A stretch of 64,000 bases of DNA from Candidatus Bathyarchaeia archaeon (GTDB lineage Archaea; Thermoproteota; Bathyarchaeia; Bathyarchaeales; Bathycorpusculaceae). Shown here piece after piece: positions 1 through 64,000 of the stretch. Position 1 is the first letter of the stretch. Every line of letters begins with the position of its first letter. Below the pieces are notes generated by a model that saw only the letters and a program-made list of their open reading frames with translations, made no database searches and was not told the DNA's origin. A program made the translations under genes and the position numbers. The DNA is taken from positions 128,001 through 192,000 of the forward strand of contig JBEKKK010000002.1 of assembly GCA_050010755.1 (NCBI GenBank), written 5' to 3'.

Positions 1-1
1 C

Positions 2-895
2 TCTAACAGGTTTATCGAGAGGACGGCTGACTGGCGTATAACTCGAGACAACCCTAGCATCCACCTGCTTGAATACCGCGTACCACTGGGGCAACAAGAA
101 AGCTTCAGAAAAAACTATCCTCCTGACAAACTGAAGAACATAAAGAAAGAAGTGTATGAACAAACTATCCTTAAGAAGGGTGAAATAGATTGCGGAACCA
201 CCGGTCAAATCTTCAACAAGTACGGTCTTGAATGCAGCCCAGAAAATCTCTCTGCAAAAAAAGTCAACATCTACGAGCTTGTGGAGAAAACTCGTCAGAA
301 GTTCGGTTTCCCAATGCCAAGAGTCGTTGTTTCCAACACGATGCTTCCCAATGCGGCAGCCTCAGGGCCGAGCCCAAGCCGCGGAACCGTGCTCATCACG
401 ACAGGACTCTTGGCTCAGCTTAATGAGGATGAAATCATAAGCGTGTTGGGACATGAGTTCGGCCACCTTAAAGGGCGCGATCCGCTCCTTCTCTTCGGCC
501 TGATGTCGGCGGAGTTTCTCTTCCGATTTTACGTCCTTTTGCCCCTGTTTACGTTCTTATTCACCACGTTGCTCTTCCTCGTGTATTTCTGGGCAGTCAT
601 GACCCTCATATTCTTTATTGCTAAGTTCTTCGAGGCTCGAGCAGACCTCACTTCGGCCATAGTTATCCGGCAACCACGCGTCTTGGCCGATGCCCTCGAA
701 AAGATAGGCTTCAAACGGCTGCTGTTCGAACGCGTACCCTCCTATCGCATTCAAGAATGGACTAGTTTGGACCCTCACCCGCCCATCTACTTCCGAGTCG
801 ACCGGCTCAGAAAACTCCAAGACACAACAAACATAAAACATCCGCTCTTTCAATCGGCTAAAGAAGTGACCAGAGGTTTCATCAACAGCTTATGA
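2..895 (+). CDS. htpX: M48 family (HtpX-like) membrane zinc metalloprotease, 5'-truncated by window edge
   Basis: Frame open from position 2; PNAAA motif, HEFGH zinc motif, two hydrophobic helices, EARAD third ligand, HPP motif. Confidence 0.85.
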   Translation, partial: SNRFIERTADWRITRDNPSIHLLEYRVPLGQQESFRKNYPPDKLKNIKKEVYEQTILKKGEIDCGTTGQIFNKYGLECSPENLSAKKVNIYELVEKTRQKFGFPMPRVVVSNTMLPNAAASGPSPSRGTVLITTGLLAQLNEDEIISVLGHEFGHLKGRDPLLLFGLMSAEFLFRFYVLLPLFTFLFTTLLFLVYFWAVMTLIFFIAKFFEARADLTSAIVIRQPRVLADALEKIGFKRLLFERVPSYRIQEWTSLDPHPPIYFRVDRLRKLQDTTNIKHPLFQSAKEVTRGFINSL

Positions 896-956
896 TGGGC
901 AGAAGAGCTGCACTCAGCGAAACAGAGTTCGATTTGATTCATGCGTCACAGTCTTC

Positions 957-1262
957 TCAGATGTCAACTAGTATCTGTTCTCCTTCTGTTTTCGTCTGAT
1001 ATACAGGTTCAGACTTCTTTGCGGGTCCTTTCATAACGCTTCCAGTTGTAACGTCGAAAATCGAACCATGACAAGGGCATGTTACATTTCCTCCTTTGAG
1101 CGTACCGTCCGACAGCATACAACCCATATGAGTGCAACGATTCCCAATGGCATAGAACTTGCCCTCCAGATTGACAACGACAATTTCCTTGCCACCTCCC
1201 TCCACGCCAATCATGCCGCCCGGCTCCAAATCCTTCACAAGGGCGACTTTCAAAAACGTCAT
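957..1262 (-). CDS. Rieske [2Fe-2S] ferredoxin
   Basis: CTHMGC and CPCHGSIFD Rieske motifs in 101 aa. Confidence 0.9.
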   Translation of the reverse strand: MTFLKVALVKDLEPGGMIGVEGGGKEIVVVNLEGKFYAIGNRCTHMGCMLSDGTLKGGNVTCPCHGSIFDVTTGSVMKGPAKKSEPVYQTKTEGEQILVDI

Positions 1263-1403
1263 CCCGGCTCACCTCCTCAATATTCTCTCAACCCAATGAC
1301 TAACAACCCGAAAAGATCTTATAAAAAACTTCCCGTATTCGCCATGAAACAGGAAAAAGCTTCTATTCCTGCATTTTGACGTAGACCAAAGATGATGTGG
1401 CCA

Positions 1404-1419
1404 GTAAACCTTTTTATAG
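1404..1419 (+). promoter_or_regulatory. BRE/TATA promoter of the DEAD-box helicase
   Basis: gtaaaccTTTTTATAg about 105 nt upstream of the likely start. Confidence 0.5.
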
Positions 1420-1524
1420 AAGGCCCACTCTCTAATGGCCTGTCACATTAATTCATGCTTACCAAAGCTTTTGAAAGCTTTCAGAACTTGCATGCAAAAT
1501 TTTGTGGCAGGAGAAATGAAACAT

Positions 1525-2661
1525 ATGCAGATGCAACACTTTAAAGACTTGCCACTGAGTCCGGAAGTAATGAAGGGCATCGAGGAACTTGGATTCACGG
1601 ATCTTTTTCCAATTCAAGCTCAGGCCATAACTCCATTACTTGAGGGCAAGGACGTAATCGGACAAGCGCAAACCGGCACCGGCAAGACAGCCGCTTTCGG
1701 AGTTCCAATGATTGAACGCTTAGACCCAAATGACAAAAGGGTTCAAGGATTGGTCTTGGAGCCAACGCGTGAACTTGCTGAACAAGTCGCAGAACACATG
1801 TACCGGTTCGGCAAATATACTGGGTTCAAGGTTCTGCCAGTCTACGGCGGCGAATCTATCCAGAAACAAATACGCACCCTTGAAGCGGGTGTCCAAATCG
1901 TAGTGGGCACGCCTGGCCGCATAATAGACCTGATGGAAAGGCGCGTGCTAAACTTGGCACACGTAAGAATAGTCGTCTTAGACGAAGCTGACAGAATGCT
2001 TGACATGGGGTTCATCGAAGACATAGAGTACATCCTCTCGAGGGTTCCGACCAACAGGCAGACCAGCCTCTTCTCGGCAACTATAGAACAGACAGTTATG
2101 AACGTGTGTCACAGGTACATGAAGAACCCTGAGAAAATACTAGTTAGCAAGGATGAAATAGCTCTGACGCAGATACACCAGTACTACACCGTTGTAAATC
2201 CTCACAGCAAATTTGAAAGCCTCTGCGGCATACTCGAAGCAAACCACATAGGGAGAGCCATAATCTTCTGCAAGACCCGAACAGAGACAAGCTTCTTAGC
2301 CGACAAATTGAGGGCAAGAGGATACGATGCAAAACCCCTACACGCTGGCTTCACGCAACCGCAGAGAAACTTCGTCATAGACTGTTTCAGAAGGGGAAAG
2401 TTAAAGCTGCTCATTGCAACCGATGTTGCGGCAAGAGGCTTGGATATTCAGGGAATCACCCACATAATCAACTACGACGTTCCATTAGACGCCCTGGTCT
2501 ACTTCCACAGAATCGGAAGGACTGCGAGGATGGGACTGGAAGGCACGGCCATAACGCTGGTGGGCTACGGAGAACTGGGAGAGCTGGAACAGATTAAGGC
2601 CTTGACCAAAACTAACATAGAGGAAATCGAATCGAGCTCCGAATTTGCACGGCATTTATAA
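1525..2661 (+). CDS. DEAD-box ATP-dependent RNA helicase (core only, no long C-terminal extension)
   Basis: Q motif, AQTGTGKT, PTRELA, TPGR, DEAD, SAT, ARGLD, HRIGRTAR; start uncertain (1516/1525/1531). Confidence 0.95.
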   Translation: MQMQHFKDLPLSPEVMKGIEELGFTDLFPIQAQAITPLLEGKDVIGQAQTGTGKTAAFGVPMIERLDPNDKRVQGLVLEPTRELAEQVAEHMYRFGKYTGFKVLPVYGGESIQKQIRTLEAGVQIVVGTPGRIIDLMERRVLNLAHVRIVVLDEADRMLDMGFIEDIEYILSRVPTNRQTSLFSATIEQTVMNVCHRYMKNPEKILVSKDEIALTQIHQYYTVVNPHSKFESLCGILEANHIGRAIIFCKTRTETSFLADKLRARGYDAKPLHAGFTQPQRNFVIDCFRRGKLKLLIATDVAARGLDIQGITHIINYDVPLDALVYFHRIGRTARMGLEGTAITLVGYGELGELEQIKALTKTNIEEIESSSEFARHL

Positions 2662-2767
2662 GGAACCGCGACACATTATAAAAGCGCGGTAGCGTTCTGT
2701 TCTTGAATAGGAAACAGCGACACAACGCTACACAAAACAACCAAAAAAACAAAAAGGAGTGATAAAA

Positions 2768-3055
2768 ATGGCAGAAAATCAAAAGACTGTTTTCATTGGC
2801 AGGAAACCGGCAATGAGCTACGTACTGGCGATCATCACGAGCCTCTCACAAAGCAACTCTAAGGAAATAACCTTGAAGGCACGCGGACAAGCTATAACGA
2901 CAGCTGTTGACGTTGCTGAAATCACTAGAAGCCGGTTCTTAAAAGACCTAAAAGTAAGCAAGATCGCCATAGGAACCGAACAGATGCCACCTCGAGAAGG
3001 AGAAAACAGTGCAAGAATGGTTTCTACAATGGAAATAACCTTGGCGAAAGAGTAG
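2768..3055 (+). CDS. albA: DNA/RNA-binding protein Alba
   Basis: VFIGRKPAMSYV, LKARGQAITTAVDVAEI, VSTMEITL; SD aaggagtga upstream. Confidence 0.93.
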   Translation: MAENQKTVFIGRKPAMSYVLAIITSLSQSNSKEITLKARGQAITTAVDVAEITRSRFLKDLKVSKIAIGTEQMPPREGENSARMVSTMEITLAKE

Positions 3056-3062
3056 AAAAACA

Positions 3063-3695
3063 TTGAGAAACAAAGTATCCGTAGGCGAGTATCTCGCCTT
3101 TCTTTCTTTAAAATATGAAGTCGACCCGGATCAGCTTTTTCACGCGTTATGTTTGGCGTGGGAGAACCTGAAAGCCACGTGCGGGGAGATCCTCATTCAG
3201 TGCCGCAGCAAGACTCAGGACAAAGCGGTGTTCCTGATGACTAAGGACTCCAAAGTTGTCTCTCAGTTTCCAATACCGAAAGAGTTTCTTTTCGACAACG
3301 CCAACCCTATCAGGACGTTGCAGAGGGCCGAAATGTTCGGAAGACGAGCGATCAAGAAGCCTGAAACGACATATTGTTTTCAGATAAAGGATTTGAGGGT
3401 CGGCATGAAAAAGATCAGTTTGACGGCAAGGGTGTTGGAGATTCCGAAGCCCACTTTTGTTTTTACGAGGTTTGGCAATTATGCTAGTGTCGCCAATGCC
3501 TCTGTGGCTGACGAGACGGGGACGGTGAAGCTGTGTTTGTGGAATGAGCAGATAGAAGCCGTTTCAACCGGAGATATGATTCAGATAGAGAATGCCCACA
3601 TGTCCCTGTTTAGGGGCGAACGCCAGCTGAGGATTGGGAAGAATGGGAAGCTCAGCATCGTTGAGAAAATGGATTCGGCGAAGCTGGAGAACTGA
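3063..3695 (+). CDS. OB-fold single-stranded nucleic acid binding protein (SSB/RPA-like) with an extra N-terminal domain
   Basis: C-terminal IKDLRVGM...VADETGTVKLCLWNEQI...IENA...LRIGKNG resembles crenarchaeal SSB; first ~100 aa unrecognised. Confidence 0.8.
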   Translation: MRNKVSVGEYLAFLSLKYEVDPDQLFHALCLAWENLKATCGEILIQCRSKTQDKAVFLMTKDSKVVSQFPIPKEFLFDNANPIRTLQRAEMFGRRAIKKPETTYCFQIKDLRVGMKKISLTARVLEIPKPTFVFTRFGNYASVANASVADETGTVKLCLWNEQIEAVSTGDMIQIENAHMSLFRGERQLRIGKNGKLSIVEKMDSAKLEN

Positions 3696-3719
3696 AGGCT
3701 AGGAGCCGTTTTTGCTGGT

Positions 3720-4388
3720 TTAGTCTCTACTTGCGAGTATCACAATATAGTCGGCGGTGTCTGCGCACTGGTCTGCGGCTTGTTCGATGAATTCGATGAG
3801 ATCATCGAATATTACCATGGCACCGATGTTCATTTGTTGTCCGTATTTGATGAATGAGGCTTTTGTCTTGAGGTAGTCGTCGTCGATTTGATGTTCGATT
3901 TCTTCGACTTTTTGGGCGCCTGTTATGGCTTCCATTGGGGCGACGTTGATTTTCTCTATGCAGACGCGGAGGGCTTGTGCACAGTCTACGAGAAGAGAGG
4001 TCATGTGGACGGTTCTGTCCAACATCTCCTGTGGTAGTCGAGTGCCGGCGAGCATTTCCATGCATCGTGCAGCGTCTTTGACGTGGTCGGCGAGTGTGTC
4101 GAGTCTTTTTACAAGGTGAAGGAGGTCTTCTCGGTAGTCAGCGAACAGTGCTGCGCCCTTGGACAGTTCCTTGAACACGTCGGTTCTAAGCTTGTCAACC
4201 TCCTCTTCTTCTTTGAAGAGGTTTTCGATGCGTTGGAGGGCCTCTTTTTCGTTTCCTTCCGACAGGCTTCGCACTGCCTGATTGAGCAGCGTCACGGTGT
4301 CGAGGGCCTTCGCGATCTGATCTTGAGCCAGGTCTAGGGCTTTGGTTCGGCGTCGTCTTTCGAACCAGGCGTAACTTCGCTTCTCCAT
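3720..4388 (-). CDS. DUF47 / PhoU-like phosphate transport regulator
   Basis: Two helical repeats with EEEVDKLR, D..ADHVKD, EHQIDD and EQAADQCAD acidic motifs; ATG at 4388 with TATA (ttataag) upstream. Confidence 0.85.
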   Translation of the reverse strand: MEKRSYAWFERRRRTKALDLAQDQIAKALDTVTLLNQAVRSLSEGNEKEALQRIENLFKEEEEVDKLRTDVFKELSKGAALFADYREDLLHLVKRLDTLADHVKDAARCMEMLAGTRLPQEMLDRTVHMTSLLVDCAQALRVCIEKINVAPMEAITGAQKVEEIEHQIDDDYLKTKASFIKYGQQMNIGAMVIFDDLIEFIEQAADQCADTADYIVILASRD

Positions 4389-4683
4389 GCGCGTATCTCC
4401 GTTAAATAATACTTTTTGCATTCCACTTATAACCTTTCTTAGAATCTCGTAGAGCGTTATCCCGCTTGAGCGCAAGATCGCAATGGCGTACCGTGCCGAT
4501 CTCCCTTTTGTCTTTACATCCCGTCGTAATGTTTGGGTGTAAGAAATGATGTTGAAAGAGTACTCGTGAATTCTAAATCAACGTCTTCAGCGCAAGATTG
4601 TAATCCGTTGTAATGGCGCCTGTAAATAGTGTGTCCCTTGAAATTCGTGCGTGTTTAGTCTATCTCTGCGCGGGTTGGTGCGG

Positions 4684-5148
4684 TCAGGGCGAGGGGTTGT
4701 TCTTTTCTGACAGCCAGTAGGCTTTTTTCTTTCCTTTTTCGGTTATGACGTGTTCTTTCTTGAAGATTGGCGCTTCGCTTTTGTATCTCTCTACGGCTTG
4801 TTCAAGGACTGGAAAGATGTTCTGACGGTGGGAACCTGCCACCAAGACGTAGACGAGGTCTTCGCTCGGGCTGAATTCTCCGAGCAGATGGTGTATTTGG
4901 ACATCCGTTACGCCTGGCTTTTTTCGCAGGTCGCTGCATATTTTCTCCAGCATTTGGTCTGCCTTCTCTTCGTAGGCTTCCAGTTCCAGTTTTTCGACTT
5001 TTTCGCCTTTTTTGTCCTCCTCGCGAACCACTCCGATGAAGAGTGCGATTGCTCCAGCCTTCTTGAAGTTGGGTTCTTTCTTGGCGTTGCCTATCAAGTC
5101 GGGAAGAGAGAATGTTCCTTTTTGATGTACTCCCGCTCGTTTTGCCAT
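4684..5148 (-). CDS. moaE: Molybdopterin synthase catalytic subunit
   Basis: GAIALFIGVVR, LEAYEE, HHLLG, SHRQ, K..APIFKKE. Confidence 0.9.
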   Translation of the reverse strand: MAKRAGVHQKGTFSLPDLIGNAKKEPNFKKAGAIALFIGVVREEDKKGEKVEKLELEAYEEKADQMLEKICSDLRKKPGVTDVQIHHLLGEFSPSEDLVYVLVAGSHRQNIFPVLEQAVERYKSEAPIFKKEHVITEKGKKKAYWLSEKNNPSP

Positions 5149-5186
5149 TATTTCACCATGGGCCTGTCTGTGCTGCTTCCACGGGT

Positions 5187-6242
5187 TTATTCTGTTGCTT
5201 CTTGTCCGGCTGTCTTCATGTATTTGCGCATGTCTTCCGGGGTGGCTGAGGGAACCGGCAGGTCTTTCATCGTGTAAAGGCCGGCTGGGGCGTTTATTAC
5301 TCTTGGAATTGCATTGACGACGACGGCAACTGTTCCTATGTCGCCGTGGACGCAGGGTTGGATTTTCTGGTTGATGTTTGGGACGCCTTTGATTGTTACT
5401 GAGTCGTATTCTTCTCTTGCCCCTATGTAGGCTTGGAAATCTAGGTTTATGGCTTCTCTGTTTTTCACTATGCCTTGTGCTTTCTGTTTCAAGCCAGCCA
5501 CTTTTCCCGCGTCGACTCTTATGTCCTTGCTTTCAACGGCTTTCTTAGCGATGACTCGCTCGACGGATTGCACGTTTATCTTGTCGAGTTTCCATGCGAG
5601 GGCGTTGGCGATCATGCTGATGGATTGTTCGAGACCGACGTGTCCTGTGATGTGTTTCTTGGTGATTTTCTTTTGGAATTCTTCCGTGGTCAGTCCTGCT
5701 CCTATCTTTTTCTGGAACGGTACGCGTCTCGTCGCCGCGTTCATGATCCTTGTTACTTCGATTTTGTCTATTTTTTCGCATGCCGAAGTTAGTGTTATGA
5801 CCAGCGTGTCCATGAGAAAGCCGGGGTTTATCCCGGTGCCTAGGACGGTTGCATCGTGCTTCTTGGCCAGGGCGTCGAGTTTTCTTGCGAGTTCTGGTTC
5901 GGAAACGTATGGGTATGAGAGTTCTTCGCAGGTTGATACGACGTTGACGCCTTGTTTTAGGATTGAGGCTATCTGAGGGTACGTGTCTTTGAGGAAGGAT
6001 GAGGTTGTGTGGATTGCGATGTCCGCCATTGTCCCGTCCCGAAGCGCAGATTCAATGTTTTTTGAAATCTTGGTTCCGACTTTTCGATTCAGTCCTAAGA
6101 CTTCGCCAATGTCTTTTCCTATCTTGTCTTTGGCCACGTCTACTGCGCCGACTATTTCTACTCCTTCTTTTTCCAGCAAGAACTTGGCGATGAAACCGCC
6201 CACAACGCCCATTCCGAACGATATTACTTTTATCTTCTCCAT
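5187..6242 (-). CDS. NAD(P)-dependent oxidoreductase, 2,4-diaminopentanoate dehydrogenase (Ord)/DapB-like family
   Basis: Rossmann GMGVVG, VVSTCEEL, LGTGINPGFLMD, GHVG...S, GDIGT...VNAIPRV..A.AGL. Confidence 0.75.
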   Translation of the reverse strand: MEKIKVISFGMGVVGGFIAKFLLEKEGVEIVGAVDVAKDKIGKDIGEVLGLNRKVGTKISKNIESALRDGTMADIAIHTTSSFLKDTYPQIASILKQGVNVVSTCEELSYPYVSEPELARKLDALAKKHDATVLGTGINPGFLMDTLVITLTSACEKIDKIEVTRIMNAATRRVPFQKKIGAGLTTEEFQKKITKKHITGHVGLEQSISMIANALAWKLDKINVQSVERVIAKKAVESKDIRVDAGKVAGLKQKAQGIVKNREAINLDFQAYIGAREEYDSVTIKGVPNINQKIQPCVHGDIGTVAVVVNAIPRVINAPAGLYTMKDLPVPSATPEDMRKYMKTAGQEATE

Positions 6243-6285
6243 GGTCGTCTGGTCTCCTCGGAGCTTATGTTTTACCGAGGTTGAC

Positions 6286-6360
6286 CATATAAAAGTGTGT
6301 CTGGACAGCGTTCGACTTGAATGTTCGTTTAGAACCTTTACGTTTGTAAACTTTTATATC
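6286..6360. promoter_or_regulatory. Back-to-back TATA boxes of a divergent promoter (ord-like gene / hdr-kor operon)
   Basis: ACTTTTATAT on the minus strand (~6287-6296) and on the plus strand (~6350-6359). Confidence 0.6.
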
Positions 6361-6394
6361 TATGGCATCGCCCACTACTAGAGAGGCCCAATAA

Positions 6395-7837
6395 TTGGAA
6401 AGCCCAGTGACCGCTCTTTCCAAAAAGACTCTTGCGAAGATTCTGGACGCTGACAAGCTCAAGTACTGCTTTGAGTGCGGCATCTGTACGGCCAGCTGTT
6501 CTATGGCCGAGATGCTTGGAAACGACTACAACCCGCGAGCGCTGCTGGAGCAGGTTTGTCTTAACCCAGAGTCTGTTTTCAACTTGGATGAGCTTTGGCT
6601 TTGCGGGTGGTGTTACCGCTGCCAGAAACGTTGCCCTCAAGGTTTGAAACTGCCTGAAATATTCCTCTCGCTTCGATTAATCGCTAAGGAGCACGGCGGC
6701 ATGAAGGCTTTTGACAGAGCTCTTCAGAAAATAGTTGAGAATGTTCCTCTTCCACTCGTGACGACGCTGGTCTGTTTTCATCCTGAACGCGCTGGGCTAG
6801 AGAATGCCAAGGTTCTGGAGAAGATTGAGCAGATGCGCGGCGAATGGCTCAGGGCGAAGAAGCCTGAAAAATCGGGGCGAGCGTCAGAAAAGGTTGCCGT
6901 AATCGGTTCGGGACCTGCGGGCCTCACCGTCGCGTACGAGTTGGGCAGAAAGGGTTATTCGATCACGGTGTTTGAGTCTCTTCCTGAACTGGGCGGGATG
7001 CTGAGAAAATGTATACCAGAATATCGTTTGCCCAAGAAGATCCTTGCCGAGGAAGTCAAGTTCATAGAAGACTTGGGCGTCGAGGTCAAGACAGGCACAG
7101 AGATCGGGAAGGATGTGAGTTTTGAGGATCTGCGAAAGATGGGTTTTCAGGCTGTTTTTGTCGGAGCTGGGGCTCACAAGAGCCAGGGGCTCAAGGTCGA
7201 AGGGTGCGACTTGGAAGGAGTGACCGACGCTCTGGATTTTCTGTGGAGTTCGAATTGTGGTAAGAAAACGCGTGTGGGCAAGAACGTTGTCGTTGTCGGG
7301 GGTGGCAACGTTGCCATGGACGCGGCAAGAACGGCGAAGCGCAACGGGGCGGAAATGGTGACGGTGCTTTATCGAAGGTCGAGGGATGAGATGCCGGCGA
7401 ACCCGTGGGAGGTCAAAGAGGCGGAAGATGAGGGCGTGAAGATCGAGTTTTTGGTTTCGCCCAAAAAGGTTCTGGGGGAAAAGGGTAAGGTTTGCGGCTT
7501 GGAGTGTGTTCGGATGCAGTTGGGCGAGCCTGACGATTCTGGCAGGAGAAAGGCTGTTACTGCAGAGGGTTCGGATTTCAAGTGGGAGACTGACATGATG
7601 GTGCTCGCGATCGGCGAGGCGCCGGACTTGCGGTTCTTGCCGAAGCAGTTTGAGTTAAACGAAGATGGGACGGTTTGGGTCAACCCGGTGACGATGGAGA
7701 CGAGCGTGCCAGGCGTTTTCGCCGGAGGGGACGCCGTGACCGGCCCTGCCTCGGTGATTGAGGCGATTCGGGATGGGAAGCGCGCCGCGGAGTCTATTGA
7801 AAGCCTCCTGGTATCTGAGAGGAGGGTGAGACAGTGA
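6395..7837 (+). CDS. Fusion of HdrC-like 2x[4Fe-4S] domain and GltD/NfnB-like FAD/NAD(P) oxidoreductase
   Basis: CFECGICTASC and LWLCGWCYRCQKRCP; VIGSGPAGL, IPEYRLP, GGGNVAMDAAR, YRRS..EMPA, VFAGGD...GPASVIEAI. Confidence 0.85.
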   Translation: MESPVTALSKKTLAKILDADKLKYCFECGICTASCSMAEMLGNDYNPRALLEQVCLNPESVFNLDELWLCGWCYRCQKRCPQGLKLPEIFLSLRLIAKEHGGMKAFDRALQKIVENVPLPLVTTLVCFHPERAGLENAKVLEKIEQMRGEWLRAKKPEKSGRASEKVAVIGSGPAGLTVAYELGRKGYSITVFESLPELGGMLRKCIPEYRLPKKILAEEVKFIEDLGVEVKTGTEIGKDVSFEDLRKMGFQAVFVGAGAHKSQGLKVEGCDLEGVTDALDFLWSSNCGKKTRVGKNVVVVGGGNVAMDAARTAKRNGAEMVTVLYRRSRDEMPANPWEVKEAEDEGVKIEFLVSPKKVLGEKGKVCGLECVRMQLGEPDDSGRRKAVTAEGSDFKWETDMMVLAIGEAPDLRFLPKQFELNEDGTVWVNPVTMETSVPGVFAGGDAVTGPASVIEAIRDGKRAAESIESLLVSERRVRQ

Positions 7838-10269
7838 CGGAGAAGAAGGAGTCGAAGCAGGAGCAAGAGGAGCAGGTTCGAATCGGAGTCTACGTCTGCC
7901 ACTGTGGTTTGAACATCGCGGGTTCGGTTGACTGTGAGGAGGTCGCCAAGTATGCGGGAACGTTGCCCAACGTTGTTCTGGCCCAGGACAATCGTTACAC
8001 GTGTTCGGATCAGGGGCAGGCTGGAATAAAGAACGATATTAAGGAGCACAAGTTGAATCGGGTCGTCGTGGCCTCGTGTTCTCCCCGCCTTCATGAGCCG
8101 ACGTTCAGGAAAACGTGTGAAGATGCCGGTTTGAACAAGTACTTGTTTGAGATGGCTAACATTCGTGAACACTGCAGTTGGGTTCACCTTTACGACAAGG
8201 AGGCTGGTACAGAGAAGGCTAAGGATCTTGTGAAGATGGCTGTGGCCAAGGCTACGTTGCTTGAGCCTGCGGTCGAGGCTGAAGTGCCCATTACTAGAAG
8301 GGCCTTGGTCATCGGCGGCGGCGTGGCTGGCATCCAAGCGTCTCTAGATCTCGCTGACACTGGTTACAAGGTGTATCTGGTGGAGAAGGAGCCGAGCATC
8401 GGCGGGATGATGGCTAGGATTGACAAGACTTTTCCCACCATGGACTGTTCGATTTGCATTCTTGCTCCGAAGATGTCTGACGCGGGCCATCATCCGAATA
8501 TTGAGCTGTTGACTAACAGTGAGGTCAGCGAGGTGAAAGGGTACATCGGCAACTTTCACGTGAAGGTGTTGAGGAAGCCGCGTTACGTGACGAAGGATTG
8601 CTCGGCCTGCGGAGAGTGCGTGAAGGTCTGTCCAATCGCGGTTCCGAACGAGTTCGACGTTGGTTTGGCGGTTAGGCATGGAATATACACGCCTTTCGCT
8701 CAGGCTGTTCCTTCAACTTACATTATCGACATGAACCTGTGCCTCAATAAGGACGGCGTCATCGTGTGCGACAAGTGCGTAAAAGCGTGTGACAGGCAGG
8801 CGATAAGCTTCGAGACGAAGCCCGTGACTGAGGAGCTTGAAGTGGGCACGATAATCGTGGCGACTGGAGCAGACGTGTTCGACCCTACTGTGCTGCCTAA
8901 CCTCGGGTACGGTAAGATTCCCAACGTGATCACATCTCTTGAGTTTGAGAGGCTAATCAACGCTGGCGGACCATCGGGCGGCCATTTGATAAGGCCGAGC
9001 GATAGGCAGATTCCCAAGCGTGTAGCGTTTGTTCAATGCGTTGGCTCAAGGTCTGAAAAGACCGGAAAACTGTACTGCAGCAACGTTTGCTGCATGAACA
9101 CGATCAAGGACAGCCTTTTGATTAAGGAGCATTGGCCAGACACTGAAATCTACGTTTTCTACGTTGACATAAGGGCCTACGGCAAGGGTTTTGAGGACCT
9201 GTACAAGCGAGCCAGAAATGCAGGCGTTGTGTTCGTCCGAGGATTGCCGGCGCAGATTGTGGAGGATAAGAAGACGCATAACGTGTGGCTGATAGGCGAG
9301 AACACGTTAAGGAACGAAGTTTACAGGATTAACGCTGACATGGCGATTCTGTCGATAGGGCTGGAGGCTAGGAAGGACAGCGAGACGATTCAGCGGTTGC
9401 TGACGCTCTCGAGGAACCAGGACGGTTTCTTCTTGGAGGCACATCCGAAGCTCAGACCTGTCGACGCTGCTACGGGCGGCGTTTTCTTCGCCGGTTGCGC
9501 CGAGTCTCCAAAGGACATAAAGGACAGTGTGACACAGGCCAGCGCGGCTGCGGCTCGAGCAGGCATACTCATGGCGAAAGGGCACGTGACGGTTGAAGCA
9601 ATCACGCCCATCACGTTTCCTGAAAAGTGCAAGGCCTGCGGACTCTGCGTGAAGGTCTGCCCTTACAATGCCATCAGTTTGAACAAGGATTTGAAGAGGG
9701 TTGAAATCATCGAGGCGGCATGCGGCGGCTGCGGCACGTGCGCGGCCGAGTGCAACTTCGGTGCTTTGACTCAGAAGCACTTCACGGACGAGCAGATAAT
9801 TGCCCAGATAGATGCGATTACTGAGAATGAGCCTGAGAAGAAGATCGTCGCTTTCTGCTGCAACTGGTGTTCGTATGCAGGCGCGGACTTTGCCGGAGTT
9901 AGTCGTATGCAATATCCACCTAACGCGCGGATTATAAGGACGATGTGTTCTGGACGTGTTTCTCAAAAATTTGTCGAAAGGGCTTTCGCGCGTGGCGCCG
10001 CCACTGTGCTCGTGTCCGGCTGCCACCTAGGCGACTGTCATTACATCAACGCGAACTACCAGACGCAGAAGCGGATGGAGCGGTTGTGGAAGAAGATGGA
10101 GCAGAGCGGTTTGGACAAGCAGCGTCTGCAGCTTCTGTGGGCTTCTGCGGCCGAGGGCGAAAAATTCGCGTCAAAAATGCGTGAGATGAAGACGATAGTG
10201 GACAAGGTTAAGCTTGAGGAGATCGAGAAGGGCAAGAAGGTTTTTGCAAAAGTTTTGGAGGGCGACTAG
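7834..10269 (+). CDS. hdrA: Heterodisulfide reductase subunit A fused to an intact MvhD domain
   Basis: CHCG/CSP/EHCSWVH, GGGVAG, FPTMDCSIC, ferredoxin inserts, QCVGSR/CSNVCCM; MvhD FCCNWCSY...MCSGR...GCHLGDCHY. Confidence 0.95.
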   Translation: MTEKKESKQEQEEQVRIGVYVCHCGLNIAGSVDCEEVAKYAGTLPNVVLAQDNRYTCSDQGQAGIKNDIKEHKLNRVVVASCSPRLHEPTFRKTCEDAGLNKYLFEMANIREHCSWVHLYDKEAGTEKAKDLVKMAVAKATLLEPAVEAEVPITRRALVIGGGVAGIQASLDLADTGYKVYLVEKEPSIGGMMARIDKTFPTMDCSICILAPKMSDAGHHPNIELLTNSEVSEVKGYIGNFHVKVLRKPRYVTKDCSACGECVKVCPIAVPNEFDVGLAVRHGIYTPFAQAVPSTYIIDMNLCLNKDGVIVCDKCVKACDRQAISFETKPVTEELEVGTIIVATGADVFDPTVLPNLGYGKIPNVITSLEFERLINAGGPSGGHLIRPSDRQIPKRVAFVQCVGSRSEKTGKLYCSNVCCMNTIKDSLLIKEHWPDTEIYVFYVDIRAYGKGFEDLYKRARNAGVVFVRGLPAQIVEDKKTHNVWLIGENTLRNEVYRINADMAILSIGLEARKDSETIQRLLTLSRNQDGFFLEAHPKLRPVDAATGGVFFAGCAESPKDIKDSVTQASAAAARAGILMAKGHVTVEAITPITFPEKCKACGLCVKVCPYNAISLNKDLKRVEIIEAACGGCGTCAAECNFGALTQKHFTDEQIIAQIDAITENEPEKKIVAFCCNWCSYAGADFAGVSRMQYPPNARIIRTMCSGRVSQKFVERAFARGAATVLVSGCHLGDCHYINANYQTQKRMERLWKKMEQSGLDKQRLQLLWASAAEGEKFASKMREMKTIVDKVKLEEIEKGKKVFAKVLEGD

Positions 10270-10270
10270 T

Positions 10271-10549
10271 ATGCCAGAAAGGATTCGACATGCCCCGCTT
10301 GACCTGGAAAAAGTCAAACCTGCAAAAATGGAGATCCATCTCATCAAGGATGAGTGCAAAGGATGCGGCTACTGCATCGAATACTGTCCCAAGAAGGTGT
10401 TGGAACAGTCGGACGAAATAAATGCCAGGGGAGTTCACCCTCCCAGAATCGTGGACGAGAGCCAGTGCATTAACTGCAGCTTCTGCAGCATAGTCTGCCC
10501 GGACTTTGCGATTTTCGTTACTGAGAAGAAGAACAAGGAGGAGAAGTGA
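10271..10549 (+). CDS. korD: 2-oxoacid:ferredoxin oxidoreductase delta subunit (2x[4Fe-4S])
   Basis: CKGCGYCIEYCP and CINCSFCSIVCPDFAI; directly precedes the alpha subunit. Confidence 0.88.
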   Translation: MPERIRHAPLDLEKVKPAKMEIHLIKDECKGCGYCIEYCPKKVLEQSDEINARGVHPPRIVDESQCINCSFCSIVCPDFAIFVTEKKNKEEK

Positions 10550-10550
10550 A

Positions 10551-11702
10551 ATGCCCAAAGCGAAGAGTGCGTTAACTGGCGCCCATTTCCTGAACGGCGA
10601 CATCGCCTGTGCCGAAGGCGCAATAGCGGCTGGATGCAGGTTTTTTGCAGGTTACCCGATTACGCCAGCAACAGAGATCGCCGAACATCTGTCTATGAGA
10701 ATGCCCGAATTTGGCGGAATCTACATTCAGATGGAGGATGAGATTGCGTCGATGGCGGCCGTCATCGGTGCTTCTTATTCCGGTTTGAAGGCCATGACCG
10801 CGACTTCGGGGCCTGGTTTCAGCCTCATGCAGGAGAACATAGGGCTTGCCGTTATGACGGAGGCTCCGTGCGTGATCGTGGACGTTATGCGAGGCGGTCC
10901 GAGCACTGGGCAGCCGACCTTGCCCGGACAGCAGGACGTGATGCAAGCCAAATGGGGTTCGCATGGCGATTATGGCATAATAGCTCTTTCGCCCAGTTCG
11001 GTTCAGGAGATGTTCGATTTAACCGTTGAAGCCTTCAACCTTTCTGAGACTTACCGCGTTCCGACCCTGCTGATGGGCGACGAGATAGTGGGTCACATGT
11101 GGGAGAAAGTGGTCATTCCTCCTCCCGACAAGATACGAATTGTAAACAGAAAGAAGCCGAACGTTCCACGAGAGAAGTATCTGCCGTTCAAGCCTGACGA
11201 AAATCTGGTGCCGTCCATGGCCTGTTTCGGCGAGGGCTTCCGTTTTCACGCGACGGGTTTGACGCACAACGAACACGGTTATCCGAGGACCACGAGTTCC
11301 GAGGTTCAGTCTCAACTCGTTCATCGTCTGGTCGACAAGATTCAGAAGAACGCGGACAAGATAGTCAGGGTTGAGGAAGTTATGCTTGAAGACGCCGACA
11401 TCGTCGTCGTCGCTTACGGCATTGTTGCCCGTGCTGGGCTGAGCGCGATTAGAAAGGCTAGAGAGAAAGGCATCAAGGCAGGATTGTTGAGGCTGATAAC
11501 ACTGTGGCCCTTCCCGGAAAAACAGGTTGCTAAAGCAGCGCAGAGCGCTAGGGCGATTGTTGTGCCAGAGATGAACTGTGGGCAGATGGTCCGAGAGGTT
11601 GAGAGAGCTGCAAAAGAGACCCCTGTTGCGTTTCTCTCAAAGTTGGGGGAGGATCCTCACACTCCACTGGAGATTCTTGAGGTCATAAGGAGGAGCAAGT
11701 AG
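10551..11702 (+). CDS. korA: 2-oxoacid (2-oxoglutarate-type):ferredoxin oxidoreductase alpha subunit
   Basis: FAGYPITPATE, QMEDEIA, TATSGPGFSLMQE, RGGPSTGQPT, PEMN. Confidence 0.93.
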   Translation: MPKAKSALTGAHFLNGDIACAEGAIAAGCRFFAGYPITPATEIAEHLSMRMPEFGGIYIQMEDEIASMAAVIGASYSGLKAMTATSGPGFSLMQENIGLAVMTEAPCVIVDVMRGGPSTGQPTLPGQQDVMQAKWGSHGDYGIIALSPSSVQEMFDLTVEAFNLSETYRVPTLLMGDEIVGHMWEKVVIPPPDKIRIVNRKKPNVPREKYLPFKPDENLVPSMACFGEGFRFHATGLTHNEHGYPRTTSSEVQSQLVHRLVDKIQKNADKIVRVEEVMLEDADIVVVAYGIVARAGLSAIRKAREKGIKAGLLRLITLWPFPEKQVAKAAQSARAIVVPEMNCGQMVREVERAAKETPVAFLSKLGEDPHTPLEILEVIRRSK

Positions 11703-12563
11703 ATGGTTCAAGAAAATGTTCCGCCGGTCATTTTGCATCCGTTTTCGAAGTATCTGAGAGAAGATATGATGCCGCACATCTGGTGTCAGGGTTGTGGCAA
11801 CGGTGTATTGTTGAACGCTTTCGTGCACGCGTTGGATGAACTTCAAACGGACTTGGACAAGTTGGTCGTCGTTTCAGGCATTGGCTGCATCGGAAGAAGT
11901 GCTGGGTACATGAACACGGATTCCTTCCATACAACACATGGTCGTGCCCTACCCTTTGCAACAGGAGTCAAGTTGGCAAACCCTGAGTTAGAGGTCGTCG
12001 TCATAAGTGGTGATGGTGACCTCTTCGCTATAGGAGGAAACCATTTCATTCACGCGGCCAGGAGAAACATCGGCATCAAAGTGCTATGTGCAAACAACCT
12101 GAACTACGGCATGACTGGAGGTCAGCAGGGCCCCACCACGCCGCTTGACTCGGTGACCACCACAAGCATGTACGGGAACATCGAGCATCCGTTCAACCTT
12201 GTCCACTTGGCGGCAGCCTCGGGCGCCACCTACGTGGCCCGCTGGACATCTTTGCACGTGCGCAGGTTGACGCAGTCTATCAAGAAGATGCTGCAGAAGG
12301 AGGGCTTCTGTTTCATTGAGATGCTCTCACCTTGTCCTGAAATCTATGGCCGCTACAACAAGATGCGGTCGGGCCTCGAAATGATGGGCTGGTTCAAAAA
12401 GGCCTCAGTTGTCGAAAACTTTTCAGATCCGTCGAAGGCCGATATCACTGCGGACAGGATAGTCGTTGGCGAATTCGTTGATATCAATAAGTTGAGCTAC
12501 GAGAAGATGCTGCACGAGAAGATTTCAAAGATAAACGAAAAGGCGATGGAAAAGGTGAGTTAG
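11703..12563 (+). CDS. korB: 2-oxoacid:ferredoxin oxidoreductase beta subunit (TPP-binding)
   Basis: WCQGCG, SGIGC, HTTHGRA, GDGD...IGGNHFIHAARRN, YGMTGGQ. Confidence 0.93.
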   Translation: MVQENVPPVILHPFSKYLREDMMPHIWCQGCGNGVLLNAFVHALDELQTDLDKLVVVSGIGCIGRSAGYMNTDSFHTTHGRALPFATGVKLANPELEVVVISGDGDLFAIGGNHFIHAARRNIGIKVLCANNLNYGMTGGQQGPTTPLDSVTTTSMYGNIEHPFNLVHLAAASGATYVARWTSLHVRRLTQSIKKMLQKEGFCFIEMLSPCPEIYGRYNKMRSGLEMMGWFKKASVVENFSDPSKADITADRIVVGEFVDINKLSYEKMLHEKISKINEKAMEKVS

Positions 12564-12564
12564 C

Positions 12565-13107
12565 ATGAGAGTCGAGGTTAGGTTCGCAGGCTTCGGAGGC
12601 CAGGGAATAATCAAGTCTGGGATAATCGTGGCGGCAGCGGCTTCCATACACTCAGACAAGAACGCTGTTCAAACGCAGTCTTACGGTCCTGAGTCGCGTG
12701 GGGGAGCGTGCAAGTCCGAAGTCGTGATTTCTGAGGAAGACATTGATTTCCCGAAGGTTGTCGAGCCCGATGTGTTGGTAGTGATGTCGCAGGCCGCTTA
12801 CAACGATTACGCAGATGACGTTAAGCCTGGGGGCACGGTGATTCTGGATCCCGACATGATTCCGCGCCGGAAGGAAATGAAGGGCCTAAGGGTCTATCAA
12901 GTTCCCGCAACGAAGATTGCGGAGGAACTGGGAAGAAGAATAGTTGCAAACATCGTCATGTTAGGCGCGTTCACCGCCATCACCGAGCTGATGGATGAAA
13001 AAGCGTTGAAGGAGTCTGTCAAGGAAAACATTCCCAAGGGAACTGAAGAGTTAAACCTGGCAGCCTTCGACAAGGGATTCGAATACGGAAAGACCTTCAA
13101 AAACTAG
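12565..13107 (+). CDS. korC: 2-oxoacid:ferredoxin oxidoreductase gamma subunit
   Basis: GFGGQG, QSYGPESRGG, NIVMLGA. Confidence 0.93.
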   Translation: MRVEVRFAGFGGQGIIKSGIIVAAAASIHSDKNAVQTQSYGPESRGGACKSEVVISEEDIDFPKVVEPDVLVVMSQAAYNDYADDVKPGGTVILDPDMIPRRKEMKGLRVYQVPATKIAEELGRRIVANIVMLGAFTAITELMDEKALKESVKENIPKGTEELNLAAFDKGFEYGKTFKN

Positions 13108-13109
13108 GT

Positions 13110-13718
13110 TTACGCGCTCTGCTGAACTTGCGGTTGGGACGCGACAGATACTACTTTTGAGCCCCTGACGCCTACGTGACGCAGTGGAGCGATTTTTTTT
13201 GCGTCGTTGTATATGTCAGACGCTATTTTTCCGAGAACGATTTCCTGTGCGAGCTGATCCATCGTGAGGGCGGAGGCTTTTTCTTTCATTATCTTGTCCA
13301 TTATGGCGCGCAGGATCTTTTCCTGTGATGTTTTGATTCTTGAGAGTGTAAAAGCGCTGACAGCTATTCTCAAGGTGTACCCGTCTTTCGTCGTGACCTT
13401 GAACAGGCCGTCAACCTTCGTTGTTCTGCGTCTCACTAGGCTTCGCAGGTAATCCCGCGAGTATTCATGCCCCTTAAACATTGTCTTAGCCGTTTTGCCG
13501 TCGATTTCGGTTATCTGGAAGCGCATCTTCAGGTACTGGTGGGCAAAATCGTTCGTAATGTCGTAAAGCGTCGAGTCGATTACTCTTCCGATGAGTTTCT
13601 CCGGTTCATCAGCAGGGACTCCGCCAAGCTCGACGTTTCCAAAGTAGGGTGGAGCCGTTACCATGTACCACTGCTTGCTTCGCCACTTGTCGCGCACTTT
13701 CTTCGTTTTTGAAGACAC
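13110..13718 (-). CDS. rps3ae: 30S ribosomal protein S3Ae (eS1)
   Basis: RDKWRSKQWY..APPYF, DYLRSLVRRRTTKVD, KKIAPLRHV. Confidence 0.95.
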   Translation of the reverse strand: MSSKTKKVRDKWRSKQWYMVTAPPYFGNVELGGVPADEPEKLIGRVIDSTLYDITNDFAHQYLKMRFQITEIDGKTAKTMFKGHEYSRDYLRSLVRRRTTKVDGLFKVTTKDGYTLRIAVSAFTLSRIKTSQEKILRAIMDKIMKEKASALTMDQLAQEIVLGKIASDIYNDAKKIAPLRHVGVRGSKVVSVASQPQVQQSA

Positions 13719-13768
13719 TGTTATCCTCCGGGTGCAGCTTGAATGTTCACATCAGACTATTAAAAGTT

Positions 13769-15058
13769 TTACCGTTTGTACGTTATTTTTTCGATACCGC
13801 CCATGTATTTTCTCAGGGCTTCGGGAACCGTTATTGATCCGTCTTCCTGCTGATAGTTTTCGAGGATGGCAACGATTGTTCTTCCTGTTGCGAGGGCTGT
13901 TGAGTTCAGGGTGTGGACGAAGCCTTTGGGTGCTTCCCCTTCTTTTTCTCTGTACTTGATGTTTAATCTTCTGGCCTGATAGTCGGTGCAGTTACTGCAA
14001 GAAACCAATTCTCGATAGGCGCTCTGCGCCGGCATCCACGCTTCAATGTCGTATTTTTTCGCGGCCACGGTTCCGATGTCGCCCGTGCACACGTTCACAA
14101 CACGGTACGAAAGCCCGAGTTTCCGAACAATCTCCTCAGCGTTGTGTATCAGTTCTTCATGGATTTTCCACGAGTCTTCAGGCTTGCAGAACACGAACTG
14201 TTCAACCTTGTTGAACTGGTGCGTTCGAAAAATCCCCTTCGTGTCCTTGCCATGCGCCCCTGCTTCTTTCCTGAAACAGGGGCTAAATCCTACAAGTTTG
14301 AGAGGAAGGTCTTCTGCTCTCAGGACTTCGTCCATGTACATTGACGCCATAGGGTGCTCAGCGGTCGCGATGAGGTACAGGTCTTCGTTTTCAATCTTGT
14401 AGAGCACGTCTTCGAAGTCGCTCAGGGCGACTGCTCCTTCGTAGGGTTTGCGTCTGATAAGAAAAGGCGGCTCGATTGGCTCGTAGCCCTTCTTGCTCAT
14501 TTCTTCCAGGGCGAAGCTGATGATGGCGTTGTCGAGGAAGACGGCTTCGTTCTTGAGATAGAAGAATCTTGCTCCGGCGATTTTTCCCGCCCTCTCGATG
14601 TCTATGATGTCAAGGTTAAGGCCTAGGTCTATGTGGCCTTTTACTGGAAAACTGAACTTGGGTGTCTTGCCCCATTTTCTGATTTCAACGTTATCGTTTT
14701 CGTCCTTGCCCACGGGCACGGTTTCATGGAGCAGGTTTGGCAGGCGCATCAGCAGGTCGTGCACCTTCTCTTCCCATTCGCTGACGTGCCCTTCGAGAGT
14801 GCTGATTTCATTATCCGTTTTTTTTGCCTTGGAGATTTTGTCAGCGGCGTCTTCACCCTTTTTCTTCGTCGTGGCTATCTCGGCGGTTATCTGCTTTCTC
14901 TCGTGGCGAAGCTCGTTCAGTCTGGTTAAGCCTTGCCGCCATTGTTTGTCATAATCGATTAGGCTCTCGAGCATTTTCTCGTTTCCAGGATCTCCCCTCT
15001 TCTTCAAATTGTTCCTTATAGAGTCTGGGTTTTCCCGAATGAGCTTGATATCAAGCAT
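13769..15058 (-). CDS. serS: Serine--tRNA ligase (standard type)
   Basis: MLDIKLIREN, coiled-coil arm, LIATAE, CFRKEAG, FRTHQFNKVEQF, ELVSCSNCTDYQARR, HTLNST. Confidence 0.97.
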   Translation of the reverse strand: MLDIKLIRENPDSIRNNLKKRGDPGNEKMLESLIDYDKQWRQGLTRLNELRHERKQITAEIATTKKKGEDAADKISKAKKTDNEISTLEGHVSEWEEKVHDLLMRLPNLLHETVPVGKDENDNVEIRKWGKTPKFSFPVKGHIDLGLNLDIIDIERAGKIAGARFFYLKNEAVFLDNAIISFALEEMSKKGYEPIEPPFLIRRKPYEGAVALSDFEDVLYKIENEDLYLIATAEHPMASMYMDEVLRAEDLPLKLVGFSPCFRKEAGAHGKDTKGIFRTHQFNKVEQFVFCKPEDSWKIHEELIHNAEEIVRKLGLSYRVVNVCTGDIGTVAAKKYDIEAWMPAQSAYRELVSCSNCTDYQARRLNIKYREKEGEAPKGFVHTLNSTALATGRTIVAILENYQQEDGSITVPEALRKYMGGIEKITYKR

Positions 15059-15748
15059 TTTCCGTCACTTGCAACCTTTACCGTTAGCCCCGAATCGTCT
15101 ATTTAACGTTGCGATCGAAATTGCACGGGAACCGAACAATGTTTCAGAGGGCCGGTAACTCTTCAGATGCGTCGTCAACGCGATATGAACGGCGCGCGCG
15201 GGCGAATTAGATAATTCGGGGAAGTGCTGAATGGGCTTTGTTTTTTGTTGAAACTGTTGGAACGTGAAGTGGCAAAGAGTCTTAACATGTCTGCTGGTTG
15301 TTGACGGCAATTGTATCATCGGCTCTTGTGCGCTTGTCGATGAGTTTGGAGAGGTTTGAGCAGGTGTAAGAGCAAGCTGGACCGAAGCCGTTGTCTTGTC
15401 TTCACCATCATTAAACGGAATAATCCTGAAATCGTCCTGAAGACGGGCACTTGTACAGTGAGTTTGCATAATGTTATGAGTGAGTTTCGAGTCTGAACAG
15501 AGCCTGCTGGAAGCTTCTATTGCATAACACAGCCTCCGCACAGCCTAATTCCGAAAAAACTTTTTTCTCGAATCAAACCTCGCGCCAAACCTAAGCGCGC
15601 GCTGCCCTGTGTTATGTCCAAAAACATCGCTGAAGACTCGTGGAGCTTTTTTCCTGTGGAAACTCAAGCAACGTTCGTTGTTCGTTTCGTGTGCGTTAGC
15701 TATAAAAGGCAAAGGTTTGCTATTATGAATGGTTGAAGCTTGGGAATC

Positions 15749-16087
15749 ATGAGTGAAGTATCTGAAAGTGGCAAGCCGGTTTCGCCTGAGAAACTTTTGA
15801 TTGATGATCCCTCCAACTTTCTGTTTCATGCCGCTTTTCTCACTTATTCTGAAGCGTTTGACAAGACTGTTGATCCTGAGGGTAAGAAACAACTCAATGA
15901 CAGCATCGTGGCTCTTCAGCAGAATCAAATAGACTGCCAAACTTTCTACAGGAATATCAGTCGCTTCCGAGAAGATAATGGGACAGCCCCGCGCACCTTC
16001 GGCCGATTGCAAATCAAGACGCAGAGAAAACGAGAGTGGCGCAGACAAACGCAGAAACACGAGAGGATCGAGCGGCACAAGAAATAG
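15749..16087 (+). CDS. Hypothetical protein with a very basic C-terminus
   Basis: Clean 112-aa ORF with TATA-like sequence upstream; tail TQRKREWRRQTQKHERIERHKK. Confidence 0.65.
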   Translation: MSEVSESGKPVSPEKLLIDDPSNFLFHAAFLTYSEAFDKTVDPEGKKQLNDSIVALQQNQIDCQTFYRNISRFREDNGTAPRTFGRLQIKTQRKREWRRQTQKHERIERHKK

Positions 16088-16151
16088 ACGACTTCCAGCA
16101 ATTAGCATCCGTGAAGTCTCGAATATCGAAATTTCATGACAAGGCTCATGG

Positions 16152-17165
16152 GTGAGAGATTTGGAAGCTTGGAAAACTGTCTTGAAAGGAGACTCAACGG
16201 AGTGGCTGTTGGGTGAAGAAAATCCTTCCGTGCGTTACTTCACTTTGCGTGACGTTTTAGACAAGAGCGAGAACGATCCAAAGGTAAAGAAATCCAGAAA
16301 GGCGATAATGCAGATCGGCCCCGTTCCCAAGATTTTATCCAAACAGAAGAGCGATGGCTACTGGGGAGTTGCTGAAAATTTCTACCGTGGCAAATACAAG
16401 TCGACAGTTTGGCAGCTCATGGTTCTGGCAGAGCTTGGGGCGGATCCTGACCACGAGCGAGTGAAAAGTGCTTGCGAATTCATTCTCGAGCATTCCCAAG
16501 ATATTGAGAGTGGCGGTTTCAGCTACATGAGCGCTTCAACTGGCGGAGGAGCGCATGGCAAGGTGTTACCGTGTCTCACTGGAAATATGATTTGGAGTTT
16601 GATCAAACTCGGCTATTTGAAGGATGCAAGAGTTCAGAAAGGAATAGACTGGATAGTCAAGTATCAGAGGTTTGATGACGCAGTGAAAGAGGCGGCGAGT
16701 GGGTGGCCTTACGACGGACATGAAAGGTGCTGGGGCAGACACAGCTGTCATATGGGTGTGGTGAAGGCGTTGAAGGCGTTAGCAGAAGTCCCCGCCGATG
16801 AAAGATCCGAAGATCTGCAACGTGCTATTCGGAAGGGAACTGAATACTTCCTCCTGCATCACGTGTACAAGAGAAGCCATGACTTAACGCGTGTTTCTAA
16901 GCGAGAGTGGCTGCAATTTGGTTTTCCGCTGATGTGGAACACAGACGTCTTGGAGATAATGGGCATCTTGACGAAGCTGGGTTGCCGTGACGAACGCATG
17001 CAGGAAGCTGTGGATCTAGTGGTTTCAAAACAAGATCGCCTCGGCAGGTGGAAGCTCGAAAGAAGCTTCAACGGCCGCCTACAAGTAAACATTGAACAGA
17101 AGGGCAAGCCGAGTAAGTGGGTCACTCTGAACGCCCTAAAGGTTCTGAAGCAATTCTGCATCTAA
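16152..17165 (+). CDS. Prenyltransferase/squalene-oxidase-repeat (alpha/alpha barrel) protein of unknown function
   Basis: WLL...NPSVRY, QKSDGYW, YQRFDD, QDRLGRW QW-like repeats, GKPSKWVTLNALKVL. Confidence 0.75.
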   Translation: MRDLEAWKTVLKGDSTEWLLGEENPSVRYFTLRDVLDKSENDPKVKKSRKAIMQIGPVPKILSKQKSDGYWGVAENFYRGKYKSTVWQLMVLAELGADPDHERVKSACEFILEHSQDIESGGFSYMSASTGGGAHGKVLPCLTGNMIWSLIKLGYLKDARVQKGIDWIVKYQRFDDAVKEAASGWPYDGHERCWGRHSCHMGVVKALKALAEVPADERSEDLQRAIRKGTEYFLLHHVYKRSHDLTRVSKREWLQFGFPLMWNTDVLEIMGILTKLGCRDERMQEAVDLVVSKQDRLGRWKLERSFNGRLQVNIEQKGKPSKWVTLNALKVLKQFCI

Positions 17166-17372
17166 CCTAGGAAGCACTGAAATAGTACGAAGGCTGGTTC
17201 GACCATACAAACGCGTGCTCGACTTTTCTTTTGTTGATCAAGATGGAAATACAGACTTTCTGAAACCAAAGAATACAGCTTTTCTCGAACGGCGTCTAAG
17301 CAACCTGAATAGAGCGCGCGCGGCTATGGAAAATTAGCTTAGGTGCCATTCTTGGATAAGCATCCGTTTTCG

Positions 17373-17889
17373 TCAGGTTTTTGTGAAGCTGTATGTGTGT
17401 TTTCCCTTTTTCAAGAGTCGGAATAGACTCTGGCTTGTAATTTTGGAAGTTATTTCACCTTCGTTCAAATGGTGGTCGCTGAAAGATAGTATACCTTCAG
17501 GTTTCAGGATTCGGTGCAATTCTGTCAAGACTGAGTCTTGATCCTCTAGGTCGTGAAAGACATCGTAGAGCAGCACAACGTCTATGCTGTTGTCGTGCAG
17601 TCCAGTTTTGCAGTCAGAAAAATATAGTTTCTACGTTCTGAAGTTTCTTCTTTGCAGTAAGTCTCTTAACCATTTCAAGGGCGACGGGCATCACATCTAA
17701 AGCGTACAATCTGCCGTTTTCTCCTATCAGCTCGGAAACGGGAGCGATGTAGCCTCCAGGTCCACAGCCGTAGTCGAGCACCTTGAAACCTCCCTTAATC
17801 CCGACCTCTTTCATTACTTCCATGCGGGGTCTTAGCCTGTCTCGAATTCTGAATTCCAAAGCCATGAGTTTAAACCACAAGTCTGACAA
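17373..17889 (-). pseudogene. Class I SAM-dependent methyltransferase, frameshifted
   Basis: VLDYGCGPG in 17614-17889; continuation SDCKTGLHDNSIDVVLLYDVFHDL...ILKPEG in another frame; one extra T in ATA-TTTTT-CTGAC (~17618-17622). Confidence 0.8.
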
Positions 17890-18335
17890 TGCCTACTTCC
17901 CCCTCGTGCAGCATACTTGCCTAGGGCGTTCGTCATAATTTTCTGGGGCAATATTCAAGTTAGCATTGTTCATTTCGTTTTGCCTCTGAATCACAATAGG
18001 ATGGTCATCATAATTAGATATTCTGGATAGAAGTGACCAAAGAAATGGTCACAGCAAGCAAGTCAATAAAGGTTAGCAAGCGCACGATTATATCAGGGAA
18101 AGAACCAAACGCTGGTTGGAAAAACGGATTTTAGGAACGCGCACGGTTGTGATTTGAGTTTCAGTTTTCTGTTCTATGGCGACTGGGTTTTTTTCGCAAT
18201 ATGATCAATTACAGCAATGCGAGGACACGTACGGCACGTCTAAGTGTGCCCATCTGCATAGTCAACGTCCTTTTTGAGGTTTCGAGACGTAAGACTTTTG
18301 TTCTGAGATTATGAACAAGAGTGTGGGCGGTTAGA

Positions 18336-19388
18336 ATGTCTGAGACGAGACTGCTGAGAGATTTATCTAACGCTTTTGGGCCCTCGGGAAACGAGGAACA
18401 AGTCCGTGAAATTTTGAAGACAGAGCTGCAACCGTATGCCGACGACGTTAGGGTGGACAAGCTTGGAAACATTCTCTTTTTCCATAATGGACAGGAGAGT
18501 TCTCCCAAGATCATGTTGTCAGCGCACATGGACGAGGTTGGAGTCATGGTTACCTTCATAGAGAATGAAGGTTTTCTGCGTTTTCAGGCTCTCGGCGGTA
18601 TTCCCAACAACACTTTGCCAGGGCAGAGGATACTGTTTCGAGGAGAAGAAAAGGAGCTTAGAGGAATCGTGGGGACTAAGCCGCCGCACATCATGACGCC
18701 TGATGAACAGAACAAGGTTATTCCTGTCGAAGATCTCTTCATCGACATAGGGGCCGAAAGCATGGACGCTGCTAAGGCTAAAGGTGCCGACATAGGCATG
18801 ATGGGAGTTTTTGATGTGGAGTTCACCGAGTTGGGTGAAGGTTACGTCAGAGGCAAGGCCTTGGACGACAGGGCGGGTTGCGCCGTGCTTGTGGAAGCGT
18901 TTAAGGTCTTGAAGGATTCGTCCTGCAATTTTGTGGCTGTGGGCTCCGTGCAGGAAGAGCTAGGAATGAGAGGTGCACGCACTGCGGCATGGCAGGTAGA
19001 CCCCGATTACGGGCTAGCTTTGGAGGGAACGTTTGCAGCCGACGTGCCCGGCACGAGACCCGACAGAGCTTCGGCGAAGCTGAAGGGCGGGCCTGTGATT
19101 ACGATTATGGACAGGACGGTGTTCACCGATCCTGCCGTGCTCAAAACATTGACGAATGTTGGAAGGGAGAAGGGTATACCCTTCCAGTTCAAGAAGGTGC
19201 CTGTTGGAGGAACTGACGCAGGTGCAATCCATCTTACAAAGGCAGGCGTGCCAAGCGGAACTGTCGCGGTGCCCTGTAGATACATTCATGGGCCGGCGGC
19301 GATTGCACATGTCGACGACGTTAAAAACACCGTTTCTCTAGTAACAGAGTTCGTAAGAAGCATTTCAGCAAGGCAAAAAACAGGCTAG
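18336..19388 (+). CDS. M42 family metalloaminopeptidase (TET-like)
   Basis: SAHMDEVG, GKALDDRAG, VQEELG, GGTDAG, RYIH. Confidence 0.93.
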   Translation: MSETRLLRDLSNAFGPSGNEEQVREILKTELQPYADDVRVDKLGNILFFHNGQESSPKIMLSAHMDEVGVMVTFIENEGFLRFQALGGIPNNTLPGQRILFRGEEKELRGIVGTKPPHIMTPDEQNKVIPVEDLFIDIGAESMDAAKAKGADIGMMGVFDVEFTELGEGYVRGKALDDRAGCAVLVEAFKVLKDSSCNFVAVGSVQEELGMRGARTAAWQVDPDYGLALEGTFAADVPGTRPDRASAKLKGGPVITIMDRTVFTDPAVLKTLTNVGREKGIPFQFKKVPVGGTDAGAIHLTKAGVPSGTVAVPCRYIHGPAAIAHVDDVKNTVSLVTEFVRSISARQKTG

Positions 19389-19435
19389 CGCTCAAGGGGC
19401 TTGCGCAAATCCTTGATTTCCCTGCTCTTGCATGC

Positions 19436-20854
19436 TTAACGGTTGGCCGGTTTCTTCATCAGGTATTCATGCATTGCTTTTGCGGCTTTTTTGCCTGCGC
19501 CCATCGCGCTTATGACTGTGGCTTCGCCTGTCACTATGTCGCCTCCTGCGTAGACGCCGTCGATGTTGGTTTTGCCGTTTTCGTCTGCCACTATGGTGCC
19601 CCATTTTGTGACGGCTAGTCCTTGTGTTGTGCTTTGTATTATCGGGTTGGGTGTTCTTCCAATGGCGACTATGACCGTGTCAACATCCATAACAAACTCG
19701 GAACTCTTGGCTGGAACGGGTCTTCTTCTGCCTGACTCGTCTGGTGGTCCGAGGTCCATGCATATGCATTCCATGGCTTTTACCCAGCCCTTGTCATCGC
19801 CGATGAACTTGGTTGGGTTAGCTAGGAACTTGCATGTTATTCCCTCTTCCTCTGCATTTTCCACTTCTTCGCGTCTCGCCGGCAATTCTTCTCTAGAACG
19901 GCGGTAGACGATGCAGACTTCTTCGGCGCCCAAGCGCAGTGCGGAACGGGCTGAATCCATTGCAACGTTGCCCCCGCCAATGACGGCCACCTTCCTGCCG
20001 ATTCTAATCGGCGTGTCACACTCTGGAAAGGTGTAGGCTTTCATCAGGTTGACTCGTATCAGAAATTCGTTTGCAGAGTAGATGCCTCCAAGGTTTTCCC
20101 CTGGAACTCCTAGAAACTGGGGCAAACCTGCCCCGGTTCCGATGAAAACTGCGTCGAAGCCTCTCTTGAGCAGTTCAGGAATGGTGAATGTTCTTCCGAT
20201 GATGCAGCTTGCGCGGATCTCCACGCCGAGTTTCTTGACATAGTCCGCTTCGGCCTCAACGATCGTCTTGGGCAAGCGGAACTCGGGTATTCCATACATG
20301 AGCACTCCACCCGGACGATGCAACGCTTCAAAAATAACAACCTCATGCCCCAGTTTCACCAAGTCTGCAGCCGCGGTGAGACCAGCGGGACCGGCGCCTA
20401 TGATTGCAACGCGCTTGCCAGTGGCTGGAGCCTTTTCCGAGCATGCGATTCCCGTCTTTCTTTCCCAATCGGCGAGGAACCTCTCTAGGCGGCCTATGCT
20501 GACAGCGTCGCCTGCCTTGCCGAGCAAGCATACGTTTTGACACTGTTCCTCCTGCGGGCAGACACGGCCGCAGATGGCAGGAAGACAGTTCTTGTCCTTG
20601 ATCTTCTTTATTGCGGCGCCATAGTCTTTTTCTCTCATCGATTTGATGAACGCTGGAATGTTAACCTCAACTGGGCAACCCTGCACACACTGAGGTTTCG
20701 GGCACTGTAGGCAGCGGCCCGCTTCTGCTAGGGCCTGTTCCTCGTTGTAGCCGAGGGCAACTTCGTTGAAGTTTCTTCTGCGGGCTTCAGGTGCCTGTTT
20801 TGGAATCTGGACAGCTTGCTTCTGAAGCTTGGGTTTTGCCTTGGGCTCACTCAT
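19436..20854 (-). CDS. nfnB: NADH-dependent reduced ferredoxin:NADP oxidoreductase large subunit (NfnB/SudA)
   Basis: RCLQC...CVQGCP, CGRVCPQEEQC, GAGPAGL, ANEFLIRVNLMKAY, GGGNVAMD; overlaps nfnA. Confidence 0.9.
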   Translation of the reverse strand: MSEPKAKPKLQKQAVQIPKQAPEARRRNFNEVALGYNEEQALAEAGRCLQCPKPQCVQGCPVEVNIPAFIKSMREKDYGAAIKKIKDKNCLPAICGRVCPQEEQCQNVCLLGKAGDAVSIGRLERFLADWERKTGIACSEKAPATGKRVAIIGAGPAGLTAAADLVKLGHEVVIFEALHRPGGVLMYGIPEFRLPKTIVEAEADYVKKLGVEIRASCIIGRTFTIPELLKRGFDAVFIGTGAGLPQFLGVPGENLGGIYSANEFLIRVNLMKAYTFPECDTPIRIGRKVAVIGGGNVAMDSARSALRLGAEEVCIVYRRSREELPARREEVENAEEEGITCKFLANPTKFIGDDKGWVKAMECICMDLGPPDESGRRRPVPAKSSEFVMDVDTVIVAIGRTPNPIIQSTTQGLAVTKWGTIVADENGKTNIDGVYAGGDIVTGEATVISAMGAGKKAAKAMHEYLMKKPANR

Positions 20855-21689
20855 GGTGGGCGCACCTCTTTTCTTGCAGCCGTTGTAACGCTGCTTTTTC
20901 CTCTGACATGTAGGCCGTTTGTCTCTTCAACAATTCTCCGAAATTCACCATGTGAGCGTCAAACTCGGGGCCGTCCACGCATGCAAACCTTGTTCTATCG
21001 CCCACGCTTACTCTGCACGCGCCGCACATGCCCATGCCGTCGACCATTATAGGGTTCAAACTCACGATGGTTTTGATGACGTATGGCCTCGTCGTTTCTG
21101 CGACAGCCCGCATCATAACGGTAGGGCCTATCGCGTAAACAACGTCAAAATGGTAGCCCTTCTCAATCAGCATCTTCAAGACATCGCTGACGAACCCCTT
21201 GTGCCCCTTCGATCCGTCATCGGTCGAGATGTGAAGCTCGTCAGAAACTCTTTTCATGTCATCCTCGAGTATGAGTAACCCTGCTGTCTTTGCCCCCACT
21301 ATCGACACAACCTTGTTGCCAGCCTGCTTGAAGCCTCTGGCAATCGGAAACGCAGAGGCAGTGCCCACTCCTCCGCCTATGACACACACGGATCCGAACC
21401 TCTCTATGTCACTGGGATTCCCCAGGGGACCCAGAACATCAAAAATCACGTCCCTAACGTTGAGCGCACCTAGTTTTTCGGTTGAGACTCCAATCTCAAG
21501 AAAGATCAGAGTGATAGTACCTTTCTTCTTGTCCCAGTCCACGATCGTTAAGGGAAATCGCTCGCCATTCTCGTCGATTCTCAGAATGACGAACTGGCCT
21601 GGCTGAGCTTTTTGAGCTATCTCGGGCGCTTCGACTTCAATCGATTTGATTTTCGGGGCTAACTCTTTCTTTGAAACGATTTGATGCAT
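20847..21689 (-). CDS. nfnA: NfnA/SudB small subunit (FNR-like, [2Fe-2S])
   Basis: PGQFVILR..GERFPLTI, GPLGNP, GGGVG, TDDGS, MVDGMGMCGACR, CVDGPEFD. Confidence 0.92.
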   Translation of the reverse strand: MHQIVSKKELAPKIKSIEVEAPEIAQKAQPGQFVILRIDENGERFPLTIVDWDKKKGTITLIFLEIGVSTEKLGALNVRDVIFDVLGPLGNPSDIERFGSVCVIGGGVGTASAFPIARGFKQAGNKVVSIVGAKTAGLLILEDDMKRVSDELHISTDDGSKGHKGFVSDVLKMLIEKGYHFDVVYAIGPTVMMRAVAETTRPYVIKTIVSLNPIMVDGMGMCGACRVSVGDRTRFACVDGPEFDAHMVNFGELLKRQTAYMSEEKAALQRLQEKRCAHHE

Positions 21690-21817
21690 GTCCGAGTAAA
21701 CCCTCTGACAGTCTTGTACGAAGAAGAATCCTAAAAGTATACATGCAAATATAAGAGTTTAGGGACAAGAAACCAAAACATTCCTTTCTCAAAGTGGACA
21801 CATGCGTATTTGGCATC

Positions 21818-22753
21818 TCATTTCTCGTGATAATACGGTCTTCTAATAAAGCCGTAGGCCTCCAGTGCAGCCGTTATGCCCTGCCCAACTGCCGTTCCCA
21901 CCTGTTTGATAGGATGGTTTGTCACGTCTCCGGCAGCAAAGACGCCTTCCAAATTCGTGTGTTGCAGGGCGTCCGTTATGATGTAGCCGTCTTGATCTAA
22001 CGTCACGCCCGCGTCCTTGACTATTTTGCTGTTAGGGTCTTCGCCCACTTGAATGAAAACTCCGTTAACGGGCAATTCTCTGGTTTCGCCGGTTTTTTTG
22101 TCGATTAGCTCGACTTCTTTGACGACTTTGTCGCCACGTATCTCCTTTATTTCTGTGTTCCAAAGAATCTCAACGTTCTTCGTGTTCTTCAGACCTTGGG
22201 TAAGGGCTTCTTCGCAGCGGAAGGCTTCTCTCCTGTGAACAATCTTGGTGTCAGCCGCTATGCCCGCCAAGTAAAGAGTTGTCATCGCCGCTGAGTTTCC
22301 ACCGCCCACCACGAGAACGTTTTTTCCTCGGAAGAAAGGTCCGTCGCAGATTCCGCAATAGCTAACCCCTTTTCCCCGAAATTCATTCTCACCGGGAACG
22401 CCCAGCTGGCGATAATGGCTGCCAGTGGCAACCAAGACTGCTTTGGTCTCATAGACTGCCTTCAGAGTTTGAACACGCTTCTTCTCACTCCTAAGATCAA
22501 GGCTAACGACCGCTTCGAGCTCATTCAGAGTAACTCCCACACTTTTGGCATGAGCAACCATCTTCTGCGCGAGCTCGATTCCAGTAACGCTTTGAAAGCC
22601 CGGGTAATTCTCAACCATGGGCGCGTCTGCTTCCGTGCCTCCAGCCAACTTTTCTTCCAGAACAACTGTCTTGAGGCCGCTTCTCACACTGTAAATTCCA
22701 GCCGACAACCCAGCGGCACCAGCACCAATGATGACAAGCTCCAAATCATCCAT
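21818..22753 (-). CDS. trxB: Thioredoxin-disulfide reductase
   Basis: GAGAAGL, VENYPG, GVSYCGICDG (CxxC), GGGNSA, HRR, VFAAGDVT. Confidence 0.93.
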   Translation of the reverse strand: MDDLELVIIGAGAAGLSAGIYSVRSGLKTVVLEEKLAGGTEADAPMVENYPGFQSVTGIELAQKMVAHAKSVGVTLNELEAVVSLDLRSEKKRVQTLKAVYETKAVLVATGSHYRQLGVPGENEFRGKGVSYCGICDGPFFRGKNVLVVGGGNSAAMTTLYLAGIAADTKIVHRREAFRCEEALTQGLKNTKNVEILWNTEIKEIRGDKVVKEVELIDKKTGETRELPVNGVFIQVGEDPNSKIVKDAGVTLDQDGYIITDALQHTNLEGVFAAGDVTNHPIKQVGTAVGQGITAALEAYGFIRRPYYHEK

Positions 22754-22914
22754 CTTGAATGTCCTCGCTGATTCATATTGAGGAGGGCACATATCAATTA
22801 TTCTCTTGCCCGTGCAAACGAAAACCAACACTAGAACGTACGCTCAAGGCGGCGTTGCGGTCCTGTGTTTGAACTCTGGAATGCTAAATCATGGAGCGAT
22901 GCATGTTGGGTATG

Positions 22915-23367
22915 TTAGTAATTGATTTCGGGTTTTTCTTTTTCTTCGCATTTTGCAAGCAACATCAGTATCTCGTCTATGATGTGCTTGTCTTTCACGG
23001 AGACCGCAAGTGTTCTTGCTTCTTCAAGTTTATTCTGGGCGGTCTTCCAGAGTTCCGCGTACATGTTCCATTTTGCAGATTCAACCAAAGACTCAACCTT
23101 GTGAGGTCTGCGTCGCCGCTCATCTTCCCCTATCACTACGTGAATCATAGTATTTCCCACCCTAGTCTTCCCAGTGGCCGTATTCCACCACGAAATCATC
23201 AACCTCCTACCGAATATAACGTTTCTGTAAGATCCATCTAGAACAAAGTTCCAATCCCTCGTCCGCCAGTCAGAATGGAATGCATGTATTTCTAGATTCG
23301 GTTCTAGTTGTAATACGGTGTGGATGTACATTTCGATTTTCTGTTCATGGATAGGATGGGGGCTCAA
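22915..23367 (-). CDS. Hypothetical protein
   Basis: 150-aa ORF with G-rich SD-like sequence before the TTG start; helical C-terminus; no family recognised. Confidence 0.55.
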   Translation of the reverse strand: MSPHPIHEQKIEMYIHTVLQLEPNLEIHAFHSDWRTRDWNFVLDGSYRNVIFGRRLMISWWNTATGKTRVGNTMIHVVIGEDERRRRPHKVESLVESAKWNMYAELWKTAQNKLEEARTLAVSVKDKHIIDEILMLLAKCEEKEKPEINY

Positions 23368-23563
23368 GTGTGCGCTGACAGCCCCTCCCCCGGGTCTATG
23401 ATATGATCCAAATATGAACCGCTAGAACAACGATAATCTAAGCGTCAATTAACAGTTGATTAAAAGTGCAGAGCGGAGAACGCCCGACTTGGCTCTCTCT
23501 TGTTTTCTCATAGGTCACGATTTCAATTGAAGATTTAAGTATAAGTTTGGGAGACAATTTATT

Positions 23564-24853
23564 ATGAAAGGGAAACTTGTTTTTGTGCTTTGTTTGCTTT
23601 TGTTGCTGTCTTGTTTGTGTTTTGCGAGGTTTGCCCAGCCTGAGGCGAAAGCATCCAGTAGCTTACCAGTTCATAACCTTAACACAGGGTTGAACTACTC
23701 GACAATTCAAGAAGCGATAGATGCAAACGAAACGTTGAACGGACAAACGATACTTGTTGATGCTGGCGAATACAACGAAACCGTAGTCATAGACAAGTCC
23801 ATACAATTAATAGGAGAAAATAGTAGTAATACTGTCATTAACGCCACATATGACACCCCGCCCATTCCCTCTTCCGTTAACCTACTCGATGCTCTCGTAA
23901 ACATAACGGCTAGTAACGCAGAAATATCTGGATTCAATCTAGCATGGGGCTGGTATTTCGTTGGAATCTCTGCAAGCACCTGCTCTAACATCACCATCAC
24001 AGACAACAAGATAACCCAAGCTGGGCAAGCCATCAGTTTGACAAACGTCACCCAAAGCACCATAGCTGGAAACGTGTTAATCGGAATGGGTCTTGAAGGA
24101 AATAACCTCTTTACACTCGGTTCTTGCTCTGAATGCATCATCGATGGAAACACGATTGAAGGTTCAACCTACCAGGGGATGACCTTGTACTCGTCTAACG
24201 ACAATGCAATTTATGATAACCTGATAGCTTACAACACATATGGGATACAATTTGGCGGTTCAGATAATGGAAACACAATATACCACAACAATTTTGAAGG
24301 AAACTATTTTCAAGTATTTCCAAACATCACTGGAGGAACTAACGGCAATTACTTCAATGAAAGTTCTGAGGGAAATTACTGGAGCGACTACATTGGCAAA
24401 GACATTGACCAAGACGGGATTGGCGACACGCCTTATTGGAAACTCGATTATTATCCACTTATGGGACCGTTTGAAGAGTTCTCTGCATCAAACTGCGACG
24501 TAAAGACAATCAGCAATTCCACAATATCTGATTTCCAGTTCAACGGTACTGCTGTGCTCTTCAATGTCAGTGGCGAGAACGGCACAACGGGCTTTTGCAG
24601 AATAAGCATTCCAACACCCCTAATCAACGGAACCTTAGCAGTTTCGGTCAATGGAACAAAGGTGCCCTACGCCCTTCTACCAGAGTCTAATAGCACGCAA
24701 AGCATTCTTTACTTCACCTATCACCATTCAACACAACAGGTTGTCGTAGCCCCAGAGTTTCCATCGATTCCAGCCACGATGCTTTTCATGTTATTAACAC
24801 TATTTGCAGTCGTAATCACCAAAAAGAAAGCAATGCGGTACAGAATCCACTAG
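23564..24853 (+). CDS. Secreted NosD/CASH-type right-handed beta-helix surface protein with PEF-type C-terminal anchor
   Basis: Signal peptide, YSTIQEAID, Asn-rich beta-helix repeats, GNYWSDY...DGIGDTPY, many N-x-S/T sequons, APEFPS + TM + KKK. Confidence 0.88.
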   Translation: MKGKLVFVLCLLLLLSCLCFARFAQPEAKASSSLPVHNLNTGLNYSTIQEAIDANETLNGQTILVDAGEYNETVVIDKSIQLIGENSSNTVINATYDTPPIPSSVNLLDALVNITASNAEISGFNLAWGWYFVGISASTCSNITITDNKITQAGQAISLTNVTQSTIAGNVLIGMGLEGNNLFTLGSCSECIIDGNTIEGSTYQGMTLYSSNDNAIYDNLIAYNTYGIQFGGSDNGNTIYHNNFEGNYFQVFPNITGGTNGNYFNESSEGNYWSDYIGKDIDQDGIGDTPYWKLDYYPLMGPFEEFSASNCDVKTISNSTISDFQFNGTAVLFNVSGENGTTGFCRISIPTPLINGTLAVSVNGTKVPYALLPESNSTQSILYFTYHHSTQQVVVAPEFPSIPATMLFMLLTLFAVVITKKKAMRYRIH

Positions 24854-24978
24854 TCAAGCTGAAAGAGGCACAAAACAGACCGCTTTATCTAACGGCGAAC
24901 ACTCGTTCTTTCAGCCATACTTATTGTCATCTGATTGTTTCGATGTCAAGACTTTGGTCATTTTTTCCATTGGTATTT

Positions 24979-25752
24979 CTAACTAATGACTTTCCTGAAC
25001 TGGTATAGTGTTGCGCTTAAAGTCACAACTGCTACGAGTCCGATTACTCCCCATGCGGGCAGTATTGTGCGCCAATCATAACCGTTGATCATTAGAGCTC
25101 GGCTGGCGTTAACGGCGTAGCTTACAGGATTAAACATCGAAACGTCTGACACCCATGTGGGTAGGAAACTGATTGGGAACAGTGCTGGGCTTAGGAAAAG
25201 CAATGGGAAAGTGATGACGCCGCCTATGGCGAATACGGTCTCAGAGCTTCTGGTCTTCATCCCTAATGCTAGAGAAATTCCCGACCAGGCGAGCCCAAAA
25301 AATGCAAGCGTGAAGAAGATGAGCAGAATTCCGATGACTCCGGTGGTGACGTGGGCGCCCAAAGCATATGCCAAGCCAAGGATTATAGCGGTCTGGACAA
25401 CTACCCTAAAGGCGTCACTGCTCAACCTGCCTAGAAGAATCGCAGGACGGCTCACTGGCGTCACGAGCATTTTCGCCAAAAACCCACTGTCTATGTCCGC
25501 CACTATCGAATTTCCTGACTGTAGCGCGCTTCCAAACGCGTTTTGCATCAGAATCCCAGCTGCTGCAAACTGAAGATAACTTACCCCTGCCGGTAATATG
25601 CCTGGAAAATTGCCGAGCTTTGTTAGTAACTGTGTGAATAGTAGGAGGAATAGGAGGGGTTGGAAGAGAGAAAAGAAGAGTAAGATGGGAGTTCGAATGA
25701 GTTTTCTCATGTAACGAACGAATATGTAACGTGTGTCAGAGAACAGCGTCAT
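24979..25752 (-). CDS. ABC-2 type exporter permease
   Basis: Multiple hydrophobic segments, LVTPVSR..ILLG, LP.WV..VSMFNPVSYAV. Confidence 0.9.
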   Translation of the reverse strand: MTLFSDTRYIFVRYMRKLIRTPILLFFSLFQPLLFLLLFTQLLTKLGNFPGILPAGVSYLQFAAAGILMQNAFGSALQSGNSIVADIDSGFLAKMLVTPVSRPAILLGRLSSDAFRVVVQTAIILGLAYALGAHVTTGVIGILLIFFTLAFFGLAWSGISLALGMKTRSSETVFAIGGVITFPLLFLSPALFPISFLPTWVSDVSMFNPVSYAVNASRALMINGYDWRTILPAWGVIGLVAVVTLSATLYQFRKVIS

Positions 25753-25758
25753 TTTCGT

Positions 25759-26760
25759 TTATCTCCTTCCAAACCTTCCAATCATGGCGCTTGGAGCCTT
25801 GACGAGATCTTCGGCTCTTATTCGCCTGCCAGTGTGTTTCATAAAAACATCGTCCAGAGAAGGCGAGGAAAACGTCACTGACAGAAGTCGAATGTCACCT
25901 CTGTCTAATGCACGCACAATATCTGCTATCAGGAGGCCAGCGTTTTTGGCGTAAACTGTGAAACATTCCTCCGATTCAACTATTTCGTTCACGCCCTTAA
26001 TGCTCATGATGATCTCCTTTGCTTTAGGGCCGAATTTTTTGCAGTCCTCAAGTGAAATTCTGATTGAGTCTGCGCCAATTTGATGTTTCAGTTCTGTAGG
26101 AGAACCGCTGGCAACTATTTTTCCAAAATCGATAATTGAAAGTCGTTTGCACAGCTTGTCGGCTTCTTCAAGGTACTGGGTAGTTAAGAAAATGGTTATC
26201 CCTTCTTCCTTGTTCAATTTCTCTAAATAGCTCCAAATTGTCGCTCGTGATTGAGGGTCCAAACCGGTTGTCGGTTCGTCCAAGAACAGTAGCTTAGGTT
26301 TATGGATCAAGGCTGTCGCAAGGTCGAGCCGTTTTTTCATGCCTCCGGAATAGTTTCTTCCACGGCGATCAGCGGCGGACTCAAGTCCCACTAGTTCTAT
26401 AAGTTCCTTGACTCTTGGCTTGATTTCACTGGTTTTCATCTGGTGAAAGTGGCCTTGCAATTCAATGTTCTCCTTGCCTGTGAGATCACCGTCTACAGTG
26501 GTTTCTTGACTTTGAACACCGATAATCTTACGGATAGCTGCAGCATCTTTGTCCACGTCAAAACCTGCGACCGTGGCTTTTCCTGAGGTTTTTCTAAGAA
26601 GCGTCGTCAATACTTTGATGGTAGTACTTTTTCCAGCGCCATTGGGGCCGAGAAAGCCGAAAAAATCTCCTTCTTGAACGTCAAAAGAAATGTCATCCAC
26701 TGCTTTCGTTCCGTCTGAGTAGATTAGAACAAGATCTTTAACATCAATAATTCCAGGCAT
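25759..26760 (-). CDS. ABC-2 exporter ATP-binding protein (DrrA-like)
   Basis: GPNGAGKST, YSGGMKKR, LFLDEPTTGLDP, TTQYLEEAD, PSLDDVF. Confidence 0.93.
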   Translation of the reverse strand: MPGIIDVKDLVLIYSDGTKAVDDISFDVQEGDFFGFLGPNGAGKSTTIKVLTTLLRKTSGKATVAGFDVDKDAAAIRKIIGVQSQETTVDGDLTGKENIELQGHFHQMKTSEIKPRVKELIELVGLESAADRRGRNYSGGMKKRLDLATALIHKPKLLFLDEPTTGLDPQSRATIWSYLEKLNKEEGITIFLTTQYLEEADKLCKRLSIIDFGKIVASGSPTELKHQIGADSIRISLEDCKKFGPKAKEIIMSIKGVNEIVESEECFTVYAKNAGLLIADIVRALDRGDIRLLSVTFSSPSLDDVFMKHTGRRIRAEDLVKAPSAMIGRFGRR

Positions 26761-26803
26761 GCCGTCAACTCGACTGCAAAATTAGCACACGCATTATATT
26801 AAA

Positions 26804-26818
26804 TGGTCGCATCGACCA
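26804..26818. promoter_or_regulatory. Palindromic operator candidate beside the ABC exporter TATA box
   Basis: TGGTCG-cat-CGACCA immediately upstream of minus-strand TTTAATATA. Confidence 0.45.
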
Positions 26819-27093
26819 AAACGGAACTCCACGTTGGTTCTGAATCTCTCCAGCATCCTGTCAACGACCCGCCAAGGAACTGAGCGTACGTTCTCATTCC
26901 CGTCCTTTTCATCCCCTGTTCAGTATTTGTGGATATGTGACTGCAACTCGATCGGCACAGCAGGTGTCTTGGACAGAACTATTCTATTTGGAAAATGAGA
27001 GCGCGTGCTGGCATCGGAGTAGCTTGAGAAAGCTAGACTTGCAGGCGTTCAATTACGCAAACAAGTCGGGCACCCGACTGAAGAAGAATGTCC

Positions 27094-28128
27094 CTATGGC
27101 GTGCACAGCTCCGAAGGGGACTTTAAACAGATCAGCGAAAGCGGGCTTTGGCTTGTTTTCACGGCTTTCTTTTTGCAGATTATGACTGCTAGCAGTGTTG
27201 CTATCAAGAATAGTGGCAGAACTAGGAATGATGGAAACTCTGGAACTACCGCATATGGAACCGCAAGCGGGTAATAGTCGGTATTGTTTGCGTCAATGAC
27301 ATAGGGAGTGTTCCAGACGCCTGAGCTGTCAACTTGAGTGGCGTTCGGACACTTTGTCAGATAGTCGCTCCAGTAGTTACCCACGCTTCCATTATCCCAA
27401 ACGTTAGTTGAGTCTGAAGAATAAACTTGGCTAAAAGTGTTGTTTACAAAGTTGTTATTGTAGATTGTGTTGTTAGAAGAAGAATCGAAATAAATGCCAA
27501 TCGAGTTGTTCGCAAAGTTATTGCCAAACAAAATGTTGTTAAAAGAATAGTCAGAATAAATGCTCCAATCGTTGTTTGTGAAATCGTTGCCAGACAAAGT
27601 GTCGTTAGAACAGCTGCCGAGAACGATACCATCGATGGGGTTAGCCGTAACGTTGTTGCCCGATAAAACATCGTTGTTAGAAAAGTCGAGCATAATGCTA
27701 CCCATCCTGCTGCTCGTTGTAACGGTGTTGCCAGACAAAGTGCAGTTAGAAGAATACTCAAGGTCAATGCTAAAGCCGAAGTTTTCTATGGTCATGTTAC
27801 GTATGGTCACGTTGCTCTGTCTCGTGACATTTATTCCTGCATTTACTCCACTACCACTTCCGCTTCCCGTCATGGTGCAGCCTGCCCCGTTCAAAACGAC
27901 GTTGTTTCTCTCAATCAGAATTCCATCAGTGGCGGCGCTGATGTTGCCAGTTAAAGTGTATGTAATGTTGTCTGCCGAATAGATGGGGGCAGTTGACGGG
28001 CTTACGCTTCCATCTGCGTTAATGTAGATAGGTGCACTCTCAGCCTTGACAACGTGAATCAATCCCGTTATTGATGACACGGAAAGCAAACACAGAATTG
28101 TAAGCAAAACCAAAACAGCCCTGTTCAT
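27094..28128 (-). CDS. Secreted NosD/CASH-type beta-helix surface protein with PEF-type C-terminal anchor
   Basis: Signal peptide, IYINADGSV, SNN.L.GN repeats, GNYWSDY, DYYPL, VVPEFPS + TM + KKK. Confidence 0.88.
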   Translation of the reverse strand: MNRAVLVLLTILCLLSVSSITGLIHVVKAESAPIYINADGSVSPSTAPIYSADNITYTLTGNISAATDGILIERNNVVLNGAGCTMTGSGSGSGVNAGINVTRQSNVTIRNMTIENFGFSIDLEYSSNCTLSGNTVTTSSRMGSIMLDFSNNDVLSGNNVTANPIDGIVLGSCSNDTLSGNDFTNNDWSIYSDYSFNNILFGNNFANNSIGIYFDSSSNNTIYNNNFVNNTFSQVYSSDSTNVWDNGSVGNYWSDYLTKCPNATQVDSSGVWNTPYVIDANNTDYYPLAVPYAVVPEFPSFLVLPLFLIATLLAVIICKKKAVKTSQSPLSLICLKSPSELCTP

Positions 28129-28332
28129 CCTACGCCACTTCCATTCATAGTCTAGAGATTGATTGAGTCAGTTCATATGACTTTTGTAAGAATCCTCAAT
28201 TGAAATCGTGAATATGAGAAAATGGCGCCCTCTTCATCAAGCATCATTGGGCAGGATTCAAACTGGCTGATTGATCAATTTGCATCTTCAAAATAATTCG
28301 GTTTTCGTTTGAACGCATCTGTCTCGGGCGTG

Positions 28333-29442
28333 TTATAGTGCTAGATTGAGCAGTTCGGCAATGTCCATGATTTGGATTTTGCCCTCGGAGCCTGTAGTTT
28401 TGACGGCGTCTTCAAATGTTAATAGGCAGTATGGGCAGGCTGTGGCCAGGATTTCCGCTCCAGCTTCCACAGCGTCTTTAACGCGGGTTTCCGCTAAGCG
28501 TGGACCGGGAATGTCAACCCACATTCTTCCTCCGCCTCCTTCGCAGCAGACGCTTCGAGCTCGGGACCGGTCGAACTCCAACAGTTTGACGCCAGGCACG
28601 CTTTCGATAACTTTTCTCGGTTCTTCGTATATGCCGTTTTGTTTGCCTAGGAAGCACGGGTCGTGATAGATGACTTTCTTGTTCACTTCCTTCGAAAACG
28701 CCAGTTTTTTATCTTCAATCAGCTTAGCGAGCAGTTGAGTGTGATGTTGTATTTCGAAGCTTGTCTGGTTGTACCTGTTCTTGAACGCGTGATAGCCGTG
28801 CGGGCAGCTTGTCACTGCTTGTTTGACATTGTACTTGTTGAAGGTTTTCATGTTCTCTTCAACCAGGAAGTCGAAAAGGCCTTTTTCTCCCATGCCGTAG
28901 ACTTCGCTTCCGCAGCAGTTTTCTTCGTCGCCTAGAACACCGAAGTTCACCCCAGCCTTTGCAAGGACACACGCTAAGCTCTTGGCGACACTTTGGACTC
29001 GCGGATCATAAGCCGAGGTACAACCTACAAAGTATAGAACGTCTGCACCTTGCGACATGTGTTTCAGGTTCAGATCTTGAGCCCATTCTGACCTTTTGTT
29101 GCGGATTCTTCCCCATGGGTTGCCGTTCTTGAATATGCTTTCCAGCGCGTCTCTTATCGTCGGGGCGATTTGTCCTTCCTCAACGGCTATTCCGCGGATG
29201 TCAATCAAAAACTCGTACGGGTTCAAATCTTTTGGGCAACGGACGCCGCACGTGCTACAGGTTGTGCAGCTCCACAGCTCATTCTGAGAATGCTGAGTGA
29301 GCTTGCCCATTGTGGCAACTTCTCGCATGTACTTTCTGACGTTAAGGTTGGCTTTGCGGGCAACTGGGCAACTTCCCGTGCATGTTCCACACTGAATGCA
29401 TTCGAGAAGCTTGTGTTTCTGAGTGAGTTCTTGAGCGTTCAT
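28333..29442 (-). CDS. HdrD-like Fe-S oxidoreductase (2x[4Fe-4S] plus two CCG domains)
   Basis: CIQCGTCTGSCP, WSCTTCSTCGVRCP, GNPWG, YFVGC...ENCCG...SCPH, YHDPC...CCEGGGG...TACPYC; start 29442 or 29451. Confidence 0.9.
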   Translation of the reverse strand: MNAQELTQKHKLLECIQCGTCTGSCPVARKANLNVRKYMREVATMGKLTQHSQNELWSCTTCSTCGVRCPKDLNPYEFLIDIRGIAVEEGQIAPTIRDALESIFKNGNPWGRIRNKRSEWAQDLNLKHMSQGADVLYFVGCTSAYDPRVQSVAKSLACVLAKAGVNFGVLGDEENCCGSEVYGMGEKGLFDFLVEENMKTFNKYNVKQAVTSCPHGYHAFKNRYNQTSFEIQHHTQLLAKLIEDKKLAFSKEVNKKVIYHDPCFLGKQNGIYEEPRKVIESVPGVKLLEFDRSRARSVCCEGGGGRMWVDIPGPRLAETRVKDAVEAGAEILATACPYCLLTFEDAVKTTGSEGKIQIMDIAELLNLAL

Positions 29443-29539
29443 GTTGCCCATCACTTTTATTTGAATGGGGAGCATAAGATTATTAAAGCGTTTTCCCGTG
29501 AATTGTTTGAAACATATCATGCAAAAGGAGATTTCACCC

Positions 29540-31906
29540 ATGGAGAAGAAATCGCCAAAAATCGGCGTTTTCGTCTGCGAATGTGGAGGCAACATCGGGG
29601 AAGTTGTGGATGTCAAGACGGTCGTTGATACTGTTAAGACATGGGAAGGTGTTGCCGTAGCAAAATATCACAAGTATCTGTGCTCGAAACCGGCTCAGGA
29701 AATGATTCTCGACGCAGTGAAAAAAGAAAATCTGGACCGAGTTGTGGTTGCAAGCTGCACGCCGCGCATGCATCTTGCCACTTTTCAGAGTGTCTTGGAA
29801 CGGGCTGGATTGAACCCGTTTATGCTTGAATTCGTTAACATAAGGGAGCAGGACTCATGGATATTGGGGCCGCACCCGTCGCCTGAAGCAACGAAGAAAG
29901 CCATCAGCTTGATAAGAGGCGGCTACGAGAGAAGCCGCGAGCTTGAGCCTTTGCAGCCTATAAGCGAGAAGGGCTCCAGAGAAATTCTCATCATCGGTGG
30001 AGGAATCGCTGGCATAACTTCAGCCCTTGAGCTTGGATATTTGGGTTACAAGGTTGACCTTGTCGAACGAAAGTCCAGCCTAGGCGGCAACATGGCTAAA
30101 CTGACGAAGGTTTTTCCAACTCTGGACTGTGCCCAGTGCATTCTGACGCCAAGGATGGCGGAAGTGGGAAGAAACACAAACGTCAACCTTTACACTTACG
30201 CTGAAGTTGAAGAAGTCAGCGGAAGACCGGGCAACTATGATGTAAAGATACACATGAAACCCCGTGGCGTTGACGTTCAGAAATGCAGAAGTTGCGGTGT
30301 CTGCGCAAAAGTTTGTCCGGTACCAGTTTCAGACGAGTTTAATGAAGGTTGGTCCCAACGAAAGGCAGCATACATCGAGTTTCCACAAGCTGTCCCATCA
30401 GCCTACACCATCGACTTCAGCGCGTGCACAAAATGCGGAAAATGTGAGCAGCTTTGTCCAGCCAAGGCCATAAGCTTGGCAGATCCTGGAAGCACCGTCA
30501 ACCTTCACGTCGGCGGCATAATAGTCGCCACCGGCTATCAACTCTATGATGCTAAGAAACTCGAAACCTACGGATACGGCACTTACAAAGACGTTATCAC
30601 AATGATGGATCTGGAGCGGTTCGTCTCAGCAACAGGGCCGACAAGTGGCTACATCAAGAAAGCCGACGGCACCGACGTTAAACGCATGGCGATAGTGCTC
30701 TGTGCAGGCTCACGGGACAAGAACTACGTCCCCTATTGCAGCAGGATCTGCTGCATGTACTCTTTAAAGCAGGCCTTTGTGCTCAAAAAAATGCTCGGCA
30801 TAGACGTGAGCATCTACTATACGGACATCAGAGCAACGGGCAGAGGCTACGAGGATCTCTACTGGCGAGACCAGGAAGCTGGTGTCACATTTATCCGCGG
30901 AAAGGTGGCTGAGGTTTACAAGAACGCCAAGGATGGCAAGCTCGTTGCCGTTGCGGAAGACACGATAACGGGCGAGGTGACCGAGGAAGAGTTCGACATG
31001 ATTGCCTTGGCCACGCCCATGGTTCCGCCCTCAGGGTTGAAGGAGCTTGCCGAGAAGATGAAAGTCAGCGTCAGCGAAGACGGCTTCGTCACGGAAAAGC
31101 ATCCTAAACTCGACCCTGTCGATTCGCTTGTTACTGGCATCTATGCGTGCGGTTGCGCCCTAAGTCCAAAAGATGTGAGAGACACGGTTTCGGACGGTTT
31201 GGCTGCATCAGCGAAGGCGGCGTTGTTCCTGAAGAGCGACTACGTTACGACAAGTCCGGAGAAAGCTTTCGTCATCAGCGACTTGTGCAACGGCTGCAAA
31301 GGTTGTGTTCCAACCTGTCCAACAAACGCGATAAGCATGCAGGACGGAAAAGCCAAGATTGACCCGTTCCTGTGCACAGGCTGCGGCGCGTGCATACCCG
31401 TCTGTCCTCAAGAGGCTATCGACTTCAAGAACGCGACGACCAAGGAGATAAGAGCAAGTCTACGAGGAGTACTTGCAGAAAAGCAGCCGGGCGAGGTCAG
31501 AGTCGTTGCCTTCGTGGACAAGAACGTTGGCTACACAGGCATGGACTTTCTAGGCCTAGACCGCACAAACTACCCTGAAAACATCCGCATCGTACCAGTC
31601 CCAACCACCGCCATCCTGAGCTTGAAACATCTTCTATACGCATTCGCATACGGGGCCGACGGTGTTCTGGTCATCGAAGGAACGCAGGAAATCGACGAAA
31701 AGTTTACGAAAAAGAAAATGATCGACATGGGAAAAGAACTGGCGAAATACAATGTTGAAAGCATGAGAGTACGCTACAGCTACGTTCCTCTTCCAGTTTA
31801 TAAGAAGGCAGCAGAACTTTTCACCATGTTCACGGATAGAATCAAGAAGTTCGGTCCGTTTCCGGAAGAAAAACGCAACGCAATAAAACAAAAGCTTGGC
31901 CTGTAA
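29540..31906 (+). CDS. hdrA: Second HdrA-like flavoprotein with a degenerate, Cys-less MvhD-like C-terminal domain
   Basis: CECG/CSK/SCTP, GGGIAG, FPTLDCAQC, ferredoxin inserts, LCAGSR/CSRICCMY, EKHPKLDPV; SD aaggag. Confidence 0.92.
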   Translation: MEKKSPKIGVFVCECGGNIGEVVDVKTVVDTVKTWEGVAVAKYHKYLCSKPAQEMILDAVKKENLDRVVVASCTPRMHLATFQSVLERAGLNPFMLEFVNIREQDSWILGPHPSPEATKKAISLIRGGYERSRELEPLQPISEKGSREILIIGGGIAGITSALELGYLGYKVDLVERKSSLGGNMAKLTKVFPTLDCAQCILTPRMAEVGRNTNVNLYTYAEVEEVSGRPGNYDVKIHMKPRGVDVQKCRSCGVCAKVCPVPVSDEFNEGWSQRKAAYIEFPQAVPSAYTIDFSACTKCGKCEQLCPAKAISLADPGSTVNLHVGGIIVATGYQLYDAKKLETYGYGTYKDVITMMDLERFVSATGPTSGYIKKADGTDVKRMAIVLCAGSRDKNYVPYCSRICCMYSLKQAFVLKKMLGIDVSIYYTDIRATGRGYEDLYWRDQEAGVTFIRGKVAEVYKNAKDGKLVAVAEDTITGEVTEEEFDMIALATPMVPPSGLKELAEKMKVSVSEDGFVTEKHPKLDPVDSLVTGIYACGCALSPKDVRDTVSDGLAASAKAALFLKSDYVTTSPEKAFVISDLCNGCKGCVPTCPTNAISMQDGKAKIDPFLCTGCGACIPVCPQEAIDFKNATTKEIRASLRGVLAEKQPGEVRVVAFVDKNVGYTGMDFLGLDRTNYPENIRIVPVPTTAILSLKHLLYAFAYGADGVLVIEGTQEIDEKFTKKKMIDMGKELAKYNVESMRVRYSYVPLPVYKKAAELFTMFTDRIKKFGPFPEEKRNAIKQKLGL

Positions 31907-31929
31907 ACATCGTCTTCACTTCCATTCAA

Positions 31930-32060
31930 ACAGTGGATATTTTTCTATTTGTCCTTCTCTGTTTTTGACTGTGAAACAGCCTTTTTCTATTCCTAAATAA
32001 AAACCAAAGCCTTCCAAAGCAATCTTTACGGTTTTGGTCTTCATTTTCTTCTCTTCTTTA
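31930..32060 (+). terminator. T-rich archaeal terminator region after the second hdrA
   Basis: Several oligo-T tracts directly downstream of the stop. Confidence 0.45.
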
Positions 32061-32223
32061 ACAAATAAGGATGAAGAAAGCTTCTTATAACATCATACCA
32101 AGTTGTATTATAGAAGATAGTTCTAGCGCAGTTGAAATGTGTTGTGCTTGACGTCAAGAGGTAAAGGTTTCTTTACGAAAATGCTTATCTCAGATGATAC
32201 GGCAGAGACTATTTGGTGGTGTG

Positions 32224-33171
32224 ATGTCCTCTTCTGAAGAAGACTCTTACTCGATGATATTTGCGTCGTTGAAACATCCCATTAGGAGAAAGATACTTCG
32301 CATTCTGTCATCTGAAGCGCAGACTTTTTCAGACTTGCAGAAACAGTTCAAGATAGAAAGCTCACATCTCACCTATCACATTGATGGCTTGGGAAACCTT
32401 CTCTATAAGACTGAAGACGGTAAGTATGCTTTGTCTTCTCTGGGTGAAGCCGCAATTTCAACGATCACGAAGGTTGAGGACATTCCAACAACTGCGCGTC
32501 ATCAATCGCAACAAACAAGACCAAAGAGAATCATAGGAAAAAGTGTTGCTATCGCGCTCGGCTTAATCTGTATTGTCCTGATAGCTTCCGTAGCATATTT
32601 CATTATATCTGACATTTCGGCACAGAACAGCTTTAACAATCTTCAAAACCAAAACGGACAACTTCAAGCTTGGCTGAATGGAAACGAGACGTTGCTTAAT
32701 CAGACCCAAACATGGTTGATTGGAAACGGAACGTTGCTTAACCAGACACAAGTCAACAACGCAAATCTGCAAAATCAGAATGCAAATTTAACCAATCAGG
32801 TTAACAACCTGAGGGCACCAAACCTAGTTGAAGTCAACTTAACGGCTAATGTGAACCAGACCACGATTAGCGGCGTTCCGTACTTTACACTTCAAGTTTC
32901 TGGATACCTTTTCAATACTGGCACGAACACAGCATATGACTGTGAGTTCCAACCTATCTTGTATTACTACCAAAACACAATCCGCAAAGAGACAGTAATG
33001 TATATTCTCGGACCTTATCCTCTAGGAAACCTAACAAGTTATTCATGGACAGTTCTAAATTGGTCAATAACCGATGTCGGAACTCTAATAAACTGGACAA
33101 TAACGCCCGCATGGGATGGACACACAAACGGAATAATCATGTTTCCTTCATTTCTACCTCCCGCTCCGTAA
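32224..33171 (+). CDS. Membrane-anchored ArsR-like winged-helix regulator with extracytoplasmic coiled-coil and beta-rich domains
   Basis: IFASLKHPIRRKILRIL...SSHLTYHIDGL...GKYALSSLG; TM VAIALGLICIVLIASVAYFII; Asn/Gln-rich linker with sequons. Confidence 0.85.
   Translation: MSSSEEDSYSMIFASLKHPIRRKILRILSSEAQTFSDLQKQFKIESSHLTYHIDGLGNLLYKTEDGKYALSSLGEAAISTITKVEDIPTTARHQSQQTRPKRIIGKSVAIALGLICIVLIASVAYFIISDISAQNSFNNLQNQNGQLQAWLNGNETLLNQTQTWLIGNGTLLNQTQVNNANLQNQNANLTNQVNNLRAPNLVEVNLTANVNQTTISGVPYFTLQVSGYLFNTGTNTAYDCEFQPILYYYQNTIRKETVMYILGPYPLGNLTSYSWTVLNWSITDVGTLINWTITPAWDGHTNGIIMFPSFLPPAP
32671..32751 (+). repeat. 42-bp intragenic tandem duplication
   Basis: WLNGNETLLNQTQT / WLIGNGTLLNQTQ encoded by near-identical units at 32671 and 32713. 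Confidence 0.8.
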
Positions 33172-33542
33172 TTCACTTTGGGTTTGGGGGGTAAAGTTTT
33201 ATCTTTTTCTCTCTCCTCTCCATCAAAATAGACGTTTGTTACTTATTTATTCTTCTTTTAGGTTCTGTCAAGTCTTCAGTTGATGGTTGTCCCTGTCAAC
33301 TTTCGGTTGATGATGTCTAAAAGAGGTTCTGTTAACTCTTCGGCGCTTTAAGAAATTTGTTAACTGTCGGCGCTTTTGTGCATTCTACAAAACCTAAATA
33401 TCGTGCGTTCGTAATTGTTGCCTTTGGTGAGTTTTTGCCTAAAGATAAACCTCGCAAGTGCATCGAGGAAAAAAAAAGAAGAGCAACTAGACGAACAAAC
33501 CGAGCGTGACGACTACTGATTCTGTTCAATTAAGGTACATGG

Positions 33543-34784
33543 TTAATTTTTCTGGGTTCTTCTTTTTTTTGCGATGATGACTGCGGACAAGGCTATGAAT
33601 ATGGAGATAACTAACGTAATTCCAGGTAATGTGCTGGAAAACTCTGGTACTACGCTGAGAATGGAACCTATAGCGTAGAGGTTACCGTCATACGAGCCTA
33701 CGTAGACTACGCCGTTGTCAATAGCTGGAGAAGAACTCACTTGGTCGCCTGTTGTGTAGCTCCATACGATTGCGCCAGTCGTAGCGTTCAGAGCGTAAAG
33801 GTTGTCGTCAGGGTAATCTGATCCTACGTAGACGATGCCGCTGGCAACGGCTGGGGAAGAATACACGAACGCGTTTGTTGTGTAGTTCCATACGAGGGCG
33901 CCTGTTGTACTGTTCAGGGCGTAAACAAGCCAGTCGTCTGATCCTACGTATACTATGCCGCTGGCAACGGCGGGAGAAGAGTTCACTTCGCTGCCTGTTG
34001 TGTAGTTCCATACGAGAGTGCCAGTGGAAGCGTTCAGGGCATAAACATTCCAGTCGGCTGATCCTACGTAGACTATGTCGCCGGCAACAGCAGGTGAAGA
34101 TTCTACATAAAAGTCGGTTGTGTAGGTCCATATGAGCTTGCCCGTTGTTGCGTTTAAGGCGTAAACGTTGTAGTCGTCTGAGCCCACGTAGACTATGCCA
34201 TTAGCAACGGCTGGAGAGGAACTCACCTCATCGCCTGTTGTGTAGTTCCATACGAGTGCGCCAGTCGTGGCGTTTAAGGCGTAAACGTTGTAGTCGTCTG
34301 AGCCCACGTAGACCATGCCATTAGCGATAGCGGGGGAAGACTCTACGCCGCCGCCTGTTGTGTAGTTCCACACGAGAGCGCCCGTCGTAGCGTCGAAGGC
34401 GTAAACCTTGTCATCGAGTGAACCCACGTAGACGGCGCCGTTGGCAACAGTCGGAGAAGATGAGATGGATTTGCCTGTTGTGTAGTTCCATATGAGTGCG
34501 CCCGTCGTGACGTTGAAGGCGTAAAGGTTGCCGTCGTCTGAGCCCACGTAGACTATGCCGTTAGCAACTGCAGGAGAAGACTGCACTTGGTTGCCTGTTG
34601 TGTAGTTCCATAGGGTTTGGTTTGTTGTTAGCGCTGGTGATGTGGAATAGCCGGTGTGCGTCAGGTCGTGGTGAAACATCGGCCAGTCGCCTACTGGAGC
34701 TGCTCTAGAATAAATATTCGCGGGAAACACTGAGACTAAGAACAAGAGGACTAGCACGAGACTAACAATCATTTCTTTTTTCAT
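33543..34784 (-). CDS. Secreted PQQ-like (BamB-type) beta-propeller repeat protein with PEF-type C-terminal anchor
   Basis: Signal peptide, DWPMFHHD..HTG, eight ~40-aa repeats WNYTTG..V.SSPAVA.G.VYVGS.D..VYALNATTG, VVPEFSS + TM + KKRR. Confidence 0.92.
   Translation of the reverse strand: MKKEMIVSLVLVLLFLVSVFPANIYSRAAPVGDWPMFHHDLTHTGYSTSPALTTNQTLWNYTTGNQVQSSPAVANGIVYVGSDDGNLYAFNVTTGALIWNYTTGKSISSSPTVANGAVYVGSLDDKVYAFDATTGALVWNYTTGGGVESSPAIANGMVYVGSDDYNVYALNATTGALVWNYTTGDEVSSSPAVANGIVYVGSDDYNVYALNATTGKLIWTYTTDFYVESSPAVAGDIVYVGSADWNVYALNASTGTLVWNYTTGSEVNSSPAVASGIVYVGSDDWLVYALNSTTGALVWNYTTNAFVYSSPAVASGIVYVGSDYPDDNLYALNATTGAIVWSYTTGDQVSSSPAIDNGVVYVGSYDGNLYAIGSILSVVPEFSSTLPGITLVISIFIALSAVIIAKKRRTQKN
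33670..34615 (-). repeat. ~120-bp intragenic tandem repeats (8 units)
   Basis: gcctgttgtgtagttccata-like and cccacgtagactatgcc-like blocks recur about every 120 nt. Confidence 0.9.
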
Positions 34785-35157
34785 TTTTACTTCTCCTTCT
34801 ATCATGCGAGATTTCGTTTAAACGGGAAGAACGCTCGGCACAGTTTAGCGTGCAGATGGCTCGTATAATTTCTATGATATATATATTATTTATGGTTTGC
34901 GATACGATGTTTCAGCGCGCGCGCTTTTCTGTCAATGCGCTATTTCAATGGGCCCGTTTGATCGTATGTAAACTTGGAAGGCGAGTCAAAGCGCATATTC
35001 TGGAAACTTCCTTCAAACACGAAATTTCTCTCGGTGGATAGGATTGCAGTAATTTATCGAGAAAACTGGAATGTCGTGCGCATGACTTGAATGTGAGGTC
35101 GGTTTCAAGTAAACCTTAAGCATAACTGCAGTGTCCTATTCAAGTCGGTGAATCTCT

Positions 35158-35868
35158 GTGACTAGGGCTTTGTATCTGGAGGACAGTTATATCAAAGAAT
35201 GTGATGCTGTTGTTGTTTTGGTGAATGAAGGGAAATACGTTGTCTTGGACCAAACTATTTTCTATCCGAAGGGAGGCGGTCAACCCTGTGATACTGGAAG
35301 AATCATCAGTGGAAATGAGGTTTACAACGTCGTTTACGTCGGCAAATTTTCCGGCGAAATCAGTCATGAGGTTGACCGTCTGGGTTTGAAAGCAGTTGAC
35401 AAAGTTCACTGCGTGTTAGACTGGGACCGGCGGTACAAGCTTATGCGGAGCCACACGGCAGCTCACCTCTTCGCTTCACTGCTTTGCAACGGCACAGGCG
35501 CGCTTGTCACAGGCAATCAGCTTGAAACCGACAAAATACGCTTCGACTTCAGCTTAGAACAATTCAATCCTGAAATCCTAGAAAAATACCTGGCCAAAAC
35601 GAACGAGCTACTCAAGAAAGACACGCCAGTAAGATCCTACGAACTTCCAAAAGAAGAAGCCCTCAAAATCCCCGGAGTAGTAAAAATGGCAGAAGCATTC
35701 CCACCGGACATCCCCCGCCTCCGCATCGTAGAACTAGTCGACCTTGACAAACAAGCCGACGGAGGAACTCACGTCAAGAACCTAAAAGAGGTCGGCCAAA
35801 TAAAACTGCTCAAGACCGAAAACAAAGGAAAAAACAACAGAAGAATATACTTCACCTTAACGCCGTAA
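35158..35868 (+). CDS. alaXM: Alanyl-tRNA editing protein AlaX-M
   Basis: LY..DSY, LDQTIFYPKGGGQP.DTG, MRSHTAAHL, ADGGTHV. Confidence 0.92.
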   Translation: MTRALYLEDSYIKECDAVVVLVNEGKYVVLDQTIFYPKGGGQPCDTGRIISGNEVYNVVYVGKFSGEISHEVDRLGLKAVDKVHCVLDWDRRYKLMRSHTAAHLFASLLCNGTGALVTGNQLETDKIRFDFSLEQFNPEILEKYLAKTNELLKKDTPVRSYELPKEEALKIPGVVKMAEAFPPDIPRLRIVELVDLDKQADGGTHVKNLKEVGQIKLLKTENKGKNNRRIYFTLTP

Positions 35869-36083
35869 CCTCCGGGAAACATCACAGAAAATCGGGCGCT
35901 TGTTGAAATCAGGCCATACAGAGGCTCCTCTCAACATGCAGGCTAGAATCGATCGGGAATCGATAATGTTTCAAGTGGCAGATCTTAGGCGTGTCTTGGC
36001 AAATGCTTTCTGGAAGGAGGCAAAACTTTTCAAACGTCAGATACTTATTCACACTACACTACGCCTTGGGAAGGTGAAAGCCT

Positions 36084-37568
36084 GTGTCTAAGAGCGAGCT
36101 GAGAATCCAGTATTCGGGTCTCATCATATTTGCGGCTCAGCTTATTAGCGTGGTCACAGGTTTGGTGTTCACTCTTTTGCTTTCAAGAAACATGACTCAA
36201 TCTCAGTATGGTGTATGGGGAAACATCTCCGACGTGACGGGCTACTTCCTGTTGTTTTCAGGGTTTATTCCGTTTTGGGCATTACGGTTTGTCGCTCGGG
36301 GAGAAGAAGGTGCAATTAAGACAGCTTTTGTAGCAAACCTCACTTTGGCCATAGCTTCGGCCGCGGCCTACATACCACTAGCCCCTCTTATCGCTGCGAG
36401 TCTTCACATCACTGAAACCAGTGTTTATGTCTTGGCATCAGGCCTGGTTGTCACCACCTACGCTGTTAACACGCTTGAATCTTGTTTGCGCGCAAAGCGA
36501 CCTCAAGCAATAGGGTACGGCCTCCTGCTAGAGGAAGTCGTGAAACTTAGCTTGGCCTATTTGTTCATCGTGAGATTTCACCAACTGTTTATAGGCGCCA
36601 TGCTGAGCCTCATCCTGGCAGCCGCGTTTCAAACGCTGTTTTATTTGAAGCTCTTCTCGAAGGATCTCCGAGAAAAAGTCCAGTGGAGCTACGCTAGAGA
36701 ATGGCTCAAGGGTTCCACAGCACTCATTTACAACGCTGTTGGAATACAATTGGGCAATTTCGTTCTCATTCTGCTTCTCATTTACGGAACCCAATCAGGC
36801 AGAGGCGACTACCTCGCAGCAACGACATTTGCAACCATCATCGGATATTCCTCGTCCCTAGCTTTCGCGCTCTACCCGAAATTGCTGGCTCAAAACAGCT
36901 TGAAAGAAATAACAGCATCTCTAAAAACAGTTTTGATGTTCGCGCTCCCCTTGGTCGCAATCGTGATCTCGATGTCACCGTCCCTTTTAACGGTCCTTAA
37001 AATTGATTATCGCGGGGCTTGGCCCGTACTCGTCGTCCTGTCAATCGATGCGCTCATATCTCTGCTATCGACATTCTACACGAACGTGGTTTATGGCGTT
37101 GAAAAACTCGACGAAGAAGCAAAAATACCACTCCGAAAACTCGTAAAGAGTAAAATGTTCAAGCTTCTGACATTGCCATACATACAAGCCGCCATCACCC
37201 TCCCCACAGTACTGTATATTTTGAGTCAATTCGCGAACGGGCAGGCTGTGCAAGCAGCCACTTACGTGGCAATCATCATCGCGGTTGCCCACGCGATCCT
37301 GTTTCTTCTAACATATCTCGTCATGGGATCATCGGTGAGAATAGTTGTCCCTTGGACGAGCATAGGAAAATACGTCTTTGCTTCATCCGTCACTGCGGTT
37401 ATTCTATACGTGTTGCCTCACCCAGCGACGCTGCTTTTGACAATCGCCACCGCTGTACTGGGAGCAGCAGTATATGCTGCATTGGCTTTGGCAATCGACA
37501 GGGATGCGAGAATGCTGGTTCGTTCTATACTGCAGGAATTAGGGTTGATGCCTAAACCAATGGGCTAG
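36084..37568 (+). CDS. MOP-superfamily polysaccharide/oligosaccharide flippase-like membrane protein
   Basis: Many TM segments, LLSRNMTQSQYGVW Wzx-like N-terminal motif. Confidence 0.75.
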   Translation: MSKSELRIQYSGLIIFAAQLISVVTGLVFTLLLSRNMTQSQYGVWGNISDVTGYFLLFSGFIPFWALRFVARGEEGAIKTAFVANLTLAIASAAAYIPLAPLIAASLHITETSVYVLASGLVVTTYAVNTLESCLRAKRPQAIGYGLLLEEVVKLSLAYLFIVRFHQLFIGAMLSLILAAAFQTLFYLKLFSKDLREKVQWSYAREWLKGSTALIYNAVGIQLGNFVLILLLIYGTQSGRGDYLAATTFATIIGYSSSLAFALYPKLLAQNSLKEITASLKTVLMFALPLVAIVISMSPSLLTVLKIDYRGAWPVLVVLSIDALISLLSTFYTNVVYGVEKLDEEAKIPLRKLVKSKMFKLLTLPYIQAAITLPTVLYILSQFANGQAVQAATYVAIIIAVAHAILFLLTYLVMGSSVRIVVPWTSIGKYVFASSVTAVILYVLPHPATLLLTIATAVLGAAVYAALALAIDRDARMLVRSILQELGLMPKPMG

Positions 37569-37725
37569 TCGGGCGTTAGACCTGCTAGGCATGAAAAATG
37601 ACTTTTCGGCTTGAGTGAAATAGCTTTAACTGGGGCTTTTCAATGTGGAAGGCAAAGATTTACAAGCAAAAGCTATATGAAAACAGCCTGCTAAAATATG
37701 TTCCATCATTTGGAGAGGAAAGCAT

Positions 37726-38514
37726 TTGGACGTAATTGTCTGTGTCAAGCATGTTCCGGAAACTGCTGAGGCAGAGTTGAAAATTGACTCCACCGGCAAA
37801 GCCATTGACAAGACAGGCTTGGTATTTGACATCAACGAATGGGACGATTATGCGTTGGAGGAAGCGGTGCGCATGAAGGAAAAGCAGGGAGGAACAGTCA
37901 CTGCCATAACCATAGGCGCTGAGGACTCTGACACTACCCTTAGAAAATGTCTTGCCCGAGGAGCCGACAAAGCCATAAGGCTTTCAGACCCGAAGTTCAA
38001 CGATTCAGATGGCTACGCTATAGCAAAAATCTTGCACAGCGTAATCAAGACTCTTCATTTCGACTTAATCCTGACAGGAATGCAAGCAGGCGACGACGGT
38101 CAAGCCATCGTGGGCCCCATTCTTGCGGAAATGCTCAAGATCCCTCATGCGACGATGGTAAAAAAAATCGAGCTTGCTCCAGGAATGGCTAAAGTCAACA
38201 GAGAACTCGAAGGCGGATTGGAAGAGCAGCTTGAAGTGAAAATGCCCGCGTTGCTTTCGGTTCAGACTGGAATAAACGAGCCAAGATACGTTTCAATAAT
38301 GGGCATCAGAAAAGCCATGCAGAAAGAAATAAAACTCATGACCCTAGCAGACACCGGGCTAACTGAGAACGATGTCGGTGCAGCAGGCTCGTGGATCAGA
38401 ATAGAAAAGATGTACGTTCCACCCGTGGAGAAACAGGCAGAATTCATCAAGGGAAGCCCCGACGAAATCGCGACAAGAGTGACTGAAATTCTCAAGTCAA
38501 GGGGGTTGATATAA
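37726..38514 (+). CDS. etfB: Electron transfer flavoprotein beta subunit
   Basis: IVCVKHVP, INEWDDYALEEAVR, LARGADKA, G.QA.D...VGP, NEPRY. Confidence 0.95.
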   Translation: MDVIVCVKHVPETAEAELKIDSTGKAIDKTGLVFDINEWDDYALEEAVRMKEKQGGTVTAITIGAEDSDTTLRKCLARGADKAIRLSDPKFNDSDGYAIAKILHSVIKTLHFDLILTGMQAGDDGQAIVGPILAEMLKIPHATMVKKIELAPGMAKVNRELEGGLEEQLEVKMPALLSVQTGINEPRYVSIMGIRKAMQKEIKLMTLADTGLTENDVGAAGSWIRIEKMYVPPVEKQAEFIKGSPDEIATRVTEILKSRGLI

Positions 38515-38515
38515 G

Positions 38516-39511
38516 ATGACAGAAATCTTCGTTTTAGCTGAACACCGACAAGGGCAACTCAGAGACATAACCTATGAGATGCTCACGAAAGCGCGAGAAC
38601 TATCAGAAAAGACTGGCTCAGAACTAACCGCCCTTCTCCTCGGCAAAGACGTGAAAGAACACGCAAAGATGCTGACAGAATACGCGAAAACCGTTGTATT
38701 AGTTGAAGATGCCAGACTTGAAAACTTCAACTCTGAAGCTTACAAGAAAATCCTGTCAAACCTAATCACCCAACACAAGCCTCTGCTGGTCATGATGGGC
38801 CACACCTCCTACGGCGTGGACCTTGCCCCGAGACTCGCAACAGCGCTGAACCTGCCGCTCGCAACAGACTGCATAGATCTAGCGTTTGAAAACGGCGCGC
38901 TTACAATGACTCGGCAAATGTTCGGCGGCAAGGTAAACGTAAAAGCCGCCGCCAGAAGAGCTGAAACCTACATCACAACAGTTCGTCAGGCGACGTTTGC
39001 GCCGCAAAAGCCTTCACTGCCTCCAAACGGGCAAATCGTCGAGACAGCTTCAACCCTGACGGAGGAAATAGCCGAAAAGCGTTTCATACAGTATGTCTTG
39101 CCTCCCTCCGGCGGGGTTGATATCACGGCCGCTGAAAAACTTGTGGGAATCGGTCGGGGAATAAAAGACGTCGCAAACATGCCAGTAGCCGATGAACTCG
39201 CAAAAACATTAGGCGGAGTACTTGCCTGTTCACGCCCAATCGTGGACAAAGGATGGCTTCCCACGGATCGTCAAGTGGGCACTTCCGGAAAGACTGTGAA
39301 ACCAAAACTGTATCTCGCCCTCGGAATCAGCGGTGCGTTCCAACACGTACTCGGAATGAAAAGCTCAGACCTGATAATAGCCGTGAACAAAGACCCCAAA
39401 GCACCAATCTTCAGCTACGCCGACTTCGCTATAGTCGAAGACCTCTTCAAAATTGTTCCCTCACTTAAGAACAAAATAAATGAGTCAAAAACGCAGAAAA
39501 CATGTAAGTAA
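38516..39511 (+). CDS. etfA: Electron transfer flavoprotein alpha subunit
   Basis: LAPRLA, GIGRG, CSRPIVD.GW, QVGTSGKTVKPKLY, GISGAFQHVLGM, AVNKD..APIF. Confidence 0.95.
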   Translation: MTEIFVLAEHRQGQLRDITYEMLTKARELSEKTGSELTALLLGKDVKEHAKMLTEYAKTVVLVEDARLENFNSEAYKKILSNLITQHKPLLVMMGHTSYGVDLAPRLATALNLPLATDCIDLAFENGALTMTRQMFGGKVNVKAAARRAETYITTVRQATFAPQKPSLPPNGQIVETASTLTEEIAEKRFIQYVLPPSGGVDITAAEKLVGIGRGIKDVANMPVADELAKTLGGVLACSRPIVDKGWLPTDRQVGTSGKTVKPKLYLALGISGAFQHVLGMKSSDLIIAVNKDPKAPIFSYADFAIVEDLFKIVPSLKNKINESKTQKTCK

Positions 39512-39528
39512 TTAGGAGAGAAGAACAG

Positions 39529-40680
39529 ATGGACTTCAAACTGAACGATGAACAACAGGAGATAAAACGTGCAGTTCGCGAATTCTGCACCAAAGAATTC
39601 ACTCCAGAACTTGCTTTGGAGCTTGACCAAAAAGAAGAGTTCCCGATGACCCTCTACAAAAAGGCCGCACAGCTCGGGTTCACCAGCATGAGAATACCGC
39701 AGGAATACGAAGGACAAGGGTACGGCGTGTTCGAAGACTGTTTGGCAGTCGAAGAAATGTGCAGAGCAGACCCAGGCCTTGGAGTCGCAGTCTCGCTTGG
39801 GAACCTCATGGTGCCAGATGTCCTCCTGAAACATGGAAATGAAGAACAAAAAAAGAAATACATTCCACCCCTTGCGAGGGGCGACAAAATAGCCGCAGCA
39901 GCATTCACCGAACCCGAGCACGGCAGCGACATAACACGCATGGACTCAACCGCGGTAAAAAGCGGAAACGAATGGACCATCAACGGAGCAAAAGAATTCA
40001 TCACAAACGCCACCACCGCTGACACGCTCATCCTACTCTGCCAATCAGACCCAAACGCTCAACCTTCACACCGAGGACAAAGCATCTTCCTCGCAGAGAA
40101 AGGCATGTGCGGGCTCGAAGCAACCAAACTGCACGGGAAGATGGGCATAAAACCATGCGTAACAGGCTCGCTTTCAATGGCCGACCTCAAGGTGCCCGAA
40201 ACCAATCTAGTGGGCGAACAGGGAAAAGGCTTCTACTACACGCTCGAACTCTTCGACGGAACCAGAATAACCGTCGCGGCTCAAGCAGTCGGCACTGCCC
40301 AAGGAGCCTTTGAACGAGCACTAGCTTACGCGAAGACTCGGAAACAATTCGGGCAACCTATAATCAGCTTCGAGGGCATCAGCTTCAAACTCGCAGAGAT
40401 GATGATAAAGATCGAGTCTGCAAGGCTAATGACGTACAAGGCGGCATGGCTCTACGATAAAGAAAAACCGAACGCCGTGGCCACCTCGATGGCCAAGGCC
40501 TACGCAGGCCGCGTCGCAATGGAAGTGACGGACGATGCCATACAAATCTTCGGAGGCTATGGTTACCTCGCTGATTACCACGTCGAACGATTCCACAGAT
40601 GCGCAAAAATAACGGAAATCTATGAAGGCACGAGCGAGATGCAAAAATATACAATAGCCAACTACTTGGCCAAACAATAG
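39529..40680 (+). CDS. Acyl-CoA dehydrogenase
   Basis: AFTEPEHGSD, NGAKEFITN, KMG, RKQFGQPI, QIFGGYGY, IYEGTSEMQ. Confidence 0.95.
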   Translation: MDFKLNDEQQEIKRAVREFCTKEFTPELALELDQKEEFPMTLYKKAAQLGFTSMRIPQEYEGQGYGVFEDCLAVEEMCRADPGLGVAVSLGNLMVPDVLLKHGNEEQKKKYIPPLARGDKIAAAAFTEPEHGSDITRMDSTAVKSGNEWTINGAKEFITNATTADTLILLCQSDPNAQPSHRGQSIFLAEKGMCGLEATKLHGKMGIKPCVTGSLSMADLKVPETNLVGEQGKGFYYTLELFDGTRITVAAQAVGTAQGAFERALAYAKTRKQFGQPIISFEGISFKLAEMMIKIESARLMTYKAAWLYDKEKPNAVATSMAKAYAGRVAMEVTDDAIQIFGGYGYLADYHVERFHRCAKITEIYEGTSEMQKYTIANYLAKQ

Positions 40681-40781
40681 CCAGTCCCTTTCTTTCTTTT
40701 TCGATTCGCGATCTAGCACAAATTCACAAGTTTTATTACCATTCTCCGTGCACTCTGGAATGTCCAACCGGGGAAACGATA

Positions 40782-41972
40782 ATGACAGTTGAAATTATAA
40801 AAAGGGCAGCGGTCATCGGTTCTGGTTCAATGGGCCATGGGATAACTCAACTGTTGGCGATGAACGGGTGCGAAGTCACCATGGTGGATATCAATGATGA
40901 AATACTGCAGAAAGCCAAGGAAAAAATAAAGTGGAGCCTCGGCAAATTCGCTGAGAAGAGACGCATAAGACAAGAAGACGCCGACGCGGCACTGGCCCGA
41001 ATTGCCACCGCTACCAGTTACGAACAAGCAGGCAAGGACATTGATTTTGCAATAGAGGCTTCTCCCGAAAACATGGAGTTGAAGAAAACCGTGCTCGCCA
41101 AGCTTGACCAAGTCGCCCCTCCTCATGCTATACTGGCGTCTAATACCTCAACGCTTAGCATCACGGAAATGGGAAAAGCAACGAAACGTCCAGACAAAGT
41201 GGCAGGGATGCACTTCTTCAACCCGCCTCAAATGATGGCGTTGGTCGAAGTCATTAAGGGAGATGGCACAAGCCCAGAAACCCTGACAACCTTGGCGGAG
41301 CTTGCTAAGAGACTTGGAAAAACACCCATAATCGTGAGAAAGGACGTGCGAGGCTTCGTCGTCAACCGTGTGCTCGGAGCTGTTTTCAACGAGGCCTTCT
41401 GGGCTTACCAACGGAAGGAAGCAACCATGGAGGGAATTGACGCTTCAGTAAAGTATACGGGCGGTTTCCCGATGGGATGGTTCGAACTCGCCGACTTTGT
41501 CGGACTCGACATAGCCTATGAGGTTGGGAAAATACTCTACGGAGCCTACGGAGAAAGGTTCAAACCGTGCTCAGAAGTAATCGACCCCTTGATAAAAGAT
41601 CACAAGTTCGGACAGAAAACAGGCGTGGGCTTCTACGACTGGACAAAGGGTCGGCCGAGAATACCCTTTAACATGCTGGACGAGTATGACGTCGACAGGT
41701 CATGGGCAGTCGCTGCGAACGAGGCTGCCTGGCTAATTTATGATGACGCCGCAAACCCCGAGGACATCGACACCGGGATGAAACTTGGAACGTACTGGCC
41801 CTCGGGTCCATGCGAACACGCAGACAGAGCAGGGCTAGACACGATCGTCGGCAAGCTTAAAGAGCTGTACGCAAAGTACAATATGGAAATGTACAAACCT
41901 TGCCCCATAATCGAAGAATATGTGAGCAAGGGTTGGACTGGAAAAAAAGTTGGAAGGGGATTCTACAAATGA
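40782..41972 (+). CDS. 3-hydroxyacyl-CoA dehydrogenase with duplicated C-terminal domain
   Basis: GSGSMGHGI, ASNTSTL, GMHFFNPP, GFVVNR, PMG..ELAD.VGLD; second helical domain ending GKKVGRGFY. Confidence 0.93.
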   Translation: MTVEIIKRAAVIGSGSMGHGITQLLAMNGCEVTMVDINDEILQKAKEKIKWSLGKFAEKRRIRQEDADAALARIATATSYEQAGKDIDFAIEASPENMELKKTVLAKLDQVAPPHAILASNTSTLSITEMGKATKRPDKVAGMHFFNPPQMMALVEVIKGDGTSPETLTTLAELAKRLGKTPIIVRKDVRGFVVNRVLGAVFNEAFWAYQRKEATMEGIDASVKYTGGFPMGWFELADFVGLDIAYEVGKILYGAYGERFKPCSEVIDPLIKDHKFGQKTGVGFYDWTKGRPRIPFNMLDEYDVDRSWAVAANEAAWLIYDDAANPEDIDTGMKLGTYWPSGPCEHADRAGLDTIVGKLKELYAKYNMEMYKPCPIIEEYVSKGWTGKKVGRGFYK

Positions 41973-43123
41973 AATTCGAGTTGACTGAAGAACAGCTTCA
42001 CATCAAGAATGCCGTCAGAGAGTTCTGCCAAAAAGAGTTCAAGCTTGAAATGGCGCTGGAGCTTGACAAAAAAGAGGAATATCCGCTGGACCTGTACAAG
42101 GCCGCTGCGAAGCTGGGTTTCACAAGCATGGCTTTTCCAGAAGATTACGGTGGTCAAGGATGTGGTCTGCTAGAGACTTGCATCGTAGTGGAAGAAATGT
42201 GCAGGGGCGACTCCTCCTTAGGTGTGGCGATTTCGAGCGGTAACTTCGGAAGCGAATTCATACTCGAACACGGATCAAAAGAGCAGAAAGAAAAATACCT
42301 GCCCCCCATATGCAAGGGCGACTATCTTTCAGCCGCAGCTTTCACTGAGCCAAACGTGAGCGGAAGCGAAATAACCAAAATGGAAACCGCGGCAACAAAA
42401 TACGGAAACGAATGGTGGATAAGCGGCCAGAAGACCTTCATAACAAACGCCACTATGGCGGATTTCATCGTTGTCCTCGCACAAACCGACGCTAAAATCA
42501 GGCCAACTCACCGTGGAGAAACACTTTTCGTGGTAGAAAAAGGAACCGCGGGCTTCGAAGCCACGAAGCTCCACAACAAAATGGGAATAAGAGCCTCCAC
42601 GACGGGCGAACTCAACTTCGACAACGTCAAAGTCACAGACTGGAACATAGTCGGCGAACTGAACAAAGGCTTCTACTACTCCATGGCATTCTTCGACAAG
42701 ACAAGAGTAGGCGTTGCAGCACAAGCCACAGGAATGGCGCAGGGAGCATGGGAAATAGCCTTCAAGTACGCAAAACAGAGAGAAGCCTTCGGAGCTCCGA
42801 TACTGCAGCACGAAGCAATCGGCGTAACACTCGCTGAGATGGCTACGAAAATCGAAGCCGCAAGACTGCTAACGTACAAAGCGGCTTCATTAGTTGACGA
42901 AGGAAAAATGGATCCAATGGCGACGGCGATGGCGAAGTACTACGCTTCTCACGTTGCAATGGAAGCCACGAACGCGGCAATCCAGACTATGGGAGGCTAC
43001 GGATACTTCGGCGAGTACCGAGTTGAAAAATATCATCGTGACGCAAAAATAACTGAAATCTACGAAGGAACTTCCGAAATCCAGAAGCTACAGGTGCTCA
43101 AGTACCTCCTCAGCAAATACTAG
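41969..43123 (+). CDS. Acyl-CoA dehydrogenase (second paralog)
   Basis: AFTEPNVSGSE, GQKTFITN, KMGIRAS.T, REAFG, QTMGGYGY, IYEGTSEIQ. Confidence 0.95.
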   Translation: MKFELTEEQLHIKNAVREFCQKEFKLEMALELDKKEEYPLDLYKAAAKLGFTSMAFPEDYGGQGCGLLETCIVVEEMCRGDSSLGVAISSGNFGSEFILEHGSKEQKEKYLPPICKGDYLSAAAFTEPNVSGSEITKMETAATKYGNEWWISGQKTFITNATMADFIVVLAQTDAKIRPTHRGETLFVVEKGTAGFEATKLHNKMGIRASTTGELNFDNVKVTDWNIVGELNKGFYYSMAFFDKTRVGVAAQATGMAQGAWEIAFKYAKQREAFGAPILQHEAIGVTLAEMATKIEAARLLTYKAASLVDEGKMDPMATAMAKYYASHVAMEATNAAIQTMGGYGYFGEYRVEKYHRDAKITEIYEGTSEIQKLQVLKYLLSKY

Positions 43124-43180
43124 CAAACCATCTAAAAAAGTAATATATTCACAGTCAAGATACACTGTAGTAGGTGACAC

Positions 43181-43972
43181 TTGTTGAGCAAATCGTATGA
43201 AACCATTAAAGTGGAAAGAGAACAGAACACTTTGTGGATAATACTGAACAGACAACACCGTTTGAACGCATTCAACGACGTTATGCTCGAGGAGCTCAGC
43301 GACATACTCGAAACCGCTGAGAAAGACTCCACTGTCAAGTGCGTCGTAATCACTGGTGACGGAGACAGAGCCTTCAGCGCAGGTGCAGACGTAACCATGT
43401 TTCCGAAGGCAACCCCTGTGAAAGCCGAAGAATTCTCAAGAGCAGGCCAGAAAACTTTCGGCAAGATAGAAGAAATGAGCAAACCGGTAATCGCGGCGAT
43501 CAATGGCTTCGCGCTCGGCGGCGGCTTGGAGCTAGCCTTGGCGTGCGACTTCAGAGTGGCTGCAGAACACGCAGAGCTTGGAAGCCCCGAAATTGCCTTG
43601 GGGCTAATCCCTGGATGGGGCGGGACCCAAAGACTCGTCAGAACCATAGGATTGCCAAGAGCCAAGGATCTTGTGATGCTCGGAACCAGAGTGAAAGCTG
43701 ATGAGGCTCTGAGAATAGGATTGGTGCATAAGGTCGTGCATTACGAGAAGCTTCGAGAAGAGGTCGGGGAGATGGCGAAGAAACTTTCAGAAGGTCCGCC
43801 GATTGCTATGAAATACGCTAAAAGCGCCCTAAACTACGGAACACAAGTGCCTCTGGAAGCAGGATTGAGATTGGAAGCAGGGTTAATGGGCTTGGCATTT
43901 TCCACTGAGGATCTGAAGGAGGGCGTCGAGGCCATGATGTCCAAGAGGAAAGCCGAGTTCAAAGGCAAATGA
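43181..43972 (+). CDS. Enoyl-CoA hydratase (crotonase family)
   Basis: LNR..RLNA, AFSAGAD, INGFALGGGLELALACD, PEIALGLIPGWGGTQRL. Confidence 0.93.
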   Translation: MLSKSYETIKVEREQNTLWIILNRQHRLNAFNDVMLEELSDILETAEKDSTVKCVVITGDGDRAFSAGADVTMFPKATPVKAEEFSRAGQKTFGKIEEMSKPVIAAINGFALGGGLELALACDFRVAAEHAELGSPEIALGLIPGWGGTQRLVRTIGLPRAKDLVMLGTRVKADEALRIGLVHKVVHYEKLREEVGEMAKKLSEGPPIAMKYAKSALNYGTQVPLEAGLRLEAGLMGLAFSTEDLKEGVEAMMSKRKAEFKGK

Positions 43973-44032
43973 TCTCTCCCCCGCTTTTCACATTTATTTC
44001 AAAGTAAACCAAAATTGAAGGATGTGGTTAGG

Positions 44033-45205
44033 TTGAGAAAGGTAGCGGTTATAGGCGCAGGTTGCTCGAAGTTCGGCGCCAGAAACGATGTAACCATTTC
44101 AGAACTCGCTTTTGAAGCAGTCAAGCCCTCTCTCGAGGACGCTGGTCTGGCCGCGGAAGACATGGAATTCGTTGCTCTCGGCTCAGTAGGGGCTGGAGCA
44201 TGGTACGAAGAGCTTCTTCCAGCAGTCGTGATTTCAGAGTATTGCGGCATGACAAAGGCGGGGCTAGTTCGCTGCGAAGCTGCGTGTGCAAGCGGAAGCG
44301 CGGCTTTCTTCACTGCCTATTCGGCTATTGCGAGCGGCCAGGCTGAGATTGCAATGGCGTTGGGCGCTGAAAAGATGAGGGAAATAGATTCTGCTACGGC
44401 CATGGAGTGGATCGGAAGAGCGGGGTATTACCTATGGGAATTCCACAACTTCGGCGTCACGTTCCCTGCGTACTATGCACTTTACGCGAGCGCACACATG
44501 GCCAAGTACGGGACCACTGAGGAAGACTTGGCCCTAGTTGCCGTTAAGAACCACAAGTACGGTTCAATGAACCCCATCGCGCATCTGCGAAACCGAGTTA
44601 CCGTTGAAGACGTGTTGTCCTCGATGGTCATCGCCTACCCTCTCAAACTGTTCGACTGCTGCCCCCTAACCGATGGAGCTTCCTCCCTGATTCTTGCTTC
44701 TGAGGAAAAAGTCAAGGAACTGAAGATTGACACGCCCATCTGGGTGGCTGGAATAGGCTATTCATCAGGGACAGCAAACCTGAGCAAGAGATCAGACTTC
44801 GTCGGGTTGGAGGCCAGTGTACTGGCTTCTCAGAGAGCCTACGCGGCCGCTGGCATCACGCCGGATAAGGTTGAGGCCGCGGAAGTGCATGACTGCTTCA
44901 CCATCGCGGAGATAATGGCCTACGAAGACATTGGGTTGTGCAAAAAGGGGGAGGGCGTCAAACTCTTGAGGGGAGGACAGACTGAGATAGGCGGAAAGAT
45001 ACCAGTAAACGTGGACGGTGGACTGAAGGCGAAGGGGCATCCAATAGGTACGACGGGTTGTGCAATGATTTACGAGCTGACTAAGCAGCTAAGAGAAGAA
45101 GCAGTTGAAAAGACAAGACAGGTACCGTTCAAAAACTACATAGCCCTTGCCCACAACGTCGGCGGAACTGGTCACTACTGCTACGTCACGATACTTAAGA
45201 GGTGA
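44033..45205 (+). CDS. Archaeal (SCP2-like) thiolase / acetyl-CoA C-acyltransferase
   Basis: EAACASGS, DCCPLTDGA, EVHDCFT, GGLKAKGHPIGTTG, HNVGG. Confidence 0.93.
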   Translation: MRKVAVIGAGCSKFGARNDVTISELAFEAVKPSLEDAGLAAEDMEFVALGSVGAGAWYEELLPAVVISEYCGMTKAGLVRCEAACASGSAAFFTAYSAIASGQAEIAMALGAEKMREIDSATAMEWIGRAGYYLWEFHNFGVTFPAYYALYASAHMAKYGTTEEDLALVAVKNHKYGSMNPIAHLRNRVTVEDVLSSMVIAYPLKLFDCCPLTDGASSLILASEEKVKELKIDTPIWVAGIGYSSGTANLSKRSDFVGLEASVLASQRAYAAAGITPDKVEAAEVHDCFTIAEIMAYEDIGLCKKGEGVKLLRGGQTEIGGKIPVNVDGGLKAKGHPIGTTGCAMIYELTKQLREEAVEKTRQVPFKNYIALAHNVGGTGHYCYVTILKR

Positions 45206-45210
45206 GTCAT

Positions 45211-45642
45211 GTGTCGATGCCATCAATCAAATCCAGAAAAATAGACATCGTTCAAGAGATCCCGATAAGCAAGAGTCTGAAGTTCTGGCAGGGCCTCAAA
45301 GAAGGAAAAATCTACGCCACCAAGTGCAAAGCTTGTGGAAAAATATTCTTCCCTCCCAACGCCGATTGCCCCGAGTGCTTGACCACAGATTTGGATTGGG
45401 TCGAGCTCAGCAACGAAGCAGAAATCGAAACCTTCACGCACGTCGTGATAAGGCCCACCACTTTCCAACAAAACAAGCCATACACCGTAGCAATCGGAAA
45501 GCTGAAAGAGGGCGTAAAAGTCCTTGCATGGCTGTCAGGATTCAAACTTTCAGAAATCAAAGTTGGAATGAAAGTGAAACTGGTCGCCAAAACCTCGACG
45601 GAAGGAAACCCAACATACGAGTTCGTGCCGCTTCAGCAGTAA
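45211..45642 (+). CDS. DUF35 Zn-ribbon/OB-fold protein (thiolase partner)
   Basis: FWQGLKEGK, CKACG..FFPP..DCPEC, OB-fold IKVGMKV; abuts the thiolase. Confidence 0.92.
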   Translation: MSMPSIKSRKIDIVQEIPISKSLKFWQGLKEGKIYATKCKACGKIFFPPNADCPECLTTDLDWVELSNEAEIETFTHVVIRPTTFQQNKPYTVAIGKLKEGVKVLAWLSGFKLSEIKVGMKVKLVAKTSTEGNPTYEFVPLQQ

Positions 45643-45661
45643 AAGCCTCTGCTCGGAAGAC

Positions 45662-46465
45662 TTACTTCCAATTTTCTATCCACTCCATCGTTTTCGAAAT
45701 CAACTCGTCCTCCTTCTCCTCATATGTGGGGTCTGCAGATTTTATCACTAGAAGTGTTTTCGGATCGTGAGCCGAAGAGAAGACCTCCCGTGCCTCATCT
45801 TCACCGTGAATCACGTCCGAGTCTCCAATCACAATTAGTACCGGAACGTTCTTCAGTTTTGAAACTTCTTCACACTCATTCAGTTTCATGAGTTTTTCTC
45901 TTACATATCTCAGCCGCAAGTTTATCCCGAAAACTTCAAGTCTGAACAACCTCGAAACGTTCAAGAACCGATCTATTCTGGAAAGTACCAGGAACGTGTA
46001 GAGACCTGACTTCCCTCTTGTGCGGGTAATGAACTTCTTAACGTTATAGTCGTGGTCCTTGGGAGGAGACCAGAGGGCAAGCCCCTTTATCCGCTTCTCG
46101 TTCTGGGCTGCATAGAGTGACACAGCCGCGCCCAAGCTGTGCCCGACAATGAAAATGCTATCAGGCTTGACCTCAGATCTGGAGGCTAAGTAGTTCAGGG
46201 CGCACTTCACGTCTTGTTGTTCACCGAAGCCGTAGTCAAATTCGCCGCTGCTTTTCCCGACTCCGCGAAAATCGAATACAAACGAAACAAACCCGCTCAG
46301 GCAGGCTCTTTCAGCCAACATAGAGTAGATTTTCAATCCATGATAGCCGCGAACATCCATAAAGTGACAAATCAGGATTCCAGGCGCAGGATAGTGATCT
46401 GGAACTCGCAACTCGCCGTAAAGCTTCGCATTTCCGCATTGTATCCACGCTTCTTCGGTTTTCAC
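45662..46465 (-). CDS. Alpha/beta-fold hydrolase
   Basis: FDFRGVGKSSG, GHSLG nucleophile elbow, PVLIVIGDSD; GTG start 46465 avoids overlap with the next gene. Confidence 0.85.
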   Translation of the reverse strand: MKTEEAWIQCGNAKLYGELRVPDHYPAPGILICHFMDVRGYHGLKIYSMLAERACLSGFVSFVFDFRGVGKSSGEFDYGFGEQQDVKCALNYLASRSEVKPDSIFIVGHSLGAAVSLYAAQNEKRIKGLALWSPPKDHDYNVKKFITRTRGKSGLYTFLVLSRIDRFLNVSRLFRLEVFGINLRLRYVREKLMKLNECEEVSKLKNVPVLIVIGDSDVIHGEDEAREVFSSAHDPKTLLVIKSADPTYEEKEDELISKTMEWIENWK

Positions 46466-46532
46466 TGACGATCCATCCGAGGAAAATATTATTACTTTCA
46501 ACCGCCCCATATATTTAAGAATAGGGCTGTTT

Positions 46533-48251
46533 ATGTCTGCCAAGAAAAAGAGCAAGAAAGAACCAAGCCCTATCGAAAAACCTTGGTTCAAGTTTTGGCC
46601 TGAAGATGTTCCTAAACACATCGAGTACCCTAATGTTCCACTTTCTGAAATTTTGAGAAAAACCGCGGATAAAAATCCCAACCAAACCGCAATAATCTAT
46701 TTTAACAGAGGAATAACCTACGGAGAGCTGGATGAAGCCTGTGATCGTTTTGCAGCTGCGCTCGCTGCTCTCGAAGTGAAGAAAGGCGATAAAGTCGCAA
46801 TCTTCCTACCGAACATCCCGCAATTCATAATCTCATATTACGGCACACTGAGGATCGGAGCCATCGAGACCGCTATAAGCCCGTTGTACAAGGAACGCGA
46901 GGTAGAGCATCAGCTCAATGATTCAGAAGCTGAAACCATCGTCGTCTTGGATGCGCTTTATCCAATATTGGAGAAAGTTGTTGCAAAAACCAAGGTTAAG
47001 AGAGTCATCTTTACAGGCCTGAAAGATTTCATGCCGACCGGCATCGCACTGGTGGGTTCACTGCTCAGAAAGATTCCGTCCTATAAGGTTGAGCAAAAAC
47101 CTGGAACATACTCCTTCAAAGAACTGCTGAAAAAACATGGCGAGAAGCCTCCGAAAGTTGACATTGTCCCCCCGGAGGATCTAGCCGCCCTGCAGTATAC
47201 GGGAGGTACGACTGGAATTTCAAAAGGAGCTATGCTAACGCACATGAACCTGGTTTCAAACGCCGTCATGTGTGCCGAATGGCTGAAAGGAAGGAATGCT
47301 GAAGAAAAGTTTCTAACGGTTCTGCCCCTGTTCCACATATACGGAATGACGACGGGGATGAATGCTCCAATATACCTCGCCGGAAAAATGGTCTTGCTTC
47401 CGCGCTTCGATGCGGCTGTCACCCTTGAAGCCATCGAAAAAAACAAGGTTACAGTGTTCTGTGGCGCTCCAACAATGTACGCGATGCTTCTTGCCCATCC
47501 AAAGCTCAACAACTTCGATCTGTCATCTGTTCGCTTCTGCATTTCCGGTTCAGCCCCGCTGCCCCCTGAAATTCAGAAAAAATGGATGGAAGTGACAAAG
47601 GGAGTTCTCGTCGAAGGTTACGGGCTGACGGAGTCTTCTCCCGTCACTCACTGTAACCCTCTTGACCCAACCATGAAAACAGTTAAAGTAGGATCCATCG
47701 GCCTGCCTTGGCCAGACACGGATGCGAAAATCATGGATGCCGAGACCGGGGAAACGGAGCTGGGTGTCAACCAAGACGGAGAGCTTGCCGTCAAAGGACC
47801 TCAAGTTATGAAGGGCTACTGGAAGATACCTGAAGAATCTGGAGCTGTTCTCAGAAACGGCTGGCTCTACACAGGCGACATCGGCAAAATGGATGAAGAC
47901 GGATACTTCTACATCACAGACAGGAAGAAGGATCTCATCAAATACAAGGGCTACAGCGTCTATCCGAGGGAAATTGAAGACGTCATTTATGAACATCCGG
48001 CCGTCAAACTCTGTGCAGTCATCGGTAAACCGGATGCGATCGCAGGTGAGATTCCGAAAGCCTTCATCGTCCTTAAAGAAAGAAAAACTGCAACCGCAGA
48101 CGATATCAAAGAATTTGCGAACAGTAAGATGGCACCCTACAAGGCAGTGAGAGAAGTCGAATTCAGAACTGAGCTGCCAATGACTCTGGTCGGCAAGGTT
48201 CTGAGAAGAGTGCTTCTGGAAGAGGAGAAGGAGAAGACAGCCAAAGCCTGA
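46533..48251 (+). CDS. fadD: Long-chain-fatty-acid--CoA ligase
   Basis: YTGGTTGISKG, LPLFHIYG, EGYGLTE, GWLYTGDI, DRKKDLI, LPMTLVGKVLRR. Confidence 0.93.
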   Translation: MSAKKKSKKEPSPIEKPWFKFWPEDVPKHIEYPNVPLSEILRKTADKNPNQTAIIYFNRGITYGELDEACDRFAAALAALEVKKGDKVAIFLPNIPQFIISYYGTLRIGAIETAISPLYKEREVEHQLNDSEAETIVVLDALYPILEKVVAKTKVKRVIFTGLKDFMPTGIALVGSLLRKIPSYKVEQKPGTYSFKELLKKHGEKPPKVDIVPPEDLAALQYTGGTTGISKGAMLTHMNLVSNAVMCAEWLKGRNAEEKFLTVLPLFHIYGMTTGMNAPIYLAGKMVLLPRFDAAVTLEAIEKNKVTVFCGAPTMYAMLLAHPKLNNFDLSSVRFCISGSAPLPPEIQKKWMEVTKGVLVEGYGLTESSPVTHCNPLDPTMKTVKVGSIGLPWPDTDAKIMDAETGETELGVNQDGELAVKGPQVMKGYWKIPEESGAVLRNGWLYTGDIGKMDEDGYFYITDRKKDLIKYKGYSVYPREIEDVIYEHPAVKLCAVIGKPDAIAGEIPKAFIVLKERKTATADDIKEFANSKMAPYKAVREVEFRTELPMTLVGKVLRRVLLEEEKEKTAKA

Positions 48252-48287
48252 AACATCGTTAATTCTTTGCTCCTTTCCAAAGAAGGG

Positions 48288-49814
48288 CTACACAGGCTCG
48301 TTTATTTTCTTTCCAGTCCTCTTCGTCCACTCTGCTATGGGCACAGAGAACTGTTTTTCCACGTTAGGTCTGTGTATGCTGTTGTAAGTGCAGAAGCATC
48401 TCACCTTGCCATCGGGTGTGGCGTAGTGAATTGCACATCTTTGAACACGATCGATGTCTATGTTCCAAACATCTTGGAAGTGCATGATTCCAATCATAAC
48501 CATTCTGCGCATAAGGTCTCCCATAGCCTCATAGCTTCCCTTGCGTACAACGTTCCCAATCAAGCTTCTAACAAAATCAGATTTTGCCATCGGCAAAAGC
48601 TTGAGCATCTTCATCTTTGCCATCGTCTTTTTGCCCTTAGCTCCTGAGTAAAAGACATCCCAGAAAACGTCGGCAAATTTGTCGACATCTACGTATCGCA
48701 TAATGGGCTTGTAGGAACCATCCTTATCAATAACCAAGAATGTTGCTGCGCCGCACATGGGACTCATCGTGAACTCCGGATAACTTCTATTCTTGACGAC
48801 GCCCATTCCCTTAGCAATCGGAACTGGCCAGTCAACCGGTCTCCAGTCAAACCTGCCGACAACGCCTTTCGTTTGTTCCTCTATCTCTTTCATCGTGTCG
48901 GGAATGGTTATCCGCATTTTTCGCATTTCCTCTTTTCTGGCCTTTCCAGCCATTGAAACTGGCTGAATGTTGATGCAGCGGATAACATCGTGGTTCTTGA
49001 TCGCGAAGTCAATTATCTCTCCCAAGTCCTTGTCGTTGACGCCTTTCGCTAGGGTGACGACCAGAACGATTGAGTCTAGTCCTATCTTTCTCGCGTTTTC
49101 CAGCACCTTCAACTTTATGGGAAGCATGTCAGCTCTTGCTCTGGTTTTCTTGTAGATGTCTTCTCTCAAACCGTCAAACTGAAGATAAAGGGTGCTCAGC
49201 CCTGAGTCCAGCAGTTTCTTAAAATATGTAAGGTCTTCAGCGATGCGAATACCGTTAGTATTAACCTCCACGTGTTCTATGCCTGCTTTTTGGGCCTCCT
49301 TTATCAAATCTGGCAGGTCGTTTCTCAACGTCGGTTCTCCTCCGCTGAACTGCAAGGCGTTGCAGGCCCATGGACTATTGGACCTGAGCACTTTTATCAT
49401 GTCCACAATCTGATCATAGGAAGGTTCATACACGTAGTTGGTGGCTCCCACGTAAGCAAAGCAGATTGGGCAGGCCATGTTGCACCTGTTCGTGACATCG
49501 ATGATCCCAAGAATCGTCGGCGTCTTGTGTTGGGGACAGATTCCACAGTCGAAAGGACAGCCGTCAACCGTGCTGGTGTGCGGTTTCTCCAAGCCGCCGC
49601 CCGCATAGCGGGCACTGTTCCAGTTATCATTGAACCACTTGAAAAGCTCAGCGTCACCCCAGTAGACATCCTCAAACTTGCCATGCTCGGGGCATGTCTT
49701 CTCAAGGTAAATCACGCCCTCATCCTCATATATTCTCATAGGAATTCTTTTCATGCATTCTGGACACAGACTCGTCGAGTAGGTCTCGAACTTTGATTCT
49801 TGTAGCTTCGCCAT
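48288..49814 (-). CDS. tes: Tetraether lipid synthase Tes/GDGT-MAS (radical SAM, MJ0619 family)
   Basis: CPEC...CPEHG rubredoxin-like site, CPFDCGICPQH, CNMACPIC SAM motif, SGGEPT, YLQFDG, C-terminal P.CG and RC.IHYATPDG...FC.YN. Confidence 0.85.
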   Translation of the reverse strand: MAKLQESKFETYSTSLCPECMKRIPMRIYEDEGVIYLEKTCPEHGKFEDVYWGDAELFKWFNDNWNSARYAGGGLEKPHTSTVDGCPFDCGICPQHKTPTILGIIDVTNRCNMACPICFAYVGATNYVYEPSYDQIVDMIKVLRSNSPWACNALQFSGGEPTLRNDLPDLIKEAQKAGIEHVEVNTNGIRIAEDLTYFKKLLDSGLSTLYLQFDGLREDIYKKTRARADMLPIKLKVLENARKIGLDSIVLVVTLAKGVNDKDLGEIIDFAIKNHDVIRCINIQPVSMAGKARKEEMRKMRITIPDTMKEIEEQTKGVVGRFDWRPVDWPVPIAKGMGVVKNRSYPEFTMSPMCGAATFLVIDKDGSYKPIMRYVDVDKFADVFWDVFYSGAKGKKTMAKMKMLKLLPMAKSDFVRSLIGNVVRKGSYEAMGDLMRRMVMIGIMHFQDVWNIDIDRVQRCAIHYATPDGKVRCFCTYNSIHRPNVEKQFSVPIAEWTKRTGKKINEPV

Positions 49815-49948
49815 TCGAACACTTTCCTAAAGCACGAATAAGTAAAAACTGAAGCTGCTAATAAATGGTAAAGTGAGCGACCACACACCAAGTGCATAAA
49901 TCAGAACTCAAGAAGTCAGAGACAACTTTCGCGCACTAGGCCTGGCAA

Positions 49949-50113
49949 CCGATTGTTCTCACGCGTTCCACGACTTGTTACCAAGCATTGTTACCCCGAT
50001 TGTTACCGACGAAAACAGCCGAACCCCAAAGAACAGTTTTTATCTAGAATTTCTACATGGATTATTACTAACAACATTACCACGGTTGTTACCAACAGAG
50101 AGGGGGGGCTGGG
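49949..50113. repeat. Phased TTGTTACC-like direct repeats flanking an AT-rich core, followed by a G-string
   Basis: TTGTTACC at 49975, 49988, 50000, 50086; variants TTATTACT 50062, ACATTACC 50074, TTGTTCTC 49953; G run from 50102. Confidence 0.75.
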
Positions 50114-50206
50114 CCGAAGAGCACGCGTGGCTATTGCTGAACTAATTCCTGGCAAGAGGCATGGTCAAAACGTATATCAAGCATGCTTCTTCACTAACGT
50201 TTAGAG

Positions 50207-52498
50207 TTGGCTGGTCTGTTGCGATTGAAAATTCAAGTCAGTGGTATAGTTCAGGGGGTGGGTTTTCGACCGTTTGTCTATCGAATAGCCTTGCAAAACG
50301 GGCTTTCCGGCTACGTTATGAACCGAGCAGATGCCGGAGTTGAAATACTGGTGGAGGGTCAGGAGCAGGCAGTCCAGGAATTCCTAAAGAATTTGAAAGA
50401 GAACAAGCCCCCCTTGGCCCAGTTTCATCACATCATCACTTCGGAACTTCCTGGAAGGAATGAATGCACAGGATTCGTTATAAGAAAGAGTTCGAACGAA
50501 GCTGAATTGTCAGGTTCGGTCATTCCTCCTGACATAGCCATTTGTGATGACTGCCTAAGAGAGCTTCGAGATCCTGGAAATCCGCGGTTTGAGTACTTCT
50601 TCATCACGTGTACGAACTGCGGACCAAGATTCACTATAATCGAGAAGTTACCTTATGATCGTGACAACACGACTATGCGTGCGTTCCCGATGTGCGACTT
50701 TTGCCTCAGCGAGTACAAGGATCCTCTGAACAGACGTTTCCACGCACAGACTGTAGCCTGCCCAAAGTGCGGCCCACACGTCTATCTCACAGATGCAAAA
50801 GGCGAAGTGTTAAGAGAAAAGGACCCGGTTCGAGAAGCAGGCAAGCTCTTGTCAGAGGGCAACATTCTCGCAATCAAAGGCTACGGAGGTTTCCACGTTG
50901 CCGTATCAACAATCAAATTTGAGTCTTTAACGAGACTGAGAGAAGTCAAGCATCGAAGCCAGAAACCCTTCGCTGTCATGGCTCGAAGCATAGAAGCCAC
51001 CAAAACGTTTGCAGAGGTGAGCAAGAATCAAGCGGAACTCTTGTCTTCATCCGCCCGCCCCATAGTGCTCTTGAACAAGAGCGGAGAATATTACCTGTCC
51101 GATTCAGTTGCTCCAGAGCTTCACAATATCGGCGTGATGCTCCCCTATACTGGGCTGCACTACATGCTGTTTGACAAAGTTGAGGACCCCGCTTTCGTCA
51201 TGACAAGCGCTAACCCACCTAACCAGCCTATAACAAAAGACAATGACGAAGCGTTACGAACCCTCAAAGGCACTGTCGACTTCTTTCTTTTTCACGACCG
51301 CGAAATAGCCTATCGTTGTGATGATTCAGTAGTCCGCACTCACGGCGTCAACAGGGTTTTCATAAGACGATCAAGGGGTTACGCGCCCGCTCCCATAACC
51401 CTCAGAAGGAAGACAAAACGTTGCGTTTTAGCCCTAGGAGGGGAGTTGAACAACACCTCCTGCATACTGAGCGGTGACAAGGCCTTCTTTTCTCAACACA
51501 TAGGCGACGTAGACAACGTCGAAACAAGGGCTTTCCTAGACGATGCCACAAGACACCTTATTCGTCTCACAAACAGCAAGATAGATGCGATCGCATGCGA
51601 TATGCATCCAAAATTCATTACCACACAACTTGCCCATAAGTGGGCAGAAGAGAACAAGTGGCAAACGGTACGCGTGCAACACCATTACGCACACATTGCC
51701 GCACTCATGGTTGAGCACAACGTGGGGGAAATTTTGGGCATTTGCTGCGACGGCTACGGCTATGGAATAGGCGGTGAAGCTTGGGGAGGGGAGATACTAT
51801 TGTGCACCGATGAGGCTTTCGGTTTCAAACGAGTAGCTCATCTCGAAACGCAGCCTCTGATGGGCGGAGACCTAGCTACATATTACCCGCTGAGAATGGC
51901 CGCCGGAATTCTACACGGTCACGCCGACTTGGAAGATTGGCTTCTACGAAATAAACAGCACTTTCCACACGGCGAGAAAGAAATCAAGATAATTCTTCAA
52001 CAGCTGGAAAAAAAACAAAACGCGATAAGAACTACTAGCTGCGGAAGAATATTGGACGCAATTTCAGCCGTTCTGGGCATATGCTATGAACGTACTTACG
52101 AGGGCGAACCATCCATGAAACTCGAATCAATGGCAGCAAAAGGCAAGGATGTACTGAAACTCAAGCCGATAATACGAGGCGACACCCTTGACACAACGCA
52201 AATGCTTCTGGACATTTTCGAAAATAAAGACAAGCATTCTAAGGCAGACTTGGCGTACTCCGCACAGGCGTATCTGGCCAAAGGTCTAGCGGCGTTGGCA
52301 ATCGAAAAAGCGTTCGAGAACGACATCAAAATCGTAGGCTTCTCGGGAGGAGTTGCAGCAAACGAAATCCTGACATTGACCTTGGGAGAAATCGTGAAGA
52401 CTTCAGGCTTGCGATTCCTAGCTCACAGAGACGTTCCGCCTGGCGATAGTGGTTTGTCGTTTGGTCAGGCCGTTGCATCTGCGTTTTTCAATTCCTAG
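50207..52498 (+). CDS. hypF: Hydrogenase maturation carbamoyltransferase
   Basis: GIVQGVGFRPFVY acylphosphatase domain, zinc fingers, HAQTVACPKCGP, QHHYAH, TSCGRILDA, PPGDSGLSFGQ. Confidence 0.96.
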   Translation: MAGLLRLKIQVSGIVQGVGFRPFVYRIALQNGLSGYVMNRADAGVEILVEGQEQAVQEFLKNLKENKPPLAQFHHIITSELPGRNECTGFVIRKSSNEAELSGSVIPPDIAICDDCLRELRDPGNPRFEYFFITCTNCGPRFTIIEKLPYDRDNTTMRAFPMCDFCLSEYKDPLNRRFHAQTVACPKCGPHVYLTDAKGEVLREKDPVREAGKLLSEGNILAIKGYGGFHVAVSTIKFESLTRLREVKHRSQKPFAVMARSIEATKTFAEVSKNQAELLSSSARPIVLLNKSGEYYLSDSVAPELHNIGVMLPYTGLHYMLFDKVEDPAFVMTSANPPNQPITKDNDEALRTLKGTVDFFLFHDREIAYRCDDSVVRTHGVNRVFIRRSRGYAPAPITLRRKTKRCVLALGGELNNTSCILSGDKAFFSQHIGDVDNVETRAFLDDATRHLIRLTNSKIDAIACDMHPKFITTQLAHKWAEENKWQTVRVQHHYAHIAALMVEHNVGEILGICCDGYGYGIGGEAWGGEILLCTDEAFGFKRVAHLETQPLMGGDLATYYPLRMAAGILHGHADLEDWLLRNKQHFPHGEKEIKIILQQLEKKQNAIRTTSCGRILDAISAVLGICYERTYEGEPSMKLESMAAKGKDVLKLKPIIRGDTLDTTQMLLDIFENKDKHSKADLAYSAQAYLAKGLAALAIEKAFENDIKIVGFSGGVAANEILTLTLGEIVKTSGLRFLAHRDVPPGDSGLSFGQAVASAFFNS

Positions 52499-52546
52499 AC
52501 CATAATGAATTTATCGCTCCAAAAGCGTTCGGATATTCTGATAGAG

Positions 52547-52777
52547 ATGTGTTTGGCGATTCCCGCAAAGGTTTTAACCGTTGAGCATGAAAAGGCCAAC
52601 GTTGACTTTGGCGGAGGAGTGGTGAGAGAGGTCAACGTAACCCTTGTAACCGTTGGAGTCGGCGACTACGTATTAGTTCATGCAGGCTATGCCATTCAGG
52701 TTTTGGACAAGGAAGAGGCGTTGGAGACCCTGCGCTTGTGGAACGAGATTCTTGAATTTGAACCTAATCCACAGTAA
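52547..52777 (+). CDS. hypC: Hydrogenase maturation chaperone
   Basis: MCLAIPAKV, GDYVLVHAGYAI. Confidence 0.96.
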   Translation: MCLAIPAKVLTVEHEKANVDFGGGVVREVNVTLVTVGVGDYVLVHAGYAIQVLDKEEALETLRLWNEILEFEPNPQ

Positions 52778-52792
52778 CAGGATCCAGATGAA

Positions 52793-53881
52793 ATGATTCC
52801 AACCGCTAGGTTTAGAGATGAGAATCTTTCGAAACGCGTGGCGCAGAAGATTCATGAAATAGCAAGAGGCTCTCCACTTAAGATATGCCACATTTGCGGC
52901 ACCCATGAGTGGACAATAACGCATTTTGGCATACGAAGCCTTCTGCCATCAAACATAGAGGTGATAGCGGGTCCAGGCTGCCCCGTTTGCATAGTTCCAG
53001 CATCAGAGATCGATGAAGCTGTGGAACTAGCTCTGAAGAAAGTTACGGTAACCTGTTTCGGTGACGTTCTGCGAGTTCCAGGTTCAAAAATGTCTCTTCT
53101 GGATGCTAAAGCCGCAGGGGCTGACGTCCGCATTGTCTACAGTGTCGAGGACGCGGTCAGGATGGCTAGAAACGAGGTTGGCAAGGAATTTGCCTTTTTT
53201 GCTGTAGGCTTTGAAACCACCGCACCGTCAACTGCCGTCGAATTAGCTGGGAAATCGCCGCCTGAAAACCTGAGTTTTCTAATATCTCATCGGCTAATCC
53301 CACCGGCTATGGAGCTTCTCGTAAAGATGAGAGACTTAAGTATCGATGGTTTCATCGCACCAGGCCACGTAAGCACGATAATCGGACTCAAGCCATACGA
53401 AATTTTCCCAAAGACCTACAAGATGCCCACAGTTGTGGCGGGTTTCGAGCCTCTCGACGTCCTATTTTCCATTTACATGATTGTGAAACAGATAAGGGAA
53501 GGCAAGCCTCAGCTCGAGAACGAGTACGTACGTGCCGTGCATGAGGAGGGAAACCTTAAGGCTCAGGAAGTGATGCGTAAAGTTTTCGACATTTCCGATG
53601 GCAACTGGCGTGGGCTAGGAGAAATACCTCATTCCAAACTCCGATTGATTCACCACTATGCAGCATTCGATGCCCTCCTGAAACACAATGTGCGCGTTGA
53701 ACGTGGCGTCGACGTACAACGAGGTTGTCAGTGTCATCTAGTTATAATCGGCAAAACGAAACCCACAGACTGTCCACTATTCATGAAAACTTGCACGCCA
53801 CAAAAGCCTGTAGGCGCTTGTATGGTTGGCAGCGAGGGAACGTGCCGTATTTGGGCAAGGACAGTCAAGAAGCTACAGTGA
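52793..53881 (+). CDS. hypD: Hydrogenase maturation protein
   Basis: CGTHE, GPGCPVC, GFETTAP, PGHVS, CPLF...CTP..PVGACMV..EGTC. Confidence 0.96.
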   Translation: MIPTARFRDENLSKRVAQKIHEIARGSPLKICHICGTHEWTITHFGIRSLLPSNIEVIAGPGCPVCIVPASEIDEAVELALKKVTVTCFGDVLRVPGSKMSLLDAKAAGADVRIVYSVEDAVRMARNEVGKEFAFFAVGFETTAPSTAVELAGKSPPENLSFLISHRLIPPAMELLVKMRDLSIDGFIAPGHVSTIIGLKPYEIFPKTYKMPTVVAGFEPLDVLFSIYMIVKQIREGKPQLENEYVRAVHEEGNLKAQEVMRKVFDISDGNWRGLGEIPHSKLRLIHHYAAFDALLKHNVRVERGVDVQRGCQCHLVIIGKTKPTDCPLFMKTCTPQKPVGACMVGSEGTCRIWARTVKKLQ

Positions 53882-53952
53882 AATGCCGCCCCTAACCAAT
53901 GACTCTTACAGCCCATCTATTCAAAAGGACTGGAAAAGGTAGATCTAACCCT

Positions 53953-55020
53953 CTAACATATTCTTGGCACGGGATCGCCTATCGGTCTCGAAATTATTCT
54001 CTTTCCGCCTATCGTCGTCTGCATTGCGACGCCTGTGAAATCGTTCGTTGCTTCTCCGATGATTTCTGCCTCTTTTCCAGGAAGTGTTGTCCGCAAAAGC
54101 TCCAAGATTTCTTCAGCTCTTTCCTTAACGACCCCTATTACCACTTTCCCTTCATTTCCGATTTCAAGCGGATCCAACCCAAGCATTTCGCACGCTGCCC
54201 TCACATCATTTCTGACTGGTATCTTGTCCTCCACTGTCAATATGCCGACCTGCGATTTCTCGCAAAACTCGTTCAACGCGTCGGCCAAACCGCCTCGCGT
54301 CGGATCCTTCATGGCTACAATACCTCCGACTTCACCCAGCAAACATTGAATCAATCGGTTCAATGGTTTAACATCGGATCTTATGGCGCTTCCAAAACGC
54401 AAACCTTCCTGTGCTGACAAGACGGCTAAGCCATGGTCGCCTATAGTTCCGGACAGGATTATCTTGTCACCAACACAGAGGTTCGAATCCAACGTCCAGC
54501 GAGATTTAAAGCCGCTCCTAAATTGTCTCACAACCTTAAAGTTCCTGTCCAAGGCCACTGTTCGCCTCCCAATCCCAGACGTGTTTATTATGCATCCTCC
54601 CAGACTTCCTTTCTCCACAACCTTGGTGTCTCCAGTAACGATGCTCACGCTTGCTTCAACACATGTTTGTTGCATGCTCGTCAGTATTCTTTCAAAATCA
54701 TCCAAAGTTAAACCCTCTTCCAAAACGAATCCACATGCGAGCGCATATGGTTCTCCCCCGACCATTGAAATATCGTTGACTGTGCCAGAAACTGCTAAGC
54801 GTCCAATATCACCTCCGGGGAAGAATATTGGTTTCACAACGTGCGAATCGCTCTTGAAAACTACGTCACCAACGACGGCGGCGTCATCCATGGCTTCAAG
54901 CGGAACTTCCGCGTTACTGGTTCCTCCGAAATGTTTGATGATGTAGTTCTTGACTAGATCGTGCATGACTGTTCCGCCTGCCCCGTGCAACATCGTGATA
55001 TGTCCACTCTCTTCGTTCAA
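53953..55020 (-). CDS. hypE: Hydrogenase maturation carbamoyl dehydratase
   Basis: HGAGG, DSHVVKPIFFPGGDIG.LAV.GTVND, GDTKVV, DPTRGG, C-terminal PRIC. Confidence 0.96.
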   Translation of the reverse strand: MNEESGHITMLHGAGGTVMHDLVKNYIIKHFGGTSNAEVPLEAMDDAAVVGDVVFKSDSHVVKPIFFPGGDIGRLAVSGTVNDISMVGGEPYALACGFVLEEGLTLDDFERILTSMQQTCVEASVSIVTGDTKVVEKGSLGGCIINTSGIGRRTVALDRNFKVVRQFRSGFKSRWTLDSNLCVGDKIILSGTIGDHGLAVLSAQEGLRFGSAIRSDVKPLNRLIQCLLGEVGGIVAMKDPTRGGLADALNEFCEKSQVGILTVEDKIPVRNDVRAACEMLGLDPLEIGNEGKVVIGVVKERAEEILELLRTTLPGKEAEIIGEATNDFTGVAMQTTIGGKRIISRPIGDPVPRIC

Positions 55021-55161
55021 TCTACCACACTCGCTTTCGACTTGATATCTAACTTCAAAAGTCAAAAATAAACACATCGTACTACAGAGTCGGGCTACTC
55101 AAGCCTCGTGCCAAAAGCGCGTTTAAGGAGAGCAAACAGCTCGGCAAACCTTTGCTTTAGA

Positions 55162-55177
55162 GGAAAACCATATAAAT
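55162..55177 (+). promoter_or_regulatory. BRE/TATA promoter of the ribosomal protein operon
   Basis: ggaaaaccaTATAAAt about 45 nt upstream of the uL22 GTG; SD gaggag. Confidence 0.6.
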
Positions 55178-55219
55178 CACCATACTGCTGTTCATTTGCG
55201 CAACTGAGGAGAATATGAA

Positions 55220-55708
55220 GTGCCAAAATGGGGGTACTCAATAGCAGAAGAAGAACTGGATCCGGAGAAAACCGTGAAAGCCAGTGCACGACAGATTAGT
55301 GTATCCCATAAATCGGCACGAGAAATTTGCAAAACGATTAATGGTATGATGCTCACTCAGGCGAAGCAGTATCTTAAGGATGTCACTGTGAAAAAGAAAC
55401 CTGTCCCGTTCAAGCGTTTCAGGAAAAAATCGGGGCATCGGCACGGGTTGGTAAAGGCGTTTGCTGGTAGATATCCGATCAAAGCTGCTGGGAAGATTCT
55501 GAAGGTACTTGAGGGAGCTGAGGCTAACGCTGAAAATAAGGGTCTCGACACGGATAGACTGCGTATAATTCACGCGGCTACCAGTCAGGCGATGAAGGTT
55601 AAGCGTTTTCAGCCAAGGGCTCAAGGAAGAACCACGCCGAGTTTCAACACTCTTTGCCACGTTGAGATAGCCCTAGAAGAACAGCCAGAGAAGGGAGAAG
55701 GAGCCTAG
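55220..55708 (+). CDS. rpl22: 50S ribosomal protein L22 (uL22)
   Basis: VSHKSAREIC, VPFKRF, GRYPIKAA, PRAQGR. Confidence 0.95.
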   Translation: MPKWGYSIAEEELDPEKTVKASARQISVSHKSAREICKTINGMMLTQAKQYLKDVTVKKKPVPFKRFRKKSGHRHGLVKAFAGRYPIKAAGKILKVLEGAEANAENKGLDTDRLRIIHAATSQAMKVKRFQPRAQGRTTPSFNTLCHVEIALEEQPEKGEGA

Positions 55709-56436
55709 TGTCAGTCGTCAAACACTTCATTACAGACTCCATAAAGAAAACGGAAATCGACGAGTTTCTGCAGAAAAAACTTGAAAGGGCAGGCTATGGC
55801 GGCGTTACCATATCGAAGACGCCCTTGGGAACTCACATAGTTGTTTATGCTATGCGACCAGGTTTGGTGATAGGTCGCGGTGGAGAAACCATAAGAGAGC
55901 TTGCAAGTATTCTGGAGGAGAAATTCAAGGTTTCAAACCCGCAGATTTCTGTTTCTGAAATCGAAATTCCAGAGTTGAATGCTTACGTAGTTGCCTCACG
56001 TGTTGCAAGCGCGCTGCAGAGAGGCGTGCATTTTAGGAGAGCCGGTTTTTGGTCCCTTAACCAAGTCATGGAGGCAGGCGCGTTAGGCGCAGAAATAGTA
56101 ATTAGCGGAAAATTGAGGACTGAAAGGGCAAGATATGAAAAATTCAAAGCCGGATACTTGGTGAAATGCGGGGACCCATCAATAAAATACATGCAAAGAG
56201 CTGAGGTTCATGTTCAACTGAAGCCGGGCATATTCGGCGTAAGAGTCAAGATAATGCCTCCAGACGCAATATTCCCCGACAAGATTAAGATAGTTGAAAA
56301 AGTTCCGCCCGAATTGGAACCGAAAGAGGCAGAAGAAACAGAGGCAAAAACCGAGCAGGAACCATCGGTCGAAGAGGAGAAAGCTGAGGAAACAGGCACT
56401 GACGTGAAAAGAGAGGAAGGGGAGGGAACCGCTTAG
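55708..56436 (+). CDS. rps3: 30S ribosomal protein S3 (uS3) with acidic tail
   Basis: RAGYGG, RPGLVIGRGG, HFRRA, GAEIVISGKL. Confidence 0.96.
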   Translation: MSVVKHFITDSIKKTEIDEFLQKKLERAGYGGVTISKTPLGTHIVVYAMRPGLVIGRGGETIRELASILEEKFKVSNPQISVSEIEIPELNAYVVASRVASALQRGVHFRRAGFWSLNQVMEAGALGAEIVISGKLRTERARYEKFKAGYLVKCGDPSIKYMQRAEVHVQLKPGIFGVRVKIMPPDAIFPDKIKIVEKVPPELEPKEAEETEAKTEQEPSVEEEKAEETGTDVKREEGEGTA

Positions 56437-56676
56437 ATGCCCGTGCTGCGAATGAAAGAGATACGCGACCTGTCTTCTGTCGAAAGAACGGAGAAGCTGG
56501 ACGATTTCAGGACGGAGCTTCTTAGAATGAAGACCATGATCGGCGCGGGTGGAACTGTAGAGAATCCGGCGAGGGTTAAGGCTCTCCGCAAGGCAATAGC
56601 AAAGATTCTGACAGTCGAACACGAGGAAAAGCACGGAATAAGGAAGACCGAACCAAGAAAGAGGAAAAAGAAATGA
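56437..56676 (+). CDS. rpl29: 50S ribosomal protein L29 (uL29)
   Basis: LRMKEIRDLS, ENPARVKALRKAIAKILT. Confidence 0.93.
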   Translation: MPVLRMKEIRDLSSVERTEKLDDFRTELLRMKTMIGAGGTVENPARVKALRKAIAKILTVEHEEKHGIRKTEPRKRKKK

Positions 56677-56954
56677 ACATAACGCCAGACATAATCCGCT
56701 GCGAATTCATCGGTACTGAAGTCAGGGTCGCTCGGAGCAGCCATAGAGGCAACGTTGGAATCTGTGGCAAAGTGGCTGGCGAAACAAGAAATACCTTCGC
56801 TATCTTGCACGAAGGGAAGAAGAAAACTGTCGCAAAGGACTCGTCTGTCTTTCACTTCAAGTTTCCAGATAGAACGATCGTCGAAGTCAACGGCAGGCTT
56901 CTTACGGGAAGACCTGAGGATCGCCTCAAGAAAAATGTTAGGAGATTATGGTGA
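56673..56954 (+). CDS. rnp1: Ribonuclease P protein component 1 (Rpp29/POP4)
   Basis: EFIG.EV.V, G.V..ETRNT, G..L.GRPEDRLKK; conserved position. Confidence 0.92.
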   Translation: MNITPDIIRCEFIGTEVRVARSSHRGNVGICGKVAGETRNTFAILHEGKKKTVAKDSSVFHFKFPDRTIVEVNGRLLTGRPEDRLKKNVRRLW

Positions 56955-57271
56955 TGTCACTCACTTTCAAGAAGCCCAAGAAAGCCTGTGAAGACACGAA
57001 CTGTCCGTTTCACGGAGAACTTCCAATTAGAGGCCGCGTGTTTAAAGGAGTTGTTGTCACAGCGAAGATGGAAAAAACTGTGGTTGTAGAACGCGATTAC
57101 CTTTCATACATTTCAAAGTTCATGAGGTATGAAAGAAGGCGCAGTCGAATACCCTCCCACAACCCACCCTGCATAGACGCAAGAGAAGGAGACCGCGTGA
57201 TAATAGCTGAGACCCGCCCGATAAGCAAGACAGTGTCATTTGTCGTCGTTGAAAAGTTGGAAGGGAAGTAG
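56954..57271 (+). CDS. rps17: 30S ribosomal protein S17 (uS17)
   Basis: [31 protein letters not shown]. Confidence 0.95.
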
Positions 57272-57272
57272 A

Positions 57273-57713
57273 ATGGCGGCTAAAGCAAAAGGGCGAGGGT
57301 TAGTCGCAAGGGGAATGCTTGGACATGGACCGAAGCTATCGAGAGGATTGCAACCGCCTGCAATTCTGAGATGCGCTGACAATACTGGGGCGAGACACCT
57401 GAGGCTAATTCAGGTTATGGGCTATAAGGGAAGGTTGCGCCGTTATCCACGTGCTGCGGTGGGTGACAAGATAACTGTCTCTGTCAGACAAGGAACACCC
57501 GACATGCGAAAGAAAATTTTCCAAGCGGTGATCGTGAGACAAAGAAAACCGTTCAGACGGATTGACGGTGTCTGGGTTGCATTCGAAGACAACGCGGCAG
57601 TAGTGATAACTCCCGAAGGAGAAATGAAGGGCTCGGAGATTCGGGGTCCAGTGGCAAAAGAGGCGGCAGAAAGATGGCCGAGGATAGCAAGCGCCGCCAG
57701 TATAATAATATAG
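57273..57713 (+). CDS. rpl14: 50S ribosomal protein L14 (uL14)
   Basis: [38 protein letters not shown]. Confidence 0.96.
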
Positions 57714-57725
57714 GTTGAGGAAAGC

Positions 57726-58424
57726 ATGCAGAGAGCCAAACCCCTGACGAAGCCGACCAAACAAAGAAAAATGCTCTACCAGGCACCTGCCCACGTGCGA
57801 CACAGGCTTCTTGCGGCACACCTCTCACCAGGGCTGAGAGCCACACACATAGCGAAAAGTTTTCCAGTTAGAAACGGAGACACCATCCGCGTGATGAGAG
57901 GAGACCACAAAGGCTTCGAAGGCAAGATAAGTCGGATAGACCTCAAAAAATACAGAATTTACGTTGAAGGATTGACACGAGAGAAGGTCGACGGAACTAC
58001 AGTATTCGTTCCAGTGCATCCATCGAAGTTAATGATCACAAAGCTGAACCTTGACGACAAATGGCGAAAAAGGATCTTAGAAAGAAAACTAAAGCCACAA
58101 AAGAAACCAGAAAAAGCCCTCAAGAAGCCGAAGGCAGAACCTGTTGAGAAACCTCCAGAAACGGTCGAACTGAAACAACCTGCAGTGGAGGAGAAGGGTG
58201 TGGAGGAGAAGGGTGTAGAGGAGAAGGGTGTAGAGGAGAAGGCTGCAGCTGCCACTGGGAGACGACCCAAAAAGAAGGTCTCACAGCCTCGTAAGAAAAC
58301 GAAGGCAGCCGCAGAGGAAACGGGGGCTCAAGGTGCGGAGATCAAGCTAGAAAAAGAGCCTAAGGTGCAGAAGAAAAGAACCAAGCGTAAGAGCGCCAAG
58401 AAAACTGAAGAAGGAGAAGGATAG
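57726..58424 (+). CDS. rpl24: 50S ribosomal protein L24 (uL24) with a ~110-aa Lys/Glu-rich C-terminal extension
   Basis: KQRKMLYQAP.H, GDTIRVMRGD, PVHPSKLMITKLNLDDKWR. Confidence 0.95.
   Translation: MQRAKPLTKPTKQRKMLYQAPAHVRHRLLAAHLSPGLRATHIAKSFPVRNGDTIRVMRGDHKGFEGKISRIDLKKYRIYVEGLTREKVDGTTVFVPVHPSKLMITKLNLDDKWRKRILERKLKPQKKPEKALKKPKAEPVEKPPETVELKQPAVEEKGVEEKGVEEKGVEEKAAAATGRRPKKKVSQPRKKTKAAAEETGAQGAEIKLEKEPKVQKKRTKRKSAKKTEEGEG
58185..58244 (+). repeat. 15-bp tandem repeat x4 in rpl24 (VEEKG)
   Basis: gtggaggagaagggt x2, gtagaggagaagggt, gtagaggagaaggct. Confidence 0.95.
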
Positions 58425-58426
58425 GC

Positions 58427-59185
58427 TTGGGCAAGAAGGGGCAATCATCTGGGTTGAAACGAAAACCAGCACCACGATTCTGGCCAATTCACAGGAAGGA
58501 ATTCACGTGGGTCGTAAAACCCAACTCCGGACCGCACTCCCTTGACAAGTGCATGCCTCTGGCCCTGATGCTGCGCGACACTCTTCGGCTAGCTGAGACA
58601 AGGAAAGAGGCCAAGACGATAGTCTCTCAGGGAAGAGTCTACGTGGATGGAAACATTAGGACGAAGGACGATTTCCCGATTGGCCTAATGGACATAGTCT
58701 CGATACCGGACGTTGGAAAAAGCTTTTGCGTGCTGCCTTCATATAGGGGCCTGATTTTCAGAGAGATAAACAGTGAAGATGCGAAATTCAAACTCTGCAG
58801 AATCGAAGACAAGACGGTTGTCAGCAACGGACAAGTGCAGCTTCATCTTCACGATGGATCCAATATTCTGGTCAAAATTGCTGACCTCAAGAACCCACAG
58901 GAAGACGTTTATGACACGTTAGACACTGTGAAAATAAGTCTTCCAGAAAAACAAATCCTTGAACACATCAAAATGAAAGAGAAAGACTTTGCAATAATCA
59001 CTGGCGGGAAGAACATCGGCAATTGGGGCAGGGCAGTTGAAATTGAGAAGGCAGAAGGCAAGAAACGCAGAAACGCACTCGTGACGATTGAAAATGAAAA
59101 AGGAAACCGCTATCAAACAACTTTGAGATTTGTTTTTGCAATAGGCGAGGCGCATCCCTTGATATCCTTAGCGGAGGCAGTCTAG
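58427..59185 (+). CDS. rps4e: 30S ribosomal protein S4e (eS4)
   Basis: LKR.PAP.FWPI.RK, GPH, VDG.IR...FPIGLMD, LHDG.N, ITGGKN.G. Confidence 0.96.
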   Translation: MGKKGQSSGLKRKPAPRFWPIHRKEFTWVVKPNSGPHSLDKCMPLALMLRDTLRLAETRKEAKTIVSQGRVYVDGNIRTKDDFPIGLMDIVSIPDVGKSFCVLPSYRGLIFREINSEDAKFKLCRIEDKTVVSNGQVQLHLHDGSNILVKIADLKNPQEDVYDTLDTVKISLPEKQILEHIKMKEKDFAIITGGKNIGNWGRAVEIEKAEGKKRRNALVTIENEKGNRYQTTLRFVFAIGEAHPLISLAEAV

Positions 59186-59725
59186 GTGTCGGAAGACGAA
59201 TTCGCTAAGCAGTGGGAGCAGCAGCCCATGCTTAAGCCAAGGATTGAAAAAGTCACTGTGAACATCAGTGTTGGAAAGTCGGGTGAACCGCTGGAAAAAG
59301 CCACGAAAGTCTTGAAAGAAATTACGGGTCAAACTCCATGCAAGAGAAAAGCCAAGAGCAGCATAAGAGATTTCGGGATCAGAAAAGGAGAGTCCATAGC
59401 GTGCATCGTCACACTCCGAGAGGAAAAGGCGATTGAGTTCTTGAAGAAAGCTCTGCCGGTCGTTGACAACAAGATTTCGGGACAAAGCTTTGACGGTCAA
59501 GGCAACTTTTCCTTCGGTATAAAAGAGCATATTGAGTTGCCTGGCGTAAGATATGACCCTGAGGTTGGAATATTCGGAATGGATGTCTGTGTCTCAGTTA
59601 CTCGTCCTGGCTATCGTGTTAAGAACCGAAGGTATGGAAGAGCGAAGATTGGTCCAAAGCACGTTTTGACACCTGAAGAATCTAAGGTTTTTGTCAAAGA
59701 CGCTCTGGGAGTAGAAATTGTCTGA
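59186..59725 (+). CDS. rpl5: 50S ribosomal protein L5 (uL5)
   Basis: PRIEKVTVNISVG, FGIRKGE, GNFSFGIKEHI, YDPEVGIFGMD. Confidence 0.96.
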   Translation: MSEDEFAKQWEQQPMLKPRIEKVTVNISVGKSGEPLEKATKVLKEITGQTPCKRKAKSSIRDFGIRKGESIACIVTLREEKAIEFLKKALPVVDNKISGQSFDGQGNFSFGIKEHIELPGVRYDPEVGIFGMDVCVSVTRPGYRVKNRRYGRAKIGPKHVLTPEESKVFVKDALGVEIV

Positions 59726-59739
59726 GATAGGTGTGCTGT

Positions 59740-59904
59740 ATGGGTAAACAGAAATCAAAGAAGGATAGAAAATACGGGAAAGGCGCAAGGCCTTGCAGCA
59801 GGTGCGGATCCTACGGACCAGTTATCCGGCGTTACAATTTATATCTCTGTCGGCATTGTTTCAGGGAGGTAGCTAAAAAACTCGGATTCAGGAAATATGA
59901 GTGA
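59740..59904 (+). CDS. rps14: 30S ribosomal protein S14 (uS14, Zn-binding); absent from the supplied ORF track
   Basis: Manual translation [54 protein letters not shown]. Confidence 0.95.
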
Positions 59905-59918
59905 AGGAGGAAAAAGAC

Positions 59919-60302
59919 GTGGACACCTTGGCGAACGGCTTGACCGCCATAATAAACAGTGAGATGCGAAACAAACACGAGTGCATAATCAGCCCAGCCT
60001 CTAGGCTTTTGGGCAGAGTTTTGAGGATCATGCAACTGAATGGTTACATCGGCGAGTTCGAGTTTATAGACGATGGCCGTTCTGGCAAATTCAAGGTGCA
60101 ACTGTTGGGGAGAATCAACAAGTGCGGCGCCATCAAGCCACGTTTTTCAGTTAAGATGGACAGGTTTGAAGAATGGGAGAAAAAGTATCTTCCGTCAAGA
60201 GAGGTTGGATTGCTAGTCATTTCAAGCCCGAACGGCGTCCTGTCGCATAAAGAGGCAAGAGAAAAACGCATCGGAGGCAGACTGCTAGCATTCATTTATT
60301 GA
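59919..60302 (+). CDS. rps8: 30S ribosomal protein S8 (uS8)
   Basis: DTLANGL..I.NSE, GYIGEFEFIDDGRSG, INKCGAIKPRF, GGRLLAF; GTG after SD aaggagg. Confidence 0.96.
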   Translation: MDTLANGLTAIINSEMRNKHECIISPASRLLGRVLRIMQLNGYIGEFEFIDDGRSGKFKVQLLGRINKCGAIKPRFSVKMDRFEEWEKKYLPSREVGLLVISSPNGVLSHKEAREKRIGGRLLAFIY

Positions 60303-60315
60303 AGGTGCCCCATAA

Positions 60316-60861
60316 GTGCGAGCCTTAGAAATATCTGAAAACGTTCAAGTTCCAGAAGATGTAGAAGTCGGTCTGGAAGGCAAAAAGTTCACGGTGAAAG
60401 GAGCCAAAGGAACACTGGTTCGTGACTTTTCTTTCGCTCCAATTTCGTTGAAACTTAACGACAGGACCCTTTGCATTCGTGCTGAATGGCCCCGCAAGAA
60501 GGAAGCTTCTCTTGTGGGTACGCTTCGTTCACACGTTCAAAACATGATCACTGGCGTAAGAAAGGGCTTCACGTACAAAGTCAAAATAGTTTTCTCACAC
60601 TTTCCAATTTCGGTGAAACTTAAGGACAAGACCATTCTCATCGAAAACTTCACTGGAGAGAGAAGCCCGAGGAAGGCGAAGATAATAGGCAATGTTCAAA
60701 TTAAGATTCAAAGCGAAGATGTTTTGGTTCAGGGCATAGATCTGGAAGATGTCAGCCAGACCGCGGCAAACATTGAGCAAGCAACCAGAGTGAAAAGGAA
60801 GGATCCACGCATTTTCTTGGACGGCTTATACGTTTATGAGCGAAGTGAGGGGATAGACTGA
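60316..60861 (+). CDS. rpl6: 50S ribosomal protein L6 (uL6)
   Basis: NMITGV.KGF.Y, SHFPISV, ENFTGE, QTAANIEQ, KDPRIFLDGLY. Confidence 0.96.
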   Translation: MRALEISENVQVPEDVEVGLEGKKFTVKGAKGTLVRDFSFAPISLKLNDRTLCIRAEWPRKKEASLVGTLRSHVQNMITGVRKGFTYKVKIVFSHFPISVKLKDKTILIENFTGERSPRKAKIIGNVQIKIQSEDVLVQGIDLEDVSQTAANIEQATRVKRKDPRIFLDGLYVYERSEGID

Positions 60862-61391
60862 TGGCCCTGCCAAAAGCAACCGCTTCTGAAAAGGCATTGA
60901 AGCTGAGAAAGCGGGTCAAAGCGAAGAAACCAAACTTCGTCAGACAAGAGAGTTGGAAGTACATACGTTTGAAAGAAAACTGGCGCAGACCCCATGGTCT
61001 GGACAACAAAGTGAGAAAGAGGTTTAAAGGGTGGCCGGCCCGCGTAAGTGCGGGATACAGAGGACCGAAGAGCGCTAGGGCACTTCACCCATCGGGTTTT
61101 GAAGACGTCCTAGTGTACAATGTAGACGATCTGAAGCAAATTGACGCGACAACTCAAGCTGTACGAATTGCCCACGCTGTGGGCCAAAGGAAGAGAATTC
61201 AAATTCTGACTGAAGCGAGGAAAAAGAAAATAGTCGTCCTTAATCAGAGACAGGTGAAAGAAGCTACTAAGAAAGAGGAAGAGTCCACTGAAGAGACTGA
61301 AAAGGATGAGGCTGAGACAGAAGAAGCAAACAATACAGAAAAGCCAACAGAGGAGAAGAAAGTCAGCAAACCTAAGAAAAGGACTGAATAG
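60861..61391 (+). CDS. rpl32e: 50S ribosomal protein L32e with charged tail
   Basis: KKPNFVRQE, WRRPHGLDNKVR, GYRGP, LHPSG. Confidence 0.95.
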   Translation: MALPKATASEKALKLRKRVKAKKPNFVRQESWKYIRLKENWRRPHGLDNKVRKRFKGWPARVSAGYRGPKSARALHPSGFEDVLVYNVDDLKQIDATTQAVRIAHAVGQRKRIQILTEARKKKIVVLNQRQVKEATKKEEESTEETEKDEAETEEANNTEKPTEEKKVSKPKKRTE

Positions 61392-61393
61392 AA

Positions 61394-61849
61394 ATGACAG
61401 ACCTCAAGAGTCAACGGCGTCTCGCAGCTCAAGTCCTCAAGATTGGACAGAACCGTGTGTGGATAGATCCTGAAAGGGCAGATGACGTTGAGGCCGCGAT
61501 AACTCGAGACGAGGTTAGACGGTTGATACACCAGGGAACTATCAAAGCCTCACCGGAAAAGGGCATAAGTCGTGGAAGGGTACGCATTATACGCGAAAAG
61601 AAAAAGAAGGGGCGACGAAGCGGACCCGGCAGCAGAACTGGTTCTTCCCATGCAAGAGTGTCAAAGAAACAGGCTTGGATGAGGAAGATCCGAGCTCTAC
61701 GAAACAAACTTCGCACCTTGAAGACAAAGAAAATGATTGTTGAAAACTCTTATCAGAGGCTCTACAGAATGGCGGGTAGCGGTAGGTTTGAATCAGTTGC
61801 TGACCTTGAACGATATATGAAAGCACACGAACTCTGGAGGAAGCGCTAG
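61394..61849 (+). CDS. rpl19e: 50S ribosomal protein L19e
   Basis: QRRLAA.VLK.G.NRVWIDP, GRRSGPGSR.G, WMRKIRALR. Confidence 0.96.
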   Translation: MTDLKSQRRLAAQVLKIGQNRVWIDPERADDVEAAITRDEVRRLIHQGTIKASPEKGISRGRVRIIREKKKKGRRSGPGSRTGSSHARVSKKQAWMRKIRALRNKLRTLKTKKMIVENSYQRLYRMAGSGRFESVADLERYMKAHELWRKR

Positions 61850-62493
61850 TGGCAACGAGTTCACGTTACTGCCTGCCGTTCCGTAGGAGAAGAGAAGGAA
61901 AAACGGACTTCAAGGCTAGGAAGGCATTCTTGCTTTCTGGAAAGCCTCGACTTGTGGCGCGTTGCAGCATTAACAACGTCAGTGCTCAAATAATCGTGGC
62001 TGAACCAAGCGGGGACAAAGTTGTAGTTTCAGCTCAGAGCAAAGAAGTAGCGAGAAAATACGGCTGGAAAGCTCCTAGGGGCAGCGTTCCAGCAGCCTAT
62101 CTGACTGGCTTCTTGTGTGGGCTAAAAGCTAAGGCTCATGGAGTAGAAGAAGCAATTCTCGACATTGGATTATACCCACCCTCGAAGGGGGCGAGGATAT
62201 TCGCTGTATTGAAGGGAGTGTTGGACGCTGAAGTGAATGTGCCGCATAGCGAGGAGAAACTTCCCGATGAGCAAAGACTGACAGGTGAGCATATCGCGAA
62301 ATACGCACAGGATCTAGCATCAGACGCTGAAGAATATCAATCAAGGTTTTCGAACTATTTGAAAGAGAAAACCTCCCCAGAAAGTCTTCCTAAACATGTT
62401 GCGCAGGTTAAAACGGATATGATTAAAGCATTTAAGAGCGGAGGCGGCAAGGTTGTCGCGCAGAGGCCAAAGAGACAAAAGAAGAAGAAGTGA
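61849..62493 (+). CDS. rpl18: 50S ribosomal protein L18 (uL18)
   Basis: RRRREGKTD, PRLVAR, PAAYLTG, LDIGL, GEHIA.YA. Confidence 0.95.
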   Translation: MATSSRYCLPFRRRREGKTDFKARKAFLLSGKPRLVARCSINNVSAQIIVAEPSGDKVVVSAQSKEVARKYGWKAPRGSVPAAYLTGFLCGLKAKAHGVEEAILDIGLYPPSKGARIFAVLKGVLDAEVNVPHSEEKLPDEQRLTGEHIAKYAQDLASDAEEYQSRFSNYLKEKTSPESLPKHVAQVKTDMIKAFKSGGGKVVAQRPKRQKKKK

Positions 62494-63118
62494 GCCTTCA
62501 GAAAACTTGGAGCAATGGATTCCAAGAACGCGTCTTGGAAAGATGATCCAGGAAGGGAGAATCACATCTATCGAAGAAGTTTTCATGGCAGGCTTGAAAA
62601 TTCGGGAACCCCAAATCGTTAACTCGCTGATACCAGATCTTCAGGAGGAGGTCATAAACATAAACTTGGTTCAGAAGCAGACAGACGCCGGGGAAAAGTC
62701 AAGGTTCAAAGCGATAGTCGCCGTCGGGAACAGAGATGGTTACATAGGATTGGGTTCTGGAAAGGCGAGCCAAGTGAGGAATGCGATAGAAAAGGCTGCT
62801 GTTGATGCGCGTCTCAAGATAATTCCGGTAAGGAGAGGGTGCGGAAGCTGGGAATGTGACTGCGGAAAACTTCACTCAATACCATTCCAGGTGGAAGGCA
62901 AGACTGGTGCTGTTCGAGTGGTCTTCGTTCCTGGCCCCAGAGGTCTGGGTTTGGTAGCGAGCGAGGTGTCAAAGGTGATTCTAGGTCTTGCCGGTGTGAA
63001 AGACTGTTGGACTAGAAGCTACGGCTCAACAAGAACCATCCCATCCTTTGCATATGCGGTTTTCGAAGCGTTGAAGGAAACATATAGCCTCATAATTCCA
63101 ACGGACTGGGTGAGATAA
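62453..63118 (+). CDS. rps5: 30S ribosomal protein S5 (uS5)
   Basis: WIPRTRLG, VQKQTDAGEKSRF, RRGCGSWEC, PGPRGLGLVA. Confidence 0.96.
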   Translation: MSRRGQRDKRRRSEPSENLEQWIPRTRLGKMIQEGRITSIEEVFMAGLKIREPQIVNSLIPDLQEEVININLVQKQTDAGEKSRFKAIVAVGNRDGYIGLGSGKASQVRNAIEKAAVDARLKIIPVRRGCGSWECDCGKLHSIPFQVEGKTGAVRVVFVPGPRGLGLVASEVSKVILGLAGVKDCWTRSYGSTRTIPSFAYAVFEALKETYSLIIPTDWVR

Positions 63119-63607
63119 TTGACTCAACCGATGAGCGACCGCAAATGCCTGGTGGCCATAAGGATTCGTGGAACAATCAGTGCGTCGAGGGAAGCTAGGG
63201 AAACTCTCAGAATGCTTAATCTGGCGAGAAACAATCACGCGGTTCTGATTGACGACCGTCCATCATTTCTTGGAATGATCAGTGCAGTGCGAGACTACAT
63301 CACGTACGGAGAACTCTCAGAAGAAAGCGTTGCTTCTTTAATAAAAGAAAAAGGAAGGCTTGCTGGAAACAAGAAGTTGACAGATGAATATGCTCAGAAG
63401 GTTGGGCATAAGTCAGTCGAAGAGCTTGCAGCCGCAGTCGCGTCCTGTCATGTTGAATACTGGAATCTGCCAGGTATACAGCCAGTCTTCAGGCTGCATC
63501 CGCCAACCAAGGGCTTTAAGGGAAAAATCAAAAGGGGCTACGGTGCAGGCGGAGAATTAGGTTACCGCGGGGAGAGCATAAACCAGCTTTTGAACCGGAT
63601 GCTCTAG
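63119..63607 (+). CDS. rpl30: 50S ribosomal protein L30 (uL30)
   Basis: AIRIRG, TLRMLNL, YITYGE, FRLHPP.KGF, GELGYRG..IN.LL.RM. Confidence 0.95.
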   Translation: MTQPMSDRKCLVAIRIRGTISASREARETLRMLNLARNNHAVLIDDRPSFLGMISAVRDYITYGELSEESVASLIKEKGRLAGNKKLTDEYAQKVGHKSVEELAAAVASCHVEYWNLPGIQPVFRLHPPTKGFKGKIKRGYGAGGELGYRGESINQLLNRML

Positions 63608-63620
63608 ATTCTCTGTCAGA

Positions 63621-63640
63621 GCCTTTTTTTCGATTTCTAC
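63621..63640 (+). terminator. Oligo-T terminator after rpl30
   Basis: gccTTTTTTTcgatttc about 15 nt after the stop. Confidence 0.55.
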
Positions 63641-63706
63641 ATTGTTGTTTGCGATACGTTTTATAGTCACCTATGAAATTGCCTCTATTCTAGAGGGGAA
63701 GCGATC

Positions 63707-64000
63707 TTGAGCGCGAAATGGAGGAGAAACAGACCAAACTCGAAAAGGTTTGACATTCTCAAAGTTTTCAGCAAGGTCAAGAACAAGAGTGTTGCCCAAA
63801 AGTTTCGGACAAAGGATTCAAGTTTCAAGCGACAAACGAACTCGTACAGGTATAAGGTTCACAGGGTTTATGCGGAAAAGAAGTGCCGAGAGCCGAAACA
63901 TTTGGTTGATGTCCTTGAAGCGACAGAGGAGATAATAGTTGTTGCTGATTTTGCAGGTTTCAACAGAGAAGACTTGAGAGTGCACGTGAGTGGTGAGAGG
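63707..64000 (+). CDS. Hsp20/alpha-crystallin-like protein, 3'-truncated by window edge
   Basis: TTG after gagggg SD; frame open to the window end; EPKHLVDVLEATEEIIVVADFAGFNREDLRVHV. Confidence 0.7.
   Translation, partial: MSAKWRRNRPNSKRFDILKVFSKVKNKSVAQKFRTKDSSFKRQTNSYRYKVHRVYAEKKCREPKHLVDVLEATEEIIVVADFAGFNREDLRVHVSGER

Follow-up and report, generated by a model that had tools for sequence, protein, structure and literature searches.

We analyzed a 64,000-nt stretch of DNA from a Candidatus Bathyarchaeia archaeon (hereafter the window), in which six translationally coupled genes lie on the forward strand at positions 6395-13107, as defined from the open reading frames and from the junctions read in the DNA (Table 1). 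The gene order is an HdrC-NfnB/GltD-type flavoprotein, HdrA-MvhD, KorD, KorA, KorB, and KorC. The first two genes overlap by 4 nt (GTGA), and the following junctions measure 1 nt (HdrA/KorD), 1 nt (KorD/KorA), 0 nt (KorA/KorB), and 1 nt (KorB/KorC). Because relatives align only downstream of the starts first called for KorD (from residue 20 of the frame) and KorA (from residue 15-16), we placed these starts at ATG 10271 and ATG 10551. The upstream neighbor of gene 1 is a divergent dehydrogenase, and KorC ends 2 nt from a convergent S3Ae-like gene. An earlier note on this DNA had described six close-packed genes behind one TATA box. The close spacing is borne out by the DNA, and the TATA-like box is supported by its position and not by its frequency, since TTTTATAT is no more common than expected by chance: the window holds two copies in 64 kb, a count reached in 31 of 100 shuffles. 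The other of the two copies (6287-6294, reverse strand) faces the divergent gene.

Table 1. Features of the six-gene locus (positions within the window).
Feature	Position	ORF as first called	Strand	Matches and remarks
Gene 1, chimeric flavoprotein, 480 aa	6395..7837	6395-7837	+	HdrC-type 2x[4Fe-4S] domain and NfnB/GltD-type scaffold
HdrC-type 2x[4Fe-4S] domain of gene 1	residues about 20-105, nt 6452-6709		+	HdrC chain matches
NfnB/GltD-type scaffold of gene 1	residues about 106-475		+	FAD and NAD(P)H Rossmann domains
Gene 2, HdrA2-type HdrA (residues about 13-662) fused to MvhD (about 666-792), 811 aa	7834..10269	7834-10269	+	NF040770, 5odc_A/5odc_D
Gene 3, KorD, delta subunit (2x[4Fe-4S] ferredoxin-like), 92 aa	10271..10549	10214-10549	+	Fer4_7, Fer4; start inferred from relatives
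Gene 4, KorA, alpha subunit, 383 aa	10551..11702	10506-11702	+	POR_N, PFOR_II; NF006412
Gene 5, KorB, beta (TPP-binding) subunit, 286 aa	11703..12563	11703-12563	+	TPP_enzyme_C; NF007207
Gene 6, KorC, gamma subunit, 180 aa	12565..13107	12565-13107	+	POR family; NF006323
TATA-like box TTTTATAT	6352..6359		+	36 nt 5' of the TTG start of gene 1; position only

A metatranscriptome run (X1) yielded contigs that are 85-96% alike to the stretch and cover all of its 30 bins. None of the 137 pieces was at least 99% alike; 4 were 95-99% alike, 42 were 90-95% alike, and 91 were below 90%. Among the contigs listed, one spans the HdrA/KorD junction and another spans the KorB/KorC junction. These contigs come from relatives and may include DNA carry-over; they give a weak hint that the operon is transcribed and leave a single transcript unproven.

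The protein encoded by gene 1 presents Pfam matches to Fer4_8 (residues 22-84) and Pyr_redox_2 (residues 166-461). Among NCBIfam models, it matches HdrC (TIGR03290, 3.5e-18) as well as NfnB/GltD families, and the domain search that the earlier note had proposed for this gene thus recovers both components. Residues 20-105 match HdrC chains (9sfi_E at 1e-16 and 5odc_C at 3.5e-16) and correspond to HdrC residues 29-112, the C-terminal third of HdrC being replaced by the NfnB scaffold; against NfnB-type chains, the protein matches 9n5u_A at 9e-92 and 5jca_L at 4.7e-77. The eight HdrC-type cysteines are conserved without exception across the family (31 of 31 sequences). The predicted model (pLDDT 88) aligns over residues 10-474 with NfnI-L (5jca_L; Z 32.9, rmsd 3.5 Å over 398 residues, 40% identity), and since this alignment starts at residue 10, the HdrC-like domain appears to occupy the place of the NfnB cluster domain. 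NfnB-type sequence homology begins around residue 75, within the second HdrC motif. Fer4_20 gave no match in gene 1 at E≤0.01 (the canonical NfnB of the window scores 4.9e-42): the second cysteine motif of Fer4_20 type is lost, and one near-invariant cysteine (C127) is left. Judging from its homology, gene 1 is a member of the NfnB/GltD family whose own N-terminal two-cluster domain has been swapped for an HdrC ferredoxin core. The join of HdrC to GltD/NfnB recognized in the earlier note is real, but it is a domain replacement and not an end-to-end fusion.

Two further motifs of gene 1, G302-G303-G304-N-V-A (GXGXXA) and Y326-R327-R328, are either fully invariant or conserved at 90% or more across 31 sequences. 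GXGXXA is reported to go with NADP and GXGXXG with NAD (PMC12054007), and the two motifs favor NADPH as the nucleotide of gene 1. No NfnA small subunit was found among the neighbors of gene 1, which are HdrA-MvhD and the divergent dehydrogenase; a canonical NfnAB pair is located in the window at 19436-21689 on the reverse strand.

Gene 2 belongs to the HdrA2 family, scoring 1255.4 bits against NF040770 for a curated cut-off of 1100. It matches 5odc_A at 1.7e-248 and 5odc_D at 5e-44, and its FlpD (MvhD) domain lies at residues 671-791. The protein is colinear with 5odc_A and presents no large insertion, so no GltD domain is found inside the HdrA chain. The inserted ferredoxin domain and every Fe-S cysteine are retained, and all 16 of 16 sequences share the cluster cysteines of HdrA as well as K425 and E372, which align with K409 and E356 of 5odc_A. 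The protein is accordingly predicted to bind FAD and to possess the six [4Fe-4S] sites and the flavin-site Lys/Glu pair of HdrA. This pair is said to have been identified as key residues for bifurcation in a comparative study of 2025. Together, the two core genes measure 3.9 kb, a size that suits heterologous expression.

We modeled the association of genes 1 and 2 as a two-chain fragment consisting of monomeric HdrA and 165 residues of gene 1. The HdrC-like domain docked on HdrA with a score of 0.64, against 0.00 for the best of three controls. Scores at this mark were attained for 58 of 80 solved complexes and 2 of 110 mismatched pairs, counts that are rough since the alignments were self-made. 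At least 96% of contacts agreed between runs, and the pLDDT of the partner was at least 72. The predicted interface comprises residues 21-49 and 79-83 of gene 1, which are the cluster motifs, and residues 356, 402, 406-410, 413, 444, 470-474, and 487-497 of HdrA. The docking of the N-terminal domain on HdrA, on which the proposal of the earlier note depended, is therefore predicted by the model; because solved HdrA-HdrC complexes exist (5odc, 8rvu, 7bkb), however, the score shows likeness and not binding, and it may reflect memory of these complexes.

The fusion gene is present in 47 of the 401 genomes of the class. In other genomes, 41 of 49 places have it directly 5' of an HdrA-MvhD orthologue (70% identity or more), and the two genes are divergent neighbors at two more. 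Their adjacency spans families at 45-69% identity, and the full six-gene order is kept at eight of the nine named archaeal loci. The pair is conserved, and the arrangement is not a misassembly, an objection that the earlier note had anticipated. Gene 1 could conceivably encode an enzyme acting on its own, either a ferredoxin:NADP oxidoreductase or a sulfide-dehydrogenase-like one, with HdrA-MvhD working separately. Stand-alone enzymes of the NfnB family do exist (e.g., 5vj7_A, "Ferredoxin NADP Oxidoreductase (Xfn)"), and one fusion gene lies without HdrA on a 7.2-kb contig (L082). This independence is highly improbable given the persistent adjacency of the two genes across families, their 4-nt overlap, and the HdrC-type docking surface predicted for gene 1. 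Separately, we considered Rosetta-stone fusions of an HdrC-type flavoprotein with HdrA. All seven long proteins examined (P0127, P0129, P0133, P0150, and P0267, five among the 150 representatives listed, and the bacterial L018 and L022) carry Fer4_20 and were rejected as HdrL-type.

By homology, genes 3-6 are a four-subunit 2-oxoacid:ferredoxin oxidoreductase of the Kor/Oor type. KorA and KorC score above the cut-offs of NF006412 (587 bits for a cut-off of 411) and NF006323 (249 for 235). The best matches of the beta and delta subunits are 2-oxoglutarate models, both below cut-off (KorB against NF007207, 263 for 364; KorD against OGOR_delta, 70.9 for 125). A second Kor paralogue in the genome does not adjoin the hdr genes of this operon. 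At 30 of the 38 places that could be assessed, Kor follows the fusion/HdrA-MvhD pair, and the neighbors at the eight places without Kor are still ferredoxin-type proteins. The non-Kor neighbors found elsewhere are polyferredoxins, aldehyde:ferredoxin oxidoreductase (AOR), CODH/ACS (CdhC), and Fwd-like genes: polyferredoxin and AOR accompany one of the two divergent pairs (L087), Fwd-like genes lie beside the pair at L016, and at L083 a fusion paralogue and, behind it, a split HdrA lie upstream of MetV-MetF. The co-encoded Kor emphasized in the earlier note is thus a frequent but not an obligatory neighbor.

These neighborhoods bear on whether the six products might form an NAD(P)+-linked 2-oxoacid dehydrogenase supercomplex devoid of bifurcation, in which HdrA-MvhD and the HdrC-like clusters would relay electrons from KorDABC to the NfnB-type FAD and finally to NAD(P)+. 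The analogy is with phenylglyoxylate dehydrogenase, a five-subunit, NADH-dependent enzyme in which such an oxidoreductase possesses an extra flavoprotein; PadE/F/G/I-type subunits are weak NCBIfam relatives of KorC/D/A/B. The translational coupling of the six genes and the frequency of Kor after the pair are consistent with this view. However, at 8 of 38 places the pair is found with no Kor, its neighbors elsewhere include AOR, CdhC, Fwd-like, and MetVF genes, and the second Kor paralogue sits away from these hdr genes. Moreover, an HdrA serving as a plain wire could dispense with bifurcation residues and a ferredoxin domain, yet both are kept. We therefore consider such a supercomplex improbable.

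The absence of hdrB from the operon, stated in the earlier note, holds: no CCG (HdrB) domain was matched in any of the six proteins using Pfam and NCBIfam, although the genome carries CCG/HdrB-type genes at five further places, including one within the window (28333-29616, reverse strand). No CCG gene was labelled at the 41 places where the fusion directly precedes HdrA-MvhD, using a reference set with a single HdrB. Elsewhere in the genome, HdrB/C/D-type genes adjoin four of the five other HdrA-type genes examined, and each CCG gene examined adjoins its own HdrA-type or HdrC-type gene. The distant CCG proteins could nonetheless serve a disulfide reductase, in which gene 1 would feed NAD(P)H into one HdrC site of an HdrA-MvhD dimer while a distant HdrBC or HdrD would reduce some disulfide. 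Such an enzyme would run NAD(P)H -> Fd + disulfide, a type proposed for FlxABCD-HdrABC. HdrB2C2 of Methanosarcina is reported to be largely unclustered with HdrA2 (PMC9012536), and NADH and other disulfides have been proposed for HdrA2 homologues of non-methanogens by Yan et al. (PMC5296606). Against this, the CCG genes examined are all paired with HdrA- or HdrC-type genes of their own, none was labelled at the 41 places with this one-HdrB reference set, and the HdrC site is predicted to be filled by the HdrC-like domain. We judge that a disulfide reductase of this kind is unlikely to be the function of the pair.

The partner of the MvhD module is the least certain. The earlier note had suggested that a hydrogenase or formate dehydrogenase docks on it; our analysis does not show such docking. 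MvhAG is encoded once in the genome, outside the operon, with its own MvhD and HdrABC. A search for formate dehydrogenase returned two molybdopterin-type genes outside the operon (C1:500606 and C4:117375). We also evaluated the co-occurrence of MvhA as an indicator of hydrogenase dependence and discarded it: MvhA was found in 41 of 46 genomes with the fusion, compared to 274 of 401 overall and 98 of 103 in the family of the window, and these related genomes are not independent. Since MvhA-like genes are common in the class and family overall, the co-occurrence is not specific.

Another candidate partner is F420. The HdrA2 of Methanosarcina is reported to function without hydrogenase and to react with F420 (PMC5296606), and by analogy the flavin of gene 2 could do so as well, coupling F420 reduction to reduced ferredoxin plus NAD(P)H, in this direction or the opposite one. 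The membership of gene 2 in HdrA2, the reported ferredoxin-dependent reduction of F420 by HdrA2 alone (PMC5296606), and the CofE-type F420 ligase genes found at three places in the genome argue for this possibility. In contrast, no FrhB/FdhB-type F420 module (FrhB_FdhB_C) was matched in the genome, which is 93% complete, a result that bears on this module and not on direct binding of F420 by HdrA. Based on standard potentials, F420H2 is also too weak a donor to reduce ferredoxin plus NAD(P)+. An F420-linked enzyme is, in our view, quite improbable.

We think it somewhat probable that genes 1 and 2 form a soluble HdrB-less two-flavin complex that couples NAD(P)(H) to low-potential ferredoxin, with NAD(P)+ replacing the heterodisulfide and with H2 through MvhAG as the first choice of third partner. 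The two HdrC-type [4Fe-4S] clusters of gene 1 would dock at the HdrC position on HdrA and wire its flavin to a second FAD, which would exchange hydride with NAD(P)(H). Because the HdrC-type clusters lead to an NAD(P)(H)-linked FAD, NAD(P)+/NAD(P)H would take the heterodisulfide branch of HdrABC. The inserted ferredoxin domain of HdrA would connect the low-potential branch to the ferredoxin pool of KorDABC, or in other lineages to that of the neighboring AOR, CODH/ACS, Fwd-like, or polyferredoxin proteins. The third branch would pass through the [2Fe-2S] cluster of MvhD, perhaps toward H2 by way of the single MvhAG [NiFe] hydrogenase, our first candidate, and alternatively toward F420 or a disulfide. 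With MvhAG, the complex would catalyze 2 H2 + Fd(ox) + NAD(P)+ <-> Fd(red) + NAD(P)H reversibly; in reverse, NAD(P)H and the reduced ferredoxin from amino-acid and 2-oxoacid oxidation would be disposed of as H2. More specifically, the pair and MvhAG might constitute a [NiFe] hydrogenase that splits the electrons of H2 between ferredoxin and NADP+ with the HdrA and NfnB flavins in series, which is possible but rather doubtful. The NfnB-type FAD is itself described as a bifurcating flavin (PMC5861303), so both the direction and the site of bifurcation could be either way.

The closest classical system is MvhAGD-HdrABC of methanogens (5odc, 8rvu), which shares an HdrA with all clusters and FAD-site residues, an MvhD module, and an HdrC-type two-cluster module adjoining HdrA. 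Here, however, HdrB/CCG and hence the heterodisulfide site are missing, HdrC retains its ferredoxin core alone and runs on into a flavoprotein, and MvhD is fused to HdrA with mvhAG encoded elsewhere. HdrA2B2C2 of Methanosarcina acetivorans, reported to be F420H2- and ferredoxin-dependent (PMC5296606), shares the HdrA-MvhD fusion and the NCBIfam family, and a polyferredoxin adjoins some relatives of our locus as reported for M. acetivorans (PMC9012536). In our operon, the adjoining partner is HdrC-NfnB instead of HdrB2C2 and provides a pyridine-nucleotide site; in the Methanosarcina enzyme, NAD is reported not to have replaced F420 (PMC5296606). NfnAB/NfnI (4ylf, 5jca) presents the same NfnB fold and GXGXXA and YRR motifs as gene 1, which differs in lacking Fer4_20 and an adjoining NfnA. 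HydABC/HytA-E resembles the proposed system in overall reaction (2 H2 -> NAD(P)+ + Fd in a table of PMC5861303) and physiological logic, but its proteins are unrelated (NuoF-type FMN, [FeFe] center), and the H2 link is only inferred here.

HdrL, type III HdrA, and the HdrA of Moorella thermoacetica likewise unite in a single system MvhD, the flavin of HdrA, and a second flavin, of NfnB/GltD type, that comes with a pyridine-nucleotide site. In these, a GltD domain with Fer4_20 is described as part of the HdrA polypeptide, located within the inserted ferredoxin domain or close to it (PMC12054007, PMC9012536), and HdrBC is usually retained, whereas our operon lacks HdrB and encodes the flavoprotein as a separate chain (two ORFs) with an HdrC-type domain. 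Gene 1 is predicted to sit at the HdrC site, leaving the ferredoxin domain of HdrA free, and its nucleotide motif is GXGXXA, compared to the GXGXXG reported for type III HdrA (PMC12054007). An HdrA/HdrL-type cluster beside a 2-oxoacid:ferredoxin oxidoreductase has been described in Syntrophobacter fumaroxidans (Sfum_0012-0018, PMC5947623), a likeness at the level of description; it is bacterial, of HdrL-type architecture, and reportedly was not detected in the proteome of that organism. NAD(P)H-linked HdrA is known from HdrL and type III as gene architectures and from MetFV-HdrABC-MvhD of Moorella as a purified complex (PMC2702500, PMC12054007, PMC9012536, PMC9430772). Our literature search, covering main texts and few subscription journals, found no description of a GltD/NfnB protein carrying a fused HdrC-type domain and encoded next to HdrA-MvhD, whether Kor is present or not. 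The earlier note's suggestion of an undescribed system therefore holds for this layout but not for the NAD(P)H link as such: the architecture is distinct from HdrL, which that note had named as a possible explanation, and remains a variant of the NAD(P)H-linked HdrA class. The joining of GltD to HdrA is known; what would be new here is a junction at a different site, predicted to be the HdrC position.

Bathyarchaeia are among the most abundant archaea of anoxic sediments and peat, and the source archaeon is uncultured. The acceptors of many of their Hdr paralogues are obscure, since methanogenic coenzymes are mostly absent. The more speculative splitting of H2 electrons by the pair and MvhAG, if real, would make NAD(P)+ the missing "heterodisulfide" and would explain how abundant non-methanogenic archaea use Mvh/Hdr machinery without CoM-S-S-CoB, as well as the company that the module keeps with enzymes of very low potential (Kor, AOR, CODH/ACS, Fwd). 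A conserved HdrA complex ending at NAD(P)+, if real, would give a concrete, testable reaction to one of these paralogues. It would also join HdrA and NfnB, two of the four known lineages of bifurcating flavoproteins, through a new junction at the HdrC site, and would bear on the making and disposal of low-potential ferredoxin in energy-limited fermenters and acetogens.

Gene 1, a flavoprotein of 480 aa with an HdrC-like N-terminal domain, matched Fer4_8 (residues 22-84) and Pyr_redox_2 (residues 166-461), and showed no Pfam match to Fer4_20, the N-terminal cluster domain of ordinary NfnB. Residues 20-105 aligned with residues 29-112 of HdrC chains from solved Hdr complexes (9sfi_E, 1e-16; 5odc_C, 3.5e-16), and the region from residue ~75 or ~106 to 475 matched NfnB-type chains (9n5u_A, 9e-92; 9bov_A, 8e-90; 5jca_L, 5e-77; 4ylf_B, 7e-75). 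The NfnB-type homology starts within the second HdrC motif (CQKRCP), and an alignment-based model (pLDDT 88, pTM 0.88; Foldseek TM 0.70) aligned, between residues 10 and 474, with the large subunit of P. furiosus NfnI (398 aligned residues at 3.5 A rmsd; Z 32.9), which indicates that the HdrC-like domain is no extra domain. Both parts of the fusion described in an earlier note are thus present but, judging from the model, the HdrC-like domain substitutes for NfnB's own two-cluster domain. The second motif of the Fer4_20 type is degenerate in this family, whose 31 members share eight invariant HdrC-type cysteines and a single further near-invariant one (C127).

The nucleotide motif of gene 1, G302-G-G-N-V-A, reads GXGXXA and is followed after the next strand by Y326-R-R; each is at least 90% conserved (n=31) and also occurs in the matched NfnB-type chains. 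We take the Arg pair to bind the 2'-phosphate. Acidic residues replace it in three of the 31 members (P0125, P0134 and P0138), so the cofactor may differ within the family. GXGXXA is linked with NADP and GXGXXG with NAD in a section of PMC12054007.

Gene 2 (811 aa) exceeded the cut-off of the NCBIfam HdrA2 model (1255 versus 1100 bits) and is colinear with 5odc_A (1.7e-248), its tail being MvhD (5odc_D, 5e-44). Its cluster cysteines are invariant in 16/16 aligned sequences, as are K425 and E372, the counterparts of K409 and E356 of 5odc_A, a pair named as key for bifurcation in part of PMC12054007. Gene 2 is far more conserved than gene 1 (93% vs 78% identity at locus L009). Genes 3-6 encode a Kor/Oor-type 2-oxoacid:ferredoxin oxidoreductase, its subunits in the order delta, alpha, beta, gamma (Pfam, NCBIfam): alpha and gamma scored above generic NCBIfam cut-offs, and the best matches of beta and delta were 2-oxoglutarate-specific models, with scores under their cut-offs. 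Elsewhere, the genome (2.19 Mb, 8 contigs, 93% complete) encodes a second Kor, a paralogue with 52% identity, as well as other OFORs, and the nearest named relatives of the window are Bathyarchaeia MAGs.

The six genes are as tightly packed as had been proposed: genes 1 and 2 overlap by 4 nt (GTGA), and the spacers after gene 2 read 1, 1, 0 and 1 nt in the DNA. In the KorD and KorA ORFs, alignments with relatives begin at residues 20 and 15-16, respectively, which moves the true start codons to 10271 and 10551. The operon and the divergent gene share an upstream region of 152 nt. The TATA box suggested ahead of the operon is well positioned, with the plus-strand copy of TTTTATAT lying 36 nt before the TTG start of gene 1, but gains nothing from its count: the window holds only two copies, one per strand and both in this region, and two copies were reached in 31/100 shuffles.

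Coordinates of the features discussed (positions in the window unless a contig or locus is named)
Feature	Coordinates	Strand	Remarks
Divergent gene	5187-6242	-	DAP_DH_C + DapB_N, like 2,4-diaminopentanoate dehydrogenase
Operon	6395-13107	+	filled by six ORFs
S3Ae-like gene	13110-13718	-	recognised by eye; after the operon at 18/49 related places
Seryl-tRNA synthetase	13769-15058	-	Pfam match; after the operon at 15/49 related places
Canonical NfnAB pair	19436-21689	-	NfnB 472 aa, Fer4_20 4.9e-42; NfnA 280 aa, DHODB_Fe-S_bind
HdrD-like HdrC-HdrB fusion	28333-29616	-	Fer4_8 + two CCG (HdrB-type) domains
Second HdrA-MvhD	29465-31906	+	divergent from the HdrD-like gene
Putative beta-oxidation-type genes	37726-45205	+	by eye, from N-terminal sequences: EtfB/EtfA, acyl-CoA dehydrogenase, others
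Putative hydrogenase-maturation genes	50207-53881	+	by eye: resemble HypF, HypC (MCLAIP motif), HypD
Ribosomal-protein-like cluster	55220-64000	+	by eye: run of short genes
C1 cluster, same genome	G000:C1:1049205-1059012 (L038 3205-13013)		GltD-ferredoxin 578 aa, MvhD-like 251 aa, 1021-aa HdrA with two flavin domains, MvhD, HdrC, HdrB, MvhG, MvhA
Archaeal locus with pair	L016 9995-17277		then Molydop_binding and Amidohydro_3 proteins
Pair without Kor	L089 1347-8365		KorD-like ferredoxin, then CdhC; Prismane-family gene upstream
Fusion with divergent HdrA-MvhD	L087 174-7988		polyferredoxin, aldehyde:ferredoxin oxidoreductase, Fer4_11 protein
Paralogous set, second copy in genome G211	L083 3896-10443		HdrC-type flavoprotein, split HdrA (438 aa; 714 aa with MvhD), MetV (DUF5981), MetF (MTHFR)

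Same-length relatives of gene 1 numbered at least in the thousands among the metagenomic matches listed, and those covering the N-terminus formed about seven clusters at 50% identity. A scan of named genomes gave 29 loci, nine archaeal and 20 bacterial. The entire six-gene order is kept in eight of the nine archaeal loci (one of them, L011, being cut by a contig end), and in L016, the ninth, proteins that we take to be Fwd-like come after the pair. The 20 bacterial loci contained no free-standing fusion with an N-terminal HdrC-type domain, and two long bacterial proteins scanned are HdrL-like and carry Fer4_20. In an even sampling of the class, the fusion was found in 47 of 401 genomes (37 of the 220 high-quality ones), which rules out a one-off misassembly; some of the 49 places labelled, in 46 other genomes, lie on the same contigs as loci of the named-genome scan, so the surveys are partly overlapping rather than independent. 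The fusion directly precedes an HdrA-MvhD with 70% identity or more at 41/49 places. At the others we found a GltD part without the first motif beside HdrA-MvhD (L066), HdrA-MvhD as divergent neighbour (L086, L087), a paralogous fusion followed by split HdrA (L080, L083, L088), a short contig without HdrA (L082) and a different 1165-aa protein beside HdrB (L090). The latter open frame (G306:C19) matches the GltD part with 45-51% identity, precedes an HdrB-like gene and is another fused architecture.

The earlier note placed the fusion beside both hdrA-mvhD and kor, and the second association is the looser one. Among 38 places (the 41 plus L066, minus four cut by contig ends), Kor was present at 30 and absent at eight. 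Seven of these eight have flanks sized like the 264-aa Fer4_11 protein and 324-aa polyferredoxin of L077, the one place where the flanks were scanned with Pfam, the other six being labelled by ORF size and weak matches; the eighth is L089. The pair might alternatively act as a Kor-specific NAD(P)+ reductase, a reading to be set against these Kor-less places and beside the 30 with Kor. The survey identifies the two-gene pair as the conserved core, with neighbours that vary and, MetVF excepted, are ferredoxin-type proteins or very-low-potential enzymes. In L083, no HdrB lies between the paralogous flavoprotein and MetV-MetF, and by analogy this set could be a Moorella-type NAD(P)H-linked methylene-tetrahydrofolate (or tetrahydromethanopterin) reductase built with this module.

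A two-chain model of full HdrA-MvhD with gene 1 residues 1-165, with an alignment for each, gave a docking score of 0.64, against 0.00 for the best of three controls. The docking mark is reached by 58/80 solved complexes and 2/110 mismatched pairs, counts that hold only roughly here because our own alignments were used. Contacts agreed between docking runs to 96% or more, with a partner pLDDT of 72 or higher, and both cluster motifs of gene 1 were modelled against HdrA 356, 402, 406-410, 413, 444, 470-474 and 487-497. HdrA-HdrC complexes have already been solved, so that a pass means likeness to HdrC and is not proof of binding. The proposal that the N-terminal domain docks on HdrA is thereby narrowed: the domain is predicted to resemble the HdrC that fits HdrA, and association of the two proteins is itself a prediction. 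Genes 1 and 2 are less probably independent neighbours, a reading against which their adjacency at 41/49 places counts.

The operon lacks HdrB, and a genome search for hdrB and mvhAG located CCG genes at five places and one MvhAG set, in the C1 cluster, which also holds the single [NiFe] hydrogenase large subunit found. Among the loci examined, further HdrA-type genes lie at five places: the C1 cluster, the second HdrA-MvhD of the window, two at C1:44-56k and one at C1:262-270k. HdrB/C/D-type genes adjoin four of them, the exception being the upstream HdrA-MvhD at C1:44-56k; an additional cluster, on C4, combines a polyferredoxin with two HdrA-type genes. The called ORFs of the HdrD-like gene and the second HdrA-MvhD overlap, so their real starts lie later. 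A hidden disulfide partner for the pair is a further, less probable alternative: the CCG genes elsewhere speak for it, whereas every CCG gene examined adjoins an HdrA- or HdrC-type gene of its own, which speaks against it. The canonical NfnAB in the window indicates that the organism possesses an ordinary Nfn in addition to the chimeric paralogue.

According to parts of PMC5861303, the bifurcating flavin of Hdr is the HdrA FAD, electrons pass between HdrA and HdrB via the two clusters of HdrC, the [2Fe-2S] of MvhD lies close enough to an HdrA cluster for electron transfer, and the bifurcating FAD of Nfn sits in NfnB with NADPH bound next to it. In the pair, the HdrC branch would lead through the NfnB-type FAD to NAD(P)(H) as its end, HdrA would keep its inserted ferredoxin domain free for ferredoxin and MvhD would be the third port; a link to F420 is a less probable alternative. 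A donor of about -400 mV, namely H2 or formate, would suit ferredoxin and NAD(P)+ as the two acceptors. The proposed reaction would be of the type 2 H2 -> NAD(P)+ + Fd, by analogy with HydABC and HytA-E, for which it is known (table in PMC5861303). A divergent neighbour like that of the operon occurs at 27/49 related places. At L013, a related locus, the divergent dehydrogenase-like gene is followed by LamB_YcsF, CT_C_D and CT_A_B, presumably 5-oxoprolinase-type genes. Such neighbours fit a glutamate/2-oxoglutarate setting, in which every substrate molecule would give one NAD(P)H plus a pair of reduced ferredoxins, the input ratio for a confurcating hydrogenase; that this setting feeds such a hydrogenase is our conjecture.

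The joining of GltD/NfnB to HdrA is already known, so the earlier description of an undescribed system holds only for the present arrangement. HdrL is a 'heterodisulfide reductase/glutamate synthase fusion' (PMC2702500), Syntrophobacter has HdrABC/HdrL and HdrAL/POR (in part of PMC5947623), the HdrA of M. thermoacetica bears a GltD domain (PMC9430772), ANME-1 HdrA has NfnB-like insertions (in part of PMC9012536), and type III HdrA occurs in ANME-1 and Bathyarchaeota (in part of PMC12054007). In these forms the flavoprotein lies inside HdrA and Fer4_20 is kept (7/7 long forms examined), with the insertion site in or near the HdrA ferredoxin domain in the two studies that locate it (PMC12054007, PMC9012536). 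In the Bathyarchaeia pair, by contrast, the flavoprotein is a separate chain with an HdrC-type domain, predicted to occupy the HdrC site, and HdrB is absent. We found no description of an HdrC-type NfnB chain beside HdrA without HdrB in the literature, mainly openly accessible main texts, and this separate-chain form, predicted at the HdrC site, appears to be a new variation on the known HdrA-GltD/NfnB theme. The arrangement is common, conserved and directly testable.
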